From the IMG/VR virus record IMGVR_UViG_3300030102_003210: DNA of 64,000 nt; one strand, written 5' to 3'. Source of the stretch: an uncultured virus (IMG/VR IMGVR_UViG_3300030102_003210). Its lineage: Duplodnaviria; Heunggongvirae; Uroviricota; Caudoviricetes. The notes under the pieces were generated by a model, which saw only the letters and a program-made list of their open reading frames with translations, was not told the origin of the DNA and searched no databases. Positions 1 to 64,000 of this stretch are shown here, piece by piece. Positions within the stretch are counted from its first letter, which is position 1. Each line of letters starts with the position of its first letter. The translations under genes and the position numbers were made by a program.

Positions 1-1
1 A

Positions 2-751
2 ATGCAGAGAAAGGCTGAGATAGGCTCCCTGAAGTTTACGAGGGAATACCTATGCGTTCCCATCTCCACTGGAACTGCTCTGTTCAATCCTGAGTTCGTT
101 GAGAAATGTAAGAACAAGGAGTATGTCTTGAAACTTGGAAATAGAAAGGACAAGGGATACAGATATTACGTTGGTGTTGACCCTGCTATCTCAACCGATG
201 GTGACTATAACGTAATCACAGTTCTAGAGGTGGATGAGAATCAGAACAAGGCAATCGTACATGTGGACAGGGCGAAGAACATAGAGTTCAGAGAGAATAT
301 AGAGAAGATTCGTTTGATTGGAAAGGTGTTTGAGCCGGAGGAGATTCTATTTGAGACCAACACATTCGCAAAGGCATTCACACAGGAACTCAAGAACATG
401 ACAGATTTGAATGTCAGAGACTTCAACACAACTAGAAAGAAGAAGCAAGAGATAATTCTAAATCTTCAAATGAACATTGAGAATCAGAAGATAATCATGC
501 CGTATGGTGACAGTGCAAGTAGAAGGCTCACTGGTGCGTTGATTGAGGAACTTTCCATGTTCTCAATAACCACATCAGGAAGATTTGAGGGAGTTGGCGC
601 ACATGACGATTTGGTGATGAGTTTGGCACTTGCCAATGCTGCATCACAGGGAACGGGTGAGCAGTTCATACTACTAGATGACTTGGACATCTTTGATGAA
701 CCTACTACTGTTCGCAGGGGTATGCCGGGAATACTCGGCTTGAATTTTTGA
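2..751 (+). CDS. terL: Terminase large subunit, C-terminal RNase H-like nuclease domain (5' truncated by window)
   Basis: FTREYLC, YYVGVDPA..GDY, FETN and HDDLVMSLALA motifs typical of the TerL nuclease domain; lies upstream of the portal. Confidence 0.9.
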   Translation: MQRKAEIGSLKFTREYLCVPISTGTALFNPEFVEKCKNKEYVLKLGNRKDKGYRYYVGVDPAISTDGDYNVITVLEVDENQNKAIVHVDRAKNIEFRENIEKIRLIGKVFEPEEILFETNTFAKAFTQELKNMTDLNVRDFNTTRKKKQEIILNLQMNIENQKIIMPYGDSASRRLTGALIEELSMFSITTSGRFEGVGAHDDLVMSLALANAASQGTGEQFILLDDLDIFDEPTTVRRGMPGILGLNF

Positions 752-760
752 GGTTTAGAG

Positions 761-2098
761 ATGGGTAAAAAAGGAGATGAACTCAGGGAAGCAGCAGAAC
801 TTGCTGACCAAGAGGAAGCACTCCGAGAACAGAGAAAAAGAATCACGGATGAACTGAAGAGTTCTTGGCTATCAGAGCAACCAATATCCAGCCACACCGA
901 CATTGAGAAGAAGTTCGCAGAGGAACACAGACTGACATTGAGCGATGCTAGAAAGCATCTCTCCACCGACCTAAAAAAATATGAGATAGAGGGTAGGGAC
1001 GTTCCTGCGCTAATCAAGGAGTTGAAGGACTATCGAAGAACCCTCAAGGGCGAAGAGAAGATAGCAGTAACCAAATCAATTTCAAATCTAATCAACTCTT
1101 ACTCAGACCACTTGGACAAGAGCATAGACAAGATATACTGGTTGAGAAAGTATAAGCCAGCATTGAAGGATATGTCCTACAATGAGGAGAACATCATCAA
1201 ACTCTCTATGATAAGGGAAGAGGATATTAGAAGACAATTAGTTGATTCACTATGCAAGTATTGGGAGGATAAACTTGAGAGGAACGGTATGCCGTTCAAC
1301 GCAGAGTACGCTAGGTTGACGAAGGGCATGACCAACAGCAAGAGGGAGTTCAAGGACATAGTGAACAAATATATGGTCAACATAGGGCCAAAGGAGATAC
1401 TCAAGAGGCACATAACTAGAATGGTATGTGAAGAACAGGGAATATCATCGAGGCAGATTTACGAGAGACTTCCTGACAGTATCTCTAGAAAGACATCACC
1501 CTCCATGATATCATGGTTGGCTAAGTCTGAGGACATAACGAATGTCAATGGTGCATTGTATAAGATGAGCCATGACATAAAGAAGGACATCTACGCATAC
1601 ACTGCTGCATTCATAGATTCTGATGGCTATATCACGATGGACAAGAACCACAATCCTAGAGTCGGATTGGTAGCAACGGGAGATAGGGGTAAGGCGTTCA
1701 TGTTGGAAATGAAGAAGTCCCTAGGTATTGGAAGACTACACCTAGACCAAAAATCACCACAGGATACAAAGCCAATCAACAGACTGAACTTCTACTCACA
1801 GGCTGAAGTAACAGAACTCCTAACGAAGTGCCTTCCACATTTCAAACTCAAGAGAAAGAATGCAGACATACTTCTAGAACTCATGAGAATGAAGAAGAGT
1901 CACAAGAAAGCCTCTTGGTACAACGCTAGGAAGACGGAACTATTCAAACTGATGAAGTACGAGAACCACAAGGATGACAAGAACTACGACTTTGGGAAGT
2001 ATAACATAGACATAGATAACGTTGCGAAATACTATGACAATAACAAGACTTCTGAGATGGACAAATTGGAATCTATTGTAAAGAATGAGGATGAGTAA
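761..2098 (+). CDS. LAGLIDADG endonuclease-domain protein with long helical N-terminal extension
   Basis: Single LAGLIDADG helix YAYTAAFIDSDGYI followed by typical strands and LPHFKLKR; about 270 aa of unrelated N-terminal sequence. Confidence 0.8.
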   Translation: MGKKGDELREAAELADQEEALREQRKRITDELKSSWLSEQPISSHTDIEKKFAEEHRLTLSDARKHLSTDLKKYEIEGRDVPALIKELKDYRRTLKGEEKIAVTKSISNLINSYSDHLDKSIDKIYWLRKYKPALKDMSYNEENIIKLSMIREEDIRRQLVDSLCKYWEDKLERNGMPFNAEYARLTKGMTNSKREFKDIVNKYMVNIGPKEILKRHITRMVCEEQGISSRQIYERLPDSISRKTSPSMISWLAKSEDITNVNGALYKMSHDIKKDIYAYTAAFIDSDGYITMDKNHNPRVGLVATGDRGKAFMLEMKKSLGIGRLHLDQKSPQDTKPINRLNFYSQAEVTELLTKCLPHFKLKRKNADILLELMRMKKSHKKASWYNARKTELFKLMKYENHKDDKNYDFGKYNIDIDNVAKYYDNNKTSEMDKLESIVKNEDE

Positions 2099-2099
2099 A

Positions 2100-3746
2100 A
2101 TGGTAGAAGAAAGAAGACCCTCCTTGTTCCAGCGTTTAACACGCAGGACAACACCGAAGCCCGAAGACAGAACGATATACAATCCCGGTATACAGGAGAA
2201 GGATACTGCCTATCTCATAACTGGCCCAATAGTATACCACATAGCGTACCAATCTGTGATAACTAGAACTTGCATAACGCAGTTGAAGAACGAGGTGTTC
2301 AGAAGAGGATACACTTGGGAAGAGAAATTTACAGCGAAGTGTGGAGACTGTGGCAGGGAACACAAGCAACCAACTCTAGAATGCTTGGAATGCAAAAGCA
2401 CTAACCTGATGAAGCCGAACAGGGACCAACTAAAGTATATTCACAAGTTACTAGATGGGTACGTCAACAAGTCAGAGCAACTTTTCATCGATGTTCTCAA
2501 GGAACTTGAGGATGACCTGAACATAATGGATGATGCCTATCTCGTTATGGTGAAGGAATACTATGTGGATGGAAACGGTGACATTCGTATGCATCGAATC
2601 AAGGAGGTCTATCGTGGAGACCCTGTTAGTATGCACATATATGCTGATGACAATGGTGAGAGAGGACATGAGGGATTTACCTGTCTAACCCATCGTGACC
2701 AAATCACGAAGGACCATTCTGCCATGTGCGACATATGTGGCTCTGACCTTCATCCCGTTCACTATGTAAATCGAGCAAACGGAAAGGAACAGGCATTCAT
2801 CGAGGGGGAGGTTCTACACTTCAGCAAATACTCACCATCTAGATTGTATGGCAGGTCTCCTGTCATGACAATGTGGAACCACATCACCACACTGATAGCA
2901 ATGGAGAACTATGTCAACTCAGCATACACCAAGGCTAGGAAACCAAGAGGAATACTCGCAGTTCAAACTAGAAACATGGAATCCATGAAGTCATTTTGGC
3001 GTGGTGTCAAGGAGAAGATGGAGCAAGACCCTCACTTCATTCCAGTCATGGGTATAGAGTCGGAAGGCGGTAAAGGCTCCGTTGAGTGGGTAAACTTCAT
3101 GGACAGCATCAAAGAGATGGATTACATACAAGTCAAAGAAGACTTGAGAGATAGGATTGCCGCATTCTACGGTGTTAGTAAAATCTTCATGGCAGACAAC
3201 TCTGCAAGTGGTGGGTTGAACAACGAGGGTATGCAGATACTCGTTACCAACAGAGCAGTCGAGATGGCACAGACGATTTGGAACAACTACGTCTTCCCGT
3301 TCATGACTGAGGAGTTCGGAATCACAGATTGGGAGTTGAAACTGCCACCATCCGAGGAAGAGGATGAGATTGCCAAACTCAGGAAGAGGGAGATAGAGGT
3401 CAACGTGGCAGCGTCAATAAAGAATCTCGGCTTTGAAGTTGATATGGATGATGAGGGTAGATTCACCTTCAAGAAGCCTGACCCCAAACCTGAGCAGAAA
3501 GGACCAACAGAAGGGGAAGGTGATAAAGTCGAGACTGACCCATTCGCAGGTACAGACATCGATGCAAGTCAACTTGGGCAACTACAGGAACAGCAACTAC
3601 TAGGTGGAAGCACACCACAGGAAAACCCACCTGCAACGAGAAACAAACCATCTATGGAGACTGGTCCTGACAAGAGATTTTCGGGACTACCAACAGAAGC
3701 AGGTAATCAAAATGTTGATTCACGAACAGAGAGGCGGGTAGGTTAA
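2100..3746 (+). CDS. Portal protein with two Zn-ribbon-like insertions
   Basis: EVLHF..SRLYGRSP, PRGIL and DRIAAFYGVSKIF portal motifs; follows terminase; ORF is open from 2085, and the start at 2100 is favoured by a GAGGA SD. Confidence 0.88.
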   Translation: MVEERRPSLFQRLTRRTTPKPEDRTIYNPGIQEKDTAYLITGPIVYHIAYQSVITRTCITQLKNEVFRRGYTWEEKFTAKCGDCGREHKQPTLECLECKSTNLMKPNRDQLKYIHKLLDGYVNKSEQLFIDVLKELEDDLNIMDDAYLVMVKEYYVDGNGDIRMHRIKEVYRGDPVSMHIYADDNGERGHEGFTCLTHRDQITKDHSAMCDICGSDLHPVHYVNRANGKEQAFIEGEVLHFSKYSPSRLYGRSPVMTMWNHITTLIAMENYVNSAYTKARKPRGILAVQTRNMESMKSFWRGVKEKMEQDPHFIPVMGIESEGGKGSVEWVNFMDSIKEMDYIQVKEDLRDRIAAFYGVSKIFMADNSASGGLNNEGMQILVTNRAVEMAQTIWNNYVFPFMTEEFGITDWELKLPPSEEEDEIAKLRKREIEVNVAASIKNLGFEVDMDDEGRFTFKKPDPKPEQKGPTEGEGDKVETDPFAGTDIDASQLGQLQEQQLLGGSTPQENPPATRNKPSMETGPDKRFSGLPTEAGNQNVDSRTERRVG

Positions 3747-3853
3747 TGGGAATCGTCACTGCTATGGTAAAAGACCTAGAAAATCTAGAGGTAGTCAAGC
3801 AGTGGAAGGAAGAACTAGACGCATTATACGCAAAGGAGGATGAAGAGGAATGA
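3746..3853 (+). CDS. 35-aa hypothetical protein (MGIVTAMVKDL...)
   Basis: TAATG overlap with the portal stop and ATGA overlap with the next gene; fills the gap exactly. Confidence 0.55.
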   Translation: MGIVTAMVKDLENLEVVKQWKEELDALYAKEDEEE

Positions 3854-4119
3854 CTTGGTTTAACATCATCAAAAACGCAAAGTTGGATGCGTATGGAAAA
3901 CTCCTTGATAAAACAGAGAAACTAGACAAACTCAGAGATGAACTCATAGAGGACATGGAGGGATATACTCAGAGACTAATGGCTGCGGGAATGGATAGAG
4001 AATCCGCAAAGAGAATAGTAGAGAATATGAATAAGCATCTCATTAGAGAGATAGATGAGGCAGAGAAGAGATACAACACAGAGTTTAGGAACTACTCAGT
4101 TGACAGACTACAGGATTAG
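3850..4119 (+). CDS. Small helical protein with MTWFNIIK N-terminal motif; putative internal head protein
   Basis: ORF with SD; shares N-terminal motif with neighbours. Confidence 0.65.
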   Translation: MTWFNIIKNAKLDAYGKLLDKTEKLDKLRDELIEDMEGYTQRLMAAGMDRESAKRIVENMNKHLIREIDEAEKRYNTEFRNYSVDRLQD

Positions 4120-4131
4120 GAGAGGAAAGGC

Positions 4132-4590
4132 ATGTCTCTTTGGTTCGAGGAATTGAAGAAGGAGAAAGATGCCTGTTACTACAAGGTCAGAAGCAGATAC
4201 AAGGTATGGCCCTCTGCTTATGGTTCAGGAGCATTAGTGCAGTGTAGAAAAGTAGGTGCTAAGAATTGGGGCAACTCCAAGAAAAAGAAGAAGAGAGTCA
4301 AGAAGGCAGAGGGATGTGGCTGCGATGAGTGTCAGGAGAAGAAGTCAGATGAACTGTGGAAGGATTGGGTAAGTTGTTCCTCTTGCACTGATGACAAACC
4401 CGGTACGGAACCCTGTGGTAGGAAGGATGCATCAAAGGGAACAAAGAGAAGGTGTCGTCCAACTTGCTCTGCTTGTAAGGACTACAAGAGAAGGGCAGGT
4501 AGGAGAGGAAAGTCAAAGAGAAGGAAAGCAGGAACGTTCAGCATGGAGGAAGAGCAAGGGCTTCACGGTTGGTTTAAGCGGAGGGGTTAG
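4132..4590 (+). CDS. Basic Cys-rich protein with MSLWFEELKK N-terminus; putative internal DNA-binding head protein
   Basis: Very K/R-rich; CYYKVRSRYKVWPSAYGSGALVQCRK motif; several CxxC. Confidence 0.65.
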   Translation: MSLWFEELKKEKDACYYKVRSRYKVWPSAYGSGALVQCRKVGAKNWGNSKKKKKRVKKAEGCGCDECQEKKSDELWKDWVSCSSCTDDKPGTEPCGRKDASKGTKRRCRPTCSACKDYKRRAGRRGKSKRRKAGTFSMEEEQGLHGWFKRRG

Positions 4591-5274
4591 ATGGGCTGGT
4601 TCCAAGTTCTAAAGGCAACTCCTGTTTTTGATAAGGATAACAAGGACATGGGCTACTACGATGGTGAGGCGAAGATAAACCTAGCAAACTTTGGCCCCTA
4701 CAAGGACAGTTCTGATGAAGAGGTAATCGATGCTATCATGAATATTGCCATACATGAGGATGCCCATGCCGCATTTCACGAAGGTAATAACCCTAGCAAA
4801 ATCATATTTGATTTACTAGTGCAACCATTGGCGAGGATAATGAATAGGTTCAAGACGGATTCAAACCGGACGAAAGAAGTCTTGTATCAAATAAAATATA
4901 AGATGTGGAAAGAGATAAACAAGTTCGTACAAGCCACAATGATAGACGAGGTTTTCGCTTATCGTTCAGGCCATTTGCGCATGGATGAAAAATTCATGAA
5001 TTTCTTCATGGAATCAACCAAAGGAAAATACCCCCTCAAGGAAACAAAACAAGGTTTTGCTAATATGGCAAGCGATAGCGCAAAAAAATACATGACAGGG
5101 TATATTCCACGTTACATTAGAGACTTCAGTAAATACATTGATGGAATATTCGAGGATAACATCAATGAAGAGTGGGTTATCTCATATACTAAAGGTGAAC
5201 TAGAGGAAATAAGAGACGCTCTAATGAGAGTGTTTGAGGAAACCATCAAAAGAGAAATATCAAAGTTGAGGTGA
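4591..5274 (+). CDS. Putative zincin metallopeptidase with MGWFQVLK N-terminus
   Basis: HExxH motif (AIHEDAHA) with downstream DE (IDEVFAY) as candidate third ligand. Confidence 0.55.
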   Translation: MGWFQVLKATPVFDKDNKDMGYYDGEAKINLANFGPYKDSSDEEVIDAIMNIAIHEDAHAAFHEGNNPSKIIFDLLVQPLARIMNRFKTDSNRTKEVLYQIKYKMWKEINKFVQATMIDEVFAYRSGHLRMDEKFMNFFMESTKGKYPLKETKQGFANMASDSAKKYMTGYIPRYIRDFSKYIDGIFEDNINEEWVISYTKGELEEIRDALMRVFEETIKREISKLR

Positions 5275-5280
5275 TGAGAT

Positions 5281-5571
5281 ATGCATTGGTTTACTCTTCT
5301 GAAGAAAGACAAGAAGGACATGAGAGTTGGAAGGGTCTATCGTTCAGACAGAGAAGGCAAGAAGATAATGATGCGCACTGACCAAGATAAGAAGATACAT
5401 GCTGGTCGTAAAGGTATGAGTAATTGGGCTGGTAAAGGTAAGAAAGCGGGTGGTGGGAAACACAAAGACGCTGACAGAAGAAGAAATTTCCGAAGAAGAA
5501 TGAAATGCAAACAATGTGTGGGTAAGCCAATTAGAACCCCTAGATGTTTAGCGTGTCAGAAACTATGGTGA
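5281..5571 (+). CDS. Small highly basic protein with MHWFTLLKK N-terminus
   Basis: K/R-rich; RRRNFRRRMKC..C...CLAC..LW C-terminus; GAGGTGA SD. Confidence 0.65.
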   Translation: MHWFTLLKKDKKDMRVGRVYRSDREGKKIMMRTDQDKKIHAGRKGMSNWAGKGKKAGGGKHKDADRRRNFRRRMKCKQCVGKPIRTPRCLACQKLW

Positions 5572-5576
5572 GAGAA

Positions 5577-5834
5577 ATGAAATGGTGGAACATAATTAAG
5601 CAAATTGACATGGGAATGCCTGATGCTGGTGGCGGCATGATGGGTGCAGAAGAGGGTAAAATCAAACCTGCTAAGGACATGGAAGAAGCAAGGGAACATC
5701 CTGTTGACCCTGCTGTTGCAGAGGAACAGGACATAGAGAACCAACTGTACGGTGGTCAGAAGAAACTAGATGTGAACGACGATGGCAAACTAACTGAAAA
5801 GGACTTCGAGCAACTAAGGGAGGAAAAAAAATGA
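5577..5834 (+). CDS. Small acidic protein with MKWWNIIK N-terminus and EF-hand-like loop
   Basis: Start re-assigned to ATG 5577 after GGTGA SD; DVNDDGKLTEKDF loop. Confidence 0.6.
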   Translation: MKWWNIIKQIDMGMPDAGGGMMGAEEGKIKPAKDMEEAREHPVDPAVAEEQDIENQLYGGQKKLDVNDDGKLTEKDFEQLREEKK

Positions 5835-6058
5835 CAGAAAAGAAAGGAGTAAGAGAATTGGAAAAGGAACTAGCGAATGCGAGGGCGGAGCAGTATGCTC
5901 ACTACAACAGGAGTACCACGAAGAACAGGGACTTGTCAGTGGGTGGCGTAGACCCGAATGCCGTGGAGAAGAAGTCACCCGGTTCAGCAGACATACCTGA
6001 TGCGGTTCTACTACCTAAGAAAAAGAGAGCAAGAACACCGAACAACCCTTGGGGATGA
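5831..6058 (+). CDS. Hypothetical protein
   Basis: ATGA-coupled ORF within the operon. Confidence 0.6.
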   Translation: MTEKKGVRELEKELANARAEQYAHYNRSTTKNRDLSVGGVDPNAVEKKSPGSADIPDAVLLPKKKRARTPNNPWG

Positions 6059-6063
6059 TTAGC

Positions 6064-7188
6064 ATGAGTGGGTCATTCATGGATGTTCTTCGCAAGAAGG
6101 AGCCTGTGGTGACTAGAGAGATTAGGAAGAGCGAGGAAAAACGCAAAACCCCAATCGTAAAATTAGAAAGACTGATGGAGAGATACTCTTCGTTACCGGG
6201 AACAAACCCGAATAAGAAGATAGGCTCAGAGAGAGTATCGCAGGAAGTTGAGGATTTCTTGAACGTATATGAAAATAGAATCAACGAGATAACCAGTCTA
6301 GTTAGGGGATTGACTACCAAGTCAGGGAAGGTAACGCCAAAGAGAATGTCAAAGGCGTTTGGTGGTAGGCTACTACCCATATTCACTGATATGGGTGAGG
6401 TAGACCCCAAGACAGGTAGAAGAGAACTAGTCATTAGAGACTACAATGGCATGAGGGCTGACAAGTTATACTTGGAGATAGTCGGAGCCATACCGGGTCT
6501 CTCTTCACTAGGGGGAGACTTGAATCGTGATAGATACTCGAAACTAGTACGTTTTGTTGAGAGGGTAAGGAACGCACAGGATGAGATTTCAGGCGAGAAC
6601 AGTGCTGCTAGAAACATATCAAACAAGGTTAAGAAATACATTAAAGAAAGAAACTATGACATTAAGGAATTTAAGAAGATTCAAGATGAGTTAGAGGATG
6701 CCTTCACAGAGGTATCCATAGACATCTCTGACTACAAGGACTTGGAGAAAGACGTTGGATTGGATGTAACTTCATTATACTTTAAGAACCAATATGCTGA
6801 ACCAAGTGAGGATATCGATGAAGATGAAAGGAAGAGATGGCAACAATACAGGATGTTCATGAATGACCTGTATGAGTCTCTGACATTCTTAGATTCAGCA
6901 CACAAATATGTCAGTAAAGTGATTAGTACATATCAGGACACTTTAGATATGAGAGAGAGAACAGCCAGTCTTGCTGAAGGTCAAGGAATCAAGACTACTG
7001 ATGAGGATGGTGCTGTATCAGAAAGTGCGGGTCTGTTTCGAGAGGCCCAGTCAACCTTGGAGATGATGGAGAAATCAGTTGAGGATTTCGATGGGCATGA
7101 GTTCACTCTTTTAGATGGTGAGAGTAAAATGAAGGTCAACATACTTGGTGAGGGAGAGAATCTCATATCTTCTAGGAAGGAAGCGTAA
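6064..7188 (+). CDS. Hypothetical helical protein (MSGSFMDVLRK N-terminus)
   Basis: Long ORF (open from 6049); carries a variant of the shared N-terminal motif. Confidence 0.7.
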   Translation: MSGSFMDVLRKKEPVVTREIRKSEEKRKTPIVKLERLMERYSSLPGTNPNKKIGSERVSQEVEDFLNVYENRINEITSLVRGLTTKSGKVTPKRMSKAFGGRLLPIFTDMGEVDPKTGRRELVIRDYNGMRADKLYLEIVGAIPGLSSLGGDLNRDRYSKLVRFVERVRNAQDEISGENSAARNISNKVKKYIKERNYDIKEFKKIQDELEDAFTEVSIDISDYKDLEKDVGLDVTSLYFKNQYAEPSEDIDEDERKRWQQYRMFMNDLYESLTFLDSAHKYVSKVISTYQDTLDMRERTASLAEGQGIKTTDEDGAVSESAGLFREAQSTLEMMEKSVEDFDGHEFTLLDGESKMKVNILGEGENLISSRKEA

Positions 7189-7223
7189 TAACATTAAACT
7201 GAGGTATGTTAGGAGAGGGTATG

Positions 7224-7601
7224 ATGGCGTGGCAGGATATACTGAAAGCGTCTGACTTTCTAGAGAAACTAGAGCCAAAGCAGAAGAAGAAAATAAAGAA
7301 ACTTCTGCAAATGACACAGCCCACGAAGAACATGGGAGACGAGATGACGAAGTTAGAGGAAATCATCAAGGAGATGGAAGGTCTCGACCTAGTGAAGAAC
7401 GATGAGAGACTTACCAAGAAAATGAAGTCCTTCCGTGAGAAAAACCTAGACATACTCGCAAGTGCTGCTGAACTACGCAAGGACTATCAAACGCTCTATG
7501 ACCAAATCAAGAGCGTAGCCTATCCAAGGGGTGCAGATAAAGAGCCAGCATCCGACGAGAAGCAAGATTTTGAGAAACTGATAGAGTGGAGTCATGGGTG
7601 A
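7224..7601 (+). CDS. Coiled-coil protein with MAWQDILK N-terminus
   Basis: ORF open from 7206; motif start follows GGAGAGGG SD. Confidence 0.65.
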   Translation: MAWQDILKASDFLEKLEPKQKKKIKKLLQMTQPTKNMGDEMTKLEEIIKEMEGLDLVKNDERLTKKMKSFREKNLDILASAAELRKDYQTLYDQIKSVAYPRGADKEPASDEKQDFEKLIEWSHG

Positions 7602-7606
7602 TTAAT

Positions 7607-7834
7607 ATGAGTAAGAAAGAAGAAAATGAAATGCTACTGCTAATGAAGGAACTGGTGAACAAAGTGAATGCTCTAGAGAGGGCGGTTTACCATAAAGACA
7701 ACCTCTTGATGAAGTCAGGGTTCGTTGTTCGTGAGACACCAACGCCATCTATGGGGAACGTTGAAGTTCCCGATGGTGGAAACATGTCTTGGGATGAGAT
7801 TCGCAAGATGACAGAGAAGATGGAGGGAAGATAA
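7607..7834 (+). CDS. Small coiled-coil protein ending MSWDEIRKM
   Basis: GGTGA SD before ATG 7607; C-terminus resembles the scaffold C-terminus. Confidence 0.65.
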   Translation: MSKKEENEMLLLMKELVNKVNALERAVYHKDNLLMKSGFVVRETPTPSMGNVEVPDGGNMSWDEIRKMTEKMEGR

Positions 7835-8055
7835 TGCCGGAGAGAGTAACTAGGGAAGAGAAACTTGTGGAGTTGGCTATAGAGAAGGCCAAGACCGTTA
7901 TCGCAGAAGCAGAACACCTTGGGACGATAGAGAACAAGGATGATGTGAATGGGGAGACGGTCAAGGTAAAGAGACCAAAAGAGAACCCACCTGAAGAGAA
8001 ACTACCCGAGACTAGCAACATTGATGGTAAGGCAGATTTGGTAAATGAGGGATAG
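7834..8055 (+). CDS. Hypothetical acidic protein
   Basis: TAATG-coupled ORF. Confidence 0.6.
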   Translation: MPERVTREEKLVELAIEKAKTVIAEAEHLGTIENKDDVNGETVKVKRPKENPPEEKLPETSNIDGKADLVNEG

Positions 8056-8077
8056 AGCGAGAAGGTTTTGATGCATA

Positions 8078-10660
8078 ATGAAATCTTCGGGCGTATCTTT
8101 CGAGAAGGAGACAGAGGCTCTTACGAAAAGAGTTCTGAACTTCTTTGAGAGAGTTAGATATGCCTATCTCTCCGCCAAAGAGAATCCAAGGGAATATGGA
8201 AGTAAGTGGAAGGATACCGTAAAGAGCATTCGGGACAACTTCGATGGTCTTGGTAAGTTCTCTGAACTTCTCAAGGAAAAGATAAGTGAGAAGGAACTCT
8301 TTGATGATAAGGCTACCAATCCTGAGTCAAACGTAGCGAAGAAGGTCTACGAGGATGTAAAGAGGTTGAGATTCGAGACCTCTGAGATAAGTGACCCATT
8401 TGCCAAGCAACTAGGAGATAGGGTGTTGGAGACCCTATTGAGCGATGAGGCGGTGTTCGCTTCTTTCATACACTACGCACTACGGAGCCATGCCAACACA
8501 CTACCGAAGAAGGCTTGGGAAGAGAACGACCTGAAGCCCGACGAGATAACTCAGAACTCAGTGGGTCTAGACATAGAGGTCAAGGACATTCCCCTATACA
8601 TCATTGAGCATTACGGGGATGACAAGGACACGAAGAGGGTCAGGGGTAAGTTCAACAATGCCCTTGCTCTTCTGAAGAAGGTCTACCAAAGCAGATACTC
8701 GGAAGAGAGGTGGAACAACCTCAAGGACTTGGACATCGCTAAGTCTGACGAGCAGAAGGCTGACGTTGACTTCCTCATACCAAACAAGCCGATGTATAGA
8801 ATCTTTGAACTCGATGACATGAAGGAGATACTAGGTCTGAGCGGGGAGTTCGTCGTACAGGAGAAGTACGATGGCATGAGGGTTCAGATTCACAAGTTCA
8901 ACAACAACGTCAAGATATACTCCTACAACGAGAAGGACATCACCGATAAGTGTCCTGAGCAAGTTGAGAAGATGGGGAACAAGGCATTCGGTGATTGCAT
9001 ACTAGATGGTGAGTTGATGCTATTCAACGAGAAAGAGCCTCTACACAGGGCAGATACAATCACACATGTCTTCAAGAAAAAACTAGATGGTGGAAAACTA
9101 AGGCTGCACGTTTTCGACATAATGAGACATGAGGGCAAGGACTTAGCCGATGAGCCTCTAAGAGAGAGAATAAACATACTACTCTATCAATTCGCACAAC
9201 ATTCCTCAGAGGAACTTGCCTTTCCATCCAAGAGGGACACTAGAATAGCAGACTCCATGAAGGAGGTTGGTGAATACGCTGAGAAGATAATGGAAATGCC
9301 TACTTCTGAAGGCGTAGTCATAAAGGACATAGAATCAACATACTACATCGGTAAGAGGAAGAACCCCAAGTGGATAAAGTGGAAGAAGTTCGTTGACTTG
9401 GATGTCATTGTCTTAGACAGGAAGAAGACTGCCAGTGGAATGTTCTCGTACACTATGGGAGCAGGGCCATTAAGTGCTGAAGAGAAGAGAGAAATGAAGT
9501 CGGTTGAGTACGAAGGAAAGGACTACGCTCCCGTAGGAAAGGCACTAAACACCAAGATAGAGGTCGATGTTGGTAGCATTATACGAGTCAAGGTTGATGA
9601 GGTTAACAAGAAGAGCGACTCCTTCAGCCTATACTCTGCCAAGTTAATTGAACTTCCCGAGGTAGATGAGCCTGACAAGGTACGCACATTGGAGCAGTTG
9701 TCCAAGAAGACCAAGAAGTCACTATCGAGTCTAGTTGAGCCGATAGCAACGCCAAAGAGCGTGTTGAACCCATTGGCGGTGATGGCGGAACTACAGGCGA
9801 AGGACGTTAAGAACGTCAAGAAGTACATTGTGACTGACTATGTTCATGGCGAGGCAGAGATAATTGTGAAGAGCGATGTAGAGGGATTCACGGTGTATGG
9901 TCTCAAAGGAGACAAGTTGATGGAGAAGAATGCCATTGTGAATATGGATGAAATGAGGGAGCAGTTGTCTAAGTTCATGGGCGATAAGCAAGATAAACTA
10001 AGGATAGGAATACGAAAAATCCTAGAGAATCAACCACCGATGGAATACAAAGACCTAGAGGAAAAAGTTGTTGAAGAATTAGGAGATGACTATCTAGAAC
10101 ACTTCCAAGAGAAGGGAAGAACTCTACTGGCATGGTTGAAACAACAAGATGACTTTATTCAACACTCAGGGAAGAGATTTAGTTTGAATCCATCTAGTAT
10201 GAAGAAAGACGATGAAGAATCAGAGAAGACTGGCTCCTTTGAAGTCAGGCAGAGGGATGATGGTAACATAGACTTCATCATAGAAATTGGTGAAGATAGG
10301 ATGGCTTGGTTCATCGACCTAGATGACCCAACTGACATTTACGAATTATTTGGTAAGTCAGGGAAGTACCCGGCAATGGTCTCTGAGCAGATTGATAGTA
10401 CCAAGGTTCTAGACAGTGGAGATTTGATTCTTGGTGTTCAGAGACATGGATATCATGAGTACAGGATGGAAGGTAAGAAGTTCCAAACTAGAATACATTT
10501 TAGAGTCGTTCCACTTAATGAGAAGAAGTCGTGGATTGTATTCACAGGAACACAACAGAAGATGTTGGATGATGAGTCAGATGAGGGTATAATCAACATA
10601 GAAGAAGACAAATACAAAGATTTGGAGTTACCTGAACCACTAACATCAGAAAAAGAATAG
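8078..10660 (+). CDS. lig: Multidomain ATP-dependent DNA ligase in the head module, with a C-terminal degenerate LigD-phosphoesterase-like domain
   Basis: QEKYDGMR (motif I), ILDGEL, LHVFDI, EGVVIK and WIKWK motifs plus OB fold; extra N- and C-terminal domains. Confidence 0.85.
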   Translation: MKSSGVSFEKETEALTKRVLNFFERVRYAYLSAKENPREYGSKWKDTVKSIRDNFDGLGKFSELLKEKISEKELFDDKATNPESNVAKKVYEDVKRLRFETSEISDPFAKQLGDRVLETLLSDEAVFASFIHYALRSHANTLPKKAWEENDLKPDEITQNSVGLDIEVKDIPLYIIEHYGDDKDTKRVRGKFNNALALLKKVYQSRYSEERWNNLKDLDIAKSDEQKADVDFLIPNKPMYRIFELDDMKEILGLSGEFVVQEKYDGMRVQIHKFNNNVKIYSYNEKDITDKCPEQVEKMGNKAFGDCILDGELMLFNEKEPLHRADTITHVFKKKLDGGKLRLHVFDIMRHEGKDLADEPLRERINILLYQFAQHSSEELAFPSKRDTRIADSMKEVGEYAEKIMEMPTSEGVVIKDIESTYYIGKRKNPKWIKWKKFVDLDVIVLDRKKTASGMFSYTMGAGPLSAEEKREMKSVEYEGKDYAPVGKALNTKIEVDVGSIIRVKVDEVNKKSDSFSLYSAKLIELPEVDEPDKVRTLEQLSKKTKKSLSSLVEPIATPKSVLNPLAVMAELQAKDVKNVKKYIVTDYVHGEAEIIVKSDVEGFTVYGLKGDKLMEKNAIVNMDEMREQLSKFMGDKQDKLRIGIRKILENQPPMEYKDLEEKVVEELGDDYLEHFQEKGRTLLAWLKQQDDFIQHSGKRFSLNPSSMKKDDEESEKTGSFEVRQRDDGNIDFIIEIGEDRMAWFIDLDDPTDIYELFGKSGKYPAMVSEQIDSTKVLDSGDLILGVQRHGYHEYRMEGKKFQTRIHFRVVPLNEKKSWIVFTGTQQKMLDDESDEGIINIEEDKYKDLELPEPLTSEKE

Positions 10661-10667
10661 AACGTGT

Positions 10668-10682
10668 AGTTCATATAGTAAA
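10668..10682 (+). promoter_or_regulatory. Possible archaeal TATA-box promoter for a leaderless protease/capsid transcript
   Basis: TTCATATAGTAA about 25-30 nt upstream of GTG 10700; no SD present before that start. Confidence 0.3.
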
Positions 10683-10699
10683 AGAATATTCCTTTCGTA

Positions 10700-11965
10700 G
10701 TGTTTGCACCGCAGGAGGTTTTGATTAAGCAGGAATCAGATGCAGGTTTCTCCATACTAAAGTCAGATGAATTGACGATTGGAGGATATGCATCGATAGA
10801 AGTTGTAGACAAGCAAAATGACTTGATTACACTTGAAGCACTTGAGAAAGCCGTAGCGGAATTCATGAAGGAGAAAGCATATCGAAACGTAATGTCAAAC
10901 CATTCAAATGTTCAAGTCGGGGAGGTAATAGAGCAATATCGAGATACTAACGGGGTATTACACAAGACAGGTGTTGACAACGTTGGATTCTATGTAGTTA
11001 TCAAAATGAGAGATGACATAGAAAAGGCTAAGGAAATAGCAAGAGGTATCAGGAAAGGAACATTACGCTCTTTTAGCATAGGTGGACAGGCAATATCAAA
11101 GAAACAAAGAAAATCGGAGGAATACGGGGAATACAACGAGATTGATAGTCTTGAACTACATGAAGTAACAATCTGTGAGAAAGGAATAAACCCCGAAGCG
11201 AAATTCGACATATTAAAACAACAAGGAGGTGATAATGTGTCAGAAAAACTAGAAAGCGCACTTGCGGAGTTGAATGGTCTGCTAAAGCAGGTTCAGGAAG
11301 CGACTGGTGCAACAATGAAAACAGAAAAAGTTGAGAAAAAAGACGAAGTTGAAATGATGAACGAAAAGATGGATGATGTAGAGGACATGTCCTACAAAAC
11401 TGATGATGTAGAAGACATGGACTATGACAAGGAAAGCATGGATGATGAAGACATGGAAAGCATGGATGATGAGAAGAAAGCCCTTGACATTGATGCCAAC
11501 AGAGATGCTGGAAATGAAGCCGGAGAAAACGTTGTAGTAAACGGTAGCCCTGCTCCAAGGCCAGCAGCCCTAGGCAATGTGGCAAAAGGTTTGACTAACT
11601 CAGACTTTACCACCCTTGACTTGTCTCCTGAGAATGTGGAGAAAGCATACGAGCAGTATCGTGCTGAACAACTAGAGAAGTTGGCATACGACAACCTCTC
11701 TAAGCAGTTCGAGGCTAGGCTCTCTGAAGAGATGGAAATGAAGAAGTCTCTCGCAGAGAAGGCTGAGTACGATGCTCAGACTGAGGTTTCTGCTCTCAAA
11801 GAAGAGTTTGCAGAACTACGCAAGGCTCTAACCGCAGAGAAAGACGAGATTCGCAAGGCTACTGAGGTAGCAATGGGACTACCCGAGGGCTTCCCAACGA
11901 CTGCTGAAGCAGTTGCTGAGATGTCTTGGGGAGACATCCATAACCTTGCAAGGAGAGTGAACTAA
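10700..11965 (+). CDS. Prohead protease (HK97-like) fused to C-terminal scaffold
   Basis: GGYAS..VDKQND, SNH, SFSIGG and LHEVTICEKGINPEA protease motifs; acidic coiled-coil C-terminal half; directly upstream of MCP. Confidence 0.88.
   Translation: MFAPQEVLIKQESDAGFSILKSDELTIGGYASIEVVDKQNDLITLEALEKAVAEFMKEKAYRNVMSNHSNVQVGEVIEQYRDTNGVLHKTGVDNVGFYVVIKMRDDIEKAKEIARGIRKGTLRSFSIGGQAISKKQRKSEEYGEYNEIDSLELHEVTICEKGINPEAKFDILKQQGGDNVSEKLESALAELNGLLKQVQEATGATMKTEKVEKKDEVEMMNEKMDDVEDMSYKTDDVEDMDYDKESMDDEDMESMDDEKKALDIDANRDAGNEAGENVVVNGSPAPRPAALGNVAKGLTNSDFTTLDLSPENVEKAYEQYRAEQLEKLAYDNLSKQFEARLSEEMEMKKSLAEKAEYDAQTEVSALKEEFAELRKALTAEKDEIRKATEVAMGLPEGFPTTAEAVAEMSWGDIHNLARRVN
11369..11480 (+). repeat. Short acidic tandem repeat (DDVEDM / ESMDDE) in the scaffold linker
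   Basis: gatgatgtagaggacatg / gatgatgtagaagacatg and gaaagcatggatgatga repeated. Confidence 0.6.
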
Positions 11966-11966
11966 G

Positions 11967-13328
11967 ATGAGTGGATACATTAACACATTGAAAGACCTAG
12001 AAGCAGCCACCTACGGCTACGCTGGCGCACAGGGTAACGCCCTGCTAAAGGCTGCTGGTGTTGTCGGTGGTTTCGGAACGCCCCACGACGCAGCAAGCAA
12101 CCCGTTCTCTGCTGCTAGTGGATTGGGAGACCTATACAACGTCCTTTACGGACAGAAAGTTTGGTCGATGCTCAACCAAGAGGTTAACGCATTGTCCATG
12201 CTATCCAAGAGGCCATACACATCTAGCGGTTGGAGAGTTCTAAAGAGCCGACCTCAAGGTGGCTCCGGTTCTACATTCGATGTAGGCACTGGTGCAAGTG
12301 GCTCCGCTACACCAAGGGCAGACAGCATTGGTGGTGTCGGTGAGAACGCAACTCTAGGAACTGGAAACGATATTCCAGCACTTGCTCCTGAGTACGAGAA
12401 ACTATACATCAGCCCAAAGACTGTTGCTCACTTGTTTGAGTTCTCAGAACTTGGTATGGAACTTGCAGCCATCGATGATGGTGTAGGTGACATCAGGGCA
12501 ATCGTCCGTGAGGACATGGGTAAGCACCACGCTGAAGCACAGGCAAAGATGCTACTAATGCCTCTTGAGAGGTATGACGATGGTACATCGACCAACATCG
12601 AGAGAAACTACACTTCTCTCCTGAAGATTGTTTCATCTGCTGGTGAGATTGCTGCCATGTATAACGCAAACCTATTGGACACTGGTGCTAACAACGGTAA
12701 CGATGCCGCAGTTGTCGCTGATGTTGTAAGACTGTTCGGTACTTCCCGAACTGTCTCTGTATCCAGCAACGCTGCAACTGGAACTGCTTCCTTCTTGGAC
12801 GCAGAGGTTGACTTCGGTGACGGATACGCTGCTGGTGACGCAAGGGTCATGACGTTGACACTACTTAACGACATGATACGCAGAATCAGGCAGAACGGTG
12901 GAAACCCCAAGGTTATCCTAACTGGATACGACACAGTTCAGCACCTCGCTGACCTTCTACAGGCACAAGAGAGGTTCATGGACAGGAGAGAGGTCGTACC
13001 AACCCACAACGGAGTTCGTGGCGTAAAGGGTGCAGAGGTTGGATTCAGAGTAGCGACCTACTATGACATACCAATCATCCCAACCAAGGACATGCCTAGC
13101 ACTGGTGCAAACACCACCAACACTCTGAGTGACATGCTCATCCTAGACACAGACCATCTGTGGCTATCGGTGATGAAGCCTACTCAGTATTTCGAGGATG
13201 GTATCACTAGCGGAAACCCATTCGGTGTTGGCAAACTAGGGAACCAAGGAATGTACCGGACGATGGGCGAGACTGGATGCTCGTTCTTCAAAGCACAGGG
13301 TAAGATTACGAACCTAAAGAGTGCTTGA
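11967..13328 (+). CDS. Major capsid protein (HK97 fold)
   Basis: 453 aa directly after the protease; YDIPIIPTKDMP, ILDTDHLWL and QGKITNLK C-terminal motifs typical of HK97-fold MCPs. Confidence 0.88.
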   Translation: MSGYINTLKDLEAATYGYAGAQGNALLKAAGVVGGFGTPHDAASNPFSAASGLGDLYNVLYGQKVWSMLNQEVNALSMLSKRPYTSSGWRVLKSRPQGGSGSTFDVGTGASGSATPRADSIGGVGENATLGTGNDIPALAPEYEKLYISPKTVAHLFEFSELGMELAAIDDGVGDIRAIVREDMGKHHAEAQAKMLLMPLERYDDGTSTNIERNYTSLLKIVSSAGEIAAMYNANLLDTGANNGNDAAVVADVVRLFGTSRTVSVSSNAATGTASFLDAEVDFGDGYAAGDARVMTLTLLNDMIRRIRQNGGNPKVILTGYDTVQHLADLLQAQERFMDRREVVPTHNGVRGVKGAEVGFRVATYYDIPIIPTKDMPSTGANTTNTLSDMLILDTDHLWLSVMKPTQYFEDGITSGNPFGVGKLGNQGMYRTMGETGCSFFKAQGKITNLKSA

Positions 13329-13339
13329 GGTGATTAGGA

Positions 13340-13675
13340 GTGGCACATACAGTTACATTAGTCGCTGACCACAAGGGCGTAACTGCCCCAAAGGTCGTCG
13401 GTGACGAGTATGTGGTTGATGCGGTGGTTAACATCACTGCATACGTTCAGGGTGGAATCACCTTGACTGCTGCTTCCCTTGGACTTTCTTCACTGCACTG
13501 TGTAATGGTCACAGGCGTTGAGGAAATTGGTCACGACGCAAGAGCCGTCATTAGCACCGCAGGTGCATATGAGTCAGGAACAAGTGCCAAACTTATCCTG
13601 TCAACTGGCTCTGCACAACAATCAGGTACAGCAGATGAAGGCATGGTTAGAGTTCGTGCCTATGGTAATCTCTGA
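13340..13675 (+). CDS. Putative capsid decoration/cement protein
   Basis: Small beta-rich protein immediately after MCP with GAGGTGA SD. Confidence 0.55.
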   Translation: MAHTVTLVADHKGVTAPKVVGDEYVVDAVVNITAYVQGGITLTAASLGLSSLHCVMVTGVEEIGHDARAVISTAGAYESGTSAKLILSTGSAQQSGTADEGMVRVRAYGNL

Positions 13676-13703
13676 AATAACAATGATTAAGTGATAACGT
13701 AAA

Positions 13704-13741
13704 GTAGTAGCCTCTGCCCGTAATAGGGCAGGGGTTACTAC
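13704..13741 (+). promoter_or_regulatory. 16-bp RNA stem-loop after the capsid genes
   Basis: GTAGTAGCCTCTGCCC-GTAATA-GGGCAGGGGTTACTAC; two G-U pairs form only on the + strand RNA. Confidence 0.7.
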
Positions 13742-13765
13742 CAACAAAAAAAATAAGGTGATTGA

Positions 13766-14233
13766 ATGGCTAATGTTAAATTAAAGAACCATAGAGTAAG
13801 TGGTCCTCTTCTACTAAGAAGAGCAGGTGCTACTTATGCTCTAACAGCACAAGAAGAAACAAAAGTCCCTTTGGGAATAGCAGTGGGAATGCTAGGAGAC
13901 ACAGGGCTACTCGTAGAGTTAAACTCTGACGATGAAGCAGACATACTATCTGCAAACGAACATACCTTAGAACTACTAAGAAGAGAGTTCGGTATAGAGG
14001 GAGATGCCAAAGCAATACAAGGAGCATTATTCCCAAAGAAATCCTTTGCAGCCAAGGCGATGAAAAGCATCACGCCAGTAGAGGAACCCGAAGCACCTGA
14101 AGAGGTCGCAGAGGAAACTATTGACTACTCAAAATATACAGTAAAGCAACTCAGGGAGATGCTTGAGGAAAGAGGACTATCAACTGACGGTAAAAAAGCA
14201 GAATTGGTAGAGAGGATGTCGGGGGCTGAATAA
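13766..14233 (+). CDS. Protein with C-terminal SAP DNA-binding domain
   Basis: YSKYTVKQLREMLEERGLSTDGKKAELVERM matches the SAP consensus. Confidence 0.75.
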   Translation: MANVKLKNHRVSGPLLLRRAGATYALTAQEETKVPLGIAVGMLGDTGLLVELNSDDEADILSANEHTLELLRREFGIEGDAKAIQGALFPKKSFAAKAMKSITPVEEPEAPEEVAEETIDYSKYTVKQLREMLEERGLSTDGKKAELVERMSGAE

Positions 14234-14532
14234 TGGCAAACCCCACATGTAACAGCAGTGGAGTTCTATCCTCTTCAACTGTCGTAGCAAAACATCACGC
14301 TAAGATAATGAGCGTACATGCTACATCCACGGCAAACGCACTATTCACTGTCAAAATCTGGGACAGTGACAATTCTACAACCACTGGAAAGAAGGAGGTA
14401 GCAAGACTACAACTACATGCGGGTGGAACTGCTCAGACAATCGAGCAAGACCTTCATGGTGTTCTAGTTGCTAATGGCATATATGCACAGATAGCAGCAG
14501 GAACCGGAACTGTTTCAGTCAACTTTGCTTGA
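14233..14532 (+). CDS. Small beta-rich protein, probably structural
   Basis: TAATG-coupled; composition like virion beta-sandwich proteins. Confidence 0.55.
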   Translation: MANPTCNSSGVLSSSTVVAKHHAKIMSVHATSTANALFTVKIWDSDNSTTTGKKEVARLQLHAGGTAQTIEQDLHGVLVANGIYAQIAAGTGTVSVNFA

Positions 14533-14541
14533 GGTGCTTCT

Positions 14542-14967
14542 ATGCCAAGTATAGATACAGATACCCGTCTAGTGATGACTGTTCTTTTTGTTGGTGCTAT
14601 CAGTGGCATTAACGTATACTTCTTCTCACAGTATGGTTCAACCTTCGTTAATGCATATGGTCCCTATCCTGTCGCTGTCATATTCGGTGTTTTGACAGTA
14701 GGTGGGATAATGATTCTCAAGGCATTATTCGATTTGATACTAAATGACTACATTGAGGATTTCCTGCTTCAGCGACAGATAAACGCTTATTGGAACAGAA
14801 AGGCAAGAGACGAGGACAACAGAAAGAGGGTGAGGGAATCCATGAGAAACTTCCAGCAGCAGTTTGGAGTTCCTATGGTATATGGAGACAGTGTTATTCC
14901 TAATCTACCGCAACCCCAAGATGCTCAAACTGTTAGTCCTACCTTCTTAACAGGTTTCAATGAGTGA
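14542..14967 (+). CDS. Membrane protein (2 TM helices plus charged/coiled-coil tail)
   Basis: Hydrophobic stretches LVMTVLFVGAISGINVYFF and VAVIFGVLTVGGIMILKALF; GAGGTG SD. Confidence 0.75.
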   Translation: MPSIDTDTRLVMTVLFVGAISGINVYFFSQYGSTFVNAYGPYPVAVIFGVLTVGGIMILKALFDLILNDYIEDFLLQRQINAYWNRKARDEDNRKRVRESMRNFQQQFGVPMVYGDSVIPNLPQPQDAQTVSPTFLTGFNE

Positions 14968-14972
14968 TTGAG

Positions 14973-15194
14973 ATGGTTAGTGAAATCCTATTTGGGATGG
15001 ATGAAACGACTCTTGCCTATGATTTGCAGAGAGCGCATTCTGCCGATGTGTGGTTTCTACGAGCGAGGTTTTGGCTTTGGGGAACGATATCATCCATTGC
15101 TTGTTTCATACTAGGACATGCAGTAGCAATATTTGGAATCAACCTATTTACAGGAGGATGGCATGTGATATCCTCTCTTTGGGGCGGTCACTGA
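14973..15194 (+). CDS. Small membrane protein
   Basis: FWLWGTISSIACFILGHAVAIFGINLF hydrophobic segment; ORF open from 14964. Confidence 0.65.
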   Translation: MVSEILFGMDETTLAYDLQRAHSADVWFLRARFWLWGTISSIACFILGHAVAIFGINLFTGGWHVISSLWGGH

Positions 15195-15248
15195 CTTCTC
15201 AACAATTTTAATGCTCTCCGACATCCGACTCACTGGTGAGGTGATAGT

Positions 15249-15920
15249 ATGTCGGTGATGGCAGGTTTCGCTATACTCATGGTGGAGGCGATGAACAAGT
15301 TGTATAATCGTCTTCATGCAATCAATTTCGGTATTTATGGGGCGAGTCAAGCAGGAAAAACCACACTGCACAAGCAACTAACAACTCGGGGGGAAGTTCC
15401 TGAAATTAAAAAAAGAACAGTGGGCAGACACAGAGCAACTAGAAAGTTCGTAAAAATAGATGGTGATGCTCATACTGTTAAGACAGCAGACATTGGTGGA
15501 CAAACAGTATATTGGGGAGAATGGGTAAAGGACATGCGAACTAGGCATGTGAAATATATCATATTCATGTTCGATGACAGACATCTCAGCAAGCACTATG
15601 ATATTGAACAGCAACTATGCTGGACATTTCTAGTTGATACGATATGCAATCAATATTGGGAAACTGGTGGCAGAAAGAAGAAGAAACAAGACCATGATTT
15701 CCCATTGGCTGTTGGTCTTTGGGCAAACAAGTACGACCTATGGAAAGACAAGTATCCACACAACGGAAAAATAGAGGACCATCCTATATTTGAGTCATTC
15801 AAACCGGGCCTACAGAGATTGAATGATGCAGGTATCCCCTGTCACAAATACATTGTCAGTGCCAAGTCTGATTCAGAAATGGTATACCGTGGAGTCCTAA
15901 CAATGATAAAAGACTACTAG
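15249..15920 (+). CDS. Ras-superfamily small GTPase, Arf/Sar1-like
   Basis: G1 GASQAGKT, G2 RTVG, G3 DIGGQ, G4 NKYD, G5 SAK; N-terminal hydrophobic/amphipathic helix; GAGGTGA SD. Confidence 0.88.
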   Translation: MSVMAGFAILMVEAMNKLYNRLHAINFGIYGASQAGKTTLHKQLTTRGEVPEIKKRTVGRHRATRKFVKIDGDAHTVKTADIGGQTVYWGEWVKDMRTRHVKYIIFMFDDRHLSKHYDIEQQLCWTFLVDTICNQYWETGGRKKKKQDHDFPLAVGLWANKYDLWKDKYPHNGKIEDHPIFESFKPGLQRLNDAGIPCHKYIVSAKSDSEMVYRGVLTMIKDY

Positions 15921-15935
15921 TTAGTCAGAATAGAC

Positions 15936-15954
15936 AGGCTCATAGTGTGAGCCT
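15936..15954 (+). promoter_or_regulatory. Short intergenic hairpin after the GTPase gene
   Basis: AGGCTCA-TAGTG-TGAGCCT inverted repeat. Confidence 0.35.
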
Positions 15955-15976
15955 ATCATAAGGAGTTGAAAAAAGA

Positions 15977-16669
15977 ATGGCAATGCAACAATTTCAGCCT
16001 CCAAGTTTGATTGGAGCAACGAATGCGACAGTGAATACAGGCGGTGTAAATCCGTTCCTAGACCGATTTACTGCGGCTAGGGCGGCTGGCCCTATAATGG
16101 CCTATGAGTATAAGGCCATGAAACCTAAGAAACAATTGAAAGAGATAGTGAAGGTATTGAAACCTGAAAAGAAAACATTTCTCAAAATACCCTACGCTTT
16201 CAAGTATAACTTCAAGGATAGGTGTGTGATATGTGGAACACAGAAGTTTTGGACAGCAGATGATACTAGGAGACCCCCTCTTCCACTGCACAAGGTTCGC
16301 AAGGGATATCCAATGAGAGGGACATACTGTGAGAAACACGCAGCGATACACATGCAGTATGAGATGTTAGAGCAACAGATACTAGCAGAGGAACATGGGC
16401 TTTCTTTCAGTGCGTACATTCCATCTGCTAAGAGTTTGAATCCAGTTAACCTAATGAAATCAGGACCACTTACTACTTTGAGACAGGAAGACATAAACTC
16501 CCTTTCCTCCCTAGGTTGGAACATAACACCTCCGAAAAATACCTCTGCAACACCGGAAGAGCAATTGTATTCCCTTATGATACAGCAGTCAGCAATGTCA
16601 GAGAGGGTTAAGTCCTTATTGAAGAATGGTGTCGAAGTACCTGTCGAAACTACGGAGAGTGAAGCATAA
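15977..16669 (+). CDS. Zn-finger protein (CxxC...CxxH, treble-clef-like)
   Basis: RCVICGTQKFW...GTYCEKHAAIH. Confidence 0.7.
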   Translation: MAMQQFQPPSLIGATNATVNTGGVNPFLDRFTAARAAGPIMAYEYKAMKPKKQLKEIVKVLKPEKKTFLKIPYAFKYNFKDRCVICGTQKFWTADDTRRPPLPLHKVRKGYPMRGTYCEKHAAIHMQYEMLEQQILAEEHGLSFSAYIPSAKSLNPVNLMKSGPLTTLRQEDINSLSSLGWNITPPKNTSATPEEQLYSLMIQQSAMSERVKSLLKNGVEVPVETTESEA

Positions 16670-17364
16670 TGGGAATATTTGGAACATCTAACACAGCACT
16701 ATCAACACAAATGAACTCAATGAGTCAACAGAATTTCAAGTCTGTTAACAACCTATTGACTTTACAAGAGAACCATGTGGAAGAGTTCTTTCAGTATCAT
16801 GGGGAACAATTCTTGAATGCCTTTGAGCAGTTGCTAGAGGATGTCACTACTAGAGTGGTTAGTCAAATGCTGGTAAAACTTCAGTTCGTTTCCAATACAA
16901 ACGGAGACTTGGAGATACACCCTGACTCACTATCAGAGTTCACCAACATCACACAGGAGAACATAGACTTGGATATCGTGAATCTATTAGCAACTGCCGT
17001 TAACTCGGAGGTTATAATGCAAAGGAGGATGGCTAAACAACAGTACCTAGAGTCACAGGGCTTTACTTCTCCTTCACAAACTGGTGGGGGTGGGATGCCA
17101 CTAAATAATCCACAGGGAATGAACCCTGCTAACATACAAGGAAACAACATGGCTGTCGGTATGAATAACGCTATGATGCAACAACAGATGGCGTTCAACA
17201 ACCCATCAGGTTATCCTGTTCCCCCATCGGGTTATGACCAAATGAACAACCCATATTGGATTGACCCTTCTACTGGTCAACCAACATACACTCCACCACA
17301 AAGCGGTCTTGGTCTAGCACAAGGAATAGGTAAAGCCGTAGCATGGGCAAAGTGGTTGGCATAG
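16669..17364 (+). CDS. Helical protein with N/Q/M/P-rich low-complexity tail and amphipathic termini
   Basis: MGIFG N-terminus; GLAQGIGKAVAWAKWLA C-terminus; TAATG-coupled. Confidence 0.7.
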   Translation: MGIFGTSNTALSTQMNSMSQQNFKSVNNLLTLQENHVEEFFQYHGEQFLNAFEQLLEDVTTRVVSQMLVKLQFVSNTNGDLEIHPDSLSEFTNITQENIDLDIVNLLATAVNSEVIMQRRMAKQQYLESQGFTSPSQTGGGGMPLNNPQGMNPANIQGNNMAVGMNNAMMQQQMAFNNPSGYPVPPSGYDQMNNPYWIDPSTGQPTYTPPQSGLGLAQGIGKAVAWAKWLA

Positions 17365-17379
17365 GACGGGGCTAGATGA

Positions 17380-18699
17380 ATGAGCGAAACTGTTGTTCTG
17401 AATAAGAAACTCGTTACGCAGATTAATGCGAATAGCCCATTCAAGATAACAGAAAGTGATGTCACTTCCTATGACGGTGATGCCAAGAGACTAGTAGACG
17501 AGTTTCTAATCCCCTATCTCTTTAGCAGTTACAAGAGTAACTTCAAAGTTTCAAAGACTGCTGGTGATGTATCATTAGCAACTAGGAAAATGCTCAACTT
17601 GAATGAGGGAGACTTCAACAGCGAGAAAGAGTTTGATTCGTACAGGAAGTACATGAGAAAGTTAGTTCAAAAAATACCCGAACTAAAGGTTCTAGAGGAA
17701 GTGGAAGCCAATCGAAAGTTGAAGCCAAAGAACGTAATCTTTGGGATTCCAGCAACCAAGGTAGTTGGAACCGATGAGTTTGCTGCTATTTTTGAAGATT
17801 CACCGAAGGAAAGAGTAGAGGATGAGGAATCCAGTAGAATAGTGAATAGGCTGAAGGGCAAGACCTTCAATGATTTGAAAAACCCAATAAACTACGGGGG
17901 AGATTACAGTGGAGGCGGAACTAAAGAAGGGCAGAAGTTCAGAGCAGAACTCCAACAACTAGGAGACCCTAGACAAGAAGACCCTGATAAGATATTTGAA
18001 ACAAAACAAATCACAGATGAGTTGGATAATCCTAACAAATTTAAGAAATTTAAGGTATACAAATATCTAGATTTTATTAGAGCGGGAAATATTGGCAGGT
18101 TTTATTTCAGAACAGAAGAGTTCTACAAGGATGTCTTTGAGAACATGGGAATGGACTTACAGAAGAACTTCAGCAAAGTAGGCTCCACTGATGCCACGAA
18201 ATATGACGTAGGTGACTTAGAGACAAACCTACTAGAGCAACTAGAACCGATATATGACAATAAAACGAAACTCGCTAGAGCCTTCAAGTTAGACTATGTG
18301 AGCAATAAGCAAGTGGAGTTCGGTGGAAACGATGTCAATGGGAACTTCACAAGAACCGCACAGGAAGAAAATAATGCACTGAAGCAGTCTAGAGACGCAC
18401 TGCTAAACGCTACGCATACGGAAGACATTGCCAAAAAGATAACTGCGTATGCTGGTGACTTCTTCAAACCAAAGGGTAAGGACTTCAGAATCAATATCAA
18501 TGACATAATAGTTGAGATAGACCTCAGTGGTGTTCCAAAGGTAGAGGTGAGACAAGAAGAGACGAAGGATGATGTAGCATTGTTATCCGATAAACAATTT
18601 ATACAAGTTGGTAGTGGTGAGAGTATGAAGGTCATTGCAGTAATCAACGGGATAAACAGCAAACTCGACTTCTTGGAGAAGAAAGTAGGGAGGTTGTGA
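17380..18699 (+). CDS. Hypothetical protein
   Basis: 439-aa ORF with no recognisable motif. Confidence 0.7.
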   Translation: MSETVVLNKKLVTQINANSPFKITESDVTSYDGDAKRLVDEFLIPYLFSSYKSNFKVSKTAGDVSLATRKMLNLNEGDFNSEKEFDSYRKYMRKLVQKIPELKVLEEVEANRKLKPKNVIFGIPATKVVGTDEFAAIFEDSPKERVEDEESSRIVNRLKGKTFNDLKNPINYGGDYSGGGTKEGQKFRAELQQLGDPRQEDPDKIFETKQITDELDNPNKFKKFKVYKYLDFIRAGNIGRFYFRTEEFYKDVFENMGMDLQKNFSKVGSTDATKYDVGDLETNLLEQLEPIYDNKTKLARAFKLDYVSNKQVEFGGNDVNGNFTRTAQEENNALKQSRDALLNATHTEDIAKKITAYAGDFFKPKGKDFRININDIIVEIDLSGVPKVEVRQEETKDDVALLSDKQFIQVGSGESMKVIAVINGINSKLDFLEKKVGRL

Positions 18700-18701
18700 T
18701 A

Positions 18702-19775
18702 ATGAGTAAACTATCCTCCCCAAGTGACTTTACCAACATAAACCCAAATTACACATTGGGTAGGGGCTTCTATACTACGCACTCTGATGTCTCTCAGTTG
18801 TTGCAGATATCCTCTTTCACAAATAGTACCACACCAACCATCGCTGAAGTCGGAGGATTAATCAAAAGAGCAGAGGAAAGGGTGGATGACATTGTTGGTC
18901 ACTCATACAGACCCGTAATCTACCACAATGAGTTTCATAACTTTGAGTTCTTTACTATGGGTGCTTATCCTATAAATCGGTACAAGGACTATGTTGGATT
19001 CGTACAGTTAGAAAGAGCAGACGTTCAGAAGATAGTGAGGCTAGAGGTTTGGAATGGTGCAGAATACGTTGACTTAGCATCTGCCACTGCTAGAGTAAAA
19101 GTTCCATCTACACCTGAAAGTGGGTCTTGGACTATATCGTTGGGAGTGGGAGCATACACCTTCAATATAGTAAAGGCTACTGACTTCTTTGACAACTATG
19201 GCCCGAAGACAACTGCTAGTCAGATAGCAGATGCAATCAATGAAGTATTTCCACATAAGACTGCTAAGTTTACTGGTGAGACTTCAGCCAAGGAAGTCAA
19301 GGACACAAGCAATGCAGTAAACGTATCTGACTTTTTCTACGCCACAACAGACAGTGAAGCGGGAGATACTGTTGTGATATCGTCCCTCTTGATGGGAGAC
19401 GATGGCTCTAACTGCACTATATCATCCACTGTTGGAACTGTTACTGCCTTTACAGACCACCAAGACCAAAGGAGGCTTGGAGACTACTGGACAATTGGTA
19501 AGGATGGTAAGATATTCATGCGACAGGAATATCCTCACCTCCACTCCAACTCTATACGTGTGGTATACGTCAGTGGTGAGTCTAGAGTTCCCGCTACAAT
19601 ATCTGATGCTACAACTAAGTTAGTTGCAGCAGAGGTGATACGCCATGATGATAACTCAATACTCATCGCTGAGACAGGTTCCAACATCGACCTCAAGACT
19701 AAGCATGACATATTGCTAGAAGAAGCAAATGCGATATTGAACGGCAAGAAAGATGTGATACACTTTATTCTGTGA
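18702..19775 (+). CDS. Putative head-tail adaptor/connector protein
   Basis: YTTHSDV..LIKRAEERVD N-terminus and VVYVSGESRVPATISDAT C-terminus resemble gp6/gp15-type adaptors, with an inserted domain. Confidence 0.6.
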   Translation: MSKLSSPSDFTNINPNYTLGRGFYTTHSDVSQLLQISSFTNSTTPTIAEVGGLIKRAEERVDDIVGHSYRPVIYHNEFHNFEFFTMGAYPINRYKDYVGFVQLERADVQKIVRLEVWNGAEYVDLASATARVKVPSTPESGSWTISLGVGAYTFNIVKATDFFDNYGPKTTASQIADAINEVFPHKTAKFTGETSAKEVKDTSNAVNVSDFFYATTDSEAGDTVVISSLLMGDDGSNCTISSTVGTVTAFTDHQDQRRLGDYWTIGKDGKIFMRQEYPHLHSNSIRVVYVSGESRVPATISDATTKLVAAEVIRHDDNSILIAETGSNIDLKTKHDILLEEANAILNGKKDVIHFIL

Positions 19776-19779
19776 TACT

Positions 19780-19977
19780 ATGGGAAGCGAGATAAGAATA
19801 CTAGATGACCTCGCAAAGAACATCAGGGAGTCTAGGGCTGCAATGGACGAACTATCAGTGTATGGAGTCTCCCTAGGCATGTCACAGGAACAAATAGACA
19901 TAGAAGTCAGAGAAGCCCTTACAGCCTATATCGATAAGGTGATTAATACTAAGATGAAAGAGATGCTAGGTGCTTAG
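19780..19977 (+). CDS. Hypothetical protein
   Basis: Short ORF filling the operon. Confidence 0.5.
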   Translation: MGSEIRILDDLAKNIRESRAAMDELSVYGVSLGMSQEQIDIEVREALTAYIDKVINTKMKEMLGA

Positions 19978-20511
19978 ATGGATGAAGTGACATTGGTTCT
20001 TAGATTGATTAAGGACAATTGGACTAATTCTGCAACAGCCTTAGTCAATGCTGGTCATATAACCAACAGTCACATCGCACCCCCGAAGTATATTGACATA
20101 CGCTCGATAGAACCGCAAGAGGGTCGCCGGGTTGACATAGATTCAGAATCAGTAATAGTGTTCTTTGAGGACAGTTCCTCTACTACATATCCGACAATAG
20201 ACTATGCTGCGAGAACCGAAGAGTTCTCATTTACTTTGCATCTAAGGGTTCTACATAGGAGAGACTTTAGCAGTAACACGTTTTCTAGGGATAAACTAGA
20301 GGCGATGTATAAGATAGTTAGACATGTACTTGAGAACAATTCTTTTAGGCCAGCAGTATATGCAACACCTGCCGACAGCAGTTCGGCAACTTTAGGTGAT
20401 GCCGATTTAATACGATTAACTTCAAGAAGCGAGGCTAATGATAGAGGGAAAAGACTATTGGGATACAAGATTGGGGTTGAACTAAAGAGATTTGCTAGAT
20501 GTACGTTGTGA
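19978..20511 (+). CDS. Putative tail terminator/completion protein
   Basis: Size and position immediately before the tail tube gene. Confidence 0.5.
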   Translation: MDEVTLVLRLIKDNWTNSATALVNAGHITNSHIAPPKYIDIRSIEPQEGRRVDIDSESVIVFFEDSSSTTYPTIDYAARTEEFSFTLHLRVLHRRDFSSNTFSRDKLEAMYKIVRHVLENNSFRPAVYATPADSSSATLGDADLIRLTSRSEANDRGKRLLGYKIGVELKRFARCTL

Positions 20512-20521
20512 GGGAAAATAA

Positions 20522-22087
20522 ATGGTAAGTAATGAGGTATTTGTAGGTGCTAATGCACAAGTTGGTTTTTGTCCCGAATTGGATTTGTACTTTGGTCGGG
20601 GAGACATTGATTCATCAACCAAGACGGTATTCACCTTGCATTCCTCACAAACAGCAGTGTCGAAGTTAGTTCCTGACCTCTATGCCGGATGCTTTGCCAA
20701 GATAGCCAAGGAGAATGACGGTAGTGAAACAGAGTATAGGAGGATAGTCACCAATACCGATACCACCATAACATTAGACGCTGCTGTGACCAGTCACGGT
20801 AGTGCTACTCATGACCTAACAATAATGTCCTTCGGCGCACCTGCTTATGGAAAGTTGAAGAGCAGCCAAGCGACAATACTGTCCGACAACTGGCTAGGTC
20901 TAGTCAATACGTTCACACCACCAAACGTAGAGGTGGAGATGAAGCAGTTGAACTTAGCAGTCGCTGGTGGCAGAAACTTCGACTATCAATATAAGGGAGC
21001 AGAGACAGTTAGCGGTGGTTCCCTAGACCTATCATTGAACAACGGTTCTTGGCTATACTACGCTCTTGGTCAGATAACTGACATAACGATAGCAGCAGAT
21101 GCTAGTTCGATGACTGTGGACAACGCCTCCGCAGACAATGGTGTTGGGTATGTGGCCGGAAGTGGAGCAACTCGTAAGATTGTGAGGGTCAGGGACTCCA
21201 ACATATTCCCGGAAGTCTTCGATGGAAGTCCCAGTAGCGGTGACGACAACATAGCAGAAAATGTGATAAATTTCGACAACAACGGTGCAACCTACACATA
21301 TACCATTGCAGAGGCAGACGATGACGTTCTACCTTCATTCGCACTGGATGTCGTATACAGGAAGTCAGGACAGAGTGGCACTACGCAACTTGACAGTCTA
21401 ACGCCAAATGAGAACATGTACTCACGAATATTCACAGGTTGCCAAGTAAACAGCCTAGCGTTGAACTTTGAAGAAAGCCAAGAACTCAAGGCAAGCCTCG
21501 ACCTAGTAACGAGAAGGGCATTCGACGCACCTAACGGATACCTACCACTAGGAGGAAGTGGCCCTGACCTGACTGCACCAACAGACACCTCGGGAGACAC
21601 TGGCATGATTAACTACAGTGCTACCCTAGCAGACAACTACCCATTCCTATTCTCAGATGGAACGATACAACTCTTTGGTCAAACTATGGCTAGGGTCAAG
21701 AGCGGTTCCTTGACGATAACGAACAACCTCACCCCACAGAGATTCATTGGGAACTACAACAGGCAAACAATGTCTGCTCACATCCCCGGACAGAGGACAT
21801 ACGAACTCACCCTTTCAATGCTAATCACAGACACGAAACTCTGGGACGAGATGAGAAGTGCCAATGAGTCAACTGGTACTCTACAACTAAAATTCGAGAA
21901 GGACAGTGGTGAGAAGATAGACTTGCAGTTTGCCGACTACACAATAAACTCAGTAAACGTGCCTTTCCCCGAGGACAAGGGACCAGTGGAGGTAGAGGTT
22001 ACTGCCTCTGCTAGAACACTGAGTTCTTGCACATACAAGGGCAAGTGGGCTATCTACAACATTGGCGGTAAGGCAACAGGTAATTAG
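20522..22087 (+). CDS. Major tail tube protein with inserted domains
   Basis: LPSFAL, RIFTGCQVNSLALNF and SLTITNNL motifs of phage tail-tube proteins; upstream of chaperone and tape measure. Confidence 0.75.
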   Translation: MVSNEVFVGANAQVGFCPELDLYFGRGDIDSSTKTVFTLHSSQTAVSKLVPDLYAGCFAKIAKENDGSETEYRRIVTNTDTTITLDAAVTSHGSATHDLTIMSFGAPAYGKLKSSQATILSDNWLGLVNTFTPPNVEVEMKQLNLAVAGGRNFDYQYKGAETVSGGSLDLSLNNGSWLYYALGQITDITIAADASSMTVDNASADNGVGYVAGSGATRKIVRVRDSNIFPEVFDGSPSSGDDNIAENVINFDNNGATYTYTIAEADDDVLPSFALDVVYRKSGQSGTTQLDSLTPNENMYSRIFTGCQVNSLALNFEESQELKASLDLVTRRAFDAPNGYLPLGGSGPDLTAPTDTSGDTGMINYSATLADNYPFLFSDGTIQLFGQTMARVKSGSLTITNNLTPQRFIGNYNRQTMSAHIPGQRTYELTLSMLITDTKLWDEMRSANESTGTLQLKFEKDSGEKIDLQFADYTINSVNVPFPEDKGPVEVEVTASARTLSSCTYKGKWAIYNIGGKATGN

Positions 22088-22172
22088 GAGGCGTGACCAA
22101 GCAAGGGAACGCTATTCTTTTTCGATTCCACCAACACGTTTGTTTGTTGGTATATTGTAGGTGGAAAGAAAA

Positions 22173-22541
22173 ATGACAGAAAAGAAAATTGTAAATGATA
22201 AGAACATGCTGTTCGCAAGAATGGCAACCGAAAGCCATCATCTCAGGATATCCCCTGACAGTGATGAGTACCTCCAAGTTTGGATAAAGGAACCAACTTG
22301 GCTACAGGTAGAACAGGCATTGTCGTCTGTTATGGACATGGATTCCCAAGGTCAGACTATGGGAATAAACCTGAACAAGATGTATCGGTTCATGGTTGAG
22401 AACTTTGTCGAGAAGACCGACCCACAACTAACCGCCACTGACTTGATTAGACTCAATCCGTACATTGGTGCGCAACTCAAAGAAATACTCCCAAACCCCT
22501 TCATGGACATCATGGGGGATGATATGGGAAACGAAAACTGA
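22173..22541 (+). CDS. Tail assembly chaperone (gpG-like)
   Basis: Between tail tube and tape measure; ends in slippery G GGA AAC. Confidence 0.7.
   Translation: MTEKKIVNDKNMLFARMATESHHLRISPDSDEYLQVWIKEPTWLQVEQALSSVMDMDSQGQTMGINLNKMYRFMVENFVEKTDPQLTATDLIRLNPYIGAQLKEILPNPFMDIMGDDMGNEN
22526..22532 (+). other. Programmed -1 ribosomal frameshift site GGGAAAC
   Basis: In-frame X XXY YYZ heptamer two codons before the stop; -1 frame is open to 22744. Confidence 0.75.
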
Positions 22542-22744
22542 TTCGGAGGGCTTTGAAAGGTGGGAGCGTGGATACTAGAGTTGGAATGAAGATTATGCTT
22601 TACTCCTACTGCTCTGCATTCCATGTGAACCCAAAGGACGCATATGACACACCAGCATCACTAATCAAGGAGATGTTGGACATACATGGGGAAGTAAAGA
22701 AGATAGAATCGGAGGAAATGAAGAAGGCAACAAAAGGGTCGTGA
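22532..22744 (+). CDS. Frameshift extension of the tail chaperone (gpGT-like)
   Basis: -1 frame ORF (RKLIRRALKGGSVDTRVG...) ending just before the tape measure gene. Confidence 0.65.
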   Translation, partial: RKLIRRALKGGSVDTRVGMKIMLYSYCSAFHVNPKDAYDTPASLIKEMLDIHGEVKKIESEEMKKATKGS

Positions 22745-22749
22745 AGTAA

Positions 22750-24732
22750 ATGGCAAAGAGTGATGTTCAGAAAAGCATTAATGAAATCAAAGAATCCTTC
22801 GGTGATATTGATAGAGCCATACTTGATGGAACCAAAAACTACAGACTTCTTCAAGCCTCAATCAGCAGGACTAACGATATACTAGGAAGCACCAATTGGC
22901 AAATCTTCTCCCGTTTCATATCGGGAACTCCACTTTGGAGAATACAGAACCGAGTGAAAGCAAGCGTCATGCTTCTCAATGAGTTCCTGAGTTCATCAGA
23001 GAGAAGTAGATTAGAAGATGCGAAGAGACTCAAGGTATACGCCGAGATAGCAAAGGTTCAGAGAGGAACCAGCAAGTTCGCTGATAACCTTAGAAACGTA
23101 GCAAAAATGGGAGCAATTGAGGCTAAAGAGGAAATACAGGCATTACGAGAGAAATCAGAGTTGTTCGATGGTTTGATGTTCTATCATCAAGACCATACGT
23201 TAGCAGCAGAGGAACTATTGAAAATACTAGACGCACAGAATGAGCAAGCAGAGAAACTGCAAAAAAAAGCAAAAAGAAGTGCCGAGGCCATTAGAGAGAG
23301 AAGGGAACTCGAAGGGGCCGGAATAAAAGAGAGAATGAAGGCTTTCATTGGCCTTAATCGATTCAAGAAAAGATTTGACGCAAAAACAGCAAAGGAAGCA
23401 ATCAAGGCTTTCATAAAGACATCCGACCAGAAACTAGAGATAACAAAAAAGATGAGTAAAGAAGCAAGAAAGTTAGGGCTTACAGAATCAGACCTTGAAC
23501 GATTAAAGAACAAGGATGGGGATGTAGGAAAATTAAAGTCTATGAGGAGTGAAAAGGATGGTAGGACGTATAGGCATGACGCTAAAGGCGTACCTATTGA
23601 CCCCGAAACGTTCAGCAAGTTAGCGAAAATACAAGAAATGGCAGAGAAGCAAAACAGCCTGACAAGCAAGGCAACTAGACTTGCTCTCAAGCCATACAAG
23701 GCTATAGTGGCAATTGCTGCTGCCGTGAAGAAACTGGTGTTCTACGCTGCTGCGCAATTCATGAAGTTGATGTTGTTGTTGCTGGTCATAGTAGCGGCCT
23801 TCAAGTTGATTCAACCATTCCTAGGAAACATATTCGATGCGATAAAGACAATGGCTAAGGTCTTCATTTTTGGATTCGAGATGATGGCTAGTGGTCTAGC
23901 AGAATTGTTCACAGGTGTGTATAACCTGTTTGCAGGATTAATCACTGGTGACATGGACCAAGCAATTAAGGGACTAGGGCAGATAATAGTCGGTGTTGTA
24001 GAATCCGTCGTAGGCATATTCGTAGCGACAGTAGGTACACTACTATCAGGAATAGTGTCATTCGTAGCCAGTGCCTTCATGGATGGCTTCGACAAATTAG
24101 GTGGTGGTATCAGTGGTGTCATCGCTGGTATCGGTAATGTTGTCAAAGCAGTCGCAGCAGTAGCAGCAGGTGTTGCTATGGTAGTTGCCGTTGTTGGTAT
24201 GCTGTTTGCTGCAACAATCGCCTTCCCTGCCCTTCTCTTTGCAGGTTTTGCTCTTCTTGTATACTTCGGTGTTGACTTAATCGTTGCAACGATACTTGGG
24301 TTAGGAAAAGTGCTTGCCTTTATCGCTAAAGGAATTTTGAACATTGGTAAATTTATTGTCTCAGGCATAGTCAGTGCAATCAAGTCTTTCATACAGTTCA
24401 TAGTAGATAAGTTAAGTCCCGGTAAGACAATAAAGAAATTTGTGAAGAAAATACCATTCCTAGCAACTGGTGGAAAGGTAAAGAACTCAGGAATAGCAGT
24501 TGTCGGGGAGAAGGGACCGGAGTTAGTCAACCTACCAGCAGGTGCTAGAGTCAACTCCAACAGAGACTCTGCTGCCATGATGAGTGGAAACACGATACAC
24601 AACCACATCACCGTTCAAGTCACAGGAAGAGTTGGGGCGAGCGACACAGAGATACGGGACATCGCAAACAAGGTAGCAAGGGAAATCAATACTAGGATGA
24701 ACAGAACCTCGACATCGGTGGTGAAATTCTAA
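22750..24732 (+). CDS. Tail tape measure protein
   Basis: Coiled-coil N-half, long hydrophobic A/G/I-rich helices, C-terminal LATGG..VGEKGPELV motif. Confidence 0.85.
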   Translation: MAKSDVQKSINEIKESFGDIDRAILDGTKNYRLLQASISRTNDILGSTNWQIFSRFISGTPLWRIQNRVKASVMLLNEFLSSSERSRLEDAKRLKVYAEIAKVQRGTSKFADNLRNVAKMGAIEAKEEIQALREKSELFDGLMFYHQDHTLAAEELLKILDAQNEQAEKLQKKAKRSAEAIRERRELEGAGIKERMKAFIGLNRFKKRFDAKTAKEAIKAFIKTSDQKLEITKKMSKEARKLGLTESDLERLKNKDGDVGKLKSMRSEKDGRTYRHDAKGVPIDPETFSKLAKIQEMAEKQNSLTSKATRLALKPYKAIVAIAAAVKKLVFYAAAQFMKLMLLLLVIVAAFKLIQPFLGNIFDAIKTMAKVFIFGFEMMASGLAELFTGVYNLFAGLITGDMDQAIKGLGQIIVGVVESVVGIFVATVGTLLSGIVSFVASAFMDGFDKLGGGISGVIAGIGNVVKAVAAVAAGVAMVVAVVGMLFAATIAFPALLFAGFALLVYFGVDLIVATILGLGKVLAFIAKGILNIGKFIVSGIVSAIKSFIQFIVDKLSPGKTIKKFVKKIPFLATGGKVKNSGIAVVGEKGPELVNLPAGARVNSNRDSAAMMSGNTIHNHITVQVTGRVGASDTEIRDIANKVAREINTRMNRTSTSVVKF

Positions 24733-25469
24733 TGGCAGTCGGAGACAACTACAACAACTTCAGCGTATGGCTGGAACTACAGAGAAGAAACGAGGAAGGC
24801 GGAGACAGGGCAATCAACAGGCTCCCACTATTCGTGACGGAGATTCAGATAAGCACAGCGAAGAGCGTACCAACTATTCCCGTACCATTCGCAAGCGTGG
24901 CAACAGGAAAGTCTCTAACACTAGCGTTTGATATGGGTTTGGCTAGTAAAAATGTGAGCCTAACTGGAACACTGTTGAATCAGAGAATATTCAAGAACTC
25001 AGGGGAGAATAACTCATCTTCCCTCAACGCCGTACTATCCCCGTATGAGATGGCACAGTTGATTCACTCCTATGTTGACAGCAGTGCTGCACAGGACGAC
25101 CAAGCGATAAACAAACTAATCATACTGATACCAAGTAGGGTTGACACCAACTTTTCACCACATACGAACAGCAGTGAGTCTGACGATTTGAATGACCTTC
25201 CTGTGATTCCATTCACGTTTGAAAACAGAAGGTACGACGAGAAATTCAAGAGAGTGGCAAACGACTACCTACCATCGGCAATAGAAGTGAATGAGTCTCC
25301 TGTTGGAGCATTCACGGACATGAATCTAGTTGATGACCTCTTAGGAATGACAGGTTTCATTCGTTCCTTCAACACCACCTTCTCAGGAGAACAACCAAAC
25401 ACGGTTCCATTCACTCTAGAGTTTGAGATAGCGACGGTGTTAGCAGAGAACCCGATAAACAGTTTGTAG
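24732..25469 (+). CDS. Putative distal tail protein
   Basis: Directly after the tape measure gene; beta-rich; ends in VPFTLEF. Confidence 0.5.
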   Translation: MAVGDNYNNFSVWLELQRRNEEGGDRAINRLPLFVTEIQISTAKSVPTIPVPFASVATGKSLTLAFDMGLASKNVSLTGTLLNQRIFKNSGENNSSSLNAVLSPYEMAQLIHSYVDSSAAQDDQAINKLIILIPSRVDTNFSPHTNSSESDDLNDLPVIPFTFENRRYDEKFKRVANDYLPSAIEVNESPVGAFTDMNLVDDLLGMTGFIRSFNTTFSGEQPNTVPFTLEFEIATVLAENPINSL

Positions 25470-25477
25470 GTATAGGT

Positions 25478-26533
25478 ATGGCATCGACAGCACATGTAGG
25501 AGAGACAAGGGCATTGGTCTTTCCTGTTATGTGCAGTGGATACCTTCTGTTGGACTACAGTGAGTACAATAATAACAACTACAAGCACAACCTATGGGAC
25601 CATAAGAACGAACCATTCACATTTGAGGCTATAATATCACCATACGACGTAAATGGAATAGGACATAGGACAGCAGGACAAGGAAGGCTAGATAGCACCA
25701 AGACTCCACCTAGCCCTAATTTGACCCTTGATGACCATGCTAATACCACTTCTAACTACGAGAGTGTGTCTTATTTCGGAGCAGGAAGAAATACCCATAA
25801 GATGATGCTGTTTCAAAATACGAATTTTCAATTCTACTTGGAAAATACAACCTTATCGAACTTCAATCAACCAGCAGAGTACAAGTTAGTCTGCAAAATG
25901 ATGTCAAACGGTATCTCCCATACGACTGAGAGCGATGCTGTCATACTCGCTTCAAATCGCTTGAAGGGATACTATGACATTAATGCCTTCTATGACAATG
26001 GAAAACTGGTCACAACTAAGACTCAATTAAGCACAAGTGCTTCTGTTCCTGTCGGGATGGCTAACAATCCGATATCACTAGGTTCGGGTGAGGCTGATGG
26101 AATAGGTGCGGGTAGTGAAATATTTGACAACTCAGGTGTGTTGATAGGCACTGTTGGCCCGACTAGTTTTAGCGGTGATACAATATTCCTATCTGCACCA
26201 CCTGCTACACCTGTGACTTCTACATTATACACGAATCAGCCAAAGGAGGCACTGTATATTGAGAAGATAATGAAAGTATCCTGCTCTTTTGATAATAGGT
26301 CAGTCTCAATATATCTCAACAACACATTGGTGCAGAGAAAGAAGTTAGACATAGGTGACTTTGAGTTTGATGCAGTTGATTGCTACATAGGAAGAGGAGC
26401 AGGAAACAACTCACAATTTATGGGGGAGTTGTATGAGGTTTGTATGCACAAGAGCATGACCCCATGTGCAACGATATCTACACTCACTCCTAACTATGGT
26501 GATACGTTGTTCTACTATACTTTCGGTGAGTGA
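25478..26533 (+). CDS. Tail protein with LamG/concanavalin-like elements
   Basis: FTFEAII, SIYLNN and YIGRG...FMGELYEV motifs. Confidence 0.55.
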   Translation: MASTAHVGETRALVFPVMCSGYLLLDYSEYNNNNYKHNLWDHKNEPFTFEAIISPYDVNGIGHRTAGQGRLDSTKTPPSPNLTLDDHANTTSNYESVSYFGAGRNTHKMMLFQNTNFQFYLENTTLSNFNQPAEYKLVCKMMSNGISHTTESDAVILASNRLKGYYDINAFYDNGKLVTTKTQLSTSASVPVGMANNPISLGSGEADGIGAGSEIFDNSGVLIGTVGPTSFSGDTIFLSAPPATPVTSTLYTNQPKEALYIEKIMKVSCSFDNRSVSIYLNNTLVQRKKLDIGDFEFDAVDCYIGRGAGNNSQFMGELYEVCMHKSMTPCATISTLTPNYGDTLFYYTFGE

Positions 26534-26534
26534 C

Positions 26535-29500
26535 ATGAGTAAGGCAGATGGAACGTTCACCTACCCGATGTCCTCTCAGAAGGATGTCGCTGATGCTGGT
26601 TCAAACTACGATAACATACTATCTGAGTTTAGCACTGGAACAGCATTCAGGGATGTGACGGTCAACCCCATCCTAAAGACAACGCATGTGACATCAGAGA
26701 CAACGAACAACAACGTCGAAGCAGTATCGTCCGTTATATTCACAGAGATAAGAAAAGGACCACATGCAGATAGCATATCGAATGACTTAAACTCACAGAT
26801 AGGAAACAGGATACTTCCCGTCAACACAACGAAAGACAGTCATGGGACAGCAAAGGACACATCTGCTCCATTCAAGATAAAGGTGTATGACTCTGAAGAA
26901 AGTGCATCTACGAATAGGAAGTTCGTATACTCGACTATTGACTCCCCTGCGACGGACACGTTGGGAATAGACATCGATAACTATGACTATTTCATAATGC
27001 TGAACCCGTCCATAATACAGGACACTGGTTCAACTACTCAGACATCCGTTAGACCACACTTCGCAAAGATAACCGGAATAACCACCTTCAATGAGTTTGG
27101 AGACGGGTTGGAGTTCTCCCCCAAGTATCCGGTTCCAGTTCCAAAGGGAACGCAATTTGAGGTATTCAAAGGACCGCACAAGATAAATGACTCAGATGTT
27201 GTCGCTGTTAGTTATGGCCTAAGAGGTGATGCCAATGCCAACACCGACAACTACGATGTACTGAATGTTGTCAGCAAGCCGACCTTCTACTTCTACAATG
27301 ACAGGTTAGAGCAGGATGACCAGTTGGACTACATGGAGAAGTACACGCTAACTAGGATGCGATGGTTGACAACATTGAGCAGTACGGCTATCATAGTAAC
27401 GAACACCGATGCCCATGACAAGTACGAGGAAGGTAGTTCCTCCGCTAGATTCACCGTAGCACCATCTGACATCAGCAAGTTATGTGAGGGAATGTCGTTA
27501 TTCAATAGCAACAACGAATTCCTAGGGAACATAAAAGACAGAGACACGGCAAACAACTACATACAATTGGACTTCGCAAGAATCGCAATTGCTGCCAGTT
27601 CCTCCACGTTGACCTATAGGATAGGAAGGGGAATACAGAACGTGGTCTTCAGGACAGAGAGTAGGATAAAGGGAACCATACCGAACATAGGTAGGCAGAA
27701 GTTGGATGCGGTTCTAGTTGACAACCTCAGAAACACCGATGACTCAGATAGCAACTTTAACCCCTCATTTTGGAGAAAGTCATTCGTGAACATGAGAAGA
27801 CATGAGCAGGATAGTACGACTGTCACTGTGAATGATAGTCATTTCGATGGAGAGTTGAATGGCCCTGCAAGATACATCACATCAGACCCAAGACCATTTA
27901 GCAATGACAAGATAAGTCCCATGTCAGATATCGTGGTCAATAATCCTAGAAACAGGATGAGCAAGATTGCCAAGATGATAGCCTTGAACAACTCAGGTAT
28001 GCTACCACATAAGATAGAAAGGGGAAAGAAACTCAAGGTGCTGAATACCAAGTTCAGTGATAAGTGTGAGATGAAAAAACTACCAGTGTTGGTATCTAAG
28101 ACTAATGGAGCAAATACGATAACATTCACTGAGATAGATGCATCTCATGACTACAAGTTATCTGAAAAACTACCAACTGACTCCATTCTTGAGATAGGAG
28201 ACTACCATTATGTCGTTGATTCCTTTGCAAACAAGAGCAACAGTAGTCAAGTGCTTACAACGAAGGCTAGAAAGACCTTGACCGAAAATACCTTCACCTT
28301 AACAACCGATGTTCATGATTTCACAAATCTGGAAGTGAAAGTTGTATTTTGGACAGGAGTGTTGAATACCGACACTTTTGACTCTGAAACCGATGTGATA
28401 TATGCAGACAATCACCGATTGTCCGTATCAGATTCAACAGTGAAGAAGGAAAACACCAAGTTTTTCAATTCAAGAGTAAATTTCACATCCCTAACATCGC
28501 ATGAGAATCTCGTTGACTTTATCGATAGAAACATGAAATATGTCAAGATACAGGACGCAAGCAGAAAGTTCTACCAAAGTTCCAACATAGAGAGGTTCTA
28601 CTACTATGATGGCTCCTACAGTTTGCAGGAGGAAGTATTCTCCGGTGTAGTGGAGTCAACTGATAACACGACTGAGAACGGTCTATCCACTATGGTCATT
28701 GAGGGAAGGGACGACTCTGCACTGCTTCTCAACAAAATAGTCAACAGAAACTTGGTGCATACTGAGGACTTGCTCTTCAGCAGTCTCAACCCTGTTGTTC
28801 CACTGCCAACCACATACGTCTCGCTTCTCATGGTTCTCAACAGTGTCAATGACAGGGTGATAGAATATGCCAACAACAACAACCTAACTCCCAAGAAGTA
28901 CATGCTGTTGTTTAGAAGAAGCGCAACGGCGAATGAGAACGGCACGTTCATCGGTGAGGTGGAGTCGGTATCCGTTGGTGCTTTCACCACTGAACTGACG
29001 CTGACACACAAGCCCCTGATAGACATACCAAGTACAGTATCAGCACTTGATGTCTATGTCTATGACCCCTTTGAGGACTCCACATACCTATCGGGTGTGA
29101 AGGCCATAGGCAGCAACCCTGCCTTAACTTCCTCCACTGATTTTGAGGGAACTAGTGACAAGGGACTGGTATTCCAAGATGGCCTTCTAATTAGCAGGGC
29201 AAGTGATGGAACACTAAGCACATCAAACTTGCGTGGCACATCCAATAGTGGCTCGTATTTGGGAAACAGGACACTAGGTTATGGTATTTCTAAACCGATA
29301 AGTATAGACCTGTTGAACGATGGTGTATCAAGTCCTGATTCTACTTTTGCGATTAAACCATCGAATGAGACAGGTGTTTCATTCATCAACTCAGTTATAC
29401 CATCATATGCATCAGAGACATTCGATGTGGTTCAACTGACATCGAAGGATGATGGTGGTGCTACAATGACAATCGCACCTAGATGTCCACTCATAATGGG

Positions 29501-32500
29501 TAGGTTGGAGAATAACACCAGTGATTCTAGGTCTAACTATTCCTTCTACTTCGTTAACAACAACATCAGTTCAGGAGGCTTCCTACACAGGATAGACACC
29601 TTGGATGGTGATACTGGACAGAGGGACTTCCTGACTGATGATGTGCTTTGGACACCTAGGGAGACTTACAGGTATTGGGACATGCAAAGATTCGATATCG
29701 GGTCATTGACGAAGAACAAGGCTAGGGCATATAACAAGGCGAAGTCTGCTATAACTGGATATGCCATATCTTATCCAATAATGGGTAATGGTCACACACC
29801 TGCGACCTCAACGAGAACAGCGAGCAGTGCGCCTGTTCTTGGAAGCAACATGATTGACTCCGACTTCACACTGAGCAATACCTCTAACATATTCTTGGAG
29901 AACCCACCAAAGGATTTCGTTAGGACTAGTCCATCTACTACTGACGCTAGGTTTCCTGATGTTGACTTTCTTTTGAACTATCATCCAAAGGCTCAGAACT
30001 ATGAGATATTCTCAACGGGAGACCTGTATCCATACTCAAAGTTGAGGTATAACAACATCGGGTACTCTACACTGAGTTTCAATAACCTGTCATGCCTACT
30101 AGAGTCAAGCAGTAGAGCATCCTCGACTAGCAATGGTCACTCATCGTATACAGGGAAAACGTTCTCCAACGATAGAAAGGACTCTGACTACGAGAAAGTA
30201 ACAATTAAGTCAGCAGATAAAACCACTAACCAAATCAAGAGGTTCGGAGTAGCGAGGTTAGTTGAGGCGACATTCGATTGGCACTTCAACCCGATAGACC
30301 CGGATGACCTACCAACAGAGACCCCAGTGCAAGCATCCTACTATCAAATGTTTAAGAAAAGGGAGAGCATAACGAACCTACAGGTATCAAAGACTAGTAG
30401 CGGAAACCCAACGATAACATTCGATGGTGGAGGAACCATAACCGTCGATGACGGTCAGGTGTTCTTCGATGCCAATACTGGTAGGGCGTTGTTGTCATAT
30501 TCTAGTGTTCTTTCTACAACTATAAGTTCAGGTGGGACGATTAGTGCCTCAGACTTAAACAATATATCAGGGGAGACATCGATATCCTCCACAGACGCAT
30601 ATACAATAAAGCAGTACGATGATACGAAATTCAGGATAGAGTCATTCAGCGACGGATTTGAGGTATACAACGCAGAAGACAATAACGTCACTGATGTAAT
30701 AGACTTCTCAAGCGTCTACCTAGTCAGACCGAACCTGCACACATCAGGGTTCAGATACTCGTTGCTAGAGGCAACCAATGGTGCTGACTACGACCCTCCA
30801 AACGTCTTCCTACCTCTAATCTTCAAGAGCAAGACGAGTGCATCAGCCACTGCTATGAATGTCGCAGACCAGTCGCCATATCATCCTGATGGAACTTGGC
30901 ATACTCTGAATAGTACCCCATACTATCATAGTTCTAGGGTTCTAGCAGCACTTCAAATGGATAGGGGAACAAGTAGTCTACTTATTGATGCCGATAAATA
31001 TAGCATAGAGAATGACGTTCATCCCTATGAGAACTGCATAGCCGTATTCAGAAACATAAGAAAGGTCTCGTCCGAGGGGCCAAACGTTCCCTCTGACATG
31101 TTTCAAACAAGTGCCACGCTTGGAAGCCGAGAGGAAGTGTCTGCGCATGATACATTCTTCGCTGGTGGGGTAGATGGCAACTTCGACCAACACACACCTA
31201 ACACGATGGTTTTCAGGCACACTGATGGCAATGCATATGCGATATCGGGAACTCACACTAGGAGCAGGTACAACGCTCATACTGGCTCGGGTAATTGGAT
31301 TGAGTCTGACAATGGTGCTGAATACTTCCTATCTGAATTGAATGAAAATGAATTGACTACGAGTAGGACGACGAACTCACATATAGAGACATCATCCAGT
31401 AGTAGCGGTGGTGGGGTATACCAAGCGCAGATGATGATTAAGCCAGTCTTTGACTTCGACGCAGATGACATCACGATAAGTGGTAGGACGATAACATTCG
31501 CCTCGGATGAGAATGACTTCAAACACTCATGGTTGTTGTTTGTGCCTGACTTGACCGGATATTACATAGTTGCTGAGAGGATGTTTGAGACCAAAGCAAC
31601 AACGAGTCTAGGAAATTTAGACGTATTCCCCCATACTGATACTCATGAGTTGATATCCAAAAGTCCCGAGGGAGGAAACATACTCACGATTGCCAAGATA
31701 ATCCGACATGAGATAAGTGGTATGACAAGTGCAAATGATGGTACTCATGATATTATCATAGAGTTGGATAAACAACTTCCATCAACTACTTCACACACGG
31801 ATGGTGGTCCTAGATATAGACTAATGAAACTAGCAGAGACCACATTCAGGGACACACCCAATGAAATAATATTCAACAGACTACATGCAACTGGATTGGA
31901 CTACTCGCTAACAACATCAAACTTCGCAAGCGGGACGACGAACCCTAGAACACCATCTTCCGGTCTGAAGGGTGAACTATCAGAGGGGGTGTATAGCGCA
32001 TATGTTTTGATGAATACAGATGTAGCACCTAATACCCATACTGACACTGATTCACAGACAATAATCACTGACAACCACTTGGTATCCTCATCCAACCTTC
32101 CTTATTCAGATGGCGATACGTTTGATGCTTTCATAACAGATGGAACCAACTCATCAAGAAAGACAATGACTGTATCGCTATCATCTGCGTCTAGGTCTGA
32201 AGGTAGGAGAAAGGCAGAGCATAAACTGACATTCGACGGAACACTGACAGGAAACGGTGTGGTATCATTCGGTGAGGTTATCAATTTGGAACTGGATACT
32301 AGACCTGACTTGGGAGATGTCTCTGTCTGTCACATAGGAACCAGCATGACAATCGGCTCTGAGGCAGAGACTGAGATTGAGAGGATAGCGAAGGAGGCAG
32401 GTATGACAACAGATACCATACAGACACAATCAATATTCACAGGAAACATAGTCAGCAGTGTTAGCAATAACATAGTGACATGCAAGAATGCTGTTGTTGA

Positions 32501-33515
32501 CATAGAGGCAGGTGATGTGATATACACGCATGAGGGCTTACCAGTAGGCGAGGTAGCAAGTGTTTCAGGTAGCGATATAACCTTCAATGACGTTCACACT
32601 GACATTGATATCGACCTTTGGTATACTCCATTGGTAAATGACGAACTGATAAAGAGAGAGAAGAAGACATTCATCGCCACGAATAACTTCACAGAGGTAT
32701 CGGCATTCGATGCTATAAACACCCTAGCAAGTAAGAAGGAAATGGACTTCAACGTGAAGGGCAAACACATAGACTTCAGGAAGTTAAACGTATTGAGCGG
32801 TTTAGTGAAGAAGAAGATAAACTACAAGAACAACAGGATATTCAGGATAGATACAAGTTCAGAACTCTTCGCAAAGGCAAACAAGGTCACTGTCGTTGGG
32901 GATAGGGTAAGTGCAATAGCACAAGTGGATGAGGAAGGAACTGAACTCACGTTTGTTGATTCCACCATCAAGACTAGACAAGATGCAAGGGTAAAGGCAA
33001 ACGAACTCCTAGAACTACACAATGAAGACACTAGGAAGATTACACTAAGGTTAGAGAGGAAGGGACTAGAGACTCTAGATGCAGGAGATGTAGTTGAATT
33101 AGACTTCCCTGCACAAGGCATTGAAAATAACAAGTATGTAATATTTGAAATAGAGAATGTTCTTACAAGTCAAATAACCATGACCGTTGGAACTTTCAGT
33201 AAGACTATCGCAGAAAGACTATCAGAATTAGGAAGTGGTCAAAGGGAAAACACGGCAACGACATTCACTAAGAACAGTATATCAGTAACAGGTGATACTC
33301 TACTGAAGGATTCCCTGAAGATTAGGGTTATGAACGTCAACTATGTTATCTCAGGAACAGGTGCGGTATCGAATGTTGGGTTCGGTGCTAAGGTCGGATT
33401 CTTTGATGATGGTGGGTCTGAGAATGCCGATGCTGAATTAGATAGCAGTGGAACAGAGGTTGGTTTCAGTAGGCAGTCGGTTGGGGTTTTGTTGAACTAC
33501 GATAGTGAGGATTGA
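26535..33515 (+). CDS. Very large tail-tip/hub (central fibre-like) protein
   Basis: About 2330 aa, S/T/N/D-rich; hub-like VFSGVVE..MVIEGRD and LDAGDVVEL..YVIFEIE motifs; ORF open from 26466. Confidence 0.65.
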   Translation: MSKADGTFTYPMSSQKDVADAGSNYDNILSEFSTGTAFRDVTVNPILKTTHVTSETTNNNVEAVSSVIFTEIRKGPHADSISNDLNSQIGNRILPVNTTKDSHGTAKDTSAPFKIKVYDSEESASTNRKFVYSTIDSPATDTLGIDIDNYDYFIMLNPSIIQDTGSTTQTSVRPHFAKITGITTFNEFGDGLEFSPKYPVPVPKGTQFEVFKGPHKINDSDVVAVSYGLRGDANANTDNYDVLNVVSKPTFYFYNDRLEQDDQLDYMEKYTLTRMRWLTTLSSTAIIVTNTDAHDKYEEGSSSARFTVAPSDISKLCEGMSLFNSNNEFLGNIKDRDTANNYIQLDFARIAIAASSSTLTYRIGRGIQNVVFRTESRIKGTIPNIGRQKLDAVLVDNLRNTDDSDSNFNPSFWRKSFVNMRRHEQDSTTVTVNDSHFDGELNGPARYITSDPRPFSNDKISPMSDIVVNNPRNRMSKIAKMIALNNSGMLPHKIERGKKLKVLNTKFSDKCEMKKLPVLVSKTNGANTITFTEIDASHDYKLSEKLPTDSILEIGDYHYVVDSFANKSNSSQVLTTKARKTLTENTFTLTTDVHDFTNLEVKVVFWTGVLNTDTFDSETDVIYADNHRLSVSDSTVKKENTKFFNSRVNFTSLTSHENLVDFIDRNMKYVKIQDASRKFYQSSNIERFYYYDGSYSLQEEVFSGVVESTDNTTENGLSTMVIEGRDDSALLLNKIVNRNLVHTEDLLFSSLNPVVPLPTTYVSLLMVLNSVNDRVIEYANNNNLTPKKYMLLFRRSATANENGTFIGEVESVSVGAFTTELTLTHKPLIDIPSTVSALDVYVYDPFEDSTYLSGVKAIGSNPALTSSTDFEGTSDKGLVFQDGLLISRASDGTLSTSNLRGTSNSGSYLGNRTLGYGISKPISIDLLNDGVSSPDSTFAIKPSNETGVSFINSVIPSYASETFDVVQLTSKDDGGATMTIAPRCPLIMGRLENNTSDSRSNYSFYFVNNNISSGGFLHRIDTLDGDTGQRDFLTDDVLWTPRETYRYWDMQRFDIGSLTKNKARAYNKAKSAITGYAISYPIMGNGHTPATSTRTASSAPVLGSNMIDSDFTLSNTSNIFLENPPKDFVRTSPSTTDARFPDVDFLLNYHPKAQNYEIFSTGDLYPYSKLRYNNIGYSTLSFNNLSCLLESSSRASSTSNGHSSYTGKTFSNDRKDSDYEKVTIKSADKTTNQIKRFGVARLVEATFDWHFNPIDPDDLPTETPVQASYYQMFKKRESITNLQVSKTSSGNPTITFDGGGTITVDDGQVFFDANTGRALLSYSSVLSTTISSGGTISASDLNNISGETSISSTDAYTIKQYDDTKFRIESFSDGFEVYNAEDNNVTDVIDFSSVYLVRPNLHTSGFRYSLLEATNGADYDPPNVFLPLIFKSKTSASATAMNVADQSPYHPDGTWHTLNSTPYYHSSRVLAALQMDRGTSSLLIDADKYSIENDVHPYENCIAVFRNIRKVSSEGPNVPSDMFQTSATLGSREEVSAHDTFFAGGVDGNFDQHTPNTMVFRHTDGNAYAISGTHTRSRYNAHTGSGNWIESDNGAEYFLSELNENELTTSRTTNSHIETSSSSSGGGVYQAQMMIKPVFDFDADDITISGRTITFASDENDFKHSWLLFVPDLTGYYIVAERMFETKATTSLGNLDVFPHTDTHELISKSPEGGNILTIAKIIRHEISGMTSANDGTHDIIIELDKQLPSTTSHTDGGPRYRLMKLAETTFRDTPNEIIFNRLHATGLDYSLTTSNFASGTTNPRTPSSGLKGELSEGVYSAYVLMNTDVAPNTHTDTDSQTIITDNHLVSSSNLPYSDGDTFDAFITDGTNSSRKTMTVSLSSASRSEGRRKAEHKLTFDGTLTGNGVVSFGEVINLELDTRPDLGDVSVCHIGTSMTIGSEAETEIERIAKEAGMTTDTIQTQSIFTGNIVSSVSNNIVTCKNAVVDIEAGDVIYTHEGLPVGEVASVSGSDITFNDVHTDIDIDLWYTPLVNDELIKREKKTFIATNNFTEVSAFDAINTLASKKEMDFNVKGKHIDFRKLNVLSGLVKKKINYKNNRIFRIDTSSELFAKANKVTVVGDRVSAIAQVDEEGTELTFVDSTIKTRQDARVKANELLELHNEDTRKITLRLERKGLETLDAGDVVELDFPAQGIENNKYVIFEIENVLTSQITMTVGTFSKTIAERLSELGSGQRENTATTFTKNSISVTGDTLLKDSLKIRVMNVNYVISGTGAVSNVGFGAKVGFFDDGGSENADAELDSSGTEVGFSRQSVGVLLNYDSED

Positions 33516-33517
33516 AG

Positions 33518-33895
33518 ATGACGATAGTAAATACAGGAGCAAACGCAATAGCAGACCATATAGCGGCAGAATATCGAGTAGTTGCCATAGGCAATGGAGG
33601 GGATACAACTTCCCTGCAATCTACTGGCTTGAACAGTTTCGTCAGAATGAAGGTAGGACAAATACCGGATGTTGTTGGTACTTCCTTGATATACAACGTT
33701 TCCTTTACTGGTGCTGAGATTCCATCTTCAGGAGTATCTGAACTAGGCATATTCAAGACAGGAACAGGTGAAAGTGATGGAACGACCCCACCTAACGGTA
33801 TTTTATTGAGCCGAGTCACCTTCACAAACACCGGAGTAGTTGGCTCAAGTGACACAGTTTCATTTCAAGTAAGGATAGAGGTGGGTAATGAATGA
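33518..33895 (+). CDS. Small tail-tip/fibre attachment protein
   Basis: IVNTGANAIA..AIGNG..SELGIF..LLSRVTF pattern common in tail-fibre-base proteins. Confidence 0.55.
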   Translation: MTIVNTGANAIADHIAAEYRVVAIGNGGDTTSLQSTGLNSFVRMKVGQIPDVVGTSLIYNVSFTGAEIPSSGVSELGIFKTGTGESDGTTPPNGILLSRVTFTNTGVVGSSDTVSFQVRIEVGNE

Positions 33896-36800
33896 CATCG
33901 AATACAGGAATAATAAGTGGAATGGATACTAGTGTCGGACAACTGAAGGACGGTGTTGACAACATACACAGTGGTATCATCAAGGCACTTCAGACTGCTA
34001 CTGGTGAGAACAGGGGAGTAGATGGGTTTGATTTAACACAAACGACAAGCGGTATTCCGTCCACAACTAGGTTCGTCGTCACCGGAGGCAAGGTTCTCAG
34101 AAATGGTAAACTCACCACTGTCTCAGCAGCCAACCTAGATACTACGACTTCCACTATAGCCAGTGGCTCTTCTGATTGGTATGGTGTTATTGTAGTCTGT
34201 GATGGCACTGAAAGCAATGAGACTGCTAATACTCTCAAGTGGAGATTTGGTGCGGTCACTGGATACACTCTTAGAAACGCATCATCAACAGTAGCAGAAC
34301 TGAAAGGTGGAGATATACCAATCATCGTTGTTCAAATCGCTGCTGGCTCATCCAGTGCTTCTACAACTAGAAAGCACCAGTTCCTAGCATACGAGCAAGC
34401 AGACAGGGAGTTCTCTGCATTTGACTCAGGAACAGAGAGACTGAGAATAAACAAGGGAGGAACATTGACCCACACACCTAGTTCCACATCATATACATTG
34501 ACACTCCCATCTGCCACAGGAACCGTCGCACTAACATCAGACATATCCAATCTAGCAGCAGGTAGTCTAGCAGCAGGTGCGGTGACTGAGGCTAAACTAG
34601 CAACGAATTCAGTATCAAACACTAAGATTGCAGAGGATGCTGTCACTTTCGATAAGATGCAAGACCTATCTGCTGCATACAAGTTAATTGGGACAGGAAG
34701 TGCTTCAGGGCAAGTGTCTGAGGTATCTATTGCGACACAGCATATAGACAACAATGCAGTTACCACTAATAAGATAGATGACAGTGCAGTGACTTCAGCG
34801 AAGATTGCTGATGGGACAATAGTATCGAATGACTTGGCAGGTGGAGCAGTAACGCTGGATAAGATTGCTGACATTGCCCAAGATAGAATACTCGCAAGAG
34901 TGGCAAGTGGTACAGGAGATGTTCAGGCAATTACTGCTGCTCAGTTAAGAACCCTAATCAATGTAGAGGACAATGCTGATGTCACTAACACTGCTAGAGT
35001 CAAGTCTGCTTTAGGAGGAGACTTAGGTAATTTCACTCTAGGAGAGAGTAACGATTCTACTACTGTTGCTGGTAATCTCACAGTAGCAGGAGATTTGACT
35101 ATCAGTGGAACCACAACCACTGTCAACTCAAATACCGTGAATATCGGAGATAGCATAATCACTCTAAACTCTGATGCAACAGGTAGCGCAAGCGAAGATG
35201 CAGGTATAGAAGTCGAAAGGGGAAATGATGCAAATAAGACACTAATTTGGGATGAGAGTGCAGGAAGGTGGACAGTTGGCTCTGAGACATTTGTTGCAGG
35301 GACTTTCATTGGTAATCTAACTGGAACTGTGACACATGCTAGTGCTTTGGCTACCCCTAGTAACTTCTCGATATCAGGAGATGTCACTACCACTAGTTCG
35401 GTATCCTTCAATGGAAATAATGATGTTACATTGGCTACTAGTCTTGCAGCAGGAGTTGTAGATACTGCGGAACTTGCTGATTCAGCCGTTACCAATGCTA
35501 AGATAGCGAGTCAAGCCGTTACCAATACTAAGATAGCGAGTCTAAGTGTCACCAATAATAAACTAGCGAATGACGCTGTGACCTCCGATAAGATTGATGA
35601 CGATGCAGTTCTAACTGCTCATATTGCAAATGACCAGATAACTTCTGATTTAATCCAAAATGATGCCATAATATCAGACTTAATTGCAGATGGTGCTGTT
35701 TTGAATGACCATCTAGCAGGAAGTATTGCTCAATCCAAGATAACAAATCTAGTCTCAGACCTAGCAGGAAAACAGGCAGCATTGACATTTGGTGCTGGTC
35801 TATCTAACTCAGGTGCTACGATAAACGTAGACATTAGTGAGTTGAGCGTTGAGAATGGAATAGACAAGGATAATGACCATCTGATGTTCAATGACAATGG
35901 AACTCTGAAAAAAACAACCTTGACCAATATATTCACCAAGATAGGTGAATCAGACCTACCAAGCCTTTCCGCTTCCAAAATAGGAACTGGTACATTTGCT
36001 GTCGCTAGAATACCCAACATAGCAACTAGCAAGATAACAAGCGGAACATTTTCCACTTCTAGAATTGCAGATAATGCAGTTACATTCGATAAGATTCAAG
36101 ATGTTTCATCAGGTATACTTCTAGGTAGAACCACATCAGGAACAGGGGGAGTGGAAACACTTTCTGCTTCAGCAGTAAGGACATTCTTGAACGTAGATGT
36201 TTCAGGAACGGATAACTCAACTGACGTTACACTTGCTGGAAGTAGAGACTACTTGACCTTGAATGGACAACAGATAACGGTTGGTGAGATTGACATATCG
36301 GATGATACCAACCTAGTTGCTGGAACCAACCTCACATTATCAGGAGACACATTGAATGTAGATACCGACTTATCCAACTACAGCAATGCTAACTCAGGAT
36401 TCCTAACTGCACACCCAACTATATCAAGTGCAGCAACTACTACTAACAATAGTGGTAGAACATACATACAGAACGTCACACTAGATTCAAATGGTCATGT
36501 CACAGGATTCAGCACTGCGACTGAAACAGTCACAGACACTCAATACAGTGTTGGTGACGGGGGTTTAACACAGAACAACTTTACTGATAGCCTAAAGAGC
36601 AAGTTAGATGGTATTGCTGATAACGCTAACAATTTCATCCTGCAAACAGCAAGTGCATCCACATTAGGTGGAGTAAAGATAGGTAGTAACCTATCGATAG
36701 ACGCAGGAACAGGAATTCTATCTGCTGATACACAGTCGGATGTTAATTTCACATCTGCCTTGAATACAAAGTTATCAGGGATAGAGACAGGTGCAACAGC

Positions 36801-39800
36801 AGGTGCTAACTTCGCAACAAACGTCAGCAACATCTCAGTTACTAACGCTCAACTTGCTGGAAGTATTGCAAATAACAAACTCGCAAACTCGTCAGTTACC
36901 GTCAATGGCAGCACTGTCGCTTTAGGTGGGAGCATTACACTAACAACTGCCAACGTAGCAGAGGGTGCTAATCTATACTTCACTGAAGAGAGAGTTGACG
37001 ATAGGGTGTCTGCACTACTATCTGCTGGTGAAGGGTTGGACATCTCATACGATGACCCCAATGGAACTCTAACAATATCATCCGAGGATGCAACCACGAC
37101 TAACAAGGGTGTAGCCTCCTTCGCCTCTGCTACCTTCGATGTGACAGGTGGTGCAGTCAATGTTAAGTCGGGAGGTATAAGCAACGCACAACTCAATGGT
37201 TCTATCTCTAATGACAAACTCCTAAACATCGCACAAGGCAAGATAACTGGTCTCACATCTGCATTAAACTCCAAGGTAGAGAACCTCAGTGATTTGGGAA
37301 TAACCGCATCTGCCGCAGAGATAAACATACTAGACGGGGTAACTGGTGTATCTTCGACGGAGATAGGCTACCTAGATGGAGTCACATCTGCTATTCAGAC
37401 TCAGTTGGATGGCAAGCAAGCATCAGGAAACTACCTGACTACCTCATCTACGATAACATCACTATCAGGCATAGCCGAGTTTGACACTGATATCACAGCA
37501 GTTAGCAATACACATGACTCCGTTCCATCAGCAAAGGCTGTCAAAGAATACGTTGACATGGTATCATTCGATGCTAACGACACACAATACGCCTTCAGTG
37601 TGGAAGACACTAATGTCAACAATACGAAGAGATTGAAACTAACTGGAACTGATGGTAGTTTCACATCTGTGAACTTTGAGGGAAGTGGTGGAGTATCAGT
37701 CACTAGAATCAACGAGAGGATAATCATAGATAGCACAGCACAACCTGTTCAGTCGGTTGCATTTAGTGGGAACACGCTAACATTAACGAAGATAAACAAT
37801 AGTACGGTCACAGCCACTATACCTGATGCTACTACTAACGTTCATGGGTTGATGACTGATGACCAGTTCAACAAACTAGCAGGTATAGAGAGTGGTGCTA
37901 CTGCCGACCAAACAGCAGCAGAAATCAAAACCCTAGTTGGTTTAGCATCCGATTCCAACGTATTCACTGATGCTGACCACAGTAAATTAGATGCCATTGA
38001 AGCAGGTGCTACAGCAGACCAAACCGCATCTGAAATACGAGCATTAGTAGAATCTGCCTCAGACTCTAACGTATTCACCAATGCAGACCATACCAAACTA
38101 AATGGTATAGAGGCAAATGCAACTACTGACCAAACCGGAGCAGAGATAAAGACAGCACTGTTTAACGAATCCGATACGAATAATCTAACAGATACGCTAC
38201 TAAGCAAGTTGAATAATATTGAGTCTAACGCTACGGCAGACCAAACTGCATCTGAAGTAACTGCTTTGTTGAATGACGTTGCCAGTTACACCCTTGGAAC
38301 ATCAGGCTCAGGAACGATAACCATCGCCAATGATTTAGTCGTAACGGGAACCACGACAACGAACAACGTTGAGACTGTGAGTACAAGCAACGGTGTGGTG
38401 TTTGAAGGGAATGCAGCAGATGGCAACGAAGTTACTTTACTAGCAGGTACAGTAACAGCAGACAGAACGATAACGCTACCTGACGCTACTGGAACGGTAT
38501 TACTCACTGATGGTTCAGGTGCATCACTGACATCCTTGAATGGCTCACAGATAACAACTGGAACAGTCTCTGCGGCTAGAATAGGAAATCTACCTGCATC
38601 TAAGATAACGACAGGAACCTTCCCAACCGCTAGAATTGCAGACAGTGCAATAACAACGGCGAAGATTGCAGATGATGCTGTGACCGTTGCCAAGATAGAT
38701 GGTCTGACTGACTTGGGAAGTGGAGTTGTAATCTCATCAGCAGAGAGAACGAAACTAACAGGAATAGAGGCTTCAGCAGATGTCACGGACACTGCTAACG
38801 TCACTGCCGCAGGTGCTTTGATGGACAGCGAAGTCACTAACCTCGCACAAGTAAAGGCGTTTGACTCATCTGATTACGCCACTGCCGCACAAGGGGCAAA
38901 GGCTGATTCAGCACAACAACCCCCAAGTGAGGGAGCATTCGTTGATGGTGACAAGACCAAACTAGATGGAATCGAGACAGGAGCAAATGTAACAGATACA
39001 GCGAATGTCACAGCAGCAGGAGCATTAATGGATTCAGAGGTGACGAACCTAGCACAGGTAAAAACATTCGATTCCTCTGACTATGCAACTGCCGCACAGG
39101 GAACTACTGCTGATGCAGCGTTGCCTAAATCCGGTGGGACGATGACAGGCAACATAACCTTCAATTCAACACAGCAGTTTGATGGTAGAGACCTATCTGT
39201 TGATGGAGCGAAGTTAGATGCTATTGAAGCATCAGCAGATGTCACTGATGCAACTAATGTAGCAGCAGCCGGAGCGATAATGGATGGTGACTTCACTAGT
39301 AATGGATTCATGAAGAGAACAGGTGCAGGAACATACACCATCGATGCAAACACATACCTGACCGCACATCCGACAATTAGCGGTGCTGCAACCGATACAA
39401 GTAATACGGGTAGGACATACATACAGAACCTAGAGTTTGACTCAAATGGTCATGTCACAAGTGTATCAACAGCAACTGAAACTGTTGTGAATACAGACAC
39501 ACAACTCACTGAGGCACAGGTTCGTGACTTTGCAGGTGGGATGTTCACAAACAACACAGAGACATTCATCACTGCAACCTATCAGACCTCTAGCGACACG
39601 ATAGATTTGGTAGTGCCTGTTCTAGATGAGAACGATATGAACTCAAACTCCGATACACATCTCGCTACCCAACAATCCATCAAGGCGTATGTGGATACCG
39701 AAATATCGGATTTAGTCAATAACGCACCTTTAACACTAGACACTCTGAAAGAAATAGCAGATGTGCTAGGAGATGATAGTAACATAACAGGTACAATAAT

Positions 39801-40713
39801 CGATGCTCTTGGGAACAGGGTGAGAACGGACACCTCTTCACAAGGTCTCAGTCCTACAGCAAAGGCAAATGCTAGAACAAACATAGGTGTAGATGTAGCC
39901 GGAACAGATAACTCAATTCCTGTAACTCTTGCAAACACAAATTACCTATCATTAAGTGGACAAGAAATAACTGGCGGAACAGTACCAATCTCAAGCGGAG
40001 GAACTGGTGCTACGAGTGCTGCTGCTGCAAGAACTGCGTTGGGGGTAGATGCTGCTGGAACACAGGTCTCAACGGATGTCACGCTTGTTACTAGCAGTCA
40101 TGACTACCTGAGCATAAACGGTCAAGCAATCACACTAGGTCAGATAGACATCTCAGATGATACTAACCTAACTGCTGGAACTGGTTTGACTCTAAGTGGA
40201 GACACACTGAACGTAAATGCTGCACAATCAGGAATAACAAGTGTTGGAACACTGTCTTCTCTAACTGTATCAGGAGATGTCACAGTAGACACTAACACAT
40301 TCAAGATAGACAGCACAAACAATCGTGTAGGCATCGGAACAACAGTACCCGGATACAAACTACAAGTAGAAGGCTCATTCGCTGCACAAACCAAGTCTTT
40401 CGTTATTCCACACCCAACAAAGGAAGGTAAGACACTACAACATGGTTCTCTTGAAGGACCGGAACATGGTGTATATCACAGAGGCAGACTACAAGGAAAT
40501 GTGATACAACTTCCTGAGTATTGGACGGAGTTAGTCGATGAAGACACAATCAGCGTTCAATTGACTGCTAATGGTGACTTCCAAATGTTATATGTAGAAA
40601 AGATAGAAGACAACCAAGTGTTCGTGGCTAATGCAGCAGACGAGGGCATTGACTGTTTCTATCTGATTCATGGTGAGAGAAAGGATGTTGGAAAGATGGA
40701 GGTTGAATACTGA
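33892..40713 (+). CDS. Long tail fibre protein with repeated modules
   Basis: 2273 aa; VTxAKIADxA and KLDGIExxATADQT repeats; C-terminal KSFVIPHP..LQHGSLEGPE domain. Confidence 0.75.
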   Translation: MTSNTGIISGMDTSVGQLKDGVDNIHSGIIKALQTATGENRGVDGFDLTQTTSGIPSTTRFVVTGGKVLRNGKLTTVSAANLDTTTSTIASGSSDWYGVIVVCDGTESNETANTLKWRFGAVTGYTLRNASSTVAELKGGDIPIIVVQIAAGSSSASTTRKHQFLAYEQADREFSAFDSGTERLRINKGGTLTHTPSSTSYTLTLPSATGTVALTSDISNLAAGSLAAGAVTEAKLATNSVSNTKIAEDAVTFDKMQDLSAAYKLIGTGSASGQVSEVSIATQHIDNNAVTTNKIDDSAVTSAKIADGTIVSNDLAGGAVTLDKIADIAQDRILARVASGTGDVQAITAAQLRTLINVEDNADVTNTARVKSALGGDLGNFTLGESNDSTTVAGNLTVAGDLTISGTTTTVNSNTVNIGDSIITLNSDATGSASEDAGIEVERGNDANKTLIWDESAGRWTVGSETFVAGTFIGNLTGTVTHASALATPSNFSISGDVTTTSSVSFNGNNDVTLATSLAAGVVDTAELADSAVTNAKIASQAVTNTKIASLSVTNNKLANDAVTSDKIDDDAVLTAHIANDQITSDLIQNDAIISDLIADGAVLNDHLAGSIAQSKITNLVSDLAGKQAALTFGAGLSNSGATINVDISELSVENGIDKDNDHLMFNDNGTLKKTTLTNIFTKIGESDLPSLSASKIGTGTFAVARIPNIATSKITSGTFSTSRIADNAVTFDKIQDVSSGILLGRTTSGTGGVETLSASAVRTFLNVDVSGTDNSTDVTLAGSRDYLTLNGQQITVGEIDISDDTNLVAGTNLTLSGDTLNVDTDLSNYSNANSGFLTAHPTISSAATTTNNSGRTYIQNVTLDSNGHVTGFSTATETVTDTQYSVGDGGLTQNNFTDSLKSKLDGIADNANNFILQTASASTLGGVKIGSNLSIDAGTGILSADTQSDVNFTSALNTKLSGIETGATAGANFATNVSNISVTNAQLAGSIANNKLANSSVTVNGSTVALGGSITLTTANVAEGANLYFTEERVDDRVSALLSAGEGLDISYDDPNGTLTISSEDATTTNKGVASFASATFDVTGGAVNVKSGGISNAQLNGSISNDKLLNIAQGKITGLTSALNSKVENLSDLGITASAAEINILDGVTGVSSTEIGYLDGVTSAIQTQLDGKQASGNYLTTSSTITSLSGIAEFDTDITAVSNTHDSVPSAKAVKEYVDMVSFDANDTQYAFSVEDTNVNNTKRLKLTGTDGSFTSVNFEGSGGVSVTRINERIIIDSTAQPVQSVAFSGNTLTLTKINNSTVTATIPDATTNVHGLMTDDQFNKLAGIESGATADQTAAEIKTLVGLASDSNVFTDADHSKLDAIEAGATADQTASEIRALVESASDSNVFTNADHTKLNGIEANATTDQTGAEIKTALFNESDTNNLTDTLLSKLNNIESNATADQTASEVTALLNDVASYTLGTSGSGTITIANDLVVTGTTTTNNVETVSTSNGVVFEGNAADGNEVTLLAGTVTADRTITLPDATGTVLLTDGSGASLTSLNGSQITTGTVSAARIGNLPASKITTGTFPTARIADSAITTAKIADDAVTVAKIDGLTDLGSGVVISSAERTKLTGIEASADVTDTANVTAAGALMDSEVTNLAQVKAFDSSDYATAAQGAKADSAQQPPSEGAFVDGDKTKLDGIETGANVTDTANVTAAGALMDSEVTNLAQVKTFDSSDYATAAQGTTADAALPKSGGTMTGNITFNSTQQFDGRDLSVDGAKLDAIEASADVTDATNVAAAGAIMDGDFTSNGFMKRTGAGTYTIDANTYLTAHPTISGAATDTSNTGRTYIQNLEFDSNGHVTSVSTATETVVNTDTQLTEAQVRDFAGGMFTNNTETFITATYQTSSDTIDLVVPVLDENDMNSNSDTHLATQQSIKAYVDTEISDLVNNAPLTLDTLKEIADVLGDDSNITGTIIDALGNRVRTDTSSQGLSPTAKANARTNIGVDVAGTDNSIPVTLANTNYLSLSGQEITGGTVPISSGGTGATSAAAARTALGVDAAGTQVSTDVTLVTSSHDYLSINGQAITLGQIDISDDTNLTAGTGLTLSGDTLNVNAAQSGITSVGTLSSLTVSGDVTVDTNTFKIDSTNNRVGIGTTVPGYKLQVEGSFAAQTKSFVIPHPTKEGKTLQHGSLEGPEHGVYHRGRLQGNVIQLPEYWTELVDEDTISVQLTANGDFQMLYVEKIEDNQVFVANAADEGIDCFYLIHGERKDVGKMEVEY
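38752..39101 (+). repeat. Duplicated ~48-aa fibre module
   Basis: KLxGIExxAxVTDTANVTAAGALMDSEVTNLAQVKxFDSSDYATAAQG occurs twice. Confidence 0.75.
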
Positions 40714-43700
40714 TGGGTAACTCGGACAAGGACATTCTAATTACACCAAACACAGGACAGAATGACAAACCCAAGATAGAAGTCACTGGTGCTAATGATA
40801 CAAAAAAGACAATAGAAGTCAATGACGATGGTTCTCTGACATTCAATTCAACGATAGAAGCAACATCAGGTTCTGTTACCACTACTGATAACAACTTGGT
40901 TACTGGTAGTGCAGTAAGGACTTTCATAGACGCTCAGAACTTTCAACAATCTGGACAATCTAACTTTGCAGTTGGAGACATCACAGGACAATCAGAGATA
41001 ACAAGTGGGCTTCAATCCACTGATGAACTGGTATTGAGTGATGGGGGTTCTCTTGCAAAAATGGATATCTCCGTTCTGCAATCATACATGCAGAGTAATC
41101 TTAACTTCCCTGACACTAACACCTTCAGGACAGTATCAGTAGACACAAACGGAGATGGTAGTGCAAATGATACATTAGGAACTAGTGAGACTCTAACTCT
41201 CAAGAAAGGCTCAAACATAACACTAGCAGAGTCAGGTGGAGTAGTCACAATAAGTTCTACAGATACTAACACTCAACTGTCAACAGGACAAGTACAAACC
41301 ATAGTAGGAGGCATGTTCAGTAGCAATACAGAGACAGGAATATCTGCAACATTCCAATCAGTTGATGGAACTATCGACTTAGTTGTAGCAAGCCAAACTG
41401 ACAACAACTTCACGACAACCCTCAAGAACAAACTAGATGGAATAGAAGCAAATGCTACTGCCGACCAAAGTGATTCAGAAATAAAAACTGCTTATGAGAA
41501 CAATGCCGATACTAATGCCTTTACAGACGCTCTACTCAGTAAACTCAATGCTATCGAGGCTAGTGCCACTGCTGACCAAACTGCCTCTGAGATAACTGGT
41601 TTACTAAATGATGTTGCTAATTATTCACTTGGAACATCCAGCAGTGGAACTATCACTGTAAACAATGACATGACCGTAGCAGGAGATTTGACTGTAACGG
41701 GAACAACTACGACTAACAATGTAGAAACTGTAAGCACAAGCAATGGTGTGATATTTGAAGGAAATCAAGCAGATGGTAATGAGGTAACTCTACTAGCAGG
41801 TTCTGTAACAGCCGATAGAACAATCACATTGCCTGATGCAGCAGGAACGGTAGCGGTATCAGCGTCAGGAGGAGTGGCATTATCTGCTGCTGGTAACATA
41901 ACAGCGAACCTATCAGCATCACATATTCCTAACTTAGACGCATCCAAGATACAGACAGGAACTCTCGACATCGGTAGAATACCTTCCATCACTAATGCTA
42001 AACTTGCAGGTTCGATAGCGAACTCTAAACTCTCTAACTCAACAGTATCGTATGGCGGCGTTCAATTAGCGTTGGGTGAAACTGATGCAACACCAGCATT
42101 TGACTTATCAGACGCTACCAATTATCCCACAAGTAGTTTGAGTGGAACGATAACAAATGCTCAATTGGCAGGGTCGATAGCCAATTCAAAACTAGCAAAT
42201 GATTCTGTTAGTTTTGGTGGAGTTAGCCTAGACTTAGGACAATCCGATGCCACACCAGCGTTTGATTTGACAGATGCTACTAACTACCCAACAAGCAGCC
42301 TAACTGGAACGATAGCAAATACTCAACTAGCGGGTTCGATACCCAACACAAAGTTAGCAAATAGTGCAGTATCATTTGGTGGTATTTCTCTAGAATTAGG
42401 TGCTACGGATGCTACACCAGCATTTGACCTGAGTGATGCAACCGATTATCCAACGTCCTCATTGGTTGGGACAATATCTAACTCTCAACTTGCAGGTTCT
42501 ATTCCTAATGCTAAACTAGCAAATAGCACAGTATCCCTTGGTGGTGTTTCTGTTGCCCTAGGTGCTGCTGACGCAACTCCTGCCTTCGACCTACAAGACG
42601 CAACAGGCTATCCCACATCCTCATTGACCGGAACAATAACCAATGCCCAACTCGCAGGTTCCATTGCTAACTCCAAACTAGCAAATGACTCTGTGAGTTT
42701 CGGTGGTGTAAGTTTAGACCTAGGAGAATCAGATGCAACTCCTGCTTTTGACTTGAGTGACGCAACCAACTACCCAACTTCATCACTCGCTGGCACGATT
42801 ACCAATGCTCAACTTGCAGGTTCCATTGAGAATTCTAAACTAAGCAACTCTTCTATAACAATCAATGGTACTGCAATATCCCTAGGCGGTTCAGTGAATA
42901 CGCCTAATACGAACACGAATCAATTAACGACATTTACCTTGACAGGAGATAATACAGGAAGTGACCAAACAATCGCTCACAATGATACACTAACCGTCGC
43001 AGGTGGTAATGCCATAAACACAGTTGTCAGTGCTACTGATACGATAACGATAAACCATGCAGATACATCCTCCCAAGCCTCTGTCAATAACAGTGGTAGG
43101 ACATATATCCAAGATATCACGTTAGATACATATGGACACATCACATCCATAACCTCCGCTACTGAAACAGTAACTAACACGGATGTAGATGTCTCTGTTG
43201 CTAATTTGAAATCAAAGTTAAATTCTGATTTTGGTGGAGATATAACCATAGGAAATCAGACTGACGATACTGTAGTTATCACAGGTGACTTATCAGTTGG
43301 TGGAGATTTCAATATCACAGGAGACATAAACACAGTAAGCGTAACTGACTTGGATGTTGTTGACCACACAATTACGGTAGCAAGTGGAGCAACAACATTG
43401 TCAAACACCAACAATGCTGGTATACAGTTTGGTGCAAATGCCAGTGCGCCTACATTCAAATGGGATAACAGCAATTCTAGACTTGCATCCAGCAGACCAA
43501 TATCCGCTAGTAGTTTTATTGGAAACCTAACAGGAAACGCCTCTACTGCAACCCAAATTACAGGAATAACCAACAGCAACATCGTTCAACTTACTGATAC
43601 ACAGACGCTCACGAACAAGACTATCAACGCCAATGATAACACACTTAGCAACATAGGAAACAGCGCATTGAGTAATAGTGCCATCACTATTGACGGAACG

Positions 43701-45935
43701 AGTGTTTCTCTTGGCGGAAGTATTTCCACCAACAATGATAACACCACTTATGACTTACTCGTTCCTTCTTCGACCACTGCGATAAGATTAGACCCCTCAA
43801 CTGGCTCTAACGATGATATTACCATAACAGGAAGCACAGGAATAACAGTTGCTAGAGCAAGTGCTACTGAACTAACTATCACCAATAGTTCACCGAATGC
43901 AACACACACAGGTGATGTAACTGGCTCAGGCGCACTTACAATTGCTAATGATGCAGTGACCTATGCCAAGATGCAGAATGTCTCTGCTACGAATAGACTA
44001 CTAGGAAGAGATAGTGCAGGTGCGGGTGTAATCGAGGAAATAGCCCCTGCTGATGTATTAACCATGCTAGGGGTAGAGTCAGGTGCTACTGCTGACCAAA
44101 CTAATTCAGAGATAGAAACTGCATACAATGCTCAAGTGAGTCAGGTAAGTTCTACTGAGAGAACAAATGGGACTGAAACAGGAATCAGGAGATATGCTCC
44201 TGCTGATATCAAGAGCATGATAGATACTCACGCAACAGCAAGTGGAGACATTACCAACATAACGTCTATTCTGAACTCCTCCTTGAAGTTAGGACATGGA
44301 GCATCAGATGCCTACATCACCTTCGCTAATGATAATCACATTGATTTTCATATAGACAATACGAGTCAAATTAGGCTTTCTGACGGCATACTCAGACCTT
44401 TGACTAGCAATGATATCGCACTGGGGAATGATTCAAAGAGATGGTCTAGCGTATCAACTGTGGGATTGAGCATTGGTGCTACCAACTCTGGTACGGCAAC
44501 CATGACCGCTATCTTAGATGAAAACGACATGGCTTCTGATTCTGCTACCGCTTTAGCAACTCAACAGTCGATAAAGGCATATGTCGATGATGAGATTGCT
44601 AATAATTCAGGTGGAATCTCAAGTGTAGTAGCAGATACAACACCACAGTTAGGTGGTAATCTAGATGTCAACGGAAAGGATATAGTATCAGTGAGTAATG
44701 GTAACATAGAGTTAGACCCAAATGGTTCAGGTAAGGTTATTTTCAAGGGTAATTCAACGAAGGGTGCTGGTCAGTTCGTTCTAAACTGCGAGCAAAACTC
44801 ACATGGTATAACAATCAAAGGCCCACCACATTCCGCAGGAGCGTCATACACACTGACATTACCAAATAATGATGGCAACTCTAACCAAGTTCTAAAGACG
44901 GATGGTTCGGGTAATCTCAGTTGGGTCAACCAAACTACTAACACAAACCAATTGACGACATTCACCTTAACAGGGGATTCAGGAAGCAATCAACAGATAG
45001 CACATGGAAACACGTTGGATATCGCTGGTGGAACAGGAATAAGTTCAGTCGTAGGGGCTACTGATACCGTCACCCTGAACTTGGATAACACTGCTGTCAC
45101 TGCTGGTTCGTACACCAGTGCTGACATAACGGTTGATGCTCAGGGAAGAATAACTTCCGCTTCTGATGGAGGTAGTAGCACTGCTGGTTCGGTTGACAAG
45201 TTTGTGGCTATTCAAAACACATCTAGTGGTGATTCTAGCCCCATCATAAACGTCAACGTCACAACACCAGTGGCTATTACTTGGTTGAGCGAGGTTCACA
45301 AGGACTCGATTTACACACACAGCACAACTACCAACCCGCAGACGATAACAATCAATAGTGGTGGAACATTCATAGTGTCATACAACATCAACACGGAGAA
45401 CACAGGGAGCAACAGGTTCGTTCCCAAGACCTTCGTGTATGTCAACGGCTCTCAATTGGCAAGAACCTTGGCAACGTCTTACTCTAGGGGTTCTACATAT
45501 GATAGCGTCACAACGGCTACTTGGACGGGAGTAATTGAATTATCTCCGGGTGACACTGTTGAAGTAAGAATGGGCAAGGACGATGCTGACCAAACAAATC
45601 AAGTCAGAGTTCAGAAAGAAGGAACTTCGATAAGTCTAGCAAGAATTTCGGCAATTGGGAATACTGCTTCAGTGATAAATGTGTCTAGCGGAACGACCAC
45701 GTTAACGGGCGCACAATCCGGTTCTGTAGTATATGTCACCTCTAGCGGGGCTGTCAATCTTATGTCGAACATGAAAACGGGAGTTCAATATGTCATAATC
45801 AATGATACAGGAGGAAACCTGCTTCCGGGCTTAAATGGCAATACGCATATATTGGGAACTCATGGTGCGATGCCGAGTAACACTGCAAGAACATATGTGG
45901 CTGTGTCAAATGGAAATGTCGCTGCAATAGGGTGA
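40713..45935 (+). CDS. Second long tail fibre protein
   Basis: 1740 aa, T/S/N/G-rich; internal tandem repeats; shares modules with the preceding fibre. Confidence 0.75.
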   Translation: MGNSDKDILITPNTGQNDKPKIEVTGANDTKKTIEVNDDGSLTFNSTIEATSGSVTTTDNNLVTGSAVRTFIDAQNFQQSGQSNFAVGDITGQSEITSGLQSTDELVLSDGGSLAKMDISVLQSYMQSNLNFPDTNTFRTVSVDTNGDGSANDTLGTSETLTLKKGSNITLAESGGVVTISSTDTNTQLSTGQVQTIVGGMFSSNTETGISATFQSVDGTIDLVVASQTDNNFTTTLKNKLDGIEANATADQSDSEIKTAYENNADTNAFTDALLSKLNAIEASATADQTASEITGLLNDVANYSLGTSSSGTITVNNDMTVAGDLTVTGTTTTNNVETVSTSNGVIFEGNQADGNEVTLLAGSVTADRTITLPDAAGTVAVSASGGVALSAAGNITANLSASHIPNLDASKIQTGTLDIGRIPSITNAKLAGSIANSKLSNSTVSYGGVQLALGETDATPAFDLSDATNYPTSSLSGTITNAQLAGSIANSKLANDSVSFGGVSLDLGQSDATPAFDLTDATNYPTSSLTGTIANTQLAGSIPNTKLANSAVSFGGISLELGATDATPAFDLSDATDYPTSSLVGTISNSQLAGSIPNAKLANSTVSLGGVSVALGAADATPAFDLQDATGYPTSSLTGTITNAQLAGSIANSKLANDSVSFGGVSLDLGESDATPAFDLSDATNYPTSSLAGTITNAQLAGSIENSKLSNSSITINGTAISLGGSVNTPNTNTNQLTTFTLTGDNTGSDQTIAHNDTLTVAGGNAINTVVSATDTITINHADTSSQASVNNSGRTYIQDITLDTYGHITSITSATETVTNTDVDVSVANLKSKLNSDFGGDITIGNQTDDTVVITGDLSVGGDFNITGDINTVSVTDLDVVDHTITVASGATTLSNTNNAGIQFGANASAPTFKWDNSNSRLASSRPISASSFIGNLTGNASTATQITGITNSNIVQLTDTQTLTNKTINANDNTLSNIGNSALSNSAITIDGTSVSLGGSISTNNDNTTYDLLVPSSTTAIRLDPSTGSNDDITITGSTGITVARASATELTITNSSPNATHTGDVTGSGALTIANDAVTYAKMQNVSATNRLLGRDSAGAGVIEEIAPADVLTMLGVESGATADQTNSEIETAYNAQVSQVSSTERTNGTETGIRRYAPADIKSMIDTHATASGDITNITSILNSSLKLGHGASDAYITFANDNHIDFHIDNTSQIRLSDGILRPLTSNDIALGNDSKRWSSVSTVGLSIGATNSGTATMTAILDENDMASDSATALATQQSIKAYVDDEIANNSGGISSVVADTTPQLGGNLDVNGKDIVSVSNGNIELDPNGSGKVIFKGNSTKGAGQFVLNCEQNSHGITIKGPPHSAGASYTLTLPNNDGNSNQVLKTDGSGNLSWVNQTTNTNQLTTFTLTGDSGSNQQIAHGNTLDIAGGTGISSVVGATDTVTLNLDNTAVTAGSYTSADITVDAQGRITSASDGGSSTAGSVDKFVAIQNTSSGDSSPIINVNVTTPVAITWLSEVHKDSIYTHSTTTNPQTITINSGGTFIVSYNINTENTGSNRFVPKTFVYVNGSQLARTLATSYSRGSTYDSVTTATWTGVIELSPGDTVEVRMGKDDADQTNQVRVQKEGTSISLARISAIGNTASVINVSSGTTTLTGAQSGSVVYVTSSGAVNLMSNMKTGVQYVIINDTGGNLLPGLNGNTHILGTHGAMPSNTARTYVAVSNGNVAAIG
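41988..42797 (+). repeat. Five tandem 162-bp (54-aa) repeats, followed by a partial sixth
   Basis: ITNAQLAGSIANSKLANDSVSFGGVSLDLGQSDATPAFDLTDATNYPTSSLTGT-like unit at an exact 162-nt period. Confidence 0.9.
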
Positions 45936-45939
45936 TTGA

Positions 45940-47100
45940 ATGCCATTTATTCCTGCATTCTATGGCACTTGTGAAGATGGAACAGGTGGTGCTGAAGGAG
46001 CAGGAAATATATCTCCGCCGGGAGCAGTTACTATGGGTCCAGCATCTAGCATCTCAACTTCACAGATAGACCTCGGATGGCTCACAGTCAGTGGTGCTAC
46101 ATCATACAAGATTGAAAGGTCAATCTTCGCATCGAGTGGATTTTCGCAAATAGCCACTACGACAAACAATTCCTACTCTAGCACAGGTCTACTCCAAGGA
46201 ACTCGGTATTACTACAGAGTTAGAGCAACCAATGGCAATGGAGATGGGCCTTATTCTAACACAGTGAACAATTTCACTAGACCCGGACAAGTCGTAAACC
46301 TCTCTGCCACTGCTGCCTCATCATCGCAAATCAACCTGTCTTGGACTAACCCCTTTGGAACTGAAACTGGATTCCAAATTTGGCGTTCAACCAACTCCAA
46401 TATGGCAGGGCAGATTCTTGTGACCACATTATTGAATGGTTCAGCAACATCATACTCAAACACAGGACTTTCTGCTTCAACCACTTTCTATTATAGAGTC
46501 AGGGCGCAGAACAGTGGAGGCGTAGGTGCTTACTCATCCGTTGTTAACGCCACAACACAAGCATCAAGTGGAGGTAGTGCGCCAACGGGTGTTAGTATTG
46601 CTACCTCTTCATCAGGTAACTACAACAATGCTCTAATAATCAAGAACATCGCTATTGGTACATTAGCGCAGAATCCTGTTGTTCCTGAACTTGGTGGTAA
46701 CTTCAGTTCAAACGCAGTTACAATGACTTTGAATTATGGCCCTGATTATGAAGCAGCGTTGAATAACAACAGTGGGACTTTGGTATTGCTACCCGAAGGA
46801 TACATCAGAGCAACAGGAGCAACCTCGTTCCAATGGGACATGTCGAATGCATCTGTCAACCAAGATACAGGTAATGCTATCAATAGCCTTACTATATCAG
46901 GAACTGCTTCGACAAATCAGGATGCAACTGGCTCAGGGGGTATTGGTGAGAAATTGAATATTATTCATAACTCAGGTGGTCGTGGATATCTCATGTTGCG
47001 TTATACAGGAGATAACATAAGTTTCGACGTAGATGCAGATGCTACTAACTCAGGCGGCACTACTGCTGCTTCTACATTGTCAATTACATTAGGGATATGA
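45940..47100 (+). CDS. Fibronectin type III repeat protein (virion adhesin-like)
   Basis: Two FN3 domains (SQIDLGW..YYYRVRATN; SQINLSW..FYYRVRAQN). Confidence 0.8.
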   Translation: MPFIPAFYGTCEDGTGGAEGAGNISPPGAVTMGPASSISTSQIDLGWLTVSGATSYKIERSIFASSGFSQIATTTNNSYSSTGLLQGTRYYYRVRATNGNGDGPYSNTVNNFTRPGQVVNLSATAASSSQINLSWTNPFGTETGFQIWRSTNSNMAGQILVTTLLNGSATSYSNTGLSASTTFYYRVRAQNSGGVGAYSSVVNATTQASSGGSAPTGVSIATSSSGNYNNALIIKNIAIGTLAQNPVVPELGGNFSSNAVTMTLNYGPDYEAALNNNSGTLVLLPEGYIRATGATSFQWDMSNASVNQDTGNAINSLTISGTASTNQDATGSGGIGEKLNIIHNSGGRGYLMLRYTGDNISFDVDADATNSGGTTAASTLSITLGI

Positions 47101-47104
47101 TATT

Positions 47105-47677
47105 ATGCGTTGGACAGTTACAGGGATACCCGAAGGAAGAGTTGGAAAGTTCTCGATAATGTATTGCACAACACATAGAGGACATCTATCTTGGAAAACC
47201 TATGTAGATTACGCAAGCATACCAAGCGGAACATACACGGTTCTGTTTGAACACTTCGGAGAGAATGACTCAGCATTGAACATCATGCAGGATACACCAA
47301 GAGAGTATGAAGAACACTCATGGATGATGGACAAGATGAGTGGTGATGTTCTTATTGCAGGATTGGGTGTTGGTATGATTAATGTTCCACTTCTTGCTTC
47401 CGATGATGTAACGAGCGTCACAATCGTAGAGAAGAATCAAGATGTGATTGATTTAGTTTGGGACCACTGTGCCAAGGATGATAGATTCACATTGGTGCAT
47501 GATGACATCAACACTTGGGAGATACCTGAAGGAAGCAGTTGGGATGTAGCATGGTTCGACACATGGATGACCCATGATGAACAGTTGCCCGAATACATAA
47601 CAAGGATACAGAATAAATATGGCGAATATGTTGAGCAGATGAGTGGCTGGCACTGGGAAGAAGTTACTGAAAGTTAG
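47105..47677 (+). CDS. Class I SAM-dependent methyltransferase (spermidine-synthase-like fold)
   Basis: DVLIAGLGVG, VTIVEK, HDD and WDVAWFD motifs. Confidence 0.75.
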   Translation: MRWTVTGIPEGRVGKFSIMYCTTHRGHLSWKTYVDYASIPSGTYTVLFEHFGENDSALNIMQDTPREYEEHSWMMDKMSGDVLIAGLGVGMINVPLLASDDVTSVTIVEKNQDVIDLVWDHCAKDDRFTLVHDDINTWEIPEGSSWDVAWFDTWMTHDEQLPEYITRIQNKYGEYVEQMSGWHWEEVTES

Positions 47678-47695
47678 TTCGCAATAACACTGAAA

Positions 47696-47746
47696 TTTTT
47701 GCGCAAAAAAAAGTCAAAGTGGCCGAGGGACTATTCCCCCGACCAC
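47696..47746 (-). terminator. Terminator region at the convergence of the two genome arms
   Basis: Minus-strand 12-bp hairpin (47719-47746) followed by a T8 tract; TTTTTGCGCAAAAA palindrome provides T-runs on both strands. Confidence 0.65.
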
Positions 47747-47883
47747 AGTGCTTTACATTCTCTACAACGCCAAATGTGTAGAGTCTCTTGTGAACCCACA
47801 ACCTTACCCTTTATTCTCTGAGGGATGGTGTCCTCAGAGCAATAAGGGCATTTCTTAGTTAGGGCCAGTTCGACCACGCTCAT
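47731..47883 (-). CDS. 50-aa Zn-ribbon protein
   Basis: Read manually: MSVVELALTKKCPYCSEDTIPQRIKGKVVGSQETLHIWRCRECKALWSGE. Confidence 0.65.
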   Translation of the reverse strand: MSVVELALTKKCPYCSEDTIPQRIKGKVVGSQETLHIWRCRECKALWSGE

Positions 47884-48013
47884 CGTTAATTAGATTCTCC
47901 ATGTACTCGTCAATGCTTTCTTCGGTATACTTTGAGTTACCGAATGCTGCAAAGAACAGTAGAGAAACTAGGATAACGAAGATTATCCAGCCGAACCATT
48001 CCCAAGGTGTCAT
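47855..48013 (-). CDS. 52-aa single-pass membrane protein
   Basis: Read manually: MTPWEWFGWIIFVILVSLLFFAAFGNSK...; TAATG-coupled to the exonuclease gene. Confidence 0.6.
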   Translation of the reverse strand: MTPWEWFGWIIFVILVSLLFFAAFGNSKYTEESIDEYMENLINDERGRTGPN

Positions 48014-48606
48014 TACCAATCTACCTCCAAATCTTTCATTATTTCTTCATCAATGGAAAAGCCCTTCACCATCTTGTTCTCTTTTCCATGAATCCATAAG
48101 TCGTATACGAGTTCACAATCTTTTAGACAATAATCCGCAACTTCTGAGAATTTACCATCTTTCCAAACCAAGGGAGCATCTGCGCTATCCATCAGTTTCT
48201 CAACCCCTAGGGTGTTCTGAACCAAGTTGTTCAGTGAGTACCTCTCGCCGTAAGACTTGTTCAGAATCCTGCTAGTGTCGATATATGCCTTCTCATCTAG
48301 ATAGTTCTTGATGCAGTATATATCCATAGCATTCTTCAGCACTGCCAAATCGAATGAGACGATATTGTGTCCCAAGAGAATACCGTTGTTCTGACGGTGT
48401 TCGTCTAAGTCGAACTTGAGTTGGGATAATGGTTTTACTGATACACCTGATTTGCGAATCGACTTGATTGGCTCATCGATGTATACAGTACCATGATTAC
48501 CATCCCATGTGCAGACAGTTGATACCTCAAACATGTGGGTGTTGCCCCAACCCCCTATTTCATGGGAGTAGTTCTTGGTCTCAATGTCAAGTGCTAGGAC
48601 GTTCAT
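48013..48606 (-). CDS. DEDD 3'-5' exonuclease (RNase H-like, YprB-like)
   Basis: ALDIET, GHNIVSFD and YCLKD motifs. Confidence 0.85.
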   Translation of the reverse strand: MNVLALDIETKNYSHEIGGWGNTHMFEVSTVCTWDGNHGTVYIDEPIKSIRKSGVSVKPLSQLKFDLDEHRQNNGILLGHNIVSFDLAVLKNAMDIYCIKNYLDEKAYIDTSRILNKSYGERYSLNNLVQNTLGVEKLMDSADAPLVWKDGKFSEVADYCLKDCELVYDLWIHGKENKMVKGFSIDEEIMKDLEVDW

Positions 48607-48854
48607 TCCTTTTCACTTTCCCCTGTCCAAAGATTTGCTAGTTTCTTAGCCTGAGCCTCTGCTGGATTGGGAGCAACGATTAGGTTTGGCTTGACCATCC
48701 ACGCTACTAGATGTTCCCCGCCACCGACTGTTATCATCGTTGACAGATACCATCCATCGTTCCCATATGTATTCAGGGACTCGTTTATCACTTTAGGGCC
48801 GTCACTCACGCTGAACACCAAGAACTGATGCTCGTATGTATCTTTTTTACTCAT
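48603..48854 (-). CDS. Small DUF4177-like protein
   Basis: ESLNTYGNDGWYL resembles the LNxxGxxGWEL signature. Confidence 0.5.
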   Translation of the reverse strand: MSKKDTYEHQFLVFSVSDGPKVINESLNTYGNDGWYLSTMITVGGGEHLVAWMVKPNLIVAPNPAEAQAKKLANLWTGESEKE

Positions 48855-50316
48855 TTTTCTTTTCCTCCTTTATTTTCAGATATGTTCTAACTCCAATCTT
48901 CTTGGTATCGAACATACTGGAAATCTTTTTGAAGTTGTTGTAGACAGTGGTTTGTCCCTTCTTCGTCTCTTCTCTGACCTTTGAGAGTAGAAGAGTCTTG
49001 TTTACCCATCCTTCATCACCCTTCTTTCTCAGACCTTCGTATGCTTCTCGGAAGGCATTGACTCCTACTCGCTCATGCAATGCATGTGTTTTCACCTTCA
49101 ATGCTACGTCTAGCCACGATACAAGCGATTTATAGCATTGTCGAATTAGTGAAGACGCCTGTCTTGCATGTCTTTCAGTCACGATATATCTCTTACTTGG
49201 GTCTTTGATATTAGGTGCTTCTGCTATACAGCATAGCACAGATAGTCTTGTCATCGTCTGATTTAGCCTTGTTATGAAATTTCCAGCAATCTCAAAAACC
49301 TCGGGACGACTATTGGCGACATAGTTTCTCATTTTCACAGATTCATTCTTGAGAGCGTCATTGTAGCCCTTACCGAATGTGATGGTATGCAATGGGTCTC
49401 TTCCGCTTTCATCGAATCTCTTTCTCAACGACTCATAGATAATAACAAAATTCTGAGCGAATTTCTTGATGGGAGCGTCCTTGGGCTTAATTGTCCCAAC
49501 CTCATCTAGAACCTTCTCTCTCAACTCATCCTGAACTTCCTGTGGGACTTCCTTGATGTAGATGAGTGTCCTTTGTATAACACCCTTCTCAGCAATCACA
49601 TTTGTCAATGTCTTTGGTATGTAAGTAGTGGCATAGATGCTTCTTTGACATCTACACTCAATGATGTCACCGTCTTTCAGTTTCTTCCTGATAATCCAGT
49701 TCTCACCATGAAGAGTATTCATGAACTTATTCAGATACATGATTACATTCTCCTTGTGTTGAGACTGCTTGAACACTCCTGAGTATTCAAACTCGTCATA
49801 CGCAACTAGACCGCTTCCCTCGAAACCACCGTCAATCTGAACGGGAATCTCAACCCATTGCAACTCACCCTCATCGTCTTCTATTCTTTCCTTCTCCATC
49901 TTCATAGAGCCAATGAGGGCAGCATCGGTTGTGTCATCCACTGAGAAGACATCATACCCAACACTGTACTTGTCGTTGATTATTCTGAATGTCTCATTGG
50001 CAACAGGCCCAAAGAAGTTATACATCTCAGTCTTACCAGTTCCCGAGGTCTGCATCCAAATGAACTGTATCCTAGTGTCATCTACTCGTCTACCACTTGG
50101 TATAGCAACCATGTCCTTACACAGTTGTCCGAGTATAACGAAGAAGCCAATGGCAGCAGGTATCTCATTATACTTTGATACATCTGCTGCGCTCTTCACA
50201 TATTGCTCGACCACCTTTGGCAAGCCTATTGCCTTTGGTTGAGATATCGGAACCTCATCACCAAGCCCTTCGTAATACATTCTATCTTCATCATCAAAAT
50301 TTACATAATCATTCAT
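48847..50316 (-). CDS. P-loop ATPase, probable MCM-like replicative helicase
   Basis: Walker A QTSGTGKT, Walker B VAYDE, GVIQR arginine finger; winged-helix-like C-terminus. Confidence 0.65.
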   Translation of the reverse strand: MNDYVNFDDEDRMYYEGLGDEVPISQPKAIGLPKVVEQYVKSAADVSKYNEIPAAIGFFVILGQLCKDMVAIPSGRRVDDTRIQFIWMQTSGTGKTEMYNFFGPVANETFRIINDKYSVGYDVFSVDDTTDAALIGSMKMEKERIEDDEGELQWVEIPVQIDGGFEGSGLVAYDEFEYSGVFKQSQHKENVIMYLNKFMNTLHGENWIIRKKLKDGDIIECRCQRSIYATTYIPKTLTNVIAEKGVIQRTLIYIKEVPQEVQDELREKVLDEVGTIKPKDAPIKKFAQNFVIIYESLRKRFDESGRDPLHTITFGKGYNDALKNESVKMRNYVANSRPEVFEIAGNFITRLNQTMTRLSVLCCIAEAPNIKDPSKRYIVTERHARQASSLIRQCYKSLVSWLDVALKVKTHALHERVGVNAFREAYEGLRKKGDEGWVNKTLLLSKVREETKKGQTTVYNNFKKISSMFDTKKIGVRTYLKIKEEKKNE

Positions 50317-51005
50317 GTTATCACCATTTTATCTTCTTTGTTCAGCACATCGATTACCCTCTTGGCAATCACTTTACCAAAGCCCTCTAGTTCACATATC
50401 TCTTGAACTGATGCTTCTCCTATCTCCATGATAGAGCCGAATCTATCTATCAGGAGTTTTGCTTTCTTTACACTGATTCCTTTGATTGTGCAAAGAACGT
50501 CTATCCTCAAGTCTGTGGTAGCAATGCGCTTTCTTATCAGACTTGGAGTGTGTATTTCTCTATCTATCGGCTGCATCTTGCAGACTACTGCTATTATTCT
50601 AGCAGCCTCCTTCGCAGATGAAACCCATATTATGTTGCAGTCAGTATCCAGTATTATCTTACCAATAGCACCATCAAACTTGTTTCTAAGGAGTCTAGCG
50701 TTCTGTTTGTTATTCACATAGGTCAGATAGTTCTCAACAGCCTCATTGAAGTTGCCGTATACTATTACTATGTTGTTCACAAACTTCGCATCCATATTGT
50801 CTAGTTGATTCCATAATCTCTTGTTGATTACAGATTGAAGAAAGTCAAATGCAGACTTCGCCTCAAAACATACATCACCGAAGGTATAGTCACCGATGTC
50901 CAACCATTCCTTCTCATAGGGAACGTTAATCTCCCTACAATTGTGAATGACCATCTCTGCTAGTTCAGAGTGTTCTCTACTGTCTATCTTTAGTTTAAGC
51001 ACCAT
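50313..51005 (-). CDS. ERCC4/XPF-family nuclease with HhH motifs
   Basis: IDSRE, GDY, EAKS..DF..S and RLWNQ motifs; IKGIS..KA and EGFG HhH motifs. Confidence 0.85.
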   Translation of the reverse strand: MVLKLKIDSREHSELAEMVIHNCREINVPYEKEWLDIGDYTFGDVCFEAKSAFDFLQSVINKRLWNQLDNMDAKFVNNIVIVYGNFNEAVENYLTYVNNKQNARLLRNKFDGAIGKIILDTDCNIIWVSSAKEAARIIAVVCKMQPIDREIHTPSLIRKRIATTDLRIDVLCTIKGISVKKAKLLIDRFGSIMEIGEASVQEICELEGFGKVIAKRVIDVLNKEDKMVIT

Positions 51006-52007
51006 CGTAATACCTCCAACATTTACCAATGCAGTATCCCTGTGGGATAAGCACGTTAGAACATGAAGGGGCGTTGTATCCCTTATCTACAATTCCTCTA
51101 ACATATTTTGAGGATGTCCTAGAATCCCAATCTAGCCAAACATCCTCTTGTGAGGCAATGGTTTCCAGTTCAAACATAATCGTCTTGTGGATTTGGTCAT
51201 TCTTCTCAGATGATAGTGTTCTCTCTCCCATACTCAATAGGTCTCGATACCATTGCACCAAGTAAACTCTAGCATAGTGACTTGGGTTCTCAACCATGAC
51301 GGCGTTGTATAGACATGGAAGTATCGGTAGTTTACCTATGGGTACGGGTATATCGACCTCAACCTCTGAGACCTCTATTGGTTGCATCTCGGGAAAGGAG
51401 ACTAGTTTGCTACCGTTGTTGGATGAAATTTTCCTAGGCTTCTTAGCCATAGAAAGTATATCATCCAAGGAGCCATTCAGGTCTTCAATCACAAGAGGTA
51501 TGCAGAAGTATGGGTTTCCATCCTCATCGGAACTACTTAGGTTCATTGAGTTTGGAACTCTTCTTAGCCTATTAGTTTGGATACCCGTTCTATCAAGCGT
51601 AGCAATACCATCACTGATTTCGGAATAATACTGCTGAATGCTTCTGATATCATCTACTGGTTCTCCATAGACAAAGACATGGAAACCCTTTCCGCTAAAA
51701 TACATTTTGAATATGGTATCTTCAGCGACTAATTCAGAAACTACTTTTTTGAGGTCACTATACGCATTTTCCAATGGTTCATCGTGAGCATCAAAATCTA
51801 AGAACGCTCTATCNNNNNNNNNNAGAAGTCTAGTTTGACTCCATTGTTGAAGTCCTCAAAGTCATAGACTGTCGTGTAGCAGTTCATCTTCCCATTATAG
51901 GAATTGAACCAGTTGACGAACTCACTCCGATTTTTTACTACTGTCCTTCTCATTTGTGGTGCGTTTCTTAGGTGACTTCCCGCCCACACTTCTCTTGGCA
52001 TTCTCAT
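50995..52007 (-). CDS. Archaeo-eukaryotic primase: catalytic domain fused to a PriL-like Cys-containing C-terminal domain (interrupted by N gap)
   Basis: FLDFD, FSGKGFH and RLRRVPNS motifs; LPC..HYAR..PSC..C..C; the two ORF pieces flank the 10-N gap at 51814-51823. Confidence 0.8.
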
Positions 52008-52296
52008 TTTTATTTTCCTCCTTGAAAGAAACCTTTGCTTCAAGCAATTCCTCTCTTACAACTTCTGCTATCTTTATTTTCAATTGTGACATCACTGTGT
52101 TCATGTATATCTGACCGAATGGTGTTCTCTCTTCAGCAAACACATCAGTCTCCCATACCATCTTCAGTTTGTCAGTTGTAGGCATTTTCTCATACAATAT
52201 CTCTGCTAGATTGTTTACTGTATCAGATACATTTGCAATCTCTGAGAAACTCCATACCTTTTGATTTAATTCTTCTTTTACCATTTCATCTATCAT
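51922..52296 (-). CDS. Hypothetical protein
   Basis: 124-aa ORF overlapping the primase start. Confidence 0.55.
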   Translation of the reverse strand: MIDEMVKEELNQKVWSFSEIANVSDTVNNLAEILYEKMPTTDKLKMVWETDVFAEERTPFGQIYMNTVMSQLKIKIAEVVREELLEAKVSFKEENKNENAKRSVGGKSPKKRTTNEKDSSKKSE

Positions 52297-52355
52297 TTTT
52301 TCTTTCTCCTTTTCTTATATTCTTCTTTTGCTTTGTAATAGTCTTCCCACTTCAT
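52293..52355 (-). CDS. 20-aa basic micro-ORF (MKWEDYYKAKEEYKKRRKKK)
   Basis: Start and stop overlap both neighbours (TGATG and ATGA). Confidence 0.4.
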   Translation of the reverse strand: MKWEDYYKAKEEYKKRRKKK

Positions 52356-53242
52356 CAGAACCAACTCTCGGTGTTAGCCGCATCACATATACCAAAGAAA
52401 CTACAATTTGAACATGTCTTTGCGAAATACTTCGTTGGGAAGATACCAGTCTCGTATGAGTGAATGAGTTGTGCAATACCCTTCTTCACTGCTGTTATGC
52501 TACCCTTCTTCACTTCCTCCACATAGATGTAGTTGGCCGCAGGATAGTACCATCCCCAATGAGAGATTGGTATCTCAGGGTCTAGCCCCCACTCTATCAG
52601 TTTCTCATCAGGTGTGTTCTCAAAGAGAATCTTGTAGAAGGCCATCTCCTTCCTCATCATCGTAGTCTTCCAATCTTTCCAACCACCAGTCTTCAACTCC
52701 ATAGGAATGTACCTATCTCCTTCCTTGAACATCCGGTCAATGATTCCCTGAAGATGGACAACATAGTCTTGCTTCAATAGATACTTAGGGTTCTCATCCT
52801 TGTTTATCACAATCTTAGCATCCAACATTATCTCGTTTATGACTGGAATGAAATCCTCTGTTGTTCCCTCGTCCCTAGATTCTATGAACCTATTAGCCTC
52901 GAAAATGGACATAGCCTCATACATCTCGTCATAGTCATCTATGGGATGGAGTTCCATGCAATAGTTGACTAGTTCCTCATAAGACATGTTCTCTGCCTTC
53001 TTTACGTCAAAGGTGTTGAAGAAGTCCTCTCTAGCATTATGTATGATGCTCCCCTTAATCATGACCTCAGTTGTCTCTATCGGCATTCTCTCTTTGTACT
53101 GGAACTCATATCTCTTAGGACACCACTGATAAGAACCAAGTGAAGACTTGGATATCTTCAGTATCGGATAATCCTCGTCACCATAATATTCAGGTTCCCA
53201 TTGATATGTGTATTCATTTGTGTTGCTCTGTCTCAAAACCAT
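52355..53242 (-). CDS. Cas4-like PD-(D/E)xK exonuclease with Fe-S cluster
   Basis: SKSS..CPKR, GSIIH, GIIDR, ELKTG and CSNCSFFGIC motifs. Confidence 0.85.
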   Translation of the reverse strand: MVLRQSNTNEYTYQWEPEYYGDEDYPILKISKSSLGSYQWCPKRYEFQYKERMPIETTEVMIKGSIIHNAREDFFNTFDVKKAENMSYEELVNYCMELHPIDDYDEMYEAMSIFEANRFIESRDEGTTEDFIPVINEIMLDAKIVINKDENPKYLLKQDYVVHLQGIIDRMFKEGDRYIPMELKTGGWKDWKTTMMRKEMAFYKILFENTPDEKLIEWGLDPEIPISHWGWYYPAANYIYVEEVKKGSITAVKKGIAQLIHSYETGIFPTKYFAKTCSNCSFFGICDAANTESWF

Positions 53243-54114
53243 TCCTCCAATGTCTTCTGTCTGTTATCTACTGATATACTCTTAATGTCCCAACCCATCG
53301 CTCGATAGATTGGTTCTGCTTTCTTAGTGACTGACTCAGCATAGTGCGACCAGTCAGGTTCATACTCATAGAAGTCGTCCTCCATGAGAAGTGACACATA
53401 CGTTGCCTTAACGTTCTGACCAGTAATGGGATTGTAGAACGTTTCCTTGCTGTTTATCTTCAGGTAGAGGTATGTGTCGGTTATCTCTTCGTATCCTTTG
53501 GAGTGACTGTATAGAACTCCTGCTATGCCTGAACCGATTGTAGGTCTCTTGCCTTGTGTTGTAGTGAAGTTAAGTTCCGTTGCTGAACAACAGGGCTTCT
53601 CCATTAGACTGAACAATGAGTTTCTCCTCCGACAGTTCTTACAATCAACCATGAACCTTTCTTCACGGTATCTACTTCTCTGAAGTATGTCAGATAGAGG
53701 GATATCACCTGTTAGAACTGAGTTGTATTTATCTGTGAGATATTTTGTTATCTCTTCCTCAGATTTACCCTCAACCCACATGTTAAGCACTGAAAGTTGA
53801 ACATCCTTGGCTAATTTAGTCAAAGAAACTCTCTTTGCAGTAAATCCAGTCATCACAAACTCCTCTTCATCGAGAAATTCACCGTCTTTCCATGTAATTA
53901 GACCTGCATTTCTGTTTTTTGTTGCTCCAACACCTAAAGTTCTGAAGTATTTCTCAAATTCTAGCGTCACAGGATGCTCTTCTAGACCCAAAACGTTTGG
54001 AAATGACTTTCTGACATGCTCATTGAGAATTTTTAGAGTATTTTTGGCAGTTTCAATGTTATTATCCTCGATATCAACATAAATTGAGTCAGTATGACCG
54101 TAAACTACCTTCAT
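53233..54114 (-). CDS. polB: DNA polymerase B, C-terminal part (motif C and thumb)
   Basis: Starts MKVVYGHTDSIYV; LEFEK, KNRNAG and MTGF..KR motifs; ends QKTLEEWF (PIP box). Confidence 0.85.
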   Translation of the reverse strand: MKVVYGHTDSIYVDIEDNNIETAKNTLKILNEHVRKSFPNVLGLEEHPVTLEFEKYFRTLGVGATKNRNAGLITWKDGEFLDEEEFVMTGFTAKRVSLTKLAKDVQLSVLNMWVEGKSEEEITKYLTDKYNSVLTGDIPLSDILQRSRYREERFMVDCKNCRRRNSLFSLMEKPCCSATELNFTTTQGKRPTIGSGIAGVLYSHSKGYEEITDTYLYLKINSKETFYNPITGQNVKATYVSLLMEDDFYEYEPDWSHYAESVTKKAEPIYRAMGWDIKSISVDNRQKTLEEWF

Positions 54115-54215
54115 ACGCATCCCCCAACTAAACTAAACGTGTTATTTACGAAAGCAATCGTTCCTGTGATGTAAAATGATACTCTAGAGTAGAATATCTT
54201 GTCTTTTCTGTTCAT
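54111..54215 (-). CDS. 34-aa hydrophobic micro-ORF between the polB halves
   Basis: Read manually: MNRKDKIFYSRVSFYITGTIAFVNNTFSLVGGCV; ATGA overlaps at both ends. Confidence 0.45.
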   Translation of the reverse strand: MNRKDKIFYSRVSFYITGTIAFVNNTFSLVGGCV

Positions 54216-54418
54216 ATTGCATTCACATCCTGTAATAGAGACAGCAAGCCATAGATGAAGATGGAAACGAACACAATCTTACCTGAAATGCTCGTAAACT
54301 TCCTTACATCCTTGAGAATCTGACTTATTGCCTCCTTTCTTAGTTCAGACTCAGTTTTTTCGGTTTTTTCCTCCAACTTGTTGTTGGAGAAGTCAATATT
54401 AGCACTTTTTATCGGCAT
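54212..54418 (-). CDS. 68-aa protein with C-terminal TM helix between the polB halves
   Basis: IVFVSIFIYGLLSLL; TAATG-coupled to polB-N. Confidence 0.6.
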   Translation of the reverse strand: MPIKSANIDFSNNKLEEKTEKTESELRKEAISQILKDVRKFTSISGKIVFVSIFIYGLLSLLQDVNAI

Positions 54419-56082
54419 TATAGTTCCCTCACTTTGAATGCAGCAGTTCTGATTGCCTCTCTAGCACTAGCAGTAATACTAGCAGCCAAGTCAACATCAG
54501 CCCACCCAAATCCTTGAAATGCAACAATCCCATAGAAAGAAGCCATCAATCTCTTGACAGCGAGTTGGTTGTTGTTCCATTTAATGTAATCGGATTTACT
54601 CTTACTCTCCTTCATCATTTTCTTGTATTCGTTCCTCAACACCTTCAGGTCTAGAACGGCTTGTGGAAGTAGGCCAAGTTTATCTGTCTTGTAATACTTC
54701 ATGTCATAGTCATCTATGTCCGAGAAATCCTTTGGTGTTTTTATGTTAACACCGAACTCAGTCGGCGTTTCTGATTTTGTCTCCCAAGAGATATTTCTCG
54801 CTATCATCATGGATGGGTATAGTCCTGCGAAGTCAAAGGCGGCAACACCCAAATGAAGACCGTTTGTGCCTTCGCTAAGGGGGTCGTAGACCATTGCCCC
54901 ATCATAGTCTACCCTGTCGCCTTTCATGCCCGTAGGGGCTTTCCATGAGGCATTCCTCATGAAGTATATTCCACCCATGTTTGAGGCGTAGAAACATGCG
55001 TCAAATGGAGCAATCAGTAATCTCTGTAAGGATATGATTGCCTCAGTTGTATGGTTCTCATCGTCTATCCTCTTGATTAACTCAACATCTTTCAGTGCAT
55101 ATTCTAGATATGTCTCAGTATCCTCTTGCCATCCCCTTCTGAAGAACTCGTTCTTATCAGGAAACTTCTCACTGACTAACTTCTTTTCACCTAACACACT
55201 CTCGGATACATAGTCTAGAGATAGTGAAGGTAGTGTTCCTCGCTGTGCATCGTTCCATTGTCTCTCAAACGCCAAGTCTAGTGGAACACATATCCTACCC
55301 TTGATTGGTTGGCTGATAGGACTATAGCCATCAATGCCGTATTTGCCATAAGACAGTTTGACCTTCGATTGAGATATTGAGAAGGATACACCATCAACCT
55401 CCATACACGGAGATAACGCTCTTGGGTCAATTTCATTCTCATGTAGTCTCTCAATCAACTTAGGCAGGTCGAACTTCCATCCAAACCAAGAGATAAGCAT
55501 GTCAGGGTCTTTCTCCCTAATCATCAGGACGAACTGTTCAAGCATCTCCTTCTCTGTACCTGAGCCGGGTTGCCAAGTCAGAGTGAAATACTCATCATCA
55601 AAGTTGTCATACAGAACAATAGCGGTTATCGCACCGTCATGTTCTCCACCTTGCATCCATTCCATATCCCAATACCACTTACGCAAGTCATACTCATAAA
55701 GAGCATCTAACTCATCTACTGCATATCGATAGTGATGTCTAACATCTGCTTCATATGTTCTATCACCTCTGTCATGAAAGAAGGACTTCACCTTATTCAT
55801 GTACTTACTATGGCTAGGTGTCCAAGTTACCTTGACTAGTTCCCTTCCTTGTAGGTTCTTCCAACCACCCTGTCTATACTCTAGGTTCATGCTGAACGAG
55901 ACATTGTTCCGGTTTCCTCTCTCCTTAATGTAGATAGTATCACCATCTAACTTGACAGAACGTGCGTTCTTCTCAACGAAGAAATGAGGTTGGAAGTCGT
56001 AGAAAGAAACTAATTCCTCCCTACGCTTACCATCCTCACGCCATCTTAGACATATACCTACATTCGTATTCGTAATTATCAT
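54418..56082 (-). CDS. polB: DNA polymerase B, N-terminal part (3'-5' exonuclease plus motifs A and B)
   Basis: WDME (ExoI), FDLP (ExoII), YALKD (ExoIII), DFAGLYPS (A), KRLMASFYG (B). Confidence 0.9.
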   Translation of the reverse strand: MIITNTNVGICLRWREDGKRREELVSFYDFQPHFFVEKNARSVKLDGDTIYIKERGNRNNVSFSMNLEYRQGGWKNLQGRELVKVTWTPSHSKYMNKVKSFFHDRGDRTYEADVRHHYRYAVDELDALYEYDLRKWYWDMEWMQGGEHDGAITAIVLYDNFDDEYFTLTWQPGSGTEKEMLEQFVLMIREKDPDMLISWFGWKFDLPKLIERLHENEIDPRALSPCMEVDGVSFSISQSKVKLSYGKYGIDGYSPISQPIKGRICVPLDLAFERQWNDAQRGTLPSLSLDYVSESVLGEKKLVSEKFPDKNEFFRRGWQEDTETYLEYALKDVELIKRIDDENHTTEAIISLQRLLIAPFDACFYASNMGGIYFMRNASWKAPTGMKGDRVDYDGAMVYDPLSEGTNGLHLGVAAFDFAGLYPSMMIARNISWETKSETPTEFGVNIKTPKDFSDIDDYDMKYYKTDKLGLLPQAVLDLKVLRNEYKKMMKESKSKSDYIKWNNNQLAVKRLMASFYGIVAFQGFGWADVDLAASITASAREAIRTAAFKVREL

Positions 56083-56086
56083 AATA

Positions 56087-56842
56087 TCACCTTGCTATGT
56101 AAGGGGCTTTAATGAGTATCCTATCATCGGATTTCCAAACAACAGGAGACTCATCCTTCAAGAACATCTTGACCTCAGTGTTCTTTGGAAAGAACTTGTC
56201 AAACTGACCTGTCACCTCAACAGTAGATTCTTCACCAGTGATTTCCGTGGTAGGAACACTTGTCACAATCTTGTCAGTCATCGACCTTTCACTGCTCATG
56301 GTAAATGACTCGTTGATGTCAAAGTGATACCTAGCATTGTTGATTACATCACATCGCTTTACTGCATCACTAAGATTGTCTGAGTTAGTAGTAACAACTG
56401 TCTCAAACTCAACACTGCCGAACATGGGGTTCTCTTCATCTATTTGATATCCCTGTAGTCTAGCAATCATGGCGGTGCTAGGATGTGAAACGACAAGGGG
56501 AAGTGAGGCAGTGCTACTACCATCACTAACCTTGACGTAATCACCGATTTCGATTAGGACAGCATCATTGAATGTCTTCAGATACTTCAGTGTCTTCTCT
56601 ATCTCAATCGTCACTAGACCAACATCCTGTTGCTCGGATGTCAGGGTCTCAACCGTTATACAACAGACAGTGGTATTGTCTGCATTGTATAGTGTGAGAT
56701 TAGAGGTCTCAGAATCTAACTCCAACATAGTGTAGTCAGAAATCTTACTGCTCTTCGCAGTGTCACCGTTGTGATACTTTCCTTTCATCTGTATGTCTAT
56801 CAACGCATCAGATAGCGTCTTCGTATTCATTCTTATTTTCAT
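56087..56842 (-). CDS. pcn: PCNA-like sliding clamp
   Basis: 251 aa, acidic; ends SPV..ILIKAPY like PCNA; adjacent to polB and clamp loader. Confidence 0.7.
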   Translation of the reverse strand: MKIRMNTKTLSDALIDIQMKGKYHNGDTAKSSKISDYTMLELDSETSNLTLYNADNTTVCCITVETLTSEQQDVGLVTIEIEKTLKYLKTFNDAVLIEIGDYVKVSDGSSTASLPLVVSHPSTAMIARLQGYQIDEENPMFGSVEFETVVTTNSDNLSDAVKRCDVINNARYHFDINESFTMSSERSMTDKIVTSVPTTEITGEESTVEVTGQFDKFFPKNTEVKMFLKDESPVVWKSDDRILIKAPYIAR

Positions 56843-56855
56843 ATCTATTCCTCAT

Positions 56856-57680
56856 TCAAAGTTCACCTGCTTTAATCTCAGGGAAACCGTTCCAATCTAC
56901 ATTGCCATCTTCAATGGTCAAGACCTTCAATCTCTTACCAATCATCTCAGGCTTTCTAGCACTTGCCTCAACCATAGCGGTAAAGGTAGCACCGTTCTTC
57001 CTGATGTCTCTTGACATCCTTACAGTAGCGGTAAAGATATCCTCTGTTGTTGAATGCCAGTTGGCCTCAACACCAATGGGGTTTGGATTACCAGCATACT
57101 TATCCTTAGAGTGTGCAATCACAATTCTGTGACATGGCATCTCTAGTATCTGCTTGTGCAAGAAGTTCTTGTAAGGAGTATTCCTGTCACCCCAAACATA
57201 CGGTGGCTGCTTGATAACTGTATCAGCATCCATTCCATGCTTCTCACGCATCTTGGTCTCACATACATCTGTCAGGAGTTTGTCTGCTCCATCTACGATG
57301 ACTGCCTTCAACTTGTCTTCCTCTAGTATCTCTAGAGCCATTTGGTAGAATGCTCTCGCATTATCCATAGTCTCATCAAAGTCAACTAGACTTCCATCTT
57401 TCCTNNNNNNNNNNCTCTTCACATCTATTGCTCTGTTGTCAAAGTCAAAGACTAGAACTTTCATATCGTTCTTGATGTCTTCTTCCGTCAACAAATCCAT
57501 AGCCGTTGCCGACTTAGCAGACTTGGGTTCTCCCCAAATACCAAGACACAGGAATGACTTGTTGTTCTCCTGAGCCTGTTTTATCTGCTCAAGCATGGCC
57601 TTCTTACGAAGAGCATACTTACCCTTTTCAGATTCTTTCGTTTGCACTGCTTTTGTTTTATCGTTGTTTGTCCAACTCAT
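56856..57680 (-). CDS. RecA/RadA-fold ATPase, probable recombinase (N gap at 57405-57414)
   Basis: GIWGEPKSAKS Walker A, FDFD, VIVDG Walker B, IVIAH. Confidence 0.7.
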   Translation of the reverse strand: MSWTNNDKTKAVQTKESEKGKYALRKKAMLEQIKQAQENNKSFLCLGIWGEPKSAKSATAMDLLTEEDIKNDMKVLVFDFDNRAIDVKXXXXRKDGSLVDFDETMDNARAFYQMALEILEEDKLKAVIVDGADKLLTDVCETKMREKHGMDADTVIKQPPYVWGDRNTPYKNFLHKQILEMPCHRIVIAHSKDKYAGNPNPIGVEANWHSTTEDIFTATVRMSRDIRKNGATFTAMVEASARKPEMIGKRLKVLTIEDGNVDWNGFPEIKAGEL

Positions 57681-57930
57681 ATCTATCACCATTCTTAAAT
57701 TCATTAGGATTGAATTCTATTCCTTTCCATTTCTTTAGTATATCATTGACTTCATCTAGGGTCAGTTTCAACCTGACCTCCTTTGACTCAAAGTGGAACT
57801 TCGTCCAATAGTCACCCGTTTCGGGATTGTACTTCCAAGTTAGGAAGTCTACGTTATCCAAGGAAAAAGCAAAACTTCTCCCATGAATAACGAGACCTCC
57901 GTTGGAATCAGTGTTCATACTGTATTCCAT
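57658..57930 (-). CDS. Hypothetical protein
   Basis: GAGGTGA SD before ATG 57930. Confidence 0.6.
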   Translation of the reverse strand: MEYSMNTDSNGGLVIHGRSFAFSLDNVDFLTWKYNPETGDYWTKFHFESKEVRLKLTLDEVNDILKKWKGIEFNPNEFKNGDRYELDKQR

Positions 57931-57940
57931 AGTATTCACC

Positions 57941-59152
57941 TCAATCGAAGAACCAATCTTCATCTTCTTCTACGACATCAATTTGCTCAGGGCTTCCGCC
58001 ACGATTGTTAATCACATACAGTCCCGAGACGTTGATGCTGGTTGGGTTGTCAGCAGATTGAGACGTTCTACCTACTACGATTATCGAAGAACCGATACCG
58101 AAGTTGATGTCTACATTCTCAGGTATCCAGCAGGTTGTGCCACTGAAACCATCTCCATCCCAATCAATCTCTGTGTTGAAGTCATCCAAGTTAACAATCC
58201 TGTTACCATTGCTGGTTGCTCTCATGTTGATGCTTGTGACACTTCCATCAGTGAACACGAACCTGTCTGCGTAGTTCTTGCTCATGGCAGAGGCATGATA
58301 TCTATCGATGTCAACCAATGGGCTGTAATTAGTCTCACAGTATTCCATCAATGTGTCTTGTATGTCAATCTGAGATACATCTCTGTAGGTCTCAGAGTCA
58401 GTAGATAGGTCTGCATTGTAGACCAATGACGTAAGTGTGGTGTCTGTTCCACCGCTTATTGCACCTGCTCTGAAAGAGTTTGGTATGCAACTGAAGTGAA
58501 CGAACTCAAACGTCTTTGGCTCAAAGTGGACACAGGATGTGCCTTTGTAGGAGAAGTCCCACTTGCCCATCTGTCCGTCAACCTCTCCAACGAATACACC
58601 GCTTCTGCGATATTCTTCCTTTGGCAATGGCTTACCGTAGTTCTTGTTCCAGTCACCTTCTCTTGTATCTAGAGGCACAATGAATCTACCTGTATCAACT
58701 TCTACATTGTTGTCAGGAAGTTTGCTCATGTGCTTCACAATCTCATCTCCACTTCTCATCATCCTTGCCTCATAGCCATCGCCATCTTCGGTGAAGATAG
58801 CAACTCTACCCAAGTTGTATGTCATTTCGCTGTCTCTCATATACTCATTAGTCAGCCTGTCCCTGTTCATTGCACCCATGTCCCTTGCTTCATTCATAGA
58901 GATGAAGAAACCGAATGCATCCTTGAACAACCCGCCACTGTTGTTAGTGGCTTGTGGTGAATCCTGTCGCTTCATTGCTGCACGACTGTTCACATAGAAT
59001 GCTTTCCAAAGACCCCTTGCTAGTTGGGGTTCTTCGGTTGCGTTGACGTTGTTCTTGGAGCATATGTCCTCAAACCTCGCCATAGCATCCTCTTGGCTCA
59101 TGCCAAGTATTTCTGCGGCTTTCTCAATGTCTTTCTTTATTTCATTATTCAT
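57941..59152 (-). CDS. Single-stranded DNA-binding protein (RPA-like OB folds)
   Basis: OB-fold-like DGSVTSI..IVNLDD..TTCW..IIVVGRT; acidic aromatic C-terminal tail (EEDEDWFFD). Confidence 0.65.
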   Translation of the reverse strand: MNNEIKKDIEKAAEILGMSQEDAMARFEDICSKNNVNATEEPQLARGLWKAFYVNSRAAMKRQDSPQATNNSGGLFKDAFGFFISMNEARDMGAMNRDRLTNEYMRDSEMTYNLGRVAIFTEDGDGYEARMMRSGDEIVKHMSKLPDNNVEVDTGRFIVPLDTREGDWNKNYGKPLPKEEYRRSGVFVGEVDGQMGKWDFSYKGTSCVHFEPKTFEFVHFSCIPNSFRAGAISGGTDTTLTSLVYNADLSTDSETYRDVSQIDIQDTLMEYCETNYSPLVDIDRYHASAMSKNYADRFVFTDGSVTSINMRATSNGNRIVNLDDFNTEIDWDGDGFSGTTCWIPENVDINFGIGSSIIVVGRTSQSADNPTSINVSGLYVINNRGGSPEQIDVVEEDEDWFFD

Positions 59153-59201
59153 TTTTATTTTCCTCCTTTTCTTTTGTTTCATTCCTCATGGAACTCGACT
59201 C

Positions 59202-60119
59202 TCATATCATTTGTCCTATCATCCAAGATGCAAGTAATTTTGGTGTCATACTGCTGCTTCTCCATTCAGACTCCCCAACAACTCTCAGCATCTTGAATTT
59301 CTGAGTTGCTGGCATATCAGTCTTGATAATTACATCATGCAAGTTAATGCAAATAGTCTTCATATCTACTGATTCATACAACAAGTCATGCACCTTACCT
59401 AAAGAATTTTCATAGTTATTTTCATCAATCATTTGCAATATTTCAGTATAGGGTTCTTGATTTTTGTTGATTTGATTTAGTATGGAAGACTTACTATATG
59501 CCACAGCCTGAAGTTCAGTAAGCCCCCGCCTCATGTCTCCATGTAGGGACTCTATGAAGATTTCCAAGTCATCGCTTGTTATGTGGGCAATCTCTTCCTT
59601 CTCTAGAATATCTGACAGCAGTTTGTGTATTGTCCTATCCTGCAACCTGTTGAACCTGTAGTTCGCACATCTAGATTGCAGTGGATGTATTATCCTGAAT
59701 CTATCGTTGCATGTGATTAGGAACCTACAGTTGTCAGAATACCTCTCCATGATTCTCTTCAATGCATTCTGAGCATCCTTGGTCATACCATCCATCTCAT
59801 CAAGAAGTATAATCTTGAATGGGGCATCACCAATCTTCTTGGTGGAGGCAATCTCCTTGATTTGGTTCCTGACCGTCTCAAGCCTCCTATCATCTGAAGC
59901 GTTGATTTCAAAGAAGTTGTTATCCACATCCTCCTTCAATATATCATTGGCTAATGCAATACCAGCAGCAGTCTTACCCACACCTGCTATTCCATACAGT
60001 AGAACATTCGGCATGTTGCCTTGCTCTACCCAATTCTCTGCGTCAATCGTGAAGTTGTATTGTCCAACAACCTCGCTAAGTTTCTTTGGTCTATATTTTT
60101 CTGTCCATAACATTTTCAT
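59202..60119 (-). CDS. rfcS: Replication factor C small subunit (clamp loader)
   Basis: LWTEKYRP, GIAGVGKT, EINASD, ILLDEMD, AQNALKR and LQSRC motifs. Confidence 0.93.
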   Translation of the reverse strand: MKMLWTEKYRPKKLSEVVGQYNFTIDAENWVEQGNMPNVLLYGIAGVGKTAAGIALANDILKEDVDNNFFEINASDDRRLETVRNQIKEIASTKKIGDAPFKIILLDEMDGMTKDAQNALKRIMERYSDNCRFLITCNDRFRIIHPLQSRCANYRFNRLQDRTIHKLLSDILEKEEIAHITSDDLEIFIESLHGDMRRGLTELQAVAYSKSSILNQINKNQEPYTEILQMIDENNYENSLGKVHDLLYESVDMKTICINLHDVIIKTDMPATQKFKMLRVVGESEWRSSSMTPKLLASWMIGQMI

Positions 60120-60128
60120 TCCTCATTT

Positions 60129-60980
60129 TTAATCTAGCCACTTTGACAGTGTGGCGACTGGGTGAACCGGAGTTCGTTTTGTTACTCTCGCTTTGCTTAG
60201 TTGCAGTAACCTCAACTCGCTGTTGGAGAGTTTGTTTCTACAATAGTCTTTGAAATCATCATTTTTCAATAAGTCTTTCAAAAGATATTTTTGAAAAGGC
60301 CGCATTTTTAACTTCCTCAAAATTTTCGGTATTGAGGAATACGCCTTTCTTTGTGGTGGTGTCATCTTACGATGCATCCTGCCATCGTGAGCATAAGCCA
60401 GCATCTCGTAGAAGTATGACTTATCCCACTTTCTTTTCACCTTGGCATCCAAGAACATTAATTTGTTAGGGTGAAGGTTCGGTGCTAACCAAGAAATGAA
60501 TTGTATGTCAGCAGGTTCGCTGACCTTCAGTTGGTTCATTATCACTTCCCTGTCGGGATTCCTGAGATAATCTCCAACCATAGTGAAGATGTCCACATCG
60601 TAGTTGTATGGTTCATCTGAACGTGGGGCAATCTCCTTCATCTCATCGAACAATGACTTCTTTGTCGCCCTGTTCAACTTACACATACCATACAGTTTCT
60701 TAGGAACATCCTTCTGATTGATGGATGTCAGAACGACCTGACCCTTGTATTCAAGGATGGTCTTGCGTATGGCATCTGTGTTGGGCTTGTAGTTGCACTC
60801 CCTGATTATTATACCTCTATCAGAGGGTATCGAGTGATTGTCCTCTATGTCGTATTCGTTTGCATACATTATGATGGGGTCTTCTGAGACTAGTTTCCTA
60901 GCCTTCTCCATCTTGTCTGTACCATCTTTTCCTACAATTATTATTGTTCTATTTTGATTTTTCATATTTATTAGACTCAT
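60129..60980 (-). CDS. Degenerate clamp loader large-subunit-like protein
   Basis: Degenerate P-loop IIVGKDGTDK, VVLTS; adjacent to rfcS; ends TLSKWLD (PIP-like). Confidence 0.5.
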   Translation of the reverse strand: MSLINMKNQNRTIIIVGKDGTDKMEKARKLVSEDPIIMYANEYDIEDNHSIPSDRGIIIRECNYKPNTDAIRKTILEYKGQVVLTSINQKDVPKKLYGMCKLNRATKKSLFDEMKEIAPRSDEPYNYDVDIFTMVGDYLRNPDREVIMNQLKVSEPADIQFISWLAPNLHPNKLMFLDAKVKRKWDKSYFYEMLAYAHDGRMHRKMTPPQRKAYSSIPKILRKLKMRPFQKYLLKDLLKNDDFKDYCRNKLSNSELRLLQLSKARVTKRTPVHPVATLSKWLD

Positions 60981-61260
60981 TTGTATCAATCCTTATTTCC
61001 ATTATTTCTTCATATCTATCCCCGCAGTCTCCACAGTTGACCTGAATTAGAAACCACTTCAAACCGTTCTCTACGTTTATTCCTGCTTCGTAGGCAAACG
61101 CCTTGCTCTTACATGTTCTACAACCTTGTTGTATTCTAGTTAACACATGATGCGATACAATCTCATCATCAGTTAACCCCTTCTTTTTGATTCTACAGAC
61201 ATCGCATATCTGTCTCAGTTCCGACTTGACTTCACGGAGGCTGCACCTAGCACAGAGCAT
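60949..61260 (-). CDS. Double Zn-finger protein
   Basis: CARC..CDVC and CRTC..CGDC. Confidence 0.65.
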   Translation of the reverse strand: MLCARCSLREVKSELRQICDVCRIKKKGLTDDEIVSHHVLTRIQQGCRTCKSKAFAYEAGINVENGLKWFLIQVNCGDCGDRYEEIMEIRIDTNESNKYEKSK

Positions 61261-61262
61261 GT

Positions 61263-61661
61263 TCAGAGAACCCCCTTCATCTTGAGAATCTCATCCAAGC
61301 CCCTTGCTGTCAAGTGCTGCTTCTGTGATACCATGAAAGCGGTCTTGGATAGTGTGTCCCAATCAGCGTTGGTTGGTAGGTCAAGAGGTAGCATGTTGAT
61401 TAGTTTCATGACCTCACTTAGTTTGGTTATAGTTAGGATGGGCTTTCTCCTTGCAGAGTGTTCCTCATCCTTGTACTTAGATTCAATCTCATGTTGCAGT
61501 AGACTTCTCTGCATCCCTAGGAGAAAGTCTTCGTTTCCCCTCAGACAGACTCTCACTCTCACCCTATAACCTATCTCTGTCCCATTCCTAACTATGCTTA
61601 CCTCGGGATTTCCGTGAGAGAGGAACGCTCCTTGAATGAACTCCTTGCTATACACGACCAT
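61263..61661 (-). CDS. Degenerate LAGLIDADG-fold protein, possibly a DNA-binding regulator
   Basis: EFIQGAFLSHG helix followed by GYRVRVRV..FL..M..L and LTIT elements; acidic catalytic residue absent. Confidence 0.45.
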   Translation of the reverse strand: MVVYSKEFIQGAFLSHGNPEVSIVRNGTEIGYRVRVRVCLRGNEDFLLGMQRSLLQHEIESKYKDEEHSARRKPILTITKLSEVMKLINMLPLDLPTNADWDTLSKTAFMVSQKQHLTARGLDEILKMKGVL

Positions 61662-61679
61662 CCGAGAGCAACCCTGTCA

Positions 61680-63212
61680 TTATATGTTACTACAATATCT
61701 CTCGATATCTTGAATGGTATTACACTCACTAGGATACTTGTCCTCTCTTAGTCTCAGTATCCTCGGGAACCTTAACCCATAAGTACCGTCTTGGTTCTTA
61801 GTGACTGAATCTGCTGTGACCTCCAATACCATTCTAGGTAGGAAGAAGTATGTCCCATCATCATATGACTCCACGATTCTCTTGAGTTTGACAGATAGCA
61901 TGTCCATCTCCGTCTCTGATATTCCAGAGCCAACGCTACCTACACCAACATAAGATGAACCTTCTTCCCTCACAGATACCCCATAGGTCGCAATGACTCC
62001 TGCTCTCTTTCCAGTGCCATGCTTACCTGATGTTATGACGACATCAAGTTCTATCCTAGGTGGCTTGTATTTCAGTAGATTCTTCGACCTCCTTGACTCA
62101 TATGGGGCATCTAGGTCTTTCACCATGATACCCTCAAACCCACCGTTGATAGCCACGTTGTATGCCGCTTCGATGTTGTCATGCTCAAACATCCTAGCCT
62201 GATGCTTCTCAGGAACAAAACTTCTCATCAACTCCAACCTAACCTCGTAGGGCTGTTCTAACTGCACGTTGCCCAAGTAGGACATGCAATCAAAGACGAC
62301 TAATTGAACAGGACATTCTGAGACGGCTTTTTGCTTGTCCTTTGAGTGAACTCTCGTACCTAGTTTCTGATGTGCGGTTGGTCTTCCATCGGAGTCTATG
62401 GGAAATATCTCACAGTCGATGACGAATCTCTTTGCATCAAAACCAAACGCCCATGAGACAACATCAGGATACTGGTCTGTGACAATCTTTCCTTTTCTAT
62501 TGAAGATAATTATGTCATCATCCTTGTGTATCTGATATCTGTTACCATCATACTTCGTATCGATGATGAACCTATCAGGTAGTTTTCCAGTATAGGACTT
62601 GGCAAGCATTGGCTTGATGTAGGAACCGTGAGTATGTGTTGGTGGGTCTCTATCATTATCCAAGTAAATAACCAGTGAGCAAAGCGTGTTCGTCTTGGAG
62701 TATGCTCGTATGTCCTTATCGTATAGAAGCGACATTGACTTCTCAACCGTACTATTGTTCACACCATTCCTAGGGCTTCTCAACCAATATCGTATGAACC
62801 ACTTGACTTGTAGATTTGACATACCAATCAAGGCTCGACCTATCTCTTCGTAGGCGTTTGAGTTCATCCTTGAGCAATCTAACTCTAACAGATGTATCAT
62901 CTGTTGAAGTGACAACCCATTGTCAGCATTGTCATAGGGTAGGAAATTCAACATCCCCTCACCTAGGTCGAGCCATTTTCTAGCCTCTTCCTCTATCTCA
63001 TCCTCAAACACATTGTATATGTTCGACAACCATTTGATTGCCTTTCTTTCACCGATGTTGTTGTTGTCATACTCCATCGCTAGTATCTTTATCATCGCAA
63101 TCCTATCACCAGTCGATAGACTAGATAGTGTCGCTGATATTATCTCTTTCTTTCTAGTTGGTGTGGAGTTCTCTATTGACTCACACATCCTGCTCAATGT
63201 TATCATACTCAT
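61680..63212 (-). CDS. lig: ATP-dependent DNA ligase (replication module)
   Basis: KPMLA, TKYDGNR, IDCE, VVFD, EGIMVK, LKYK and LRFPR motifs. Confidence 0.92.
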   Translation of the reverse strand: MSMITLSRMCESIENSTPTRKKEIISATLSSLSTGDRIAMIKILAMEYDNNNIGERKAIKWLSNIYNVFEDEIEEEARKWLDLGEGMLNFLPYDNADNGLSLQQMIHLLELDCSRMNSNAYEEIGRALIGMSNLQVKWFIRYWLRSPRNGVNNSTVEKSMSLLYDKDIRAYSKTNTLCSLVIYLDNDRDPPTHTHGSYIKPMLAKSYTGKLPDRFIIDTKYDGNRYQIHKDDDIIIFNRKGKIVTDQYPDVVSWAFGFDAKRFVIDCEIFPIDSDGRPTAHQKLGTRVHSKDKQKAVSECPVQLVVFDCMSYLGNVQLEQPYEVRLELMRSFVPEKHQARMFEHDNIEAAYNVAINGGFEGIMVKDLDAPYESRRSKNLLKYKPPRIELDVVITSGKHGTGKRAGVIATYGVSVREEGSSYVGVGSVGSGISETEMDMLSVKLKRIVESYDDGTYFFLPRMVLEVTADSVTKNQDGTYGLRFPRILRLREDKYPSECNTIQDIERYCSNI

Positions 63213-63423
63213 TTCTATTCCTCATTATTTTACTCAGTGCCTTATGCACATCTTCCATTTCTTTCATGTTCATTCTGATACCCTTCTTAGTGGGTTGACT
63301 GTTCACATGCCAACGAATATCTACAATGTCAATATTGTAGAAGTTCCCTGTCCTAACTACCATCTCGTTAGTAGCGTCTCTTGCTATTCTTAGTATTATT
63401 TTCTCATCCTTCAAGCCAACCAC
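63181..63423 (-). CDS. PC4-family ssDNA-binding/coactivator protein
   Basis: VDIRW...PTKKGI motif. Confidence 0.75.
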   Translation of the reverse strand: MVGLKDEKIILRIARDATNEMVVRTGNFYNIDIVDIRWHVNSQPTKKGIRMNMKEMEDVHKALSKIMRNRNEYDNIEQDV

Positions 63424-63802
63424 CTTTGAATTGTTGCAGGTTCTTCCACGACTTGAAGTATCGTGGAGACTCCTGTTCGTCTACTCTATGTGCTACCCAT
63501 ACAACGCCGCCTAGACTGCTAATCTTGACCAATTCGTATGTCCTTCCCTCAACCTCAAACATGTCTTCTGTCTGAACATCGGGAACCAAACCGAACTTCT
63601 GTGTCAACTCATTGGCAATCTCATCCATGTGTTCAGCGATATACTGAACAATAAGGTGACGTTGTATAGGCACTTTTGCATCTACTGTGACCTTTATCTT
63701 CCCTGTCATATCACATACCTTGCACTTGTTACCCTCACAAATAGGGCAAGGTATCTCCGCAGGAAGTGGAGCGGGAAAACGAATAGTCACTGCTCTTTTC
63801 AT
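63404..63802 (-). CDS. Protein with CxxC-G Zn finger
   Basis: CPICEGNKCKVCDMTG; ORF open from 63817. Confidence 0.6.
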   Translation of the reverse strand: MKRAVTIRFPAPLPAEIPCPICEGNKCKVCDMTGKIKVTVDAKVPIQRHLIVQYIAEHMDEIANELTQKFGLVPDVQTEDMFEVEGRTYELVKISSLGGVVWVAHRVDEQESPRYFKSWKNLQQFKGGWLEG

Positions 63803-64000
63803 TCTCTGCCATCCCACACTCTGTAAACTACTTCATACTCAACTGTGACATCGAATGGGAAGGCTGCAAAGTGTAGGGTAGCATTACCAAACTCAGGAGC
63901 AAAGCCACTTGACCAATAATTGCTACCTTGAGTCAAGTAGCCTTGCATGTTAACCCAACTGTAGTTGCTGAATATCACAGAGTTATTCACCACCTCAAAG
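63799..64000 (-). CDS. Hypothetical protein (5' truncated by window end)
   Basis: Open frame running off the window; ATGA-coupled to the next gene. Confidence 0.45.
   Translation of the reverse strand, partial: FEVVNNSVIFSNYSWVNMQGYLTQGSNYWSSGFAPEFGNATLHFAAFPFDVTVEYEVVYRVWDGRE

Follow-up and report, generated by a model that had tools for sequence, protein, structure and literature searches.

A virus-specific small GTPase with a predicted Arf-like build, encoded in a conserved cassette of a putative archaeal tailed virus

Introduction

The IMG/VR record IMGVR_UViG_3300030102_003210, from an uncultured virus, was analysed as a single stretch of 64,000 nucleotides (the window), and it contains a gene that raises two questions: whether its product is a member of the Arf/Sar1 family of small GTPases, and what a tailed virus might use such a protein for. 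A preliminary description of the sequence had assigned the gene specifically Arf/Sar1-like signatures and had given it a bearing on the origin of the family, on the view that GTPases related to Arf are usually a matter of eukaryotes and Asgard archaea. This view is dated, as a 2024 paper describes ArvA, a vesiculating GTPase of Arf-like type from Euryarchaeota and DPANN that has an N-terminal amphipathic helix and drives vesicle formation in Euryarchaeota (PMC10927574). The preliminary description took the virus to be tailed and to have a probable euryarchaeal host, and the window indeed bears the magrovirus group-B hallmarks of a tailed virus of archaeal type, the probable hosts being abundant marine archaea.

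Results

The GTPase gene and its sequence motifs

The features of the gene and of its neighbours are shown in Table 1. From its sequence, the product is predicted to be a stand-alone Ras-superfamily GTPase with a complete nucleotide-binding core, and the ATG at position 15249 is preceded by a Shine-Dalgarno-like run, GGTGAGGTGA.

Table 1. Positions of the GTPase gene, its motifs, and the neighbouring cassette genes in the window.
Feature	Position	Strand	Remarks
Small membrane protein, 141 aa, two hydrophobic segments, charged C-terminal tail	14542..14967	+	
Small membrane protein, 76 aa, one hydrophobic segment	14964..15194	+	19-residue Kyte-Doolittle window 1.99, residues 45-63
Predicted stand-alone small GTPase	15249..15920	+	ORF, ATG start, 223 aa
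N-terminal hydrophobic helix, residues 2-22	15252..15314	+	DSSP on AlphaFold2 model
G1/P-loop GASQAGKT, residues 31-38	15339..15362	+	Direct reading of sequence
R56-T57, G2 Thr with conserved Arg before it	15414..15419	+	Switch I
G3 DIGGQ (D81-Q85) and switch II to W92	15489..15524	+	Six residues between Q85 and W92
G4 NKYD, residues 160-163, Ala before it	15726..15737	+	ANKxD conservation
G5 SAK, residues 204-206	15858..15866	+	Family alignment
Cys/His protein, 230 aa, conserved motif MRGTYCxxH	15977..16669	+	
Q/N/G/P/M-rich protein, 231 aa	16669..17364	+	Start overlaps stop of Cys/His protein

All of the strings that the preliminary description had listed, including intact G1 to G5 boxes, were found in this ORF, among them R56-T57-V-G, Y103-IIFMFD109, and L157-WANKYD163. 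Two of them are indeed shared with Arf-type proteins: the switch II W92 aligned with the Trp of 12 ArfR, of the Arf1-type protein, and of the long Arf-like proteins, whereas RasL and MglA-like proteins have Arg, and ANKxD is common to ArfR, whereas RasL proteins have GNKxD. Others were present but were not Arf patterns. The RTVG string had been likened to the Arf PT(I/V)GF motif, but switch I reads KRTVGR and the Arf motif is absent from it; similarly, in the reference set SAK is found in RasL proteins, and its place is taken by CAT in the eukaryote-type Arf1 and by CSA or CSI in most ArfR. The catalytic Gln of G3, said to be retained, is present as Q85 in the window protein but is not a family feature: of 174 close relatives, 73 have Q after G3 and 101 have E.

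Conservation of the GTPase family

A total of 358 homologues of the window GTPase were obtained at E<=1e-3, and the loci in IMG/VR numbered 177 and 127 for two clades, in addition to a third clade. A tblastn search of named phage records with the GTPase gave no match, and the viral HMM found no member among the genomes searched from the phylum to which an Anaerolineae MAG belongs (0/5 and 0/301). The family is virus-specific, and no published description of it was found in the literature searched.

It was found that G1, G3, G4, and G5 were all kept in 174/175 unique close relatives. GxxxxGK[ST] was present in 174/175 core and 72/72 divergent unique sequences, ANKxD likewise in 174/175 and 72/72 (with Ala before NKxD in 246/247 overall), the switch I RT pair in 174/175 and 68/72 (242/247 overall), and a Trp 11 residues after the G3 Asp in 174/174 and 68/68 (242/242 overall), with DxGG kept. 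The positions that varied were G5, which was SAK in 173 core-clade sequences and MAT[RKN] in 71/72 divergent-clade sequences, and the residue after G3, which in the divergent clade was Q in 47, E in 14, D in 6, and H in 1. The dN/dS ratio of the GTPase was about 0.024 (26 pairs) versus 0.095 for the capsid protein, and the family is under very strong purifying selection. The number of homologues, the kept G boxes, and the dN/dS ratio together place this conservation far beyond chance.

Profile and sequence similarity

The Pfam Arf model scored the window GTPase at 15.8 bits (E 0.01), which is below the cut-off of 22.3, and both Roc (23.1) and MMR_HSR1 (21.6) scored higher than Arf; the sub-threshold matches comprised Roc, MMR_HSR1, SRPRB, Arf, and small_GTP. 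Among 34 family members, matches were obtained to MMR_HSR1 in 27, Roc in 22, SRPRB in 22, and Arf in 15, and Asgard small GTPases of every subfamily scored 28 to 173 bits on the Arf model. The window GTPase did not show the arrangement of Roc-COR proteins, in which a COR domain comes after a Roc domain that passes the threshold. The Pfam Arf cut-off was passed by the relatives P0160, P0206, and P0208 and by the singleton P0167, which join the viral family at 100/98 tree support; when relatives were scanned singly, the threshold was reached by P0167 (57.2), P0160 (27.2), and P0083 (22.4). P0167 as the sole query matched only itself, and the viral contigs yielded no relative of it.

A single-sequence search of the PDB with the window GTPase returned KRas alone, at E 1.3. 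With the family profile, the best match was the Asgard protein GerdArfR1 (8OUN) at 39.1 bits, compared to 34.4 for Rab33B, and removal of two Arf-passing singletons from the profile gave 35.5 for 8OUN versus 28.8. In hhalign comparisons, the viral profile scored 48 to 72 against the subfamilies when cut to the domain and 49 to 90 at full length (ArvA 89.7, ArfR 88.3, RasL 70.8). The canonical subfamilies mostly scored 114 to 166 among themselves, and Rag scored 60 to 90 against RasL or MglA-like. Profile comparison does not show the protein to be specifically Arf/Sar1, because the Arf score is sub-threshold and exceeded by Roc and MMR_HSR1 and the hhalign scores are low and close together for ArfR, ArvA, and RasL.

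Predicted structure and the N-terminal helix

The AlphaFold2 model of the GTPase (pLDDT 89.5, pTM 0.86) has a Ras-superfamily fold. A helix of about 22 residues had been proposed to precede G1, and the model contains such a helix at residues 2 to 22 (pLDDT 66 to 79), ahead of β1 and conserved in the family. Arf and ArfR proteins have a helix in the same place (GerdArfR1 8OUN, HodArfR1 8OUK; bioRxiv 10.1101/2024.02.28.582541). The viral helix differs from these in being hydrophobic and uncharged (mean Eisenberg hydrophobicity +0.24, muH 0.35), whereas four Asgard ArfR helices are cationic, with mean hydrophobicities of -0.26 to -0.50. Further likenesses to Arf and ArfR are the P-loop GKTT, the Trp 11 residues after the G3 Asp, and the G4 ANKxD (ANKQD or ANKSD in ArfR); further differences are RT.G instead of PT.GF, Q or E after G3, and two inserts, one a K-rich loop with a β-hairpin at about residues 134 to 152 and the other at residues 164 to 180.

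The closest solved structures among the matches listed were Arf6, Arl1, Arf1, Sar1, and SRbeta. An independent scan of 48,161 chains gave Arf6 18.2, SRbeta 17.4, Sar1 17.4, a Loki Rag-like protein 17.3, and LRRK Roc 13.4 to 13.9, so that the nearest structural neighbours were Arf-family members. Judged from the model, the build of the viral GTPase is thus closest to the Arf/Sar1/SRbeta type. The interswitch toggle is a two-residue register shift of β2-β3 between the GDP and GTP states (bioRxiv 10.1101/2024.02.28.582541), and our single static model matches the GTP-state Arf structures best.

Phylogeny

The tree references were drawn up without eukaryotic Sar1, SRbeta, and Arl, without G-alpha, and without bacterial groups. 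The viral family was sister to Arf plus Rag with an SH-aLRT of 90 in one tree and 88/72 in another, but in the first careful tree the node joining Arf, Rag, and the viral family had a support of 46/37. No tree nested the viral family within ArfR; RasL and ArvA fell outside the group of Arf, Rag, and the viral family, and firm branching with MglA-like proteins (Asgard references) was not seen. None of the partners constrained in AU tests was rejected: Arf (p 0.46), RasL (p 0.275 and 0.223), MglA-like (p 0.422, at a cost of 2.2 lnL units), and ArvA (p 0.131, at a cost of 7.0 lnL units). The trees give a sister relation to Arf plus Rag at moderate support and not a place inside Arf/Sar1. In terms of descent, the viral GTPase is better described as a lineage that is unplaced but leans towards Arf than as a member of the Arf family.

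The gene cassette

The GTPase gene lies in a cassette with the order small membrane protein(s), GTPase, Cys/His protein, and Q-rich protein. The 141-aa membrane protein, with 19-residue Kyte-Doolittle windows of 2.02 (residues 10-28) and 2.33 (residues 44-62), was found at the same offset in 77/80 core-clade loci, with room for it in 76 of these, and the 76-aa protein, the start of which overlaps the stop of the former by 4 nt, was found in 79/80; neither matched a Pfam or PHROG family. The Cys/His protein was present in 80/80 core and 80/80 divergent-clade loci, with a cross-clade hhalign probability of 93% (E 2.6e-7), and C83, C118, and H121 were invariant in 24/24 sequences, with C86 varying. 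Because its model has a pLDDT of 62 and the best Foldseek match in the PDB an E value of 3.4, which is no fold match, this protein can be assigned neither to an ArfGAP-like fold nor to the Zn-ribbons. The Q-rich protein, in which G15, Q13, P13, N12, and M9 were counted among the 112 residues of the C-terminal half, was found in 72/72 core loci with room and has a counterpart in 80/80 divergent loci and in locus L377; its cross-clade hhalign probability was 88.5%, a value that low complexity may inflate.

In three clades, membrane protein(s) were located 5′ and the Q-rich protein 3′ of the GTPase gene, with the Cys/His protein in two of them. Homology between the membrane proteins of two clades was not detectable by hhalign (probability 1.6 to 4%). 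The GTPase gene of the window, like that of 80 core-clade loci, sits within the structural module, with head genes on one side and tail genes on the other, and in L377 it adjoins the prohead protease and capsid genes. The P0135 clade keeps the cassette although its flanks are not head genes.

Expression signals

A scan for promoters and terminators, which did not cover archaeal promoters, gave numbers at the level of chance (10 versus 8.1 expected and 4 versus 2.5). One metatranscriptome library contained three short contigs on this stretch, at 15291-15487 (24 mismatches), 15594-15646, and 16201-16546 (identical), with the remaining parts uncovered; this is a weak hint that the cassette is transcribed, as DNA carry-over is possible.

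Discussion

The gene, its fold class, its conservation, and the cassette are established by these results, whereas membrane binding, helix release, the partners, and a part in egress are inferences. We propose that the protein is a virus-specific, very divergent GTPase of Arf-like build that acts as a GTP-controlled membrane switch, a reading that we consider about evenly balanced between right and wrong. With GTP bound, the protein would release its N-terminal helix, and this helix would engage the host membrane, where the GTPase may act with the small membrane protein(s), the Q-rich protein, and the Cys/His protein, the last perhaps in a regulatory role. These events would fall late in infection, and the membrane would be remodelled or breached for egress or for a vesicle-like budding.

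The position of the gene among head and tail genes, and in L377 beside those for the prohead protease and the capsid, suggests a different role, in which an old, unplaced Ras-superfamily lineage with convergent or ancestral Arf-like traits serves virion morphogenesis and not membrane work. Control of head or tail assembly and the timing of DNA packaging are examples of such a role. The sequence methods fit this view of descent in that they do not single out Arf and in that RasL and MglA-like partners pass the AU test, whereas Arf, Sar1, and SRbeta come out ahead in the structural ranking. A morphogenetic function is harder to reconcile with membrane proteins as the constant upstream neighbours in three clades, with the cassette of the P0135 clade, which is kept without head-gene flanks, and with the conserved hydrophobic helix; on balance we find this explanation doubtful, although it deserves serious weight. 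We regard it as decidedly unlikely that the protein is instead a viral derivative of euryarchaeal ArvA, captured from a host and hijacking vesicle formation. The viral HMM does recover a single ArvA-type ORF, about 207 aa long, from 47/61 genomes of one archaeal phylum (E 6e-8 to 2.8e-4), identified as ArvA because OapB (PF09846, 85 bits) is encoded directly downstream, and ArvA gave the highest of all full-length hhalign scores, but its lead over ArfR is about 1 score unit. ArvA (OapA) and the viral protein are both small stand-alone GTPases with mixed Pfam MMR_HSR1 and Arf signals, MMR_HSR1 being the Pfam family that annotates ArvA; an N-terminal amphipathic or hydrophobic helix and a conserved small operon with a Cys/His- or Zn-type protein as the next gene are likewise common to both (PMC10927574). 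In contrast, ArvA branches outside a 97/93 clade of the viral family and all Ras-superfamily groups, the constraint joining the two has the cost given above without being rejected, and the Arf-type Trp spacing is disrupted in ArvA by a helical insert after G3, which the viral protein does not have. The viral cassette also has membrane and Q-rich proteins instead of OapB and OapC: OapB (DUF2073) and OapC (DUF2072 Zn-ribbon) were absent from nine cassette or flank proteins of two clades, and no cassette protein matched these or any other Pfam family at E<=5, whereas the control ORF 3′ of an archaeal ArvA was recovered as OapB at 85 bits.

A GTPase of the MglA type, with an arginine finger of its own and with host polarity or the cytoskeleton as its target, would also account for the conserved switch I pair. 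MglA uses an arginine next to the switch I threonine, and the three Asgard MglA-like references have Arg directly before this Thr (GRT, 3/3) as well as a GKTT P-loop. A clade of the viral and MglA-like groups passes the AU test, but the two are unpaired in the trees, the hhalign score between them (48 to 49) is among the lowest, and the three references have Arg, not Trp, 11 residues after the G3 Asp and lack the N-terminal helix. Furthermore, no MglA chain was among the best 50 rows of either structural ranking, a result that is inconclusive by itself. We consider this explanation highly improbable.

As a candidate membrane switch, a strongly constrained viral GTPase with a membrane-type helix beside small membrane proteins is concrete and testable, and it would add viruses of Euryarchaeota to the range of Arf-like membrane switches, with a bearing on the pre-eukaryotic spread of such switches. 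The bearing on the origin of Arf that had been foreseen is weak at present because the viral family cannot be placed. A more far-reaching form of the proposal, which we think unlikely, is that the family is a deep sister lineage of Arf and Rag outside Asgard archaea and eukaryotes, residing in magroviruses and related tailed viruses of marine archaea and running a GTP-switched exit machine, in which the small membrane proteins and the Q-rich protein would take part and the Cys/His protein would be the regulator. If true, no egress system of a prokaryotic virus would have been under GTPase control before this one, and it would be evidence that Arf-type membrane switches circulated in archaeal viruses independently of eukaryogenesis.

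The GTPase gene and its predicted fold

The small GTPase ORF is directly preceded on its 5′ side by the run GGTGAGGTGA, and all of the strings quoted in the preliminary description were found in its product, at the residues listed in the table. An AlphaFold2 model based on a 34-sequence alignment, the rows of which included two relatives that pass the Pfam Arf cut-off, was confident (mean pLDDT 89.5, pTM 0.86) and has a helix at residues 2-22, in keeping with the N-terminal helix described ahead of G1, followed by a Ras-type α/β core with an additional β-hairpin at residues 136-145. Expression evidence for the stretch consists of only three short contigs from one RNA library. Between the GTPase stop codon and the AGGAG of the next gene there is an inverted repeat with 7-bp arms (AGGCTCA..TGAGCCT) and a loop of 5 nt; it has no T-run and is absent from the terminator-scan output.

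Coordinates of the GTPase gene, its motifs and other features of the window
Feature	Position	Strand	Remarks
Small GTPase ORF	15249..15920	+	ATG start, 223 aa
GASQAGKT (G1)	residues 31-38		window GTPase
RTVG (switch I)	residues 56-59		window GTPase
DIGGQ (G3)	residues 81-85		window GTPase; six residues, then W92
YIIFMFD	residues 103-109		window GTPase
LWANKYD (G4)	residues 157-163		window GTPase
SAK (G5)	residues 204-206		window GTPase
Inverted repeat	15934-15952	+	just 3′ of GTPase stop
HNH PHROG-matching ORF	761-2098	+	445 aa
DNA ligase, ATP-dependent	8078-10660	+	860 aa
SAP-domain protein	13766-14233	+	155 aa
Three giant ORFs	26466-45935	+	2349, 2273 and 1740 aa, in succession
Family-B DNA polymerase	53233-56082	-	two ORFs (554 and 295 aa), ~300 nt apart
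DNA ligase, ATP-dependent	61680-63212	-	replication block

Spread and constraint of the family

A word-indexed protein search returned 358 homologues of the GTPase at E ≤ 1e-3; among the matches listed (120 of the 358), identities were 62-96%, and the sources were marine metagenomes with contigs of ≤104 kb. Canonical cellular GTPases were absent at E ≤ 1e-3 from an exhaustive phmmer search of 1.84 billion representatives, which gave only 62 matches. Most of these were fragments of the same cluster; the others included full-length relatives (240-277 aa, 29-39% identical) and the singletons P0160 and P0167. IMG/VR loci numbered 177 for the close clade and 127 for the divergent P0135 clade. A third clade consists of the P0160 relatives P0206-P0208, one member of which lies on a viral contig and adjoins a prohead protease and capsid gene. 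In an Atlas feature search, the nearest relative indicated was a bacterial Arf-like family; the viral HMM had no match among 301 genomes from the phylum to which an Anaerolineae MAG belongs.

The G domain is intact and strongly constrained. Over 175 unique close-clade and 72 unique P0135-clade sequences, G1 was kept in 174/175 and 72/72, the switch I "RT" in 174/175 and 68/72, the Trp at G3 Asp +11 in 174/174 and 68/68, and the Ala preceding NKxD in 174/175 and 72/72, respectively; G5 read SAK in close-clade members and MAT[RKN] in those of the P0135 clade. The dN/dS ratio was about 0.024 for the GTPase (Nei-Gojobori, 26 pairs at 80-97% identity) compared to 0.095 for the capsid protein, figures that are rough because dS was near saturation.

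Relationship to known GTPase families

The gene had been proposed to carry specifically Arf/Sar1-like signatures. The window GTPase scored 23.1 bits on the Pfam Roc model, 21.6 on MMR_HSR1, 17.7 on SRPRB and 15.8 on Arf, all below the cut-offs, and in NCBIfam it matched only the generic small_GTP domain (28.1 bits against a cut-off of 42.5). Over 34 family members at E ≤ 0.1, matches were to MMR_HSR1 (27), Roc (22), SRPRB (22), Ras (19) and Arf (15), and the Arf cut-off was clearly exceeded by just two outliers, P0167 with 57.2 bits and P0160 with 27.2, with the relative P0083 borderline at 22.4; by comparison, Asgard GTPases of every subfamily fetched scored 28-173 bits on the Arf model. The best PDB match of the family profile was the Asgard GerdArfR1 (8OUN), with 39.1 bits vs. 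34.4 for Rab33B, and it remained so after removal of P0160 and P0167 (35.5 vs. 28.8 bits). Among the 60 matches listed, the only other Arf-family chain was Arl8A (29.7 bits) for the full profile, and 8OUN was the sole one listed for the reduced profile.

In a domain-cut hhalign comparison of the viral profile with seven reference groups, the scores were 72 for the Loki long Arf-like proteins, 67 for ArfR, 61 for a small Asgard group, 58 for RasL, 48 each for Rag and MglA-like, and 29 for NOG1, whereas canonical groups mostly scored 114-166 against each other (60-90 for Rag with RasL or MglA-like). Therefore, judged from sequence profiles, the viral family is generally further from every subfamily than the subfamilies are from one another, and the lead of Arf is at best a small one. 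These comparisons do not show the specific Arf/Sar1 assignment that had been proposed.

Structural ranking of the predicted model is the strongest evidence for Arf-likeness. Foldseek ranked Arl2, Rabs and Ras about equally, but a Foldseek-independent scan of 48,161 representatives placed Arf6 (18.2), SRβ (17.4), Sar1 (17.4) and a Lokiarchaeal Rag-like protein (17.3) ahead of a mimivirus Rab (16.8), Rabs (near 15) and LRRK Roc domains (13.4-13.9), a margin of only 1-2 Z units.

Individual residues point in both directions. ArfR, Arf1 and the long Arf-like proteins have a Trp aligned with the viral switch II Trp, where RasL and MglA-like proteins have Arg and Rag has Leu, and the viral ANKxD is that of Arf, in contrast to GNKxD in RasL. 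Against Arf, the viral switch I is RT.G, with an Arg-Thr pair common to three MglA-like proteins. The catalytic Gln said to be retained is present in the window protein (Q85), but the residue after G3 was Q in 73 and E in 101 close-clade sequences, and Q in 47, E in 14, D in 6 and H in 1 of the P0135 clade; therefore, a Ras-type catalytic Gln is not a feature of the family. The hydrophobic N-terminal helix is conserved, with few charges and a mean hydrophobicity of +0.12 to +0.48, whereas four ArfR helices had values of -0.26 to -0.50.

Phylogeny

Tree references were drawn from two Asgard genomes and from prokaryote genomes scanned for a P-loop DNA pattern, with labels from Pfam, and comprised 12 ArfR, one eukaryote-type Arf1 from a bacterial MAG, 9 long Arf-like, 5 Rag/Gtr, 11 RasL, 3 MglA-like and 6 other Asgard GTPases, with 2 NOG1 as the outgroup. 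This set is a selection: four kinase-like pattern matches were removed, RasL and ArfR ORFs were used in part, and it lacks eukaryotic Sar1, SRβ and Arl, G-alpha, Roc-COR and bacterial MglA/Rup. Eukaryote-type Arf1 was seen in bacterial assemblies (loci L185, from a Rickettsiales MAG, Pfam Arf 262 bits; L200; L203), which could be contamination or transfer.

In a quick tree of dataset 1 (66 rows by 175 columns), the 17 viral-type rows formed one clade (99) sister to an Arf and Rag assemblage (SH-aLRT 90), with RasL apart; in a careful tree, the viral clade (100/93) joined a Rag with a long branch, and support for the enclosing node was only 46/37. For dataset 2 (71 rows), the long-branch sequences L319_715, L324_910 and L340_440 were removed and eight ArvA, the archaeal vesiculating GTPase, were added; Arf and Rag together formed the sister group of the viral clade (100/98) with 88/72 support, and ArvA fell outside a 97/93 clade of everything else. 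None of five constraints was rejected by AU tests on datasets 1 and 2: viral with RasL (ΔlnL 7.8, p 0.275 in dataset 1; 5.1, p 0.223 in dataset 2), with all Arf (1.3, p 0.463), with MglA-like (2.2, p 0.422) and with ArvA (7.0, p 0.131). With these references, the trees thus showed no firm branching with MglA or Roc, which would have refuted the original proposal, and none with Arf either.

The viral genome

The window is from a tailed virus. The + strand carries structural genes (large terminase C-terminus, portal, prohead protease, HK97-type capsid protein, tail tube, tape measure and giant fibre-like ORFs), and the - strand an archaeal-type replication block (family-B polymerase, RFC-like clamp loader, archaeal-type ATP-dependent ligase, ERCC4 and PD-(D/E)XK nucleases). 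The polymerase is split, and of two ATP-dependent ligases, one lies within the structural module and the other, in the replication block, has the typical three-domain archaeal form. According to Philosof et al. (PMC5434244), a polymerase split in this way and two ligases are features of group B magroviruses, and the putative Poseidoniales host is an assignment from that literature. The nearest named relatives of the capsid protein are of haloarchaeal tailed viruses (25-26% identity).

Of the giant ORFs, the middle one carries PHROG tail-fibre repeats and the first matches no family; DUF5907 repeats score below the Pfam threshold in the last two. The SAP DNA-binding domain (45.9 bits) is C-terminal in a head-module protein, an unusual location, and the HNH endonuclease-matching ORF lies between the large terminase and portal genes.

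The GTPase cassette

The GTPase gene lies in the late orientation of the structural genes and has a fixed association with small membrane proteins. In 80 close-clade loci, the neighbours were at fixed offsets: a two-TM 141-aa protein (77/80), a 76-aa TM protein (79/80), a Cys/His protein (80/80) and a Q-rich protein (72/72 loci with room). The same order was found in 80 P0135-clade loci (TM proteins in 78 and 79, the Cys/His and Q-rich proteins in all 80), with different flanks, in which a 1673-aa ORF lies upstream in place of head genes. This ORF (locus L085, 62-5083, +) has several Cys clusters and no family, and was present in 31 of the 51 P0135-clade loci with room. Between the two clades, the GTPase (hhalign probability 100%) and the Cys/His protein (93%, E 2.6e-7; C83, C118 and H121 invariant in 24/24 sequences) are homologous; the Q-rich protein gave 88.5%, a score that low complexity may inflate, and the TM proteins only 1.6-4%. 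At the third-clade locus L377, the GTPase follows a TM protein of 74 aa and precedes a Q-rich protein of 251 aa, and the Cys/His protein is absent. By their coordinates, neighbouring cassette genes of the window either overlap by 4 nt or 1 nt or are separated by 54-56 nt, a spacing that fits co-transcription.

Proposed role and alternatives

By analogy with Arf, Sar1 and ArvA, the GTPase may cycle on and off a membrane with GTP; by a weak analogy with OapC and ArfGAP zinc fingers, the Cys/His protein could be its regulator, and together the cassette proteins may target the host membrane at a late stage of infection. We give this combined reading about an even chance. We found no literature on a magrovirus GTPase: the word "GTPase" is absent from the main text of PMC5434244, PMC11706807 and PMC10160649 and from two supplements of PMC5434244, and, judged by titles or abstracts, none of the papers retrieved on small GTPases or Arf in connection with archaeal viruses deals with a gene of this kind. 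That an unplaced lineage serves morphogenesis seems to us rather improbable.

Derivation from ArvA or MglA is judged less probable again. According to Mills et al. (PMC10927574), ArvA, which belongs to Euryarchaeota and DPANN, is an Arf-like GTPase annotated as PF01926 that has an N-terminal amphipathic helix, drives vesicle formation and has as operon partners OapB and the Zn-ribbon protein OapC. The viral HMM found one ORF of about 207 aa per genome in 47/61 genomes of one archaeal phylum; these ORFs scored 55-59 bits on MMR_HSR1, and OapB (85 bits) was directly downstream at the one locus checked, and therefore we take them to be ArvA. In full-length hhalign against the viral profile, ArvA (89.7) tied with ArfR (88.3), ahead of the Loki long Arf-like proteins (74.7), RasL (70.8), Rag (52.7) and MglA-like (48.6), but ArvA was excluded by the tree, and no OapB or OapC match was found among the viral cassette proteins. 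The ArvA-type GTPase of about 207 aa is itself highly conserved (loci L345, L346 and L354-L376, genomes G004-G059) and is also present in a Woesearchaeota MAG.
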